Positions 1 through 64,000 of a stretch of DNA of 64,000 nt are shown here, piece after piece; the stretch's first letter is position 1; each line of letters opens with the position of its first letter. The translations under genes were made by a program, and so were the position numbers. Origin of the DNA: Somniosus microcephalus (taxonomy: Eukaryota); the NCBI GenBank assembly GCA_052327205.1, contig JBMRGM010000036.1:71672001-71736000 (forward strand), read 5' to 3'. Under the pieces are notes generated by a model that saw nothing but the letters and a program-made list of their open reading frames with translations, made no database searches and was not told where the DNA came from.

Positions 1-580
1 TACGGGCCTTTGTGTGTGTTTATTGTGAGATACTTTTTAGAGGTCTCCTCAACCTCCATCTGTAGGTATGCCTGTGCCAAGTCAATTTTTGTGAAACGTT
101 TCCCTCCGGATAGTGAGGCGAAAATATCTTCTATCCTCGGAAGAGGATACTGTACCGTGTGAAGGACCGGGTTTACAGTCACCTTAAAGTCCCCACAGAT
201 GCGAATTTTTTTCTGTTCCTCAGAGTTATTTTTCAATGTTTTTTTCATGACTGGAACGATGGGTGTTGCCCATTCGCTCCAATCTATTTTGGATAATACG
301 CCTGCCTTTTCCAAATTCTTCAGCTCTGCCTCGACTGCCGGACGTATTGCGTATGGCACCGGTCTTGCCTTAAAAAATTTTGGAATTGCTGTATCTTCCA
401 CTTTTATTGAGGCGGTGATGCCTTTCAAGGTTCCTAGTTTCTCTTGAAACACTTCTTTGGCGTTGGCCAAGATGTCTTTTAATCGTTCAGGTATGATGTC
501 ATCATTGTTTTTTTCCTTACTGGTCACCGTCAGTGCCTGAATGGAGTGCCAGTCTAAACGTATCTTCCTTATCCATTCAC
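1..580 (-). pseudogene. Ty3/Gypsy pol fragment (post-protease linker and RT N-terminus) of a second element related to the one at 581-5544; runs off the window edge
   Basis: Minus-strand translation EWIRKIRLDWHSIQAL...KARPVPYAIRPAVEAEL...WATPIVPVMKK...KIRICGDFKVTVNP...YPLPRIEDIFASLSGGKRFTKIDLAQAYLQMEV...LTINTHKG, a diverged paralog of ORF 2054..3913. Confidence 0.92.
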
Positions 581-3500
581 CATAGCGCCTTTCCTGAGTG
601 TCTTGCTCTTGGTGCGGAGGCGATTCTGGCCCCCTGTCGTCGGTTGGTTCATCAGCTTCCGATGCTACTGTTTCTGGGGTAGATGCTACCTGTATATCGG
701 GTTCATCACCAGGTACGCGAGACATGTGGTTGACTCGTTCCTGTGACTCTAGGATCTCACAGAAATCACAGAAACCCCACAGTGCAGATAGAGGCCATTT
801 CGGCCCATCGAGCCTGCACCGACACATATCCCACCTGATCCCTGTAACCCCTACACCAACACATATCCCACCCTATCCCCGTAACCCCACGTATTTAATC
901 CCCCTAACACTAAGGGTCAATTTATCATAGCCAATCAACCTAACCCGCACATCTTTGGACTGTGGGAGGAAACCGGAGCACCCGGAGAAAACCCACGCAA
1001 ACACGGGGAGAATGTGCAAACTCCACACAGACAGTTGCCCGGGGCCGGATTCGAACCCGGGTCCCTGGTGCTGTGAGGCAACGTCTCACAATGTTCTCCC
1101 CAACATCCACTGTGTACATTAGTGGCCCCTGCTGTGTGCATATCGTTCCTGGTTGCCATTTCTCTGTTCGGTAGTCGCGGGCCAAGACTGGTTGCCCTAC
1201 ATTGAAGCTCCTTGTTGGCTTCTCATTGATGTGCTGGAATTGCTTATTCTCAACATCTCTTCGTACATTTGGTCTGAGCAAATCCATACGAGATCTCAAC
1301 TTTCGGTTAAAGAACATCATGGCCGGGGTCTGGTTGGTGACTGCATGTGTCGCATTTCTGTAGGCTAACAGGAAATTGTCCACCTTATGCTGCAGTGGAA
1401 TGTCGTCATCGCACATGGCCCTTACTGCTTTCTTAAAGGTTTGTACGAACCTCTCAGCCAATCCATTTGTGGCTGGATATACGGGGCGGATGTGTAATGC
1501 TTTACCCCATTCCTCTTCATAAATCTTCGAAACTCCTCGGACACAAACTGTGGTCCGTTATCAGAGCAAATCTGCTCTGGCAAGCCGTTCCTGGCAAATA
1601 TGGTCCGTAGGACTGCAATAGTTTTCTCCGTGGTGGTGGAGGACATTTTGATCACCTCAGGCCATTTCGAGTGCACATCCACGGCTATTAAAAACATTGA
1701 GTCCATGAATCAATATGCACCCGTTGCCATGGAGATGAGGGCCACTCCCATGGGTGTAGAGGGGCATGTGGTGGTGCATTTTGGACCTTCTGGCATCCTG
1801 AGCAGCTCTTTGTCAGGTCCTCGATTTGCTGATCGATCCCCGGCCACCACACATAAGCCCTAGCAAGGCTTTTCATTTTCACCCCTCCCAGATGGCCTTC
1901 GTGAAGCTCATTGAGCACTCTCTCCCTTAACTTGGGTGGAATTACCACTCGGGATCCACACATCAAGGTCCCCTGGCATACTGACAGCTGTTCTCTTCTG
2001 GATGAGAATGGACATTTTGATCACCTCAGGCCATTTCGAGTGCGCATCCACGGCTATTTAAAACATTGAGTCCATGAATGGACCAGCAAAAGAAACAGTG
2101 AGTCGCCATGTGTTGGCCATCCCTTCACCGTCAAGTCATATACCCGAGACAGTGTCGGGTCATTTCGGGTCTCCTTCTCTATATCAGCATTAGTTACAGG
2201 CAAGCATTCAATTATAGTCGAATAAAATATTTCGACAGGGTCCACTGCTGGTGCTTCCTCTGCAGTAGGCAGTGGCAGGCGTGATAGCCCATCAGACTTT
2301 CCATGCTGTTTCGTGCCCTTATACTCGATTTCATATTGGTTCGCCCCTAGAAAAAGGGACCATCTTTGTAGCCGTTGCGCAGTCATCACTGGAATGCCCT
2401 TCTTTGGATTAAAGATGGAGACAAGTGGTTGGTGGTCAGTCAGCAAGGTGAACTTCTGCCCGTGCAGATAGTGGTTGAACTTTTTCACTCCCCACACTAG
2501 GCTGAGGGCCTCCCTGTCAATCTGGGCGTAGTTACGCTCGGCTGAGGTTAGTGATCGTGACGCAAAGGCTATTGGCCTCTCTGAGCCATCCGAGAATTCG
2601 TCATTCCACTTCCATGGTACCCCCGTTTGCAGTAGGGTGTTCAGTGGGTGTAGTACGGTAGACAAATTTGGCAAGAACTTATGGTAGTAGTTCACCAGCC
2701 CGAGGAACGACCTCAGTTGTGACACATTTTCCGGTGCTGGAGCCTTGACTACTGCCTCAATCTTTTCAGGGGACTTATGTAACCCCTCTTCATCAATAAC
2801 ATGGCCACAATACGAGTTCTGCTTCTGGAAAAACTTGCATTTGTGGCGATTAGCTCGGAGCCCATATTCCTTCAATCTAGTGAGCACCTGCTCCAGGTTG
2901 GCGAGGTGATCACTGTCATTTTCGCCCGTGACCAGGATGTCATCCAAATAACACTGGGTCCTTGGAATCCCTTGCAGGACTTGATCCATTGCCCTTTGCC
3001 AAATAGCCGGAGCTGATGCTACCCCGAACACCAGCCGGTTGTATTGGTAGAGACCTTTATGAGTGTTGATCGTGAGGTACTGTTTCGAGGCTTCTTCTAC
3101 CTCCATTTGCAGGTACGCCTGGGCCAGATCAATCTTAGTGAAGCGTTTCCCTCCAGATAGCGAGGCGAAAATATCTTCAATCCGCGGAAGCGGATATTGT
3201 ACTGCGTGAAGGACTGGGTTCACTGTCACCTTAAAGTCCCCACAGATGCGAACCTTCTTTGGTTCCCCAGGCGTATTACTCAATGACCTCTTCATTACAG
3301 GAACGATGGGTGTAGCCCACTCGCTCCAGTCCACTTTGGACAGTACTCCTGAACGTTCCAAACCTTCCAGCTCTGCTTCGACGGCTGGGCGGATCGCATA
3401 AGGCACCGGTCTGGCCTTAAAAAACTTTGGGCTTGCATTTTCCTCTATTTTGATCATCGCTGTTATGCCTTTTAGTGTTCCGAGTTCCTCCTGGAACACT

Positions 3501-3913
3501 TCTTGTGCGTCAGTTAGCATTTTTGACAGTCGTCCAGGTGTGACGTCGTCATCCTTTTTGGCATCTACAGTCAGTGCTTGTATGGAATGCCAATCTAGCT
3601 GTATCTTCCGGATCCATTCACGTCCTAGTAGTGGTGGTCCTCCCTCTGGCAATACATATAGGTCCATTTTTGGTGTTTCCTTGCCGTTATATATAACGTT
3701 CACCCTTAATTTTCCTTTGGGGTTGACTTTTTGCCCCGTGTACGTCTTCAAGACGATCTCTGTATCTCTCAAGGGTATATGTGAGAATAGCTGCTTGTAG
3801 TCCCTTCGGTTTATGACTGTTAGGGCTGATCCTGTGTCCAATTCCATTTTCACTTGGACTCCGGCTATCTTGAGCGTGACCCAGATAGTTTGGTGATCCT
3901 CCGTTTTGATCAC
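581..3913 (-). pseudogene. pol: pol of element A (protease, RT, partial RNase H, integrase), disrupted
   Basis: ELDTGSA protease, YLDD RT, ERPIAFASRSL/LLTDHQPL RNase H, LHEGHLG..CSGC, SDNG and AERFV integrase motifs across ORFs 2054..3913, 1688..1966, 1422..1706, 940..1461; frameshifts, deletions and a SINE insertion. Confidence 0.93.
755..1080 (-). mobile_element. HE1-like V-SINE, 5'-truncated, inserted in the integrase C-terminal region
   Basis: Minus strand tgcctcacagcaccagggacccgggttcgaatcc (B box), V-domain gtggagtttgcacattctccccgtg...ggtttcctcccacagtccaaagatgtg, CR1-type tail gatgggccgaaatggcct ending in repeated tttctgtga. Confidence 0.88.
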
Positions 3914-3924
3914 ATTATGTAGTT

Positions 3925-4728
3925 TCAGACAACCCAGCTCCTTCCTACGGAGTCTGTATCCCTTTTCTGTTCGTCTGAACTACTCTCCATCACCTTATGT
4001 ACCTTCTTGTACTTCTCCTGTGGAGATTTCTTGCTGCTGGTTTTCTTTTCCGACCTGCAGACTCTTGCTATGTGTCCTACTTTTCCACACTGTCTGCACA
4101 CTTGGTCCTTGAACCAGCAATCCTTATGGTCGTGTGTTGTTCTGCCGCAGCGATAGCACTTCACTGTTCCGTATGCCATTTCATTTGTGCCATATTCTTG
4201 CGGTCTCCGTTGTATCTCAGCCGTGCCCCGTGCTGCTGCTTCGTGTGATACTGCCATGCTGAAAGCCTTGTCCAGCCTAAGATCCTTTTCTGATAGAAGC
4301 CGTTTCTGGGTTTCTTCACTTTGAAGCCCACACACAAACTTGCCCCTTAAAGTATCTGCTAGTCCCGTTCCAAACTGGCAGTGTTTCGATAGCTTGCGCA
4401 GTTCCGTTAAATACTCAGCATTACTTTCGTCTTTATGCTGGTTCCTTTTGTGGAACTTAAATCTTTCTGCTATCAGCAGCGGTGTGGGGTTTAAGTGGTC
4501 CTGTAGGATTGCCACTATGCTTTCAAAATCCTTTTCCACTGGCTTCTCTAGGGTTACTAGGTTTCGCAGTAAGCCATACGTTTTTGCACCCATGGAATTC
4601 AACAATACCAGTGCTTTCCTGGCATCTGGCACTTCATTCGCCTTGCAGTACACTTCTATGCGTTCCACATATGTCGCCCAATCTTCGACTTCATTGTCGA
4701 ACGCTGTGACACTGCCACTCTTCGGCAT
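3925..4728 (-). CDS. gag: gag of element A (267 aa, two CCHC zinc knuckles)
   Basis: EDWATYVERIE, IAERFKFHKRNQ, CYRCGRTTHDHKDC and CRQCGKVGHIARVC; one frameshift near 3945 separates it from pol (the alternative frame reads ELGCLKLHNVIKTED). Confidence 0.9.
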   Translation of the reverse strand: MPKSGSVTAFDNEVEDWATYVERIEVYCKANEVPDARKALVLLNSMGAKTYGLLRNLVTLEKPVEKDFESIVAILQDHLNPTPLLIAERFKFHKRNQHKDESNAEYLTELRKLSKHCQFGTGLADTLRGKFVCGLQSEETQKRLLSEKDLRLDKAFSMAVSHEAAARGTAEIQRRPQEYGTNEMAYGTVKCYRCGRTTHDHKDCWFKDQVCRQCGKVGHIARVCRSEKKTSSKKSPQEKYKKVHKVMESSSDEQKRDTDSVGRSWVV

Positions 4729-4747
4729 CCCTGGGTGTGGTTAGACT

Positions 4748-5075
4748 GGCTAAAAATGGAGTCTCCCGCGCTCTCCCTTCTTCTCCGCTGGCTCAAAATG
4801 GCGTCTCCCGCGCTCTCCCTTCTTCTCCGCTGCGGCTAAAAAAAAAAATGGCGTCTCCCTTCTTCTCCGCAGATGCTGCTCGGCCCTTGAACACTGGCTG
4901 CGCTCTGCGCATTTTCCTGCGCGCCTCTCTCGTTGACGCCGCTCGGTCCTGAACCCCGGCTGCGCCCTGTGCGCTTTACCCTCTCTCGTTGACGCCGCTC
5001 GGTCTTCAACCCCGGCTGCGCCCTGTGCGCTTCACCCTCTCTCTTACCCCGTCGACGCTGCTCGGCCTTTTTCTG
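4748..5075. repeat. Two short tandem-repeat blocks in the 5' leader of element A (about 42-47 bp x3 and about 57 bp x3)
   Basis: ggctaaaaatggagtctcccgcgctctcccttcttctccgct repeated; ctctctcgttgacgccgctcggtc..aaccccggctgcgccctgtgcgctt repeated. Confidence 0.8.
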
Positions 5076-5319
5076 TGCCGTCGGTCGGCTCCAGCCGCCG
5101 CTGTCCGGGAAGGGTCTGCGCCGTACCTGCTGCCAGCCCGCTGCGCTGGATCGTCGCGACTGGAGAACCAAGCCCAGCTCTCCACAGCCTCCTCTGCGAT
5201 GTTCAAGTCCTCTCTGGATGGTCAACGCCCGCACTTCTGGACTCGGCCTTCCCCTTTCACTGCTCTCCAGGAGCGAATCCCTGGGAGGTGATGCAGAGTT
5301 GCAGGTAGGTTTGAATCCA

Positions 5320-5329
5320 CTCGTCGCCA
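5320..5329 (-). promoter_or_regulatory. Primer-binding site TGGCGACGAG (tRNA-Ser type)
   Basis: Reverse complement of ctcgtcgcca; about 19 nt downstream of the LTR. Confidence 0.75.
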
Positions 5330-5348
5330 ATTTTAAATCCGTGAATCT

Positions 5349-5544
5349 TGATGTATCGTGTCCTCCAATAAATAGACAGAGACTGCAGAGGAACAATCAA
5401 CAGGTGTTTACTGGATGAGGGTTACTCTAAACTAACAGTACAGATCCCTTCTCAGGGTTTATATACAGGTGTGGTCACTGCCGGTACTACAGTATACAGG
5501 AGCTGTCAAAAAGTAGTTCTCCCCTTAAAGGTACATACACTACA
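5349..5544 (-). repeat. 5' LTR of element A (~196 bp)
   Basis: Minus-strand termini TGTAGTGTAT...ATACATCA, TATATAAA box; homologous to the solo LTR at 57824-58045. Confidence 0.8.
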
Positions 5545-5792
5545 GACACAATCTCTCCTCATACGACAGCCCTGCCAACCCAGGAATCAGTCTGGTGAAC
5601 CTTCACTGCACTCCCTCTATGGCAAGTATATCCTTTCTTAGGTAAGGAGACCAAAACTGCACACACTACTCCAGGTGTGGTCTCACCAAGGCCCTGTATA
5701 ACTGTAGTAAGGCATCCATGCTCTTGTACTCAAATCTTCTTGCAATGAAGGCCAACATACCATTTGCCTTCCTAACAGCTTGCTGCACCTGC
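5545..5792 (-). mobile_element. CR1 LINE ORF2 fragment (host of element A)
   Basis: MQVQQAVRKANGMLAFIARRFEYKS...LYRALVRPHLE...GLSYEERL. Confidence 0.9.
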
Positions 5793-6297
5793 ATAGTCGG
5801 AGGGGCAGTACTGAGGGAGTGCTGCACTGTCGGAGGGGCAGTATTGAGGGAGCGTCGCGCTGTCGGAGGGGCAGTAATGAGGGAGTGTCGCACTGTCGGA
5901 GGGGCAGTACTGAGGGAGTGCTGCACTGTCGGAGGGGCAGTACCAAAGGAGTGCTGCACTGTCATAAGGGCAGTACTGAGGGAGCGCTGCATTGTCGGGG
6001 GGCAGTACTGAGGGAGCGCAGCACTGTCGGAGGGGCAGTACTGAGGGAGTGCCGCACTGTCGAAGGGGCAGTACTGAGGGAGCACCGCACTGTCGGAGGG
6101 GCAGTACTGAGGGAGTGCCGCACTCAGAGGGTCAGTACTGAGGGAGTGCTGCACTGTCGGAGGGTCAGTACTGAGGGAGCGTCGCACTGTCGGAGGGGCA
6201 GTATTGAGGGAGTGCCGCACTGTCGGAGGGGCAGTACTGAGGGAGTGCTGCAATGTTGGGCGGGTCAGTATTGAGGGATCGCCGCACTGTCGGAGGG
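5793..6297 (+). repeat. 33-bp SINE-derived minisatellite, ~15 copies
   Basis: Unit gcagtactgagggagygcygcactgtcggaggg. Confidence 0.95.
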
Positions 6298-6592
6298 ACT
6301 GTCTTACGGATGAGATATTAAACCAAGGCCCCTGTCTGCTCTATCGGGTGGACGTAACAGATCCCTGGTGTCCTGGCCAATATTTATCCCGCAATCAACG
6401 TCACTAAAAACAGATGATCTGGTCATTATCACATTGCTGTTTGTGGGAGCTTGCTGTGCGCAAATTGGCTGACACGTTTCCTACATTACAACAGTGACCA
6501 CACTTCAAAAAAAATACTTAATTGGCTGTAAAGCGCTTTGGGACATCCTGAGGTTGTGAAAGGCGCTATAGAAATGCAAGTCTTTCTTTCTT
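5793..6592 (+). mobile_element. SacSINE1-like DeuSINE, head missing, with internal 33-bp array
   Basis: ggatgagatattaaacc, tgtcctggccaatatttatcc, tgtgggagcttgctgtgcgcaaattggct, tail aaaggcgctatagaaatgcaagtctttctttc. Confidence 0.85.
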
Positions 6593-6930
6593 TGTATCTC
6601 AACAACAGCCCTACTTTGGTTTGACACATCACATCCTTGCTTCTGAAATCTCATGCCTGCTCATTCACAGCCTCGTAAACAAGCAACGGTCACCTCGAGT
6701 GATCAAAACCTGCACTGCACGATTCTACTGACTGCAGTCTGTTTCAAGATGTGTCAAGATAACCCTTCAGTGCCTTCCCGAGTTGGGAGAAATTCCGTGT
6801 TTTGCCCGCGTGTGAAGTGACCGGCTTGGCAGCAACTTGCTGCTCAGGGTCACGGATGTTGGCTGAAGCGCGTGATTGAATCTCAGAGTTTAGCGAACTC
6901 TCCTAAACGGCTGGAGTTGCATTGTATTGA

Positions 6931-7592
6931 ACCTTGGTTCGACCACACTTGGAGCACTGTGCACAGTTCTGGTTGCCATATACCTTGGTTAGACCACACT
7001 TGGAGCACTGTGTACAGTTCTGGTTGCCATATACCTTGGTTAGACCACACTTGGAGCACTGTGTACAGTTCTGGTTGCCACATACCATGGTTCGACCACA
7101 CTTGGAGCACTGTGCACAGTTCTGGTTGCCACATACCATGGTTAGACCACACTTGGAGCACTGTGCACAGTTCTGGTTGCCACATACCATGGTTAGACCA
7201 CACTTGGAGCACTGTGCACAGTTCTGGTTGCCATATACCTTGGTTAGACCACACTTGGAGCACTGTGCACAGTTCTGGTCTCCGTATACCTTGGTTAGAC
7301 CACACTTGGAGCACTGTGCACAGTTCTGGTTGCCATATACCTTGGTTAGACCACACTTGGAGCACTGTGCACAGTTCTGGTTGCCACATACCATGGTTAG
7401 ACCACACTTGGAGCACTGTGCACAGTTCTGGTTGCCACATACCATGGTTAGACCACACTTGGAGCACTGTGCACAGTTCTGGTTGCCACATACCTTGGTT
7501 AGACCACACTTGGAGCACTGTGCACAGTTCTGGTCTCCGTATACCTTGGTTAGACCACACTTGGAGCACTGTGCACAGTTCTGGTCGCCATA
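6931..7592 (+). repeat. 51-bp CR1-derived tandem array, ~13 copies
   Basis: Unit accttggttagaccacacttggagcactgtgcacagttctggttgccatat. Confidence 0.95.
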
Positions 7593-7759
7593 TTATAAAA
7601 AGGATACCGAGGCACTAAAGAGCGTGCAAAAAGATTTACAAGGATGATACCAGAAATGCGAGGGTATACCTATCAGGAAAGGATGAACAGGCTGGGTCTC
7701 TTTTCTCTTGAAAACGGAAGGCTGAAGGGTGACCTAATAGAGGTCTTTAAAATTATGAA

Positions 7760-8201
7760 AGAAAGACAGTCTTGCATTTCTACAACGCCTTTCACGACCA
7801 CCGGACGTCTCAAAACGTTTTACAACCAATGAAGCACTTTTGAAGTTTAGTCACTGTTGTAATGTGGGAAACGCAGCAGCCAATTTGTGCACAGCAAGCC
7901 CCCACAAACAGCAATGTGATAATGACCGGATCATTTGTTTTAGGGATGTTGATTGAGGGATAAATATTGCCCAGGACCCCGGGAAGAACTCCCCCTGCTC
8001 TTCTTCAAAATAGTGGCCGTGGGATCATTTACATCCACCTGAGAGAGCAGACGGGACCTCAGTTTATCCGAAGGATAAGTGCAGTGCTTCCTCAGCACTG
8101 TACTGGAGTGTCAGCCTGGATTTATGTGCTCAAGTCCCTGGAGTGGGATTTTAACCCATAGCCCTTTTACATCAGAGGCGAGTGTGCTACCCACTGAGCC
8201 G
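7760..8201 (-). mobile_element. SacSINE1-like DeuSINE inserted in CR1
   Basis: Head gcggctcagtgggtagcac on minus, Deu core and tail; gaaag repeated at both junctions. Confidence 0.85.
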
Positions 8202-9312
8202 CGAAAGGTTTTGATAGAGTGGATACAAAGAGAACATTTCCACTTGTGGGGAAGAGCAAAAGTAGAGGCCATCAATATAAGAGAGTCACTAATAAATCCA
8301 ATGGGTAATTCAGAAGAAACTTCTTTGCCCAGAGAGTGGTGAGAATGTGGAACTCGCTACCACAGGGAGTGGTTGAGGCGAATAGTATAGATGTGTTTAA
8401 GGGGAAGCTAGACAAGTATCTGAGGGAGAAGGGAATAGAGGGTTATGCTGATAGATTTAGATGAGGAAAGACGGGAGGAGGCTTGTGTGGAGCATAAATG
8501 CCGGCATGGACTGGTTGGGCCGAATGGCCTGTTTCTGTGCCATGTATCCTGTGTAATCCTATGCATTCTCACAGGTTAGAATGTCACAGGAGCCCTGGAT
8601 TGAATTATAACCGTGTAAATCGCTGCGCAGTTCAAGGGTATTCGGCAGGTAACCTGCACAGAACTAGACATTTCTGGTTTATAAACGTTCGTCTCTCACA
8701 CAGATTGTTTTATGTCTTGACTTTGGAGGGCATTGTTCCCCAAAATTGGCATGCGTGATAAGTTATACCCAGCGGTGAGAGCAGGGAAGCAGTTTAATAA
8801 ATCTGTCGACTGCGGGCTTCCCATGGGCTGCAAACAGCCACAAATCCTGAGCCGATTCTCTCCGCACTCGCTGATAGAATTCATGTTCCGATCGCTGAAA
8901 CCCAGCCTGCAGCCCTCGCTGCCAATCTCCAAAGACAGTCCCGGAATTAAACAGCCCCTTCACCAGGCGCCCCCAGGATAGGATTTGTACCAAATTATCA
9001 GCAGCTCAGAGGAATAAAGTTTAACTAAATGGTGAGCTCGCGGGTTACCTTGATTCCGCAGTTTGTTCCTGGCTCTGTTACCAAAGCGGGCAGTTATTAA
9101 CTGTGAGCCTCACTGCTCCGCCTAGCTAACACACTGTATCTAATCAGAAAGGCTTGAAAGACTTGCATTTATACAGATCCTTTCATGACCGCTGGTCCCA
9201 ACGCGCTTTACAGCCAAATGCAGTCACCGTTGTAATGTAGGAAACGCGGCAGCCAATTTGCGCACAGCAAGCTCCCACAAGCAGCAATGTGATAAATGAC
9301 CAGATCATCTGT

Positions 9313-9718
9313 TTAAAAACAGAAAATGCTGGAGATACTCCGCAGGTCAGGCAGCACCTGTGGCGAGAGAAACAGAGTTAACGTTTCGGGTCGATGGCCC
9401 TTCGTCAGAGCTGGGAAAAGCTGGAGATGGAACAGGTTTTTAAGCAAGTGCAGGGGCGGGGAGGAACAAAAGGGAAGGTCTGTGGTAGGGTGGAAGGCAG
9501 GAGAGATTAAGAGGTAAAAGGGATGATGGTAATGGGACAAGTTAAGAAACAAAAGACGGCTCTAGATGAGGTGTAAATGGCACTGGCAGCGTGAAAGACA
9601 GCTGCCATGTGAGAAAAAAAAAAATAAATGGGAAAAAAAGGATAGGGGCAGAGGTTATGGTCTGAAATTGTTGAACTCGATGTTGCGTCCAGAAGGCTGT
9701 AAAGTGCCGAATCGAAAG
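9313..9718 (-). mobile_element. Penelope-like element 3' fragment
   Basis: Colinear with 36280-36745, including the end of the GIY-YIG ORF (LQPSGRNIEFNNFR) and the hammerhead motif. Confidence 0.88.
9376..9412 (-). ncRNA. Minimal type I hammerhead ribozyme motif (core intact, helix mismatches)
   Basis: AGCT-CTGACGA-AGGGCCATCGACCC-GAAA-CG-TT-AACT. Confidence 0.65.
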
Positions 9719-10079
9719 ATTATCTGCTTTATTGGTTGAGGGATAAATATTGGGCCAAGACACCGGGGAGAACTCCCCTGCTCTTCTTCCAATAGTGACT
9801 GTGGGATCTTTTACATCCACCCGAGAGGGCAGACGGGGCCTCGGTTTAATGTCTCATCCAAAAGACGGCACCTCCGACAGGGCAGCGCTCCCTCCGTGCT
9901 GCATTGGGAGTGTCGGCCTGGGTTTTGGTGCTCATGTCTCTGGAGTGGGGCTGAAACCTCCGACCTCCTGATTCAGAGAGGCGAGAGAGAGAGTGCTACC
10001 CACTGAGTCACGGCTGACACTGTCAGTCTCACTCTCCAGGTCTCTAACACACTGCATCTTATTCATTCCCAGCACACGG

Positions 10080-10200
10080 GCATCACTGGGACTGCCAGCA
10101 TTTATTGCCCATCCCTACTTGCCCTGAGTGGCGTGCTGGGCCACTTCAGAGGGCAGTTAAGAGTGAACCATGTCGCGGTGGGACTGGAGTCACATATATC
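10080..10200 (-). mobile_element. Deleted fragment of the CR1/Zenon-like LINE family
   Basis: ccagcatttattgcccatccct tail shared with 12503-12910. Confidence 0.55.
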
Positions 10201-10389
10201 GGGGAAGACACGTTGGCCATTTAGCCCATCCAATCAGCCCTCCCTCTTACCATTAAATCTGTTCCCAAATGGGAAGCTATTGGAAGGTTATAACCTTCTT
10301 GGCATCCGATTGGATGTGAACCTGGTTGTGACATCACTGGTCACACAACTGACAGCTACAAGCATGCCCTGTGCAATGTGTTTCAGTTC

Positions 10390-11745
10390 TTAGTTCACAA
10401 GTCATTAAAAGTAGCGACGCAGGTTAACAAGGCCAGAAAAAATGGAAACCAAGCAGAAGGTTCATTTCTAGAGGGATAGAATTCATAAGCACAGAATTTA
10501 TGTTAAACGTGTATCGAACCTTGGTTCGATCACACGGAGCACTGTACACATTTCTGGTCTCCATATACCTTGGTTAGATCACACTTGGAGCACTGTGCCC
10601 AGTTTTGATCTCCATATACCTTGGTTAAACCACACTGGGAGCACTGTACACATTTCTGGTCACCATATACCTTGGTTAGACCACACTTGGAGCACTGTGC
10701 CCAGTTTTGATCTCCATATACCTTGGTTAAACCACACTGGGAGCACTGTACACATTTCTGGTCACCATATACCTTGGTTAGACCACACTTGGAGCACTGT
10801 GCCCAGTTCTGGTCTCGATATACCTTGGTTAGACCACACTTGGAGCACTGTGCACAGCTCTGGTCTCCATATACCTTGGTTAGACCACACTTGGAGCACT
10901 GTGCTTAGTTCTGGTCGCCATATACCTTGGTTAGACCACACTGGGAGCACTGTGTACAGTTCTGGCCGCCATATACCTGGTTAGACCACACTTGGAGCAC
11001 TGTACATAGTTCTGGTCACCATATACCTTGGTTAGACCACACTTGGCACACTGTACATAGTTCTGGTCACCATATACCTTGGTTAGACCATACTTGGCAC
11101 ACTGTACATAGTTCTGGTCACCATATACCTTGGTTAGACTACACATGGCACACTGTACATAGTTCTGGTCACCATATACCTTAATTAGAACACACTTGGA
11201 GTACTGTACATAGTTCTGGTCACCACATAAAAAACACAGAGGCACTGGAGAGGGTACAAAAATGACTTGCAAGGATGATACCAGAACTGAGAGGTTATAA
11301 CTATCAGGAACAACTGAACAGGCCGGGGCTCTTTTCTCTAGAGAAGAGAAGGCTGAGGGGTGACCTGATCGAGGTCTTTAAGATTATGAAGGGTTCGATA
11401 GGGTAGATGTAGAGAAGATGTTTCCACTTGTGGGGGAGACCAGAACTCGGGGCCATCAATATAAGATAGTCACTGATAAATCCAATAGGGAATTCAGGAG
11501 AAACTTCTTTACCCAGAGAGTGGTGAGAATGTGGTACTCGCTACCACAGGGAGTGGCTGAGGCGAATAGGATAGATGCATTTAAGGGGAAGCTGGATAAA
11601 CACACGAGGGAGAAAGGAATAGAAGGATATGCTGATAGGGTGAGATGAAGAGGGGTGGGAGGAGGCTCGTGTGGAGCATAAACACCGGCACGGACCAGTT
11701 GGGCCGAATGGCCTGTTTCTGTGCTGTACATTCGATGTCATTCTA
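10390..11745 (+). mobile_element. CR1 LINE 3' portion with internal 51-bp array
   Basis: gttcacaagtcattaaaagtagc (VHKSLKVA), [13 protein letters not shown], tail ttgggccgaatggcctgtttctgtgctgta. Confidence 0.9.
10518..11230 (+). repeat. 51-bp CR1-derived tandem array, ~14 copies
   Basis: Unit accttggttagaccacacttggagcactgtacatagttctggtcaccatat and variants. Confidence 0.95.
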
Positions 11746-12502
11746 TGCAGTGGGGATGGTGCCCAGGACAGAGGTGCCCCTACACCAGCAGCACGTCCCA
11801 TCCAACAGCCTAGCGTGAAGGATTTTTCTTTTTCAATGGGTGCTTTTTTCCATCTGCTCTTAGATTGCTGTCAAAACTCATTGTGCTGTGAAGATTTTAA
11901 ACGATCCGTTTCCCTTGTTTGCTTCAGAAACTGGGAGAAAATAAAAACGATTTGATTCCGGCATGCAAATGCATTGAATGCAAGACACACAATAGCACTG
12001 CTGAAATATTCAGCTGCTTTGTCCTTAATATTTCCTAACGTGGAACCTTTGATGTGCTTAGTTCATGGACAAATGTCATTCAATTAGGTTTAAGAATTCT
12101 GCTGGCATTGTGTCGAAGTACATGTTCCCGACTCAAAGAGCTTGTGCTGCTGATGAATTGAAGATGTTCGCGTTGGGCCGTGCGAGGGCTCTTTTCTTCC
12201 TTATTCAGTGGCACAGAATAGAGCTTCCCAAATCACTTCGAAATAATTCATCTGTGGCTTTTCAATCTGTAAGCTCGAAGATAACTCCCCACCTTCAACC
12301 TCAACCCTGGTAACAGCATTTGCAGAGGGTCCCAACGTGCTGGAACTGCAAGGGTTGGCCATGAATTTCCTCCATTCCCCTTATACAGTAATAATCCAAT
12401 TCAGATCCGTCCTTGATTGCAGTCTGAACTCTGAATCCAACGCAGGATTTAATCCAGGCTGATGCTCAGTGCGCTGGTGTACCCTTGTGTGACAAGGCCT
12501 GT

Positions 12503-12910
12503 TTTTTAATATTCGTTCATGGGATGTGGGCGTCGCTGGCGAGGCCCAGCATTTATTGCCCATCCCTAGTTGCCCCTTGAGAAGGTGGTGGTGAGCCACC
12601 TTCTTGAACTGCTGCAGTCCGTGTGGTGAAGGTGCTCCCACAGTGCTGTTAGGGAGGGAGTTCCAGAATTTTGACCCAGCCACGATGAAGGAACAGCCAA
12701 TATATTCCCAAGTCAGGATGGTGTGTGACTTGGAGGGGAACTTGGAGGTGGTGGTGTTCCCATGCGCCTGCTGCCCTTTTCCTGGGTGGAAGAGGCCGCG
12801 GGTTTGGGAGGTGCTGTCGAAGAAGACTTGGCGAGTTGCTCCAGTGCATCTTGTCGATGGTGCCGTACACACTGCAGCCATGGTGCGCCGGTGGTGGAGG
12901 GAGTGAATGT
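12503..12910 (-). mobile_element. CR1/Zenon-like LINE 3' end
   Basis: SFIVAGSKFWNSLPNSTVGAPSPHGLQQFKKVAHHHLLKG; tail gggatgggcaataaatgctgg; same family at 45345, 50425 and 63820. Confidence 0.75.
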
Positions 12911-13094
12911 TTGTACCTGAGATTTCAGGGGCACCAGAGAGCTTTCAGTCCCAGGCCTCGTGAGCTGGATTGTCCACGAACAACACCACAGGAGATCTAT
13001 TGTTTTATTTAATCTACATTGCACTGTCAGTTTAGCCTCTTTCTCAGATTCCAGTGCTGTTTTGGGTCTCCCCTCACTTTTCTCAGATTCTGCA

Positions 13095-13250
13095 AGTCTT
13101 CAGCACAAGGGGTGATTGAGGGAGAGACTAGAACATCATTTAACATGGAACTAGGAAAGTATTTGAAAAAAGAATATAAAATGGTATGGGCAAGGGAGCA
13201 GGGAAGTGGGATTAGAGTAGAGACCCCAGTTGAAGGGCTAGCACTGCTGA
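13095..13250 (+). mobile_element. Degraded CR1 3' end immediately upstream of the 36-bp satellite
   Basis: caaggggtgattgagg...tttaacatggaactagg...agcagggaagtgggattag resembles other CR1 tails in the window. Confidence 0.55.
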
Positions 13251-13252
13251 CT

Positions 13253-16200
13253 GAGAGATTCACTGGAGCAGGAGATCGGAGACAGAGTGAGAGATTCACT
13301 GGGGAGGGAGATCGGAGACAGAGTGAGAGATTCACTGGGGAGGGAGATCGGAGACAGAGTGAGAGATTCACTGGGGAGGGAGATCGGAGACAGAGTGAGA
13401 GATTCACTGGGGAGGGGGATCGGAGACAGAGTGAGAGATTCACTGGGGAGGGAGATCGGAGACAGAGTGAGAGATTCACTGGGGAGGGAGATCGGAGACA
13501 GAGTGAGAGATTCACTGGGGAGGGAGATCGGAGACAGAGTGAGAGATTCACTGGGGAGGGAGATCGGAGACAGAGTGAGAGATTCACTGGGGAGGGAGAT
13601 CGGAGACAGAGTGAGAGATTCACTGGGGAGGGAGATCGGAGACAGAGTGAGAGATTCACTGGGGAGGGGGATCGCAGACAGAGTAAGAGATTCACTGGGG
13701 AGGGGGATCGGAGACAGTGAGAGATTCACTGGGGAGGGAGATCGGAGACAGAGTGAGAGATTCACTGGGGAGGGGGATCGGAGACAGAGTGAGAGATTCA
13801 CTGGGGAGGGAGATCGGAGACAGAGTGAGAGATTCACTGGGGAGGGAGATCGGAGACAGAGTGAGAGATTCACTGGGGAGGGAGATCGGAGACAGAGTGA
13901 GAGATTCACTGGGGAGGGAGATCGGAGACAGAGTGAGAGATTCACTGGGGAGGGAGATCGGAGACAGAGTGAGAGATTCACTGGGGAGGGGGATCGGAGA
14001 CAGAGTGAGAGATTCACTGGGGAGGGAGATCGGAGACAGAGTGAGAGATTCACTGGGGAGGGAGATCGGAGACAGAGTGAGAGATTCACTGGGGAGGGGG
14101 ATCGGAGACAGAGTAAGAGATTCACTGGGGAGGGGGATCGGAGACAGTGAGAGAGATTCACTGGGGAGGGAGATCGGAGACAGAGTGAGAGATTCACTGG
14201 GGAGGGAGATCGGAGACAGAGTGAGAGATTCACTGGGGAGGGAGATCGGAGACAGAGTGAGAGATTCACTGGGGAGGGAGATCGGAGACAGAGTGAGAGA
14301 TTCACTGGGGAGGGAGATCGGAGACAGAGTGAGAGATTCACTGGGGAGGGGGATCGGAGACAGAGTGAGAGATTCACTGGGGAGGGAGATCGGAGACAGA
14401 GTGAGAGATTCACTGGGGAGGGAGATCGGAGACAGAGTGAGAGATTCACTGGGGAGGGAGATCGGAGACAGAGTGAGAGATTCACTGGGGAGGGAGATCG
14501 GAGACAGAGTGAGAGATTCACTGGGGAGGGGGATCGGAGACAGAGTGAGAGATTCACTGGGGAGGGAGATCGGAGACAGAGTGAGAGATTCACTGGGGAG
14601 GGAGATCGGAGACAGAGTGAGAGATTCACTGGGGAGGGGGATCGGAGACAGAGTGAGAGATTCACTGGGGAGGGAGATCGGAGACAGAGTGAGAGATTCA
14701 CTGGGGAGGGAGATCGGAGACAGAGTGAGAGATTCACTGGGGAGGGAGATCGGAGACAGAGTGAGAGATTCACTGGGGAGGGAGATCGGAGACAGAGTGA
14801 GAGATTCACTGGGGAGGGAAATCGGAGACAGAGTGAGAGATTCACTGGGGAGGGAGATCGGAGACAGAGTGAGAGATTCACTGGGGAGGGAGATCGGAGA
14901 CAGAGTGAGAGATTCACTGGGGAGGGGGATCGGAGACAGAGTGAGAGATTCACTGGGGAGGGGGATCGGAGACAGTGAGAGATTCACTGGGGAGGGAGAT
15001 CGGAGACAGAGTGAGAGATTCACTGGGGAGGGGGATCGGAGACAGAGTGAGAGATTCACTGGGGAGGGAGATCGGAGACAGAGTGAGAGATTCACTGGGG
15101 AGGGGGATCGGAGACAGAGTGAGAGATTCACTGGGGAGGGAGATCGGAGACAGAGTGAGAGATTCACTGGGCAGGGAGATCGGAGACAGAGTGAGAGATT
15201 CACTGGGGAGGGAGATCGGAGACAGAGTGAGAGATTCACTGGGGAGGGAGATCGGAGACAGAGTGAGAGATTCACTGGGGAGGGAGATCGGAGACAGAGT
15301 GAGAGATTCACTGGGGAGGGAGATCGGAGACAGAGTGAGAGATTCACTGGGGAGGGAGATCGGAGACAGAGTGAGAGATTCACTGGGGAGGGGGATCGGA
15401 GACAGAGTGAGAGATTCACTGGGGAGGGGGATCGGAGACAAAGTGAGAGATTCACTGGGGAGGGAGATCGGAGACAGAGTGAGAGATTCACTGGGGAGGG
15501 AGATCGGAGACAGAGTGAGAGATTCACTGGGGAGGGAGATTGGAGACAGAGTGAGAGATTCACTGGGGAGGGGGATCGGAGACAGAGTGAGAGATTCACT
15601 GGGGAGGGGGATCGGAGACAGAGTGAGAGATTCACTGGGGAGGGAGATCGGAGACAGAGTGAGAGATTCACTGGGGAGGGGGATCGGAGACAGAGTGAGA
15701 GATTCACTGGGGAGGGAGATCGGAGACAGAGTGAGAGATTCACTGGGGAGGGAGATCGGAGACAGAGTGAGAGATTCACTGGGGAGGGAGATCGGAGACA
15801 GAGTGAGAGATTCACTGGGGAGGGGGATCGGAGACAGAGTGAGAGATTCACTGGGGAGGGAGATCGGAGACAGAGTGAGAGATTCACTGGGGAGGGAGAT
15901 CGGAGACAGAGTGAGAGATTCACTGGGGAGGGGGATCGGAGACAGAGTGAGAGAATCACTGGGGAGGGAGATCGGAGACAGAGTGAGAGATTCACTGGGG
16001 AGGGGGATCGGAGACAGAGTGAGAGATTCACTGGGGAGGGGGATCGGAGACAGAGTGAGAGATTCACTGGGGAGGGAGATCGGAGACAGAGTGAGAGATT
16101 CACTGGGGAGGGAGATCGGAGACAGAGTGAGAGATTCACTGGGGAGGGGGATCGGAGACAGAGTGAGAGATTCACTGGGGAGGGAGATCGGAGACAGAGT

Positions 16201-19200
16201 GAGAGATTCACTGGGGAGGGAGATCGGAGACAGAGTGAGAGATTCACTGGGGAGGGGGATCGGAGACAGAGTGAGAGATTCACTGGGGAGGGGGATCGGA
16301 GACAAAGTGAGAGATTCACTGGGGAGGGAGATCGGAGACAGAGTGAGAGATTCACTGGGGAGGAAGATCGGAGACAGAGTGAGAGATTCACTGGGGAGGG
16401 AGATCGGAGACAGAGTGAGAGATTCACTGGGGAGGGAGATCGGAGACAGAGTGAGAGATTCACTGGGGAGGGAGATCGGAGACAGAGTGAGAGATTCACT
16501 GGGAGGGAGATCGGAGACAGAGTGAGAGATTCACTGGGGAGGGAGATCGCAGACAGAGTGAGAGATTCACTGGGAGGGAGATCGGAGACAGAGTGAGAGA
16601 TTCACTGGGGAGGGAGATCGGAGACAGAGTGAGAGATTCACTGGGGAGGGAGATCGGAGACAGAGTGAGAGATTCACTGGGGAGGGGGATCGGAGACAGA
16701 GTGAGAGATTCACTGGGGAGGGGGATCGGAGACAGTGAGAGATTCACTGGGGAGGGAGATCGGAGACAGAGTGAGAGATTCACTGGGGAGGGGGATTGGA
16801 GACAGAGTGAGAGATTCACTGGGGAGGGAGATCGGAGACAGAGTGAGAGATTCACTGGGGAGGGGGATCGGCGACAGAGTGAAAGATTCACTGGGGAGGG
16901 AGATCGGAGACAGAGTGAGAGATTCACTGGGGAGGGAGATCGGAGACAGAGTGAGAGATTCACTGGGGAGGGAGATCGGAGACAGAGTGAGAGATTCACT
17001 GGGGAGGGAGATCGGAGACAGAGTGAGAGATTCACTGGGGAGGGAGATCGGAGACAGAGTGAGAGATTCACTGGGGAGGGGGATCGGAGACAGAGTGAGA
17101 GATTCACTGGGGAGGGGGATCGGAGACAGTGAGAGATTCACTGGGGAGGGGGATCGGAGACAGAGTGAGAGATTCACTGGGGAGGGGGATCGGAGACAGT
17201 GAGAGATTCACTGGGGAGGGGGATCGGAGACAGAGTGAGAGATTCACTGGGGATGGAGATCAGAGACAGAGTGAGAGATTCACTGGGGCGGGAGATCGGA
17301 GACAGACTGAGAGATTCACTGGGGAGGAAGATCGGAGACAGAGTGAGAGATTCACTGGGGAGGGAGATCGGAGACAGACTGAGAGATTCACTGGGGAGGG
17401 AGATCGGAGACAGAGTGAGAGATTCACTGGGGAGGGAGATCGGAGACAGAGTGAGAGATTCACTGGGGAGGGGGATCGGAGACAGAGTGAGAGATTCACT
17501 GGGGAGGGAGATCGGAGACAGAGTGAGAGATTCACTGGGGAGGGAGATCGGAGACAGAGTGAGAGATTCACTGGGGAGGGAGATCGGAGACAGAGTGAGA
17601 GATTCACTGGGGAGGGGGATCGGAGACAGAGTGAGAGATTCACTGGGGAGGGAGATCGGAGACAGAGTGAGAGATTCACTGGGGAGGGGGATCGGAGACA
17701 GGGTGAGAGATTCACTGGGGAGGGGGATCGGAGACAGAGTGAGAGATTCACTGGGGAGGGAGATCGGAGACAGAGTGAGAGATTCACTGGGGAGGGAGAT
17801 CGGAGACAGAGTGAGAGATTCACTGGGGAGGGAGATCGGAGACAGTGAGAGATTCACTGGGGAGGGGGATCGGAGACAGAGTGAGAGATTCACTGGGGAT
17901 GGAGATCGGAGACAGAGTGAGAGATTCACTGGGGCGGGAGATCGGAGACAGAGTGAGAGATTCACTGGGGAGGGAGATCGGAGACAGAGTGAGAGATTCA
18001 CTGGGGAGGGAGATCGGAGACAGAGTGAGAGATTCACTGGGGAGGGGGATCGGAGACAGAGTGAGAGATTCACTGGGGAGGGAGATCGGAGACAGAGTGA
18101 GAGATTCACTGGGGAGGGAGATCGGAGACAGAGTGAGAGATTCACTGGGGAGGGAGATCGGAGACAGAGTGAGAGATTCACTGGGGAGGGGGATCGGAGA
18201 CAGAGTGAGAGATTCACTGGGGAGGGAGATCGGAGACAGAGTGAGAGATTCACTGGGGAGGGGGATCGGAGACAGGGTGAGAGATTCACTGGGGAGGGGG
18301 ATCGGAGACAGAGTGAGAGATTCACTGGGGAGGGAGATCGGAGACAGAGTGAGAGATTCACTGGGGAGGGAGATCGGAGACAGAGTGAGAGATTCACTGG
18401 GGAGGGGGATCGGAGACAGAGTGAGAGATTCACTGGGGAGGGAGATCGGAGACAGAGTGAGAGATTCACTGGGGAGGGGGATCGGAGACAGAGTGAGAGA
18501 TTCACTGGGGAGGGAGATCGGAGACAGAGTGAGAGATTCACTGGGGAGGGGGATCGGAGACAGAGTGAGAGATTCACTGGGGAGGGAGATCGGAGACAGA
18601 GTGAGAGATTCACTGGGGAGGGGGATCGGAGACAGAGTGAGAGATTCACTGGGGAGGGAGATCGGAGACAGAGTGAGAGATTCACTGGGGAGGGGGATCG
18701 GAGACAGAGTGAGAGATTCACTGGGGAGGGAGATCGGAGACAGAGTGAGAGATTCACTGGGGAGGGGGATCGGAGACAGAGTGAGAGATTCACTGGGGAG
18801 GGAGATCGGAGACAGAGTGAGAGATTCACTGGGGAGGGAGATCGGAGACAGAGTGAGAGATTCACTGGGGAGGGGGATCGGAGACAGAGTGAGAGATTCA
18901 CTGGGGAGGGGGATCGGAGACAGAGTGAGAGATTCACTGGGGAGGGGAGATCGGAGACAGAGTGAGAGATTCACTGGGGAGGGAGATCGGAGACAGAGTG
19001 AGAGATTCACTGGGGAGGGGGATCGGAGACAGAGTGAGAGATTCACTGGGGAGGGGGATCGGAGACAGAGTGAGAGATTCACTGGGGAGGGGGATCGGAG
19101 ACAGAGTGAGAGATTCACTGGGGAGGGAGATCGGAGACAGAGTGAGAGATTCACTGGGGAGGGAGATCGGAGACAGAGTGAGAGATTCACTGGGGAGGGA

Positions 19201-21140
19201 GATCGGAGACAGAGTGAGAGATTCACTGGGGAGGGGGATCGGAGACAGAGTGAGAGATTCACTGGGGAGGGAGATCGGAGACAGAGTGAGAGATTCACTG
19301 GGGAGGGGATCGGAGACAGGGTGAGAGATTCACTGGGGAGGGGGATCGGAGACAGAGTGAGAGATTCACTGGGGAGGGAGATCGGAGACAGAGTGAGAGA
19401 TTCACTGGGGAGGGAGATCGGAGACAGAGTGAGAGATTCACTGGGGAGGGAGATCGGAGACAGAGTGAGAGATTCACTGGGAGGGAGATCGGAGACAGAG
19501 TGAGAGATTCACTGGGGAGGGAGATCGGAGACAGAGTGAGAGATTCACTGGGGAGGGAGATCGGAGACAGAGTGAGAGATTCACTGGGAGGGAGATCGGA
19601 GACAGAGTGAGAGATTCACTGGGGAGGGAGATCGGAGACAGAGTGAGAGATTCACTGGGGAGGGAGATCGGAGACAGAGTGAGAGATTCACTGGGGAGGG
19701 GGATCGGAGACAGAGTGAGAGATTCACTGGGGAGGGGGATCGGAGACAGTGAGAGATTCACTGGGGAGGGAGATCGGAGCCAGAGTGAGAGATTCACTGG
19801 GGAGGGGGATTGGAGACAGAGTGAGAGATTCACTGGGGAGGGAGATCGGAGACAGAGTGAGAGATTCACTGGGGAGGGGGATCGGCGACAGAGTGAAAGA
19901 TTCACTGGGGAGGGAGATCGGAGACAGAGTGAGAGATTCACTGGGGAGGGAGATCGGAGACAGAGTGAGAGATTCACTGGGGAGGGAGATCGGAGACAGA
20001 GTGAGAGATTCACTGGGGAGGGAGATCGGAGACAGAGTGAGAGATTCACTGGGGAGGGAGATCGGAGACAGAGTGAGAGATTCACTGGGGAGGGGGATCG
20101 GAGACAGAGTGAGAGATTCACTGGGGAGGGAGATCGGAGACAGAGTGAGAGATTCACTGGGGAGGGGGATCGGAGACAGAGTGAGAGATTCACTGGGGAG
20201 GGGGATCGGAGACAGTGAGAGATTCACTGGGGAGGGGGATCGGAGACAGAGTGAGAGATTCACTGGGGATGGAGATCAGAGACAGAGTGAGAGATTCACT
20301 GGGGCGGGAGATCGGAGACAGAGTGAGAGATTCACTGGGGAGGGAGATCGGAGACAGAGTGAGAGATTCACTGGGGAGGGAGATCGGAGACAGAGTGAGA
20401 GATTCACTGGGGAGGGAGATCGGAGACAGAGTGAGAGATTCACTGGGGAGGGGGATCGGAGACAGAGTGAGAGATTCACTGGGGAGGGGGATCGGAGACA
20501 GAGTGAGAGATTCACTGGGGAGGGAGATCGGAGACAGAGTGAGAGATTCACTGGGGAGGGGGATCGGAGACAGAGTGAGAGATTCACTGGGGAGGGAGAT
20601 CGGAGACAGAGTGAGAGATTCACTGGGGAGGGGGATCGGAGACAGAGTGAGAGATTCACTGGGGAGGGAGATCGGAGACAGAGTGAGAGATTCACTGGGG
20701 AGGGGGATCGGAGACAGAGTGAGAGATTCACTGGGGAGGGAGATCGGAGACAGAGTGAGAGATTCACTGGGGAGGGAGATCGGAGACAGAGTGAGAGATT
20801 CACTGGGGAGGGGGATCGGAGACAGAGTGAGAGATTCACTGGGGAGGGGGATCGGAGACAGAGTGAGAGATTCACTGGGGAGGGAGATCGGAGACAGAGT
20901 GAGAGATTCACTGGGGAGGGAGATCGGAGACAGAGTGAGAGATTCACTGGGGAGGGGGATCGGAGACAGAGTGAGAGATTCACTGGGGAGGGGGATCGGA
21001 GACAGAGTGAGAGATTCACTGGGGAGGGGGATCGGAGACAGAGTGAGAGATTCACTGGGGAGGGAGATCGGAGACAGAGTGAGAGATTCACTGGGGAGGG
21101 AGATCGGAGACAGAGTGAGAGATTCACTGGGGAGGGAGAT
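13253..21140 (+). repeat. 36-bp purine-rich satellite, ~7.9 kb, ~220 copies
   Basis: Unit gagagattcactggggaggg(a/g)gatcggagacagagt, highly homogeneous. Confidence 0.98.
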
Positions 21141-21802
21141 GGGAAGAGGTGTTAATTCCTCAGCTGCTGGCTGGGGGGAGTGTTGAGGATCTGGAAGGAG
21201 GGCAGTTTTCTCGAGCAGTCAGCGTGTGACTCGGGCCACAGCAGGAGCACGTACAGAATGAAAGTAGCTGGGTACGAAGCGAAGAAAATAGAAAAATATG
21301 TGTGTTGTGATTGACAGTTCATATATATATATGGGCGTGTGGGTGTATATTTATAAGGTTTAAATTCCTTACAAATACAATGTTGGCCTTTTTGGGTATG
21401 TGAAGCGTATTTTGGTTTTCAGTCAAGGGCACTTTGTACAGAGATGTGATAAAGAGTTGCATTCAATGGATGTTGTAAGTGTATAATTACAGACCTGTTC
21501 TTTACTCGATTAATCCTCTTTCTTGTTCTATTGATTTTTACCGGTTGCTTGCAGCTTTCAATGCATTCAGTAATGAGAATTAAGCTTTAATCCAGCGTAA
21601 TGCCAGATAAAGAGGTTCTGTGTAAGCAAAATCTTCCATTCAAGACCTGCCCACTCAACGATCTTTAGAATCTTCCATTTGTATTTTTAATGGAATCTAC
21701 GGTGAGACTTAACGCTTTCAGAGAGAGCTCGAGAACTCTCTGATTTCTGACCGCTCACCAGTGATTTTGAATTGGAAATGAGCGGAAGTTTCTGAACATG
21801 GT

Positions 21803-22967
21803 GTGCCAGCCGTGGTCCAGTGAGTATCTCTCTCTCTCTCCCTCTCGCCTCTGAGCCAGAAGGCCGTGGGTTCGAGACCCCACTCCAGAGACGTGAGCCC
21901 ATAATCCAGGTCAACACTCCCAGTGCCAGTACTAAGGGAGCGCTGCACTGTTGGAGGAGCAGTACTGAGGGAGCGCCACACTGTCAGAGGGGCAGTACTG
22001 AGGGAGCGCCACACTGTCAGAGGGGCAGTACTGAGGTAGCGCCGCACTGTCAGAGGGGCAGTACTGAGGAGCGCCGCACTGTCGGAGGGGCAGTACTGAG
22101 GGAGCGACGCACTGTCGAGGGGCAGTACTGAGGGAGCGCTGCACTGTCGGAGGGGCAGTACTGAGGGAGCGCCGCACTGTCAGAGGGGCAGTACTGAGGG
22201 AGCGTCGCACTGTCGGAGGGGCAGTACTGAGGGAGCGCCGCACTGTCGGAGGGGCGGGACTGAGGGAGCGCTGCACTGTCGGAGGGGCAGTACTGAGGGA
22301 GCGCCGCACTGTCGGAGGGGCAGTACTGAGGGAGCGCCGCACTGTCGGAGGGGCAGTACTGAGGGAGCGCCACACTGTCAGAGGGGCAGTACTGAGGGAG
22401 CGCCGCACTGTCAGAGGGGCAGTACTGAGGGAGCGTCGCACTGTCGGAGGGGCAGTACTGAGGGAGCGTCGCACTGTCGGAGGGGCAGTACTGAGGGAGC
22501 GCCGCACTGTCGGAGGGGCGGTACTGAGGGAGCGCTGCACTGTCGGAGGGGCAGTACTGAGGGAGCGCCGCACTGTCGGAGGGGCAGTACTGAGGGAGCG
22601 CCGCACTGTCGGAGGGGCAGTACTGAGGGAGCGCTGCACTGTCAGAGGTGCCGTCTTTCTGATGAGACGTTAAACCGAGGCCCTGTCTGCTCTCTCAGCT
22701 GGACGTAAAATATCTCACGGCACTATTGAAAGAGCAGGGGAGTTCTCCCCGGTGTCCTGGCCAATATTTCTCCCTTAACCAACATCAGTAAAACAGATTA
22801 TCTAGTCATTTATCTCATTGCTGTTTGTGGGATCTTGCTGTGTGCAAATTGGCTGCCACATTTCCTACAGTACAACAGTGACCACACTTCAACTATACTT
22901 CATTAGCTGTGCATCGCTTTGGGCGTCCTGAGGTCGTGAAAGGCGCTATATAAATGCAAGTCTTTTG
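21803..22967 (+). mobile_element. Full-length SacSINE1-like DeuSINE with internal 33-bp array
   Basis: tRNA-like head cagccgtggtccagtg...gggttcgagacccc, array, Deu core, tail aaggcgctatataaatgcaagtctt. Confidence 0.9.
21925..22650 (+). repeat. 33-bp SINE-derived minisatellite, ~22 copies
   Basis: Unit gcagtactgagggagcgccgcactgtcggaggg. Confidence 0.95.
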
Positions 22968-23428
22968 TGAGTAGATTGGGCCTATACTTTTTGGAGTTTA
23001 GAAGAATGAGAGGTGATCTCATTGAAACATGTAAGATTCTGAGGGGGATTGACAGGGTAGATGCCGAGAGATTGTTTCCCCTGGCTGGAGAGTCTGGAAC
23101 TAGGGGGCATTGTCTCAGGATAAGGGGCCAGCCATTTACGACTGAGATGAGGAGGAATTTCTTCACTCAGAGGCTGGTGAATCTTTGGAATTCTCTGCCC
23201 CAGAGGGCTGTGATTGCTGAATCGTTGAGTATATTCAAGGCTGAGATTGAGAGATTGTTGGACTCTAGGAGATTCAAGGGATATGGGGATCGGGCGGGAA
23301 AGTGGAGTTGAGGTGGATGATCAGCCATGATCTTATTGAATGGCAAAGCAGGCTCGAGGGGCCGAATGGCCGACTCCTGCTCGAGGGGCCGAATGGCCGA
23401 CTCCTGGTCCTAATTCTTATGTTCTTTC
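22968..23428 (+). mobile_element. CR1 LINE 3' end
   Basis: ORF 22967..23311 RLGLYFLEFRRMRGDLIE...[17 protein letters not shown]; gctcgaggggccgaatggccgactcct duplicated in the tail. Confidence 0.92.
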
Positions 23429-23552
23429 CTGGATTCTTGGTGCTGTGTCAGTGGCCACACTAGTGACAGGCCTGTGCTCACTGCCTCTTGTCTTGATGTC
23501 CATCCCTGGTAGCTCTGACCTTGGAGTCTATGGGAAGAGTTGCAGTAAGCAT

Positions 23553-24090
23553 TCTCTCTCTCTCTCTTAGGCAGTCCCTTGGAACCGAGGATGACTTGCT
23601 TCCACACTAAAAATCAGTTCTCAGGTGACTGATGAGTCCAATGCGGGACCTGCAGTCTCTGTCACAGGTGGGGCAGACGGTAGTTGAAGGGGCTGGTGGG
23701 TGGGGTGCTTGGGTTGACCTGCGCTCCTTCCGCTGATTGCGCTTGGCTGCCGCTTGCTCCCGGCGAAGAAACTCGAGGTGTTCGGCGCCTTCCCGGATGC
23801 TTCTCCTCCACTTAGTGCGTTCTTGGGCCAGGGATTCCCAGGTGTCGGTGGTGGGGATGTTGCACTTCTTCAAGGAGGCTTTGAGGGTGTCCTTGAAGCG
23901 TTTCCTCTGCCCACCTGGGGCTCTCTTGCCGTGTCGGAGCTCCGAGTAGAGCGCTTGTTTTGGGAGTCTCGTATCGGGCATGCGGAGAACGTGACCCGTC
24001 CATCGGAGCTGATCGAGCATGGTCAAAGCTTCAATGCTGGGGATGTTGGTCTGAGCGAGAACACTGACGTTGGTGCGCCTATCCTGCCAA
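23553..24090 (-). mobile_element. RTE-clade LINE 3' end
   Basis: QLRWTGHVLRMPDTRLPKQALYSEL..GKRAPGGQRKRFKD, C-terminal CPTC..RSRIGLISHLR finger, (GA)n tail. Confidence 0.9.
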
Positions 24091-24179
24091 AATTGGAGCT
24101 GTCATGACCCCCTCCTGTGCAGTGCTGCTCCAAGCTCACTCACTCCTGTCTCCTGGTACAGCTGACTGCGTGAGCTAAT

Positions 24180-24720
24180 TTACATACAAACATACAAACA
24201 ATGACAGACAGGTAAAGACCCCCTGGTCCACCCTGCCTGTCCCACACAGTCACTATGCCTTGTCTATCACAACATCTACACTCCCCACCCGAGACCATGT
24301 GATCTCCCGGGAGAGGCAAAAACACAGTTAAAAACCCAGGACAATTTGGGGGGAAATATCTGGGAAATTCCTCTCCGACCCAGCTAGGCGATGGAAACTA
24401 GTCCAGGAGATCACTCTGGTCCTGAACTCCCTGCAGTTCCCCACCTTCTGTAAGAGGTGATCTCCGCCCCAGCCAGAAACAAATCCAGCTCTCGCCTGAA
24501 GGAATTCAGCGAATCGGCGTCCGCCACACGAGAGGGCAGCCTGTCCCACTATTCTCTGGGAAAAGAACCACCTCCTGACATCTAACCCAGATCTGGCCTT
24601 ACACAACTTCAAACTGTGACCCCTGATCCTCCCCAACCTGTTTAATTGGAACAAACTGTCAACTGGTACCTTCATCATCTTATAAACCTCAATCAGATCA
24701 TCCCTAAGTCTACGCTTCTG
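24180..24720 (-). mobile_element. CR1 LINE 3' end (distinct subfamily)
   Basis: RRLRDDLIEVYKMMK...RIRGHSLKL...RRWFFSQRIV; tgtatgtttgtatgt tail. Confidence 0.8.
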
Positions 24721-25221
24721 TAAAGCAGTCTGACTGTTTCCTCATTCCCTGTTCTTAATCGCTTACTGTTTCTTGATAACCTTGTACTTGTCAAGGTTGA
24801 CACAAAAGGCACCTGAACTGAGAGGATATTTAAATAGTTTAAAAATAGGAATTTGATTGAACTCCTAGCTCGGAGGAGAGGTGGGGGGGGGAGTGATCCA
24901 TCTCGCTGCTAGCACTGGTGTTACCACAGTCCCTGGGGCTGGGCTGGGAGTGCAAGGCAGCGAGCGCGCTCCCCTCTGTTTCTGTATATTATTATACGGG
25001 GGATGGGAGCAGACAGCGAGGAGCGGGCAGAAGCCCATTTCGCATGCAGCTCCTTTAACTACAGACTAATCTGTGTTTTCAAGCGTGGTGAAGCATCAAG
25101 TTTGTGCTGTCACAGTCGCGCACAGATCAAAGCATTCTGTTGCCAGACATAGCAGCAGACAGGAAAAAAATATCTTTTAACCCTTGCGTCCCCGATTGCT
25201 GTTTTATAGCCATAAACAGTC

Positions 25222-27440
25222 ATTGGTGGAAGGTTTAGAGGGGATTTGAGGGGAAATTTCTTCACCCAGAGGGTGGTGGGGGTCTGGAACTCACTGCCTG
25301 AGAGGGTGGTAGAGGCAGGAACCCTCATCACATTTAAAAAGTACTTGGATGTGCACTTGGGATGCTGTAACCTGCAGGGCTACGGACCAAGAGCTGGGAA
25401 GTGGGATTAGGCCGGATAGCTCTTTGTTGGTCGGCGCGGACACGATGGGCCGAAATGGCCTCCTTCCGTGCTGTAACTTTCTGTGATTGAAACCGTAGAA
25501 ATTTACAGCATGGAAGGAGGCCAATCTTTGCCTAGCTCTTTGCCAAAAGAATCCAAAACTATTCCCTCTGCCCCGCTACTCCCCTTAACGCTGTGACTTC
25601 ATCTGTCCCACATATCTGCCCACAAATCCCCTGGCGTACGCTCGTCACATTATAAAAAGGACATAGAGGCACAGGAGAAGGGTGCAACAAAGATTGGCAC
25701 CTGAACTGGGAAGATATAACAGGCTGGGGCTCTTTTCTCTAGAAAGGAGAAGGCTGAGGGGTGACCTGATTGAGGTCTTTAAGATTGTGAAGGGGTTTGA
25801 TAGATAGAGGATAGAGTTATACAGCACTGAAAGAGGCCCTTCAGCCCATCGTGCCCGCGCCGGCCATCAAGCCCTGTCTATTCTAATCCCATTTTCCAGC
25901 ACTTGGTCCGTAGCCTTGTATGCTATGGCGTTTCAAGTGCTCATCTAAATGCTTCTTGAATGTTGTGAGGGTTCCTGCCTCTACCACCCTTTCAGGCAGT
26001 GAGTTCCAGATTCCAACCACCCTCTGGGTGAAAAAGTTTTTCCTCAAATTCCCTCTAAACCTCCTGCCCCTTACCTTGAAACTATGTCCCCTGGTTATTG
26101 ACCCCTCTACTAAGGGGAAAAGTTCCTTTCTATCTACCCTATCTATCCTATCTATTGATAGGGTAGACGTAGTGAAAGCGTCTCTGCATATTTCAGCAAG
26201 GTGAGAGAGAGAAACCAGGAAATGACAGACCTGTTAGTCTAACATCTGTTGTGGGGAAGTTATTGGAACCTATGATTAAGGACAGTGGCATATTTGGATT
26301 TTCAGAAGGCATTCGATGAGGTGCCACACAAGAGGTTATTAAAATAAATTAGGGCTCATGCGATTGGGGGTAATACACTAGCATGGATTGAGGATTGGTT
26401 AACGGACAGAAAACAGAGAGTAGGAACAAACGGGTCATTTTCAGGTTGGCAGGCTGTAACTAGCGGGGTGCCGCAAGGATCAGTGCTTGGGCCTCAGCTA
26501 TTCACAATCTACATCAATCATCTGGATGAGGGGACCATCACCCAGAGAGTGGTGAACCTGTGGAATTCTCTGCCACACAGGGCAGTTGAGGCCAATTCAT
26601 TAAATATATTCAAGCAGGAGTTGGATATATTTCTTGAGGCTAAAGGGATCAAGGGATATGGGGAGAAGGCAGGGACAGGGTACTGAATTTGGATGATCAG
26701 CCATGATCTCATTGAATGGCGGAGCAGGCTCGAGGGGCCGAATGGCCTACTCCTGCTCCTATCTTCTATGTTTCTATGGCCCCTAGTTCTAGACTCTCCA
26801 GCCAGGGGAAACAGCCTCTCAGCATCTATTACGAGGAGAGATTACATGCACTAGGCTTGTATTCTCTGGAATATAGAAGGTTAAGGGGTGATTTGATGAC
26901 AGTTTTTAGGATTTTGGAAGGAAGTGATGGGGTAGATAGAGCGAATTTTTTTTCCGCTGGTGGGGGAGTCTAGGACATGACCTTAAAATCAGAGCCAGGC
27001 CACTCAGGAGAGAAGTTAGGAAACACATCTTCACACAAAGGGTGGTGGAAGAGTGGAACTCTCTCCCACTAAAAGCAATAGATGCTAGCTCAATTCATCA
27101 TTTTAAATTTGAGATCGATATATTTTTGCTCGACAAGGGTATAAAAGAATATATAGCTACGGCAGGTGAATGGAGTTAAGATACAGATCAGCCATGATCT
27201 CACTGAATGACGGGACAGCCTCGAGGGGCTGACTGGCCAACTCCTGTTCCGATGGGGAAGACCAAAATTATGGGCCATGAATATGAGATAGTCACTAATA
27301 AATCCAATAAGGAATTCAAGAGAAACTTCTTTACCCAGAGAGTGGTGAGAATGTGGAACTCGCTCCCACAGGGAGTGGTTGAGGTGAATAGTGTAGAGGA
27401 GGGTAGTGTGGAACATAAACACCGGCATTGACCAGTTCAG
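25222..27440. mobile_element. Cluster of at least six nested or abutting CR1 fragments, mostly plus; minus insert at ~25805-26155
   Basis: Repeated FFTQRVV.VWNSLP ends, [20 protein letters not shown] motif at ~26465, tgatag duplicated around the minus insert. Confidence 0.85.
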
Positions 27441-27733
27441 CTACAAGTACATGTGCATATAGTATTCACTGTGTATAAAAAAACTAGCATTCTACAGCGC
27501 CTTTCACAACCACCGGATGTCCCAAAGCTCTTTAAAGCCAATGAATTACTTTTTGAAGTGTAGTCACTGTTGTAATGTGGGAAACATGGCAGTCAATCTA
27601 CACACAGCAAGATCCCACAAACAGCAATGTGATAATGACCAGATCATCTGTTTACGTGATGTTGATTGAGGGATAAACATTGGCCCAGGACACCGGGGAG
27701 AACTCCCCTGCTCTTCTTCAAAATAGGTCTTCT

Positions 27734-28719
27734 GCGGGAAAAATTCAGTTGTTTCCGCCTCTCGTTAGCACCTTAAGAGGGCGCTAATGGGGGGCAAAGC
27801 AACTAGCGCCCGGGCGCGGCCATGTTTGCGCCACTCGCGAAATTAACCAGACATTTTGCGGCGGTGCTAAACACTACCGCCACGATCTCCTGCGCCGGCA
27901 GATCATGACATCAGTCGAGTGCGCAACGCCCCAGTAGCGCCCCCGACCGGATAATGAGTGGCAGCCCCTGCCTTACCGCCTGCCGCTAGCAACGACAGGT
28001 TGAGGGGAGCGTTTTGCAGTCAGGAAGGGACTGGGGGAGCGCAATTTAAAGGCGACCACTTCCTGCCTTTTTTTGTTGGTGACATTTTTGCACCACGCAT
28101 TCTGAGAGAGAGAGAGAGACTTCTGGAGAGATTCTACACTGTGTGAAGGAGTTTGGGTACTGAGCAGGTTCATTTTGATTTGACCTTCCTTGTATCGATT
28201 TAGAAGAGACTGTGGGGGCTGCACTCTGAGCTCTTTCCCTGGGCCTCTCCATTGTTCTTTCCAGCAGATTTGATGGACAGGTCTCTCCAGGCCGAGATTC
28301 AAGGCTGCAATGAGCAGGGTGTGGATGGAGTGCAAAATCAACCCTTTAAGATAAAATCAGAAAAATGCTGGAGAAACTCAGCAGGTCAAGCAGCATCTGT
28401 GAAGAGAGAAACAGAGTTAACGTTTCAGGTCGATGACCTTTTGTCAGAACTGCCCTTTAAGAACTGGCCGGTGCCAGTGTGTCTGTGTTCCATTGCTGAC
28501 TGACATCACATGAGCTTCGCCAGCGCTCTGAGGTAGCGCCTCGCTCCTCGGCCTTTGCGCCTTAACACAGGTGTGAAGCGTCTGATTTAGTGCTCCAATC
28601 ACCTCCAGGGGCGATAAAAGCCAAGTTTACCGTCGGAGGTGATAATTAGCGCCAGGCGCTAAACTTTGCGCACGGCCGCTAACGGCACCCCAAACGGGGC
28701 GATACTGAATTTTCCCCCC
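27734..28719. mobile_element. Non-autonomous PIF/Harbinger-type DNA transposon, older copy
   Basis: Imperfect TIR gcgggaaaaattcag / ctgaattttcccccc, 3-bp flanks tct/ttt, subterminal tagcgcc/ggcgcta motifs; splits a SINE. Confidence 0.7.
28352..28452 (-). mobile_element. 101-bp Penelope terminal fragment carrying a mutated hammerhead motif
   Basis: Matches 36281-36380; 10-bp duplication ccctttaaga at 28342-28351 and 28453-28462; core CTGACAA instead of CTGACGA. Confidence 0.85.
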
Positions 28720-28784
28720 TTTATGTCCACCGGAGAGAGCAGACAGGGCTTCGGTTTAACTTCTCATCCGAAAGACGGCACCTC

Positions 28785-30405
28785 TGACAGTGCAGCACTC
28801 CCAGTGCTGCCCCTCCTACAGTGCAGCGCTCCCTTAGTACTGCCCCTCCTACAGTGCAGCGCTCCTCAGTACTGCCCCACCGACAGTGCGGCGCTCCCTC
28901 AGTACTGCCCCTCCGACAGTGCGGCGCTCCCTCAGTACTGCCCCTCCGACAGTGCGGCGCTCCCTCAGTACTGCCCCTCCGACAGTGCGGCGCTCCCTCA
29001 GTACTGCCCCTCCTACAGTGCAGCGCTCCTCAGTACTGCCCCACCGACAGTGCGGCGCTCCCTCAGTACTGCCCCTCCGATAGTGCGGCGCTCCTCAGTA
29101 CTGCCCCTCCGACAGTGCTGCACTCCCTCAGTACTGCCCCTCCAACAGTGCGGCGCTCCCTCGGTACTGCCCCTCTGACAGCGCAGTGCTCCCTCAGTAC
29201 TGCCCCTCCGACAATGCGGCGCTCCCTCAGTACCGCCCCTCCGACAGTGCGGCGCTCCCTCAATACTGCCCCTCCGACAGTGCGGCGCTCCCTCAGTACT
29301 GCCCCTCCGACAGTGCAGCGCTCCCTCAGTACTGCCCCTCCGACAGTGCGGCGCTCCCTCAGTACCGCCCCTCCGACAGTGCGGCGCTCCCTCAATACTG
29401 CCCCTCCGACAGTGCGGCGCTTCCTCAGTTCTGCCCCTCCGACAGTGCAGAGCTCCCTCAGTACTGCCCCTCCGACAGTGCAGCGCTCGCTCAGTACTGC
29501 CTCTGCGACAGTGCGGCGCTCCCTCAGTACCGCCCCTCCGACAGTGCAGCGCTTCCTCAGTTCTGCCCCTCCGACAGCGCAGAGCTCCCTCAGTACTGCC
29601 CCTCCGACAGTGCAGCGCTCGTTCAGTACTGCCTCTGCGACAGTGCGGCGCTCCCTCAGTACTGCCCCTCCGACAGTACGGCGCTCCCTCAGTACTGCCC
29701 CTCCGACAGTACGGCGCTCCCTCGGTACTGGCCCTCCGACAGTACAGCGCTCCCTCAGTACTTCCCCTCCGACAGTGCGGCACTCCCTCGGTACTGCCCC
29801 TCCGACAGTGCGGCGCTCCCTCAGTACTGCCCCTCCGACAGTGCGGCGCTCCCTCAGTACTGCCCCTCCGACAGTACAGCACTCCCTCGGTACTGCCCCT
29901 CCGAGAGTGCGGCACTCCCTCAGTACCGCCCCTCCGACAGTGCAGCGCTTCCTCAGTTCTGCCCCTCCGACAGCGCAGAGCTCCCTCAGTACTGCCCCTC
30001 CGACAGTGCAGCGCTCGTTCAGTACTGCCTCTGCGACAGTGCGGCGCTCCCTCAGTACTGCCCCTCCGACAGTACGGCGCTCCCTCAGTACTGCCCCTCC
30101 GACAGTACGGCGCTCCCTCGGTACTGGCCCTCCGACAGTACAGCGCTCCCTCAGTACTTCCCCTCCGACAGTGCGGCACTCCCTCGGTACTGCGGCACTC
30201 CCTCGGTACTGCCCCTCCGACAGTGCGGCGCTCCCTCAGTACTGCCCCTCCGACAGTGCGGCGCTCCCTCAGTACTGCCCCTCCGACAGTACAGCACTCC
30301 CTCGGTACTGCCCCTCCGAGAGTGCGGCACTCCCTCGGTACTGCCCCTCCGACAGTGCAGTGCTCTCTCAGTACTGCCTCTCCGACAGTGCGGCTCCTTC
30401 AGTAC
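28785..30405 (-). repeat. 33-bp SINE-derived minisatellite, ~49 copies
   Basis: Plus-strand unit cagtactgcccctccgacagtgcggcgctccct. Confidence 0.97.
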
Positions 30406-30961
30406 TGGCTCTAGGAGCGTTGGCCTAGATTTTTGTGCTCAAGTCTCTGGAGTGGGACTTGAACCCACGACCTTCTGACTCAGAGGCGAGAGTGCTCCCG
30501 ACTGAGCCACGGCTGACACTGACAGAGCTTGACCAGATGTTGGATATGTTTTCAGGTGTAGTTGAACTGTATGAAGCTTTAATGCACAAATGGAAGTGAA
30601 AAGTTCCTGAGAAAGAGCTCGGAATTGTACTAATTAGCAATTCCCTGTCCTCCCACTCTCCTGCCCCCAAAATCATCACGTTAATTCATAACAAGATGCA
30701 TGGCTGCAAAACAAAGAAAGTGTTTTTTAGCAGAACTGAGCCCAGGGGATTCGCTCCATTAAAATCACTTGATCCAAAGTTTTGTTTTTAAATTGAAAGA
30801 TCTGTGCAGTGATGAAATCTTTTGTGGTTGTGCAAAATTCTGCCCTTTTGTTGTGTCTTTCGGAGCAGTGGAACTCACGTCCGTCAATTAACAAAACAAT
30901 TCCCACCATCGCTGCTGACTGCCATTCTCCACCTCGACAACCCAAGGGAAGATTAAAATAA

Positions 30962-33900
30962 AGAAAGACTCGCATTTCTGTGGCATCCTTTCACGACCTC
31001 AGGACGTCCCAAAGCGCTTTACAGCCAATTAAGTACTTGTTTGAACTGTGGTCACTGTTGTAATGTGGGAAACGCGGCAGCCAATTTGCGCACAGCAATC
31101 TCCCACAAACAACAATGTGATAATGACCAAATCATCTGTTTTAGTGATGTTGGGTGAGGGATAAATATTGGTCCAAGACACCGGGGAGAACTCCCACTAT
31201 TCCTCTTCCAATAGTGCCATGGGATTTTTTACATCCACCCGAGAGGGCACACGGGGCCTCAGTTTAAAGTCTCATCTGAAAGACCCACCTTCGACAGTGC
31301 AGCACTCTCTCAGTACTGCCACTCCGACAGTGCGGCACTCCCTCAGTACTGCCCCACCAACAGTGCGGCGCTCCCTCAGTACTGCCCCTGCGACAGTGCG
31401 GCGCTCCCTCAGTACTGCCCCTTCGACAGTGTAGCGCACCCTCAGTACTGCCCTTCCGACAGTGCGGTGTTCCCTCAGTACTGCCCCTCCGACAGTGCGG
31501 CGCTCCCTCAGTACAGCCCCTCCAACAGTGCGCCGCTCCCTCAGTACTGCCCCTGCGACAGTGCGGCGCTCCCTCAGTACTGCCCCTTCGACAGTGTAGC
31601 GCACCCTCAGTACTGCCCTTCCGACAGTGCGGTGTTCCCTCAGTACTGCCCCTCCGACAGTGCGGCGCTCCCTCAGTACAGCCCCTCCAACAGTGCGCCG
31701 CTCCCTCAGTACTGTCCCTCCGACAGTGCGGCACTCCCTCAGTACTACCCCTCCGACAGTGCAGCGCTCCCTCCGTACTCGCCCTCTGACACTGCGCCAC
31801 TCCCTCAGTACTGCCCCTCCGACAGTGCGGCGCTCCCTCAGTACTGCCCCTCCTACAGTGCGGCGCCCACTCAGTACTGCCTCTCCGACAGTGCGGTGCT
31901 CCCTCAGTACTGCCTCTCTGACAGTGCGGCGCTCCCTCGGTACTGCCCCTCCGACAGTGAGGCGCACCCTCGGTACTGCATCTCCAACAGTGTGGCGCTC
32001 CCTCAGTACTGCTCCTCTGACAGTGCAGCATTCCCTCCGTACTGCCCCTCTGACAGTGCGGCACTCCCTCAGTACTGTCCCTCCGACAGTGCGGCGCTCC
32101 CTCCATACTGCCCCTCCGACAATGCGGCGCTCCCTCAGTACTGCCCCTCCGACAGTGCGGCACTCCCTCCGTACTGCCCATCTGACAGTGCGGTGCTCCC
32201 TCAGCACTGCCCCTCCGACAGTGCGGCGCTCCCTCAGTACTGCCCCTCCGACAGTGCGGCGCTCCCTCAGTACTGACCCTCCGACAGTGCGGCGTTCCCT
32301 CAGTGCTGCCCCTCCGACAGTGCGGCGCCCCCTCAGTACTGCCCCTCCGACAGATCGGCACTCCCTCAGTACTGCTCCTCTGACAGTGCAGCACTCCCGT
32401 AGAACTGCCCCTCCGAAAGTGCGGCGCTCCTTCAGTACTGCCCCTCCGACAATGCGGCGCTCCCTCAGTACTGTCCCTCCGACAGTGCAGCGCTCCCTCA
32501 GTACTACCCCTTCGACAGTGTGGCGCTCCCTCTGTACAGCCCCTCCGACAGTGCGGCTCTCCCTCAGTACTACCCCTCTGACAGTGCGGCGCTCCCTCAG
32601 TACTGCCCCTCCGACAATGCGGCTCTCCCTCAGTACTGCCCCTCCGACTGTGCGCCGATCCCTCAGTACTGCCCCTCCGACAGTGCGGTGCTCCCTCAGT
32701 ACAGCACCTCCGACAGTGCGCCGCTCCCTCAGTACTGCTCCTCTGACAGTGCAGCACTCCCGTACAACTGCCCCTCCGAAAGTGCGGCGCTCCCTCAGTA
32801 CTGCCCCTCCGACAGTGCAGCGCTCCCTCAGCACTGGCCCTCCGACACTGCCCCACTCCCTCAGTACTGCCCCTCCGACAGTGCGGCGCTCCCTCCGTAC
32901 TGCCACTCCAACAATGCGGCGCTCCCTCAGTACTGTCCCTCCGACAGTGCGGTGCTCCCTCAGTACTGCCCCTCCGACAGTGCCGCGCTCCCTCGGTACT
33001 GCCTCTCCGACAGTGTGGCGCTCCCTCAGTACTGCTCCTCTGACAGTGCGACACTCCCTCAGTATTGACCCTCCGACAGTGCGGCACTCCCTCAGTACTG
33101 CCCCTCCAACAGTGCGCCGCTCCGTCAGTACTGTCCCTCCGACAGTGCGGCACTCCCTCAGTACTACCCTTCCGACAGTGCAGCACTCCCTCCGTACTCG
33201 CCCTCCGACACTGCGCCACTCCCTCAGTACTGCCCCTCCGACAGTGCGGCGCTCCCTCAGTACTGCCCCTCCTACAGTGCGGCGCCCACTCAGTACTGCC
33301 TCTCTGACAATGCGGTGCTCCCTCAGTACTGCCCCTCTGACAGTGCGGCGCTCCCTCGGTACTGCCCCTCCGATAGTGCGGCGCTCCCTCGGTACTGCCC
33401 CTCCGACAGTGAGGCGCACCCTCGGTACTGCATCTCCAACAGTGTGGCGCTCCCTCAGTACTGCTCCTCTGACGGTGCAGCATTCCCTCCGTACTGCTCC
33501 TCTGACAGTGCGGCACTCCCTCAGTACTGTCCCTCCGACAGTGCGGCGCTCCCTCCATACTGCCCCTCCGACAATGCGGCGCTCCCTCAGTACTGCCCCT
33601 CCGACAGTGCGGCACTCCCTCCGTACTGCCCATCTGACAGTGCGGTGCTCCCTCAGCACTGCCCCTCCGACAGTGCGGCGCTCCCTCAGTACTGCCCCTC
33701 CGACAATGCGGCGCTCCCTCAGTACTGCACCTCTGACAGTGCGGCGCTCCCTTAGTACTGCCCCTCCGACAATGCGGCGCTCCCTCAGTACTGCCCCTCC
33801 GACAGTGTGGCACTGCCTCAGTACTGCCCCTCCGACAGTACGGCGCTCCCTCAGTACTGCCCCTCCGACAGTGCGGCGCTCCCTCGGTACTTCTCCTCTG

Positions 33901-34936
33901 ACCGTGCAGCACTCCCTCAGTACTGTCCCTCTGACAGTGCGACGCTCCCTCAGTACTGCTCCTCTGACAGTGCGGCGCTCCCTCAGTACTGCCCCTCTGA
34001 CAGTGCGGCGCTCCCTCAGTACTGCCCCTCCGACAGTGCGGCGCTCCCTCTGTACTGCACCTCTGACTGTGCGCCGATCCCTCAGTACTGCCCCTCCAAC
34101 AGTGCGGCACTCCCTCAGTACTGTCCCTCTGACAGTGCGCCGCTCCATCAGTACTGCCCCTCCGACAGTGCAGCACTCCCTCAGTACTGCCCCTCCGACA
34201 GTGCGCCGCTCCCTCAGTACTGTCCCTCCGACAGTGCGGCGCTCCCTCAGTGCTGCCCCTCCAGCAGTGCAGCGCTCCCTTGGTACTGCCCCTCCGACAG
34301 TGCGGCGCTCCCTCAGTACTGCCCCTCTGACAGTGCGGCGCTCCCTCAGTACTGCCCCTCCGACAGTGCAGCGCTCCCTCAGTACTGCCCCTCCGACAGT
34401 GCAACGCTTCCTCAGTACCGCCCCTCCGACAGTGCGACGCTCCCTCAGTACTGCTCCTCTGACAGTGCGGCGCTCCCTCAGTACCGCCCCTCCGACATTG
34501 CGACGCTCCCTCAGTACTGCCCCTCCGACAGTGCGGCGCTCCCTCAGTACTGCCCCTCCGACAGTGCGGCGCTCCCTCAGTACCGCCCCTCCGACAGTGC
34601 GACGCTCCCTCAGTACCGCCCCTCCGACAGTGCGACGCTCCCTCAGTACTGCCCCTCCGACAGTGCGGCACTCCCTCAGTACTGCCCCTCCGACAGTGCA
34701 GAGCTCCCTCAGTACTGCCCCTCCGACAGTGCAACGCTCCCTCAGTACTGCCCCTCCGACAGTGCGGTGCTCCCTCAGTACTGCCTCTCCGACAGTGCGA
34801 CGCTCCCTCAGTACTGCCCCTCCGACAGTGCGACGCTCTCTCAGTACTGCTCCTCTGACAGTGCGGTGCTCCCTCAGTACTGCCCCTCCGACAGTGCAGC
34901 ACTCCCATAGTACTGCACTGCAGTGTCAGCCTAGAA
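30962..34936 (-). mobile_element. SacSINE1-like DeuSINE, head truncated, with a 3.6-kb 33-bp array
   Basis: Tail and core at 30962-31290; cagtgtcagcctaga at 34921. Confidence 0.88.
31291..34915 (-). repeat. 33-bp SINE-derived minisatellite, ~110 copies
   Basis: Same unit, more diverged, with internal block duplications. Confidence 0.97.
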
Positions 34937-34962
34937 TCTCTGGGACAATGGCGCATCTGCAC

Positions 34963-35154
34963 TGATGTAAGAAAACTACTAGGCACTTGGTCTAAGCTTT
35001 AAACAAAGCTTTAATCAACTGTTTTACAAGATGGAGGTGTAGTTGTGTCCTTCACTAGTTCCTGTTAAGAATGCCCTGCGCAAGCTGGGCCCGTGCCCGA
35101 GTATTTATACTCTCCCTGGACAGCGCCACCCGTAGACCGCTCAGTATTATTTCA
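34963..35154 (-). repeat. Possible solo LTR of another Gypsy family
   Basis: TGATGTAA...TTATTTCA termini, TATAAATA and ATTAAA on minus, ~190 bp; no TSD found. Confidence 0.45.
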
Positions 35155-35414
35155 TAAGTCTTTCTTTCATGAATGACTGCTTCATGTAATGCACTATCTT
35201 GCTCCTTTCTGGTGTCTTTGTCTCCATGCTCCCATCATGCTGCCCCTTTAAGGCTCCTGCCTCTTGCACCCTCTCGTTCTCTTGCCCCCTCCTGCTCCCA
35301 GGGATGTCCGACTCCCCGTCTTTCTTTTGAGTACTTACACTTACCCCGCTCCCACTCTCGCCTCCTGTCCCCCCGCAGACACCAGATTCTTTAGGGAGTG
35401 CCGAGCCGTATTAT

Positions 35415-35632
35415 GTGTCCTGGCCAATATTTATCTTTGAATCAACATCACTAAAACAGATAATCTAGTCATCACATTGCTGTCTGTGGGAGCTTGCTGT
35501 GCGCAAATTGGCTGCTGCGTTTCCTACATTACAACAGTGACTATACTTCAAAAGTACTTCATTGGCTGTAAAGCGCTTTGAGACGTCCGGTGGTCGTGAA
35601 AGGCGCTGTAGAAATGCAAGCCTTTCTATTTT
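35415..35632 (+). mobile_element. DeuSINE 3' half
   Basis: gtgtcctggccaatatttatc...aaaggcgctgtagaaatgcaag. Confidence 0.85.
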
Positions 35633-36342
35633 TTTGACTGTGCCCTCGACCGGTGCTGCCCGCTGCTGTTTTGAGCTTTACCACCGTTCTTGTTGTGTTT
35701 TCCACCATCTCCATCCTGCTCCACAATTTTCTGCCTCTTCCTGCACTCTTTTCTCCTTCCATTCACCAGCTGTGTCCTCCGCCTGCTCCGCTCCTCCGGC
35801 CGCTCCACTCACACCTCCTTCTCCATCTCCTCGTTACTCAAGGGACTTCCTTTTGCCTCACACTCACAGCGGGCGGGACCTTTGTGACACACCCCACAGC
35901 TCTCCACCTTGCAGCTCCGAGCGATGACTGGATAATCTGTTCACTGGCTCACTTCCTTCCTGTTCTGGAGCCGGTGGTGGCAGCCACCTTTGTTGTGCCG
36001 AATTCCTGATTGATCACGAGATGTCTATAGTTGAGCCTGCTCCATCAGAAGTCATCTCACGGTGCCCTTATCGCAGTGCGTGGAGATAGACTCAGCCTCT
36101 CTATTGGATCTGAGGTGGTGGTCCCACAGCTACAGCAATAGTGGGAGACAGTAGCTGTCCAGACATAGACTGGGGAGTGTATGTGAGGGGGCTTAAATGA
36201 GGAGGGGATTTATAAGGTAAATTTCTTACCTATTGTTGGAACACCATCAATGCAAAACAACTTGTATTTATATAGAAATATAAAAACAGAAAATGCTGGA
36301 GATACTCAGCAGGTCAGGCAGCATCTGTGAAGAGAGAAACAG

Positions 36343-36379
36343 AGTTAACGTTTCAGGTCGATGACCCTTCGTCAGAACT
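36343..36379 (-). ncRNA. Minimal type I hammerhead ribozyme motif, intact
   Basis: AGTT-CTGACGA-AGGGTCATCGACCT-GAAA-CG-TT-AACT: conserved core, helix I AGTT/AACT, helix II hairpin, palindromic ACGT in place of helix III. Confidence 0.8.
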
Positions 36380-36677
36380 GGAAAAAAGCAGGAAATGGAA
36401 CAGATTTTTAAGCAAGTGTAGGGGCTGGGAAATGGGGGAGGGGATGAAAGAACAAAAGGGAAGGCCGGTGATAGGATGGAAGGCAGGAGAGGTTAAGAGA
36501 TATTAAGAGATATTCAAGGCGAGAGGAGATGGTAATGGGACAGGTTAAGAAACAAAGGATGGCTCTAGATGAAGTGTAAATTGCGCTGGCAGAATGGAAG
36601 ACAGCTGCCATGTGGGGGAGAAGAAAAAAAGACAGACAGAGTGTGGATAAAAAATATATATATGATAGGGGCCAAGG

Positions 36678-37370
36678 TTATGATCTGAAATTGTTGAACT
36701 CAATGTTGAGTCCGGAAGGCTGTAAAGTGTCTAATCGAAAGATGAGGTGCTGTTCCTCGAGCTTACGCTGAGCTTCCGTGGAATAATGCAAGAGGCCGAG
36801 GACGGAGAGGTCAGAGTGGGAATGGAGCGGAGAATTAAAGTGACAGGCGACTGGAAGCTCGGGGTCCCCCTTACGGACTGAACGGAGGTGTTCCGCAAAG
36901 CGGTCACCCAATCTGCGTTTGGTCTCCCCAATGTAGAGGAGACCACATCGTAAGCAGCGAATACAGTATACTAAATTGCAAGAAGTACAAGTAAATCGCT
37001 GTTTCACCTGGAAGGAGTGTTTGGGGCCCTGGACAGTGGGAAGGGGGGAGGTATAAGGGCAGGTGTTGCATCTCCTGCGCTTGCACGGGAAGGTGCCGGG
37101 CGAAGGGGAAGGGCTGTTGGGGGTGATAGAGGAGTGGACCAGGGTGTCGCGGAGGAAGCGGTCCCTTCGGAATGCTGAAAGGGGAGGTGAGGGGAGGATG
37201 TGTTTGGTGGTGAGATCATGCTGGAGGTGGCGGAAATAGCGGAGGATGATTCGTTGAATGTGGAGGCTGGTGGGGTGAAAGGTGAGGACAAGGGGAACTG
37301 TGTCGTGCTTCAGGGAGGGAGGGGCAGGGGTGAGGGTAGAAGTGCGGGAGATAGAACGGACACAGTCAAG
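36678..37370 (-). pseudogene. C-terminal part of a Penelope ORF with GIY-YIG endonuclease (open frame, RT lost)
   Basis: PLVLTFHP, PCKRRRCNTC, FTCTSCNLVYCIRCLRCGLLYIGETKRRLGDRFAEH, PVACHFN, LEEQHLIFRL..LQPSGLN. Confidence 0.92.
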
Positions 37371-37553
37371 GGGGGTGGGAGGAAGTATCTCCAGCATTTT
37401 CTGTTTTTTATTTCAGATTTCCAGCATCTGCAGTATTTTTTCTGTATTTATATAGCACCTTTAACATAGTAAAACATCCCAAGGTGCTTCACAGGAACAT
37501 AAACAGACAAAAATTGACACTTAGCCACATAAGGAGATATTAGGATAGGTGAC

Positions 37554-37785
37554 TGAAATAAAGAATAGATTTGCCTTTCTAATCTAGGCTTTATTAACTT
37601 AAAAATCCTGTAGCACATCTTTCAACACCCAGTCCCAACTAAAGGCTGGAAAGAACTGAATTTAAGATGGCCACCCACAAATCACATGACATCAACTACC
37701 AATGAGATTACAGCATATATCCCAAGGCAGGAAACAAACAAACAATCACAATACTTCTTACTAAACATAAAGAATAATCACCACA
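37554..37785 (-). repeat. 3' LTR of element B
   Basis: Identical to 42425-42656 except one T/C substitution (aagaataga vs aagaacaga), compared by eye. Confidence 0.97.
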
Positions 37786-37800
37786 TTCACCCCTCCTTTT
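37786..37800 (-). promoter_or_regulatory. Polypurine tract AAAAGGAGGGGTGAA
   Basis: Immediately precedes the 3' LTR on the minus strand. Confidence 0.9.
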
Positions 37801-38006
37801 AAAATATACTCCAACCTAAATAACCTTTACAATTTATAATTAATTATTTACAACTAAAACTATGCACAGACAAAATAAAACTATTCAACATGACACAATA
37901 CTAAGTGAGCAACAACAAATAGTAACATTGCACATAAGTATTAAGTATCTCTCAACTAAAACAATATAATATAATATTTCAACAATTTTAAAACATTACT
38001 ATCAAT

Positions 38007-41000
38007 TTAAAAGTCCATTTTCAATCGGTCGACCGGATATCTTGTTCGTGTCGACCTTCTTAACCTTGGTGAAATTCCTTGCCCTCCCACACCAGGAGAC
38101 ACAGAAGTATCTTCTGCAGGAAGGCTATCCATATCCTGATTTTCAACGGTTTCCGGATTAGAAATCCCATCAGGAGGTAAACTGGGACGGTCATGAACAT
38201 CCATCGAGGGCTGACTAATAGAAGTATAATTATCTGCAGTCGGATTGGAAATATTCGTAGTATCTGTAACAGCATCCACATTATCTGAATCATGACTATT
38301 GTTAATATCCTCAGAAGAGGGCTGGCCACCACAAGGAGCCAAGTCTTTAATTGAAACGGTACTTTCTTTCCCATCTTGGAATCGAATATGAGCATATTGG
38401 GAATTTGCCTCCAACAGCTCCACCTCCTCCACTAAAGGATCATATTTTGACAATCTAACATGGCGTCGAAGCAGCACAGGTCCCTGCATAGTAAGCCATG
38501 AAGGTACCAAATATCCCGTAGTAGATCTCCGCGGATAGTTAAAGAGCCTTTCATGGGGGGTCACATTAGTAGCCGTTGAAAGCAATGATCTAATGGAATG
38601 CAGGGCATCAGGCAGTACCATTTCCCACTGTGTATTCTTAAGGTTCCGGGATGTCAAAGCCAACATAACTGCCTTCCAGATCACCCCATTGTATCGTTCG
38701 CACTGTCCATTACCCTGGGGATTATATGGGGTAGTTCTACTAGTAGAAATTCCCCGACTCTGAAGGTATTCCTTCAACTGGGAAGACATAAAAGAACTTC
38801 CCTGATCCGAATGGATATACGCAGGCATCCCAAAGATGACAAAAAGTTGAGTCAGACATTTGATAACTGTAGCAGCTGATACATCTGCGCAAGGAAAAGC
38901 AAAAGGGAACCTTGAAAACTCATCCACAACAGTAAATATATATCGGTTTTGAGTAGTTGAAGGAAGAGGCCCCTTAAAATCGACGCTCAAACGTTCAAAA
39001 GGAGAAGTAGCCTTTATAAGATGAGCTCGTTGAGGCTTAAAGAAATTCGGTTTACACCGAGCACAGATAGAACATGATGAAGTCATCCGCTTGACGTCTT
39101 CAACTGAAAAGGGCAAATTCTTACTGCGTACGAAGTGTATCATCCTCGTAACCCCAGGATGGCATAAGGCATTGTGAAGATTAATAAGCGTATCTCCGTG
39201 AATCACAGAACAATAAGCCCTCGACAGCGCATCAGCAGCAACATTACCCTTCCCCGGACGATAAAGTATATCAAAATGGTAACATGCCAACTCAATCCTC
39301 CACCTCATTATTTTATCATTCTTAATCTTTCCAAAATGTTTGACATCAAACATAAAGGATACAGGCCTAGAAATTCAGTGCCCTTAGCACCGGTTTTGCG
39401 GCGCTAGAGGGCCTAGCGCTGCAATTGGCGCCGGTTCCTAAATTGCCTGGCGCCCTTCCGTGGCGGTAGACCGGTAGCGCTGCGCCGGCACCGATGACGT
39501 CATCGGTGTGCGCAGCGTCCCGGTTGCCGTGGTAACCCGGCCCCAAGCCGAAATTCAGTTGCGGCCGCCTCGCCAGTGGCAGCCGCAACTAAGACTCCGG
39601 CAAACGAGTGTTGCCGGAGTCTGCGCCGGCGCTTTAAGGAGGCGCGGCGGCCGGCCGCTTTCCCGCCGTCCGCCTGCCCGCAGCTCCCTCCCCGGACTTC
39701 TCCCCCCCCCCCCCCCCCCGGAACAGATGCAAGCCCGGCACTTGTCCGAGGTGCCGGGCTCATTTTTGATGAGATTTGCGCGGGCCGCGGCCGGGTGCAG
39801 GCAGCTCCTCCTTAACGGAAGGAGGAGGCCTGCACTTCCCGAGCCTGCCGCACCGCAGCGGGCGCCGCAGCGCCGGAATAGCGCCGCAATGCGGCGCGTT
39901 GCGCCAGTTTTCAGGCGCTAAAACCCTTCAGTAGCGCCGGCAGCCGTTTGGGCGCGGCGCTACTGAATTTTTGGCGCGCGCAAAGGGCTTTAGCGCCGGC
40001 GCTAACTTCCGGCGCTAAAGCCCTGGCGCAGCGCAAACTCAATTTCTAGGCCACAGACTTTTGATCAGTTACCAACGTAAAATGTCGCCCCGATAAATAA
40101 TGTCTCCATTTACGCAGTGCTTCTACTATTGCATACGCCTCTTTCTCTATTGAAGAATGCCTTTTTTCACTATTGTTCAAGGTACGTGAGAAAAAGGCCA
40201 CAGGTCTTCCATTTTGGTTCAGAGTAGCCCCAATTGCAAAATCAGAAGCGTCCGTCTCAATCACAAAAGGAACCTGCTCATCAATAGAATGCATAACTGC
40301 TCCAAGGATATCCTTTTTAAAATTATCAAAACACGTCCTGGCCTCCTATGATAGAGGATATGTCGTAACCCGAATAAGAGGCCAGATCTTCTGTGAAAAA
40401 TTTGCAATCCAATTAGAATAATAAGAAAACAGTCCAACAACTCGTTGCAAAGCCTTAGAATTAGTAGGACAAGGTAAATCAATCAATGGTCGCAGACGTT
40501 CTGGATCTGGTTTAATCTTGTTTCCTGAGATAATATACCCCAATAGATTTACCTCAGTGGTCGAAAAGGTACACTTCTCTTTATTGAAAGTTAAACCAAC
40601 TTTTTCCGCAGCTTGACGGAATCTTTCTAAATTAGAATCATGCTCCACCCTTGATTTGCCACACACCGTGATGTCATCTAAGTATGAAAAGGTGTCAGAG
40701 AGAGAGTTATCACTTATAAAAGCATCCATTGCCCGTTGAAAACAAGCAACACCATTAGTAACACCAAATGGTATTCGGCAAAACTGATACAGCTTTCCAC
40801 CAGCCTCAAAGGCCGTATATGGTTGATCCTTCTTAACAATAGGAATCTGATGATAAGCACTCTTTAGGTCAATAGTGCTAAAAACCTTATACTGAGATAC
40901 TTTATTGATAAGCTCATCAATCTTAGGCAAAGGGTACGCATCTAATTGAGTATACCTATTAATAGTTTGGGAATAGTCTATCACCATTCGTTTCTTATGT

Positions 41001-42403
41001 CTCTCGTTAGTCGTGACAACTACCTGTGCCCGCCAAGGCGAACAACTAGGTTCAATGATTCCTTCCAATAAGAGACGTTGAACTTCAGAATTAATAAATT
41101 CTCTATCCTGACTGCTATACCTTCTTGACTTGGTAGCAATTGGCTTACAATCTGGCATCAAATTGGAAAAAAGTGATAATGGAGAAATGGATAAAGAGGT
41201 TAATCCACAAATAGATAAAGGTGGCTTAGTCCCTCCAAATGAAAGACTAAGAGACTCGTGTAACTGAAGCACATCATGACCAATCAAAATATCCGCACAG
41301 AGATTAGGCAAAACAGATAGGCGTATATCAGTATACGTATTACCTAGAAGAATCAATTTCACAAGGCAACAACCAGCTACTTGTGAAGTGAGAGCCGTCT
41401 GAGCCATACACACCTGATAGGAAACAGGCGAAATTTTCAAATGCTTCTCCTTTGCAAACTGAAGACTTATAAAACTCTCGGTACTGCCCGTATCTATAAG
41501 GGCCTTCACTTCCAACCCATTAACTTGGGCCGTAACTATAGCTTTGTTTAGGCCATGAGCAAATGCAGCAGAAATTGATGCAATAAACGCCCTATCTAAA
41601 GGCTGAATAGTCACAGAGGAGGTAATTGAACCTGATGATTTACACACACATGCGTAATGACCTCTCTTGCCGCATTTACTACACACAGCCTCCCGAGCAG
41701 GACACGTCAGACGAGGGTGCCGGACGTTCCCACAAAAATAACACTTCTGAATCCTAGAGGCAACAGCCGCTGAAGTAGAAACTGTTTCAGAATCTAGTAA
41801 ACCACTCCTATTAAGTCCACATAATTCCTTTTCATCCGGAACTGCCGAAACCACAGTCACAGGCCGATTAAAAAGAGCATAAGAATCCGAACTTCTCTGA
41901 GCCACATCCAATGTAGAAGCTTGCTCAAAAGCACTCTTAAGATCCAAAGTCTTATTTTCTAACAACCGCTGACGAATTGATCTAGACAGTAATCCATTAA
42001 TAAAAGCATCCCGTACCGATTCTTCCTTATATTCTTCAGCCGTCACGGCCTTATAATTACAGTTAACACTAAGGCACCGAAGTGCTTGTAAATAAGTATC
42101 CAAAGATTCTCCCACCTGCTGCCTACGGGCAGATAGAAGGTGACGTGCAAATACCTCATTCTTTGGTTTAACAAAAATCTTTTCCAATGTAGAAATAGCC
42201 ACTTCGTAAGTTTTACAGTCCAAAATATACTTATACACATCCAGAGCAATGTAGTTGATCAGCATATTCAGCTTATTTAGAGACTCTTGATCCAACACGC
42301 CCAAAAAGTTTTTAAATGTACAATACCAGTGTTTCCATTTATCATCCACTCCTGCAGAATTAGGGTCAGCATTGAATCGTTCTGGTTGAAGATATCGCTC
42401 CAT
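38007..42403 (-). pseudogene. gag-pol: gag-pol of element B (~1234 codons when reconstructed), broken by one TAG at 40346-40348 and a MITE
   Basis: CYFCGNVRHPRLTC and CSKCGKRGHYACVC, LIDTGS, YLDD, IETDAS, LHNALCHPG..CSIC, SVDFKG, HSDQG, CERYN; ORFs 40346..42403, 40046..40294 and 38007..39353 are in one frame once 692 nt (MITE plus TSD) are removed. Confidence 0.95.
39364..40052. mobile_element. GC-rich PIF/Harbinger-type MITE (689 bp)
   Basis: Perfect 12-bp TIR ggcctagaaatt/aatttctaggcc, 3-bp TSD aca, many tagcgc/gcgcta subterminal motifs; removal restores DQKSVSFMFD. Confidence 0.92.
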
Positions 42404-42424
42404 TCTGACATAAAGTTAATAAAT

Positions 42425-42656
42425 TGAAATAAAGAACAGATTTGCCTTTCTAATCTAGGCTTTATTAACTTAAAAATCCTGTAGCACATCTTTCAACACC
42501 CAGTCCCAACTAAAGGCTGGAAAGAACTGAATTTAAGATGGCCACCCACAAATCACATGACATCAACTACCAATGAGATTACAGCATATATCCCAAGGCA
42601 GGAAACAAACAAACAATCACAATACTTCTTACTAAACATAAAGAATAATCACCACA
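42425..42656 (-). repeat. 5' LTR of element B
   Basis: Direct repeat of 37554-37785. Confidence 0.97.
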
Positions 42657-43589
42657 GTGACCAAACGCTTGGTCAAAGAGATAGGTTTTAAGGGGCGTCT
42701 TAATGAAGGAGAGAGAAGTAGAGAGAGAGGAGAGGTTTAGGGAGGGAATTCCAGAGCTTAGGGCCTAGACAACTGAAGGCACAGCCGTCAATGGTGAAGC
42801 CAAGGAAGTGGGGGATGCTCAAGAGGCCAGAATTGGAGGAGCGCAGAGTTCTTGGAGGGTTTTCGGGCTGGAGGGGGTTACAGAGATAGGGAAGGATTTG
42901 AACACGAGGGTGAGAATTTCAGAATCGCGGCGTTGCCGGACTGGGAGCCAGTGTAGGTCAGCGAGCACAGGTGGGTGATGGGTGAACGGGACTTGGTGCG
43001 AGTTAGGACACAGACTGCAGCGGTTCAAGGGGAAGGTTCAGGGATGGGCAATAAATGCCGGCCTTGCCAGCGACGCCCACCTCCCAAGAACAAATTCAAA
43101 CAAAGACTGTTTTCTGAGTCAGTGCATAACAAGCTCTACAAGGAGCGGACCCAGTGTGTGCAGGTTGCCCAGTACTGGGACACATTTGGGTTAAAATTAA
43201 TTAGATGCAACACTGGCCTTCATTCCGGGTAATGAAGCAAAGCAGGTCAGCAACAGGAAGGTAGGAGGAAAAGTAGGGATGATTAATCACCGTATAATTA
43301 GCTGTAAAATTAAGAGAGGGAGATAGAAAAACAAAATGAAAAGCAATGTTGATTGATTGGGAAACTACAGAGGCATGATCGTGGACTTAGCTGGAATAAA
43401 TTGGAGGGGAAAAGTAAACTATTACAACAATGGAAAGTATTTAAATTGGAGATTAATACAGCTCAGTCTAGGTGCATTCTAATGAGGAAGGAGGGCTAGT
43501 GTTTAGAATCACGATTCCAGGGCTTAGGCTGAAAATAGAGGCTCAAAAAAAGAGCATATGATAAAGGTAATACGAGAGAGAGAGATGTG

Positions 43590-44818
43590 AGAGATACTGT
43601 AACCAGAACATCTCGATTGCTTCTCCTCCACCCCCACCCACACTGTCACCTTGGGGGCCATCCTTGGCGACCTCCTTCGGCTGCCTAGGCCCCATAGTCT
43701 GGAATTCCCCCCCATGATCCCCTCCACTGCTTGCCGATGGCATCAAACTTGGGGGTGTGGCAAACAGTGAGGATGATACCAGTCGACTGCAACAGGACAT
43801 AGAAAGGCTAGCAGAATGGACAGACAAGTGGCAGATGGAATTTAATACAGAGAAGTGTGAGGTGATGCATTTTGGCAGAAGGAACAGGGAGAGGCAATAT
43901 ACACTTAATGGCACAGTTTTAAAGAGTGTGCAGGGACAGAGGGACCTGGGAGTTAATGTGCACAGGTCCCTGAAGGTGGCAGGACATATTGAGAGAGTGG
44001 TTAACAAAGCATATGAGATCTTGGGCTTCATAAATAGAGGTATTGAGTACAAAAGTAGAGAAGTTATGCTGAACCTTTATAAAGTGCTGGTTAGGCCACA
44101 ACTGGAGTATTGCGTCCAGTTCTGGTCACCACACTTTAGGAAGGATGTGAAGGCCCTTGAGAGGATGCAGAGGAGATTTATCAGAATGGTTCCGGGGATG
44201 GGGGATCTTAGCTACAGGGACAGGTTGGAGCAGCTGGATTTGTTTTCATTACAGCAAAGGAGATCGAGGGGTGATTTGATAGAGGTGTACAAGATTATGA
44301 CGGGTTTGGACAGGCTAGACGGGGAAAGGCTGTTCCCACTGATTGATGGTACAAGGACTAGGGGACACAGATTTAAGGTTTTGGGCAAGAGATACAGGGG
44401 GATGTGAGGAAAATCTTTTTTACACAGCGAGTGGTGAGGACCTGGAACTCGCTGCCGACGGAAGTGGTGGAAGTGGAGACACTCAATGTTTTCAAGGGGA
44501 GACTGGATAGGCACTTGAGGGAAATAAACTTGCAGGGCTACGGGGATAGAGCGGGGGAATGGGACTGACTGGATCGCTCTACAGAGAGCCGGCACGGACT
44601 CGATGGGCCGAATGACCTCCTTCTGTGCCGTTATGACTCTATGCTCCACCTCCCACTCCTCCTTGAAGCCCTTCCTTACAACCCACCTCTTTGACCAAGC
44701 TTTTGAGTCACCTGTCGCTAATCTGTTCTCTGCTCAGCACTCATTCTTTCCCTTACACCTGTGAAGCACCTTGGGGTACGTTCCTATGTTAAACGCGCAA
44801 TGTTAATGCAAGTTCTTG
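43590..44818 (+). mobile_element. Degraded L2 3' end split by a CR1
   Basis: gcctaggccccatagtctggaattcc, acccacctctttgaccaagctttt, ctgtgaagcaccttggg..aatgcaagtt; ctccac duplicated around the insert. Confidence 0.7.
43728..44643 (+). mobile_element. CR1 LINE 3' ~0.9 kb (ORF2 C-terminus 43757..44407)
   Basis: LQQDIERLAEWTDKWQMEFNTEKCEVMHFG...LVRPQLEYCVQFWSPH; tail gatgggccgaatgacctcc. Confidence 0.93.
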
Positions 44819-45344
44819 TGGTAATTACAACACGGAAACAGGCCATTCGGCCCATCCAGTCCGTATTGGTGCCTGTTCCCCACGTGAGTAATCGACTAAT
44901 TCCCGTGACTCCGCTCTGTTCCCAAATCCCTTTATCTCCCCTTTTCTTCAACCTGTCCAGCCTCTTCTTAAATGTTGACCTGGCAAAAAGAGAGGTAAAG
45001 AGAGCTAAGAGGGAGCTTCAAAACTAAAGCTGCAGCCAATGTAAAGGGAAATAGCAAACATTCTCAGAAACATATTCATCAGCAACGAGATGAAGACACT
45101 CAAAAATCAGCACGGTGAGATTATGGTAGATAAGGAAAGGGAAATTAATGCACAAGGGTCAGTAACCAGAGGACACAGATTTAACTTCATTGCTAAAAGA
45201 ATCAGAGGGAAGATGAGAATTTGTTTAATGCAGCGAGTTGTTGTGATCTGGAACGCGCTGCCTGAAAGGGCGGTGGAAGCAGATTCAATAGTAACTTTCA
45301 AAAGGGAATTGGCTAGACACTTGAAAAGCAGAAACTGGCAGGGT

Positions 45345-45688
45345 TTTTTTTGTTCATGTATAGGATGTGGGCGTCGCTGGCAAGGCCCAGCATTTATTGC
45401 CCATCCCTAGTTGCCCTTGAGAAGGTGGTGGTGAGCCGCCTTCTTGAACCGCTGCAGTCCGTGTGGTGAAGGTGCTCCCACAGTGCTGTTAGGGAGGGAG
45501 TTCCATTGGGAGGTGGGCGTCGCCGTGCTTTCAGTTGACCCAGCGACGATGAAGGAACGGCCGATATATTTCCAGGTCAGGATGGTGTGTGACTGGGAGG
45601 GGAACTTGGAGGTGGTGGTGTTCCTACGCGCCTGCTGCCCTTGCCCTTCTAGGTGGTAGAGGTCCCGGGTATGAGAGTTGCTATTGAA
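45345..45688 (-). mobile_element. CR1/Zenon-like LINE 3' end
   Basis: Close match to 12503-12830. Confidence 0.75.
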
Positions 45689-46504
45689 GGGTTATGGGGA
45701 AAGAGCGGGGGGAGTGGGACTAATTGGACAGCTCTTTCAAAGAGCCGGCACAGGCACGATGGGCCAAATGGCCTCCTCCTGTGCTGTATCATTCTTTGAT
45801 TCTATATGAATACTTTGCTTCAGTATTTACAGAGTAGAAGGAAGGAAGTCTTCAACAGGTTGTGGAGCATTAATAAAGTAGCAGTTCTTAAGGGGTTGCG
45901 TAAAGATTGCTAAAGTGTACGCACCCTTGAATACTGACGGAGGTACGTGAGGGAGGAGCAGAGCGACAAATTCTGATTTTTAAGAATTCACAGTTGGGAG
46001 CCATGCCAAGAAGCTGGAGGGTACAAGATGTTCAGAGAGGAGGGAAGAGTAAGTCATGCAGTTGTCAACTTAAGCTAAAATATATAAATACTTAGAAGGG
46101 CGAGGGCAATGTGGACTTGTGAAGTGTAAGCCATGTCTCATTAACCTGATGAAATGTTTTGGGACAATAATGGATAACATGGACATGGGGATGCAGTACC
46201 TGCAGTGTGTCTGGATATCCATTAAGTATTTGATAAAGCGCTGCTTAATAGAAGGGAAAGCAGTGGTAGGGACAGGTGGCCGAAAGGGTCGCAGTAAGTG
46301 GGCATCTGAACACAGAAGCAAAGAGGTCGCGATAACTGTGTACAGGACAGGACACGTCTGGAATATGGTGTGTGGCCTTAAGTTCCTCACTATAACAGAG
46401 ATATAACAGCACGCAGAGAAAGTGTAACGCACCTTTACCGGGATTAAACCAGTTATGAGGAGGTCTGCGTTACAACGAAACGCTGGAACAACTAGGGCTG
46501 TATT

Positions 46505-46940
46505 GTCAGCCGTGGCTCAGTGGGCAGCACTCTCACTCCAGAGACTTGAGCCCATAATCCAGGCCGACACTCCCAGTGCCAGTACTGAGGGAGTGCTGCA
46601 CTGCCGGAGGTGCCATCTTTCGGATGAGACGTTAAACCGAGGCCCCGTCTGCCCTCTCGGGTGGACGTAAAAGATCCCACGGCCACTATTGGAAGAAGAG
46701 CAGGGGAGTTCTCCCTGGTGTCCTGGGCCTATATTTATTCCTCAACCATCATCACTAAAAAACAGATGATCCGGTCATTATCACATTGTTGTTTGTGGGA
46801 GCTTGCTGTGCGCAAATTGGCTGCCACATTTCCTACATTACAACAGTGACTACATTTCAAAAAGTACTTCATTGGCTGTAAAGTGCTTTGGGACGTCCTG
46901 TGGTCGTGAAAGGCGTTGCAGAAACGCAGGTATTTCATTC
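46505..46940 (+). mobile_element. SacSINE1-like DeuSINE with a single, unexpanded 33-bp unit
   Basis: gtcagccgtggctcagtggg head (internally deleted), one cagtactgagggagtgctgcactgccggagg, core and tail. Confidence 0.9.
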
Positions 46941-47210
46941 TTTCTCTTGAGCAGAGGAGATTAAGAGGAGATTTGATGGAGTTGTCCAAAACAATAAAAG
47001 GAATAGTCAAGATAAACATAAGATCATTTCCATTGGGCGATAGCGTGAAGATAAGCACATGACCTCAAAGTGAGCACCAGACACATAAAGGGAGAGAGTC
47101 AAAGAAAGACTTTCACACAAAAAGTTATCGCAATGTGGGATGCTTTACCACAACTGATCAATGCTAGCTCAATGATAGCATGCAGGATAATTAGTTAAAG
47201 AGCATGGGAA

Positions 47211-47345
47211 GAAAGCAGGAAAATGGGATTGGCTTGGAGATAGAGAGAGAGAGAAAGCAGGAAAATGGGATTGGCTTGGAGATAGAGAGCGAGAGAAAGC
47301 AGGAAAATGGGATTGGCTTGGAGATAGAGAGCGAGAGAAAGCAGG
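47211..47345 (+). repeat. 42-bp tandem repeat, ~3 copies
   Basis: gaaagcaggaaaatgggattggcttggagatagagagcgaga. Confidence 0.9.
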
Positions 47346-47944
47346 GAAACAGCACAGCCTCGAGGGTCCCTGGGGTAAACTGCCGGCCTCCTGCTTTTGG
47401 AGACTGCACAAGGTCGATTATTATTCTTTGTCATTTAATCACAAGCTGATCGTTCTACATTTGGCCATAAATCTGCATTTTTAAATAGAGGAGAACTGAG
47501 AGCATAAAAAGGGAGTGTGAATTAAACATCTGCTGTGGGAGGGTGTCATCTCGACCTGCCGGATGCTGATTTAACTACAAGCTGTAGATACAAGTTGGCT
47601 TTAATATTACCTGTCTTTCATGGCCACGTATCATCCGGTTATTGTTTAAATCATGGGATCGGGTGAATGTGAAGTACTTTATCGGGTACAGTCGTGCCGT
47701 GGTTATGTTACTGAACTAATAATCCAGAGGCTTGAACTAAATAAGATGGGGGGGGTGGGGTGGGGGAGGTGAGGGATCTGGTGAAAATGAACATAAACCT
47801 GCAGATAAAAGAAATGGGAGAAGGGAGTAAAGGTGAGACCAAGGTGAAGAACAAAGGTAACATAAACGGCCATGGAACAGCTACAGTTGTAGAACGTAAT
47901 TATCAAATGAGTGATAAAAATAAAGTGAGTGGAACAATTAATAA

Positions 47945-58984: not shown

Positions 58985-61900
58985 GATGTCCCAGACTCCA
59001 GACCCCAGACACTCCCAAACTGCTCCCAGACCCAAGCCACTCCCAGACCCTTAGACCCTCCCAGACCCCAGACATTCCCAGACCCAAGACACTCCCAGAC
59101 CCCAGCTCCCCCAGACCCTAGACACTCCCAGAACCCAGACACTCCCAGACCCCAGCCGCTCCCAGATCCCAAAAATTCCCAGACCCCAGACACTCCCAGG
59201 CCCCAGCCGCTCCCAGACCCCAGACACTCCCAGACCCAGACACTCCCAGACCCTCCCAGACACCAGCCTGCTCCCAAACCCCAAACACTCCCAGACCCCA
59301 GACACTCCCAGACCCCAGCCTGCTCCCAGACCCCAGACACTCCCAGACCCCAGACACTCCCAGATCCCAGACACTCCCAGACCCCAGACACTCCCAGACC
59401 CCAGACACTCCCAGGCCCCAGCCGCTCCCAGACCCCAGACACTCCCAGACCCAGACACTCCCAGACACTCCCAGACCCTCCCAGACACCAGCCTGCTCCC
59501 AAACCCCAAACACTCCCAGACCCCAGACACTCCCAGACCCCAAAAATTCCCAGACCCCAGACACTCCCAGGCCCCAGCCGCTCCCAGACCCCAGACACTC
59601 CCAGACCCCAGACACTCCCAGGCCCCAGCCGCTCCCAGACCCCAGACACTCCCAGACCCAGACACTCCCAGACCCTCCCAGACACCAGCCTGCTCCCAAA
59701 CCCCAAACACTCCCAGACCCCAGACACTCCCAGACCCCAGCCTGCTCCCAGACCCCAGACGCTCCCAGACCCCAGACACTCCCAGATCCCAGACACTCCC
59801 AGACCCCAGCCTGCTCACAGACCCCAGACACTCCCAGACCCCAGACATTCCCAGACCCCAGACACTCCCAGACCCCAGACCCCAGCCGCTCCCAGACCCC
59901 AGACACTCCCAGACCTCAGCCGCTCCCAGACCCCAGACACTCCCAGACCCCAAACACTCCCAGACCCCAGACACTCCCAGACCCCAGACACTCCCAGACC
60001 CCAGACACTCCCAGACCCAAGACACTCCCAGACCCCAGACCCCAGCCGCTCCCAGACCCCAGACACTCCCAGACCCCAAACACTCCCAGACCCCAGACAC
60101 TCCCAGACCCCAGACACTCCCAGACCCCAGACACTCCCAGACCCAAGACACTCCCAGACCATGGACACTCCCAGACCCCAGACACGCCCAGACCCCAGAC
60201 ACCTCCAGACCCCAGACACCTCCAGACTCCATACCCCAGACACTCCCAGACCCCAGACACTTCCAGACCCCAGCTGCCCCCAGACACTCCCAGACCCCAG
60301 ACCCTCCCAGACGCTCCCAGACCCCAGCCGCTCCCAGGCCCCAGACACTCCCAGACCTCAGCCGCTCCCAGACCCAGACACTCCCAGAACCCAGACACTC
60401 CCAGAACCCAGACACTCCCAAACCCCAGTCACTGCCAGACCCCAGACACTGCCAGACCCCAGACACTGCCAGACCCCAGACACTGCCAGACCCCAGACAC
60501 TGCCAGACCCCAGACACTCCCAGACCCCAGTCGCTCCCAGATTCCAGATGCTCCCAGACACTCCCAGAACCCAGATACTCCCAGACCCCCGCCGCCCCCA
60601 GACACTCCTAGACCCCAGACACTCCCAGACTCCAGACCCCAGTTGCTCCCAGACTCCAACCGCTCCCAGACCCAAGCTGCTCCCAGACCCCAGACAGTCC
60701 CAGACTCCAGCCTGCTCCCAGACCCCAGACACTCCCAGACCCCAGACACTCCCAGACCCCAGACACTCCCAGACCCAAGACACTCACAGACCTCAGATAC
60801 TCCCAGACCCCAGACACTCCCAGACACTCCCAGACCCCAGACACTCCCAGACCCCAGACACTCCCAGACCATGGACACTCCCAGACCCCAGACACGCCCA
60901 GACCCCAGACACCTCCAGACTCCAGACCCCAGACACTCCCAGACACCTCCAGACTCCATACCCCAGACTCTCCCAGACCCCAGACACTCCCAGACCCCAG
61001 ACACTCCCAGACCCCAGCTGCCCCCAGACCCCAGACCCTCCCAGACCCCAGACACTCCCAGACCCCAGCCGCACCCAGACCCCAGTCACTCCCAGACCCC
61101 AGACACTCCCAGAACCCAGACACTCCCAGACCTCAGCCGCTCCCAGACCTCAGCCGCTCCCAGACCCAGACACTCCCAGAACCCAGACACTCCCAGAACC
61201 TAGATACTCCCAGAACCCAGACACTCCCACACCCCAGTCGCTCCCAGACCCCAGACACTCCCAGACCCCAGACACTCCCAGACTCCAGACACTCCCAGAG
61301 CCCAGACACTCCCAAACCGCAGTCACTCCCAGACCCCAGACACTCCCAGACCCCAGACACTCCCAGACCCCAGACACTCCCAGACTCCAGACACTCCCAG
61401 AGCCCAGACACTCCCAAACCGCAGTCACTCCCAGACCCCAGACACTCCCAGACCCCAGACACTCCCAGACCCCAGACACTGCCAGACCCCAGACACTGCC
61501 AGACCCCAGACACTGCCAGACCCCAGACACTGCCAGACCCCAGACACTGCCAGACCCCAGACCCCAGACACTCCCAGACCCCAGACACTCCCAGACCCCA
61601 GACACTGCCAGACCCCAGACACTGCCAGACCCCAGACCCCAGACACTCCCAGACCCCAGTCGCTCCCAGATTCCAGATGCTCCCAGACACTCCCAGAACA
61701 AAGATACTCCCAGACCCCCGCCGCCCCCAGACACTCCTAGACCCCAGACACTCCCAGACCCCAGTCGCTCCCAGACCCCAGCCGCTCCCAGACCCCAGCC
61801 GCTCCCAGACCCCAGACCCTCCCAGACCCCAGCCGCTCCCAGACCCCAGACCCTCCCAGACCCCAGACTCTCCCAGACCCCAGACACTCCCAGAGCTCAG

Positions 61901-63130
61901 CCGCTCCCAGACCCCAGACGCTCCCAGACCCCAGACACTCCCAGACCCCAGCCACCCCCAGACCCCAGACCCTCCCTGACCCCAGACATTCCAGACACTC
62001 CCAGACCCCAGTCGCTCCTAGACCCCAGACAGTCCCAGACCCCAGCCGCTCCCAGACCCCAGACACTCCCAGACCCCAGACACTCCCAGACCCCAGACAC
62101 TCCCAGACCCCAGACCCCAGTCGCTCCCAGACCCCAGACACTCCTAGACCCCAGACGCTCCCAGACCCCAGACATTCCCAGACCCCAGACACTCCCAGAC
62201 CCCAGACACTGCCAGACCCCAGACACTGCCAGACCCCAGACACTCCCAGACCCCAGACACTCCCAGACCCCAGCTACTCCCAGAGCCCAGACACCTCCAG
62301 ACCCCAGTCGCTCCCAGACTCCAACTGCTCCCAGATCCCAGCTGCTCCCAGACCCCAGACTGTCCCAAACTCCAGCCTGCTCCCAGACCCCAGACACTCC
62401 CAGACTCCAGTTGCTCCCAGACTCCAACCACTCCCAGACCCCAGACACTCCCAGACCCCAGACACCTCCAGACTCAGGACCCCCAGACACTCCCAGACCC
62501 TAGTAGCTCCCAGACCCCAGACGCTCCCAGACACTCCCACACCCCAGACACTCCCAGACCCCAGCCGCTCCCAAACCCCAGACACTCCCAGAGCCCAGCT
62601 GCTCCCAGAGCCCAGCTGTTCCCAGATCCCAGAATCTCCCAGAGCCCAGCCGCTCCCAGACCCCGGCCTGCTCCCAGACCCCAGCCTGCTCCCAGAGTCC
62701 AGCCGCTCCCAGGCCCCAGCCGCTCCCAGGCCCCAGCTGCTCCCAGAGCCCAGCCTGCTCCCAGACCCCAGCCTGCTCCCAGAGTCCAGCCGCTCCCAGA
62801 CCCCAGCCTGCTCCCAGAGTCCAGCCGCTCCCAGACCCCAGCCTGCTCCCAGAGCCCAGACACTCCCAGATCCCAGCCGCTCCCAGGCCCCAGCCGCTCC
62901 CAGAGCCCAGACACTCCCAGACCCCAGCCGCTCCCAGGCCCCAGCCGCTCCCAGAGCCCAGACTCTCCCAGACCCCAGCCGCTCCCAGACCCCAGTAGCT
63001 CCCAGGCCCAACCATTCCCAGACCCCAACTGTTCCCAGGCACCAGACCCTGCTAGGCACCAGACCCTCCTAGACCCCAGACCCCATACACCAGCCACTCC
63101 CAGACTCCAACTGATCCCAGACCCCAGACC
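58985..63130 (+). repeat. 17-bp C-rich satellite built on CCCAGA, ~4.1 kb, heterogeneous
   Basis: Unit actcccagaccccagac with variants such as gctcccagaccccagcc; 17-aa period in translation equals 3 units. Confidence 0.97.
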
Positions 63131-63397
63131 CTGTTCCCCAGAGTATAACTGGGGTGTGCACCCAGGCTTGGAGCGGTGAGAGACAAGGGGCTGTAGCAGA
63201 GCTGACCATGAACCACGAGACAAGTCACGATGGTGTGTTACCAACTGAGATCTGCTGTCGATCCCTTCTCCGATTCCGTGGTTCAGTTGCTCCTATAAGA
63301 GATCTGAGTGTCTTACCTTTCTGGGAGTGGGCTCCCAGTGCCCTGTATCTACTTGTACCACACCATAATCCAGGGCCATGGCAGCAGCATCCCCTTG

Positions 63398-63532
63398 ACA
63401 CACAAATTGGCTGCCGCGTTTCCTACATTACAACAGTGACTACACTTCAAAAAGTACTTCACTGGCCGCCACGTGCTTTGGGACATCCTGGGGTCGGGAA
63501 AGGCGCGGTAGAAATGCAAGCTCTTCTTTCTT
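63398..63532 (+). mobile_element. DeuSINE 3' tail
   Basis: caaattggctgccgcgtttcctacattacaacagtgac...aaatgcaag. Confidence 0.85.
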
Positions 63533-63817
63533 GATCTGATTGGCCAAGAACTCGCAAAGGTGGAATGAATCTCCACTGCTCGTGTCGTGTTGGAGATTGA
63601 GCAGGATGTACTGGGCCCAGGGTAGAGTCAGCACTCAGAGTCTATCCTGCTGTCTAAATGTGGCGAATCTTTCCGACGGAGCTTTATTCTGTTGATGGGT
63701 CAGGTTTTATGTTGTGCTGGCAGCCGCTTTTGATGCTGCCTCCATCTGTCACTGCTTCCTGGGTCCTTAATGTACGATTAACACACAAGATAATTAACCA
63801 TCACAAAATCATTCATT

Positions 63818-64000
63818 GACAAGCCTTTCCACCATTTACAAGGCACAAGTCAGGAGTGTGATGGAACACTCTCCACTTGCCTGGATGAGTGCAGCTCCAA
63901 CAATACTCAAGAAGCTCGACATCATCCAGGATAAAGCAGCCCGTTCGATTGGCACTCCATCCACCACCTTAAACATTCACTTCCTCCACCACCGGCGTAC
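63818..64000 (+). mobile_element. CR1/Zenon-like LINE ORF fragment running off the window
   Basis: TIYKAQVRSVMEHSPLAWMSAAPTILKKLDIIQDKAARSIG..LHHRR. Confidence 0.8.

Follow-up and report, generated by a model that had tools for sequence, protein, structure and literature searches.

Results

The window analyzed in this study is a 64,000-nucleotide stretch of the Somniosus microcephalus genome (contig JBMRGM010000036.1, positions 71,672,001 to 71,736,000). It contains a retrotransposon on the minus strand, delimited by comparison of its 5' LTR (42656-42425) with its 3' LTR (37785-37554). Both LTRs are 232 bp long, run from TG to CA and are identical at 231 of 232 positions, with one mismatch. 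The element is flanked by the target site duplication GTCAC (left copy 42657-42661, right copy 37549-37553), and a polypurine tract (37786-37800) adjoins the 3' LTR. One frame (40346-42403) encodes gag, protease and reverse transcriptase (RT), and the integrase part of pol lies at 38007-39353; Pfam analysis identified protease, RT and integrase. The paired TG...CA LTRs, purine tract and target duplication are those of a Ty3/Gypsy element, as is the domain order (protease, RT, RNase H, integrase), with RNase H called in relatives. The RT carries the motif YLDD and was closest to Ty3 RT among solved structures (E 4e-31). A preliminary description of this DNA had noted two CCHC motifs in gag, which were found as two CX2CX4HX4C motifs, and the lack of a recognizable chromodomain, which was borne out by the absence of a chromodomain match in Pfam at E ≤ 0.001 across 38010-39353. 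Its assignment of a single open reading frame did not hold for the window copy, which is broken: the frame stops at 40346, and pol is split by 689 bp of inserted DNA (39364-40052) bounded by 16-bp terminal inverted repeats. The assignment did hold for other copies in the genome, with many copies displaying open frames of 1238 or 1251 aa. The LTR-leader junction of the window element was present in 732 exact copies in the 6.4-Gb genome, and the top copies of the family were 99% identical. The window family is large and young.

Several other features were observed at the locus and elsewhere in the genome. The insertion in pol is GC-rich and MITE-like, with an apparent 3-bp duplication (TGT), and similar copies were identified at two further loci, L306 (within a fold-back insertion described below) and L316. 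Beside the 3' LTR lies a 239-aa frame (36678-37397), which resembles the GIY-YIG end of a Penelope-like element. A decayed Gypsy element occupies 940-4728 on the minus strand; we presume from its gag features that it is Mag-like. Long minisatellite arrays cover 13000-21200, 29200-35000, 51000-52400 and 59000-63000, with a 33-bp unit near 30000-35000, and yield long spurious frames. Tandem runs of the element with a spacing of approximately 4.2 kb were found at G000:C11:99243673-99277513 (nine junctions on C11) and on C804; these either resemble tandem Tf arrays or represent an assembly effect.

The region between the 5' LTR and gag was examined for a primer binding site. The end of the LTR is separated from the gag ATG (42403) by 21 nt, and no TGG is present at the LTR edge. 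One base past the LTR (A, 42424) begins an 11-mer, TTTATTAACTT (42423-42413), that is the exact reverse complement of AAGTTAATAAA at 42471-42461 in the LTR. We refer to the 11-mer as the primer site, a designation based on the read-through copies described below, and to the LTR sequence as the arm, the predicted self-primer, for which the evidence is covariation. The last six bases of the arm (42466-42461) are AATAAA. Thus, the preliminary description was correct as to the 21-nt leader, the lack of a TGG-type site, the perfect 11-nt complementarity to the LTR and the poly(A) hexamer in the arm. In the remaining leader (42404-42412), T 42412 faces T 42472 and becomes A in variant copies. A short second helix (42444-42460) can be drawn between GCCT (42460-42457) and AGGC (42447-42444), starting from the first base past the predicted cut. 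Analyzed by energy, pairing in the window copy alone was within chance (z = 0.19; 112 of 200 shuffles folded equally well), and the case for pairing rests on relatives and on aberrant copies. Folding also revealed a competing hairpin inside the LTR of the window copy and a fragile main duplex, the probability of which ranged from 0.29 to 0.97 depending on the stretch folded. When the RNA was started 11 nt before the cut, folding gave the duplex a probability above 0.5 in 26 of 29 families.

To examine covariation, relatives were collected by gag alignment, which provided 80 metagenome loci (the best 80 of 119), seven genome-bin contigs and 60 loci from the same genome; the top copies within the window family are too alike for this purpose. 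Of these 147 loci and the window (148 in total), 21 were dropped (16 without a gag start and five with less than 110 nt upstream), leaving 127 loci in 33 families. The longest perfect stem was then sought without anchoring to the LTR end. A perfect duplex of at least 12 bp was present in 78 of the 127 loci and, counted by family, in 27 of 33. In all 27 of these families the 3' arm begins one base past CA. In a shuffle control (n = 396), 0.8% reached 10 bp and none was in register. The LTR end was verified by a second LTR in four families including that of the window (the others being L032/L034, L035/L037/L038 and L094), as well as in L238. No in-register duplex of 9 bp was found in four of the 33 families (L061, L075, L081 and L093). 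In 29 families the in-register stem reached at least 9 bp; among these, the arms of a family paired with each other over 14.1 bp on average compared with 4.3 bp for arms combined across families. Pairing exceeded permutation at positions 4-13 from the inner end (P ≤ 0.0002), weakly at 14-15 and not from 16 onwards; each family was represented by its longest-stem member, which inflates the outer positions. Compensatory covariation between the two 11-mers had been set beforehand as the test of the pairing, and these data provide strong evidence for it.

Further features of the pairing were scored in these 29 families. The loop measured 24-72 nt, the leader before the ATG 14-53 nt with one of 99 nt, and the spacer between LTR and primer site was A in 27 families. 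The hexamer A[AT]TAAA was in or overlapping the arm in 23 families, and five families retained the duplex although the scan upstream of the site revealed no such hexamer. Purines peaked 10-12 nt before the cut, preceded by T-rich bases, as at a start site. The AG located 10-11 nt before the cut was considered as a splice acceptor and set aside: several families have GAG, pairing runs on upstream and no joints were seen in reads. A second abundant family in the genome (L141-L170) has a leader of approximately 100 nt and a 14-bp duplex, and a paired change from C-G to T-A was present in three of its 30 copies.

We also examined whether further helices accompany the main duplex. The sequence immediately past the arm begins with RCC in 24 of 29 families, and a GGY partner accompanies it in 21. 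Directly after the arm, a helix of at least 4 bp starts in 21 of 29 families, compared with a mean of 5.8 and a maximum of 13 in 500 shuffles. Other start offsets gave such a helix in 5-14 families, so the excess is real but modest. In the window copy the second helix had P ≤ 0.02, and folding energy does not favor it. One of two Tf1-like flanking duplex types was also tested, a pairing between the loop and the downstream leader; it showed no excess (P = 0.69) and was discarded.

Aberrant insertions were identified by searching for the 11-mer followed by other sequence, which gave 72 matches (70 examined) and a further 20 matches (all examined). Eight of these 90 (L248, L260, L265, L272, L318, L281, L288 and L306) consisted of LTR, A, primer site and then the LTR running backwards to base 1, between 5-bp duplications. 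Where compared, the flanks of these fold-backs were not palindromic, which argues for integrase-type insertion of folded-back cDNA and against palindromes of the host. Among 20 long stretches retrieved, seven more copies were duplication-bounded elements in which the sequence folds back and then switches to a different part of the element. In L274, L279 and L294 the reversed sequence continues past the purine tract and enters the interior. L255 carries the 11-mer after a 3' LTR, followed by unrelated DNA; this tail resembles the primer-site tail on Tf1 cDNA, the 3' end of which is extended by a copy of the primer site that about half of the cDNAs keep, according to the available text of PMC11042837. 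The aberrant insertions show that the plus strand exits the LTR at the primer site and that the sequence copied there is LTR-derived. The fold-backs locate the primer site and its letters; they do not identify the source of the RNA, since strong-stop DNA made after any primer of the same sequence would fold likewise.

Single-base changes next to the primer site were then compared between leader and arm. Base 12 is a T-T mismatch in the window subfamily. A change of leader base 12 from T to A, matching the arm, was found in 21 of 70 variant copies, while T to C and T to G with an intact leader were each found in none of the 70; most altered leaders differed only at base 12-14. In one copy (L273) the A at base 12 is unmatched to its own arm. 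The T-to-A copies lie on two LTR haplotypes that are common to unchanged copies (20 of 21 aligned). The correction is rare, with 21 copies against 732 unchanged junctions, at least 83 of which have a matching arm. Of these 83, 40 were examined for the reverse change, that is, in the arm and confined to the 5' LTR; six had no 3' LTR in the span, and the change was found in one of 34 scorable copies, the other 33 having inherited the arm change in both LTRs. This one-way change (21 of 70 versus 1 of 34) indicates that information flows from arm to site.

A protein search identified 845 relatives at E ≤ 1e-30. Named hosts among the best 120 were Hydra, sea anemone, soft coral, fluke, aphid, damselfly, spider and crustaceans; no chromodomain was listed among the Pfam domains of these 120, and no relatives were found in viral contigs. 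Elements of the clade were also observed in seven bacterial genome bins (L171-L177), most likely as host contamination. RT identity was 59-70% within the clade compared with 30-32% to the chromodomain-bearing elements of the same genome, and RT identity to the single Mag-like element in the window was 31%, with a long branch and an uncertain placement in a quick RT tree. In that tree, which comprised 36 rows without fungal or plant chromoviruses and without named Cigr-1, Tf1 or sushi sequences, the eight chromoviruses of the genome formed their own branch (SH-aLRT 98). The window element is not a member of the Tf1/sushi group. Two loci from further families of the clade in this genome, L238 (4619-8347) and L241 (5633-9477), have YLDN instead of YLDD and an RT 60-62% identical to that of the window element; pairing between LTR and site is kept in L238 with one mismatch. 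A chromodomain seemingly inside L238 was traced to an adjoining chromovirus on the other strand.

As a control, we analyzed 10 stretches around chromodomain matches. An 11-nt perfect self-match of the sushi type was present in three (L245-L247) and a 9-nt match in two more. The primer site in L245-L247 lies one base past CA and the matching LTR stretch approximately 150 nt upstream; thus, a group known to be self-primed uses the same register as the window clade.

Discussion

The preliminary description had inferred that this element primes itself, and two lines of evidence support the inference: primer site and LTR arm change in lock-step among relatives, and LTR-derived sequence lies beyond the LTR end in aberrant insertions. 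We consider self-priming very likely when both of its forms are taken together, namely by a 5' piece of the RNA or by the arm as copied in the 3' LTR. The first form, Tf1-like priming by a piece of approximately 11 bases of the element's own RNA that carries the poly(A) signal, is in our judgment the probable one.

In this model, transcription would start approximately 11 nt before the cut, near 42471; such a start is suggested by the rarity of the base-12 correction and by the purine peak 10-12 nt before the cut. The arm would then pair with the site one base past the LTR, as the conserved pairing indicates, and, by analogy with Tf1, the RNase H of the element would probably cut the RNA at AAUAAA|GCC, beside the small conserved helix. 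The predicted cut leaves the 3' end of the primer on the LTR edge. As the aberrant insertions show, the plus strand runs past the LTR end into sequence of the LTR arm. Rewriting of the site from the arm explains why the two change in lock-step. Only in the 5' LTR would this pairing also hide the putative poly(A) signal. For an RNA beginning at position 11, matches at positions 12-15 would not be expected; occasional longer copying could preserve them. RNA reads from a related species (two runs) were dominated by read-through of many LTR copies, and in these read-through-dominated data starts did not accumulate at the arm, the loose ends displayed carried no poly(A) tails, and neither a cut site nor a poly(A) site was seen.

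An alternative form of self-priming, in which the primer is the 3' LTR copy of the arm, located at the distal end of either the same RNA or a partner, and no short 5' piece serves, seems unlikely to us. It would account for pairing that reaches 13-15 nt whatever the start site, and for L274, L294 and L279, which consist of LTR, site and the reverse complement through U3, purine tract and interior. Such long copies could, however, also arise from strong-stop DNA annealing to another plus-sense molecule. A long primer would give the plus strand no natural stop, yet leaders are mostly altered at base 12-14, and the duplication-flanked fold-backs end at LTR base 1.

Even less probable is that the duplex serves only to hide the poly(A) signal of the 5' LTR, with priming left to a protein or to a small RNA such as a tRNA fragment. 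The hexamer lies in or over the arm in 23 of 29 families and the pairing can form at the 5' LTR alone, as masking would predict. However, masking needs no inner end fixed one base past CA, which was the case in 27 of 27 families; five of 29 families have the duplex without the hexamer, and read-through copies continue into LTR sequence after the site.

Two further explanations have very little probability. A host tRNA end or half-tRNA as primer, with an incidental LTR match, would follow the rule for elements outside Tf1/sushi (available text of PMC6317226), but there is no TGG at the LTR edge, and the site varies by family together with each family's own LTR, so that no single tRNA fits; this cross-family change largely refutes the idea. 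In a comparison limited to 29 Cys and one Lys host tRNA genes, no match of at least 6 nt to the leader was found. Mutation by template switching at inverted repeats is an established process, and during host replication it might produce corrections and fold-backs at an imperfect repeat whose pairing has no role in copying; we give this scant credence, since all eight fold-backs reach base 1 of the LTR and lie between 5-bp duplications of the integrase type, the corrections go one way (21 of 70 versus 1 of 34) and the fixed register would be left unexplained.

Tf1-like self-priming thus remains our preferred reading, and the window clade can be compared with elements for which such priming is described. 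As reported in the available portions of PMC4600332, PMC10085805, PMC6317226 and PMC11042837, Tf1/Tf2 of Schizosaccharomyces pombe, Tj1 and the Tf1/sushi group likewise have no tRNA site and pair a site right past CA with the LTR over approximately 11 nt. In contrast to Tf1/sushi, the window clade lacks a chromodomain, bears a poly(A) hexamer in the arm, has a loop of 24-72 nt against about 150, and is present in cnidarians, flatworms and arthropods. Where the Tf1 'pretzel' has two flanking duplexes, the window clade has a small post-cut hairpin. Self-priming has similarly been predicted from sequence in more than one plant lineage, Tcn1 (Gypsy) and TAR (Copia), according to the available text of PMC6317226; unlike the window clade, these are chromoviral and Copia elements, respectively, of plant hosts. 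We regard the mechanism as a known one that is likely at work here in an unrelated, widespread clade.

A candidate label for this clade is Cigr-1. The anatomy of Cigr-1 (LTRs of approximately 245 bp and one open reading frame of approximately 1,200 aa) fits LTRs of 232 bp and frames of 1238-1251 aa, and on this basis the label is a lead. Cigr-1 is a Ty3/Gypsy clade found in Ciona and in molluscs and annelids, and the available text of PMC6238403 and PMC8556966 states nothing on its priming.

No description of self-priming in a non-chromoviral animal Gypsy clade was found in the literature covered, which did not extend to key papers and Repbase Reports. An earlier description is possible, because Repbase entries use the word self-primed. 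In the available portions of the sources that we found on the subject, self-priming is tied to Tf1/sushi, Tcn1 and TAR (PMC3601003, PMC6317226, PMC11117352, PMC6238403, PMC2871265, PMC4600332, PMC6934838, PMC5006619, PMC7472051, PMC3670739, PMC2774666, PMC11042837, PMC10085805, PMC8556966). With this background, we tentatively suggest that a single 11-base RNA may combine start site, poly(A) signal and primer in an undescribed, animal-wide, self-primed Gypsy clade outside the chromoviruses: pairing would silence the 5' poly(A) signal, cutting would remove it, and copying of the primer would rewrite the site to match the LTR.

If true, a large and unrelated self-primed clade in cnidarians, flatworms, arthropods and a vertebrate would imply either several origins of self-priming or an ancestral state. 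This question bears on whether tRNA priming came late, as has been proposed (available text of PMC3601003). Self-primed elements would also escape control by tRNA fragments, and would be missed by search programs in which a tRNA site is mandatory. Insertions with fold-backs, together with one-way corrections, offer a route to priming chemistry from the genome alone.
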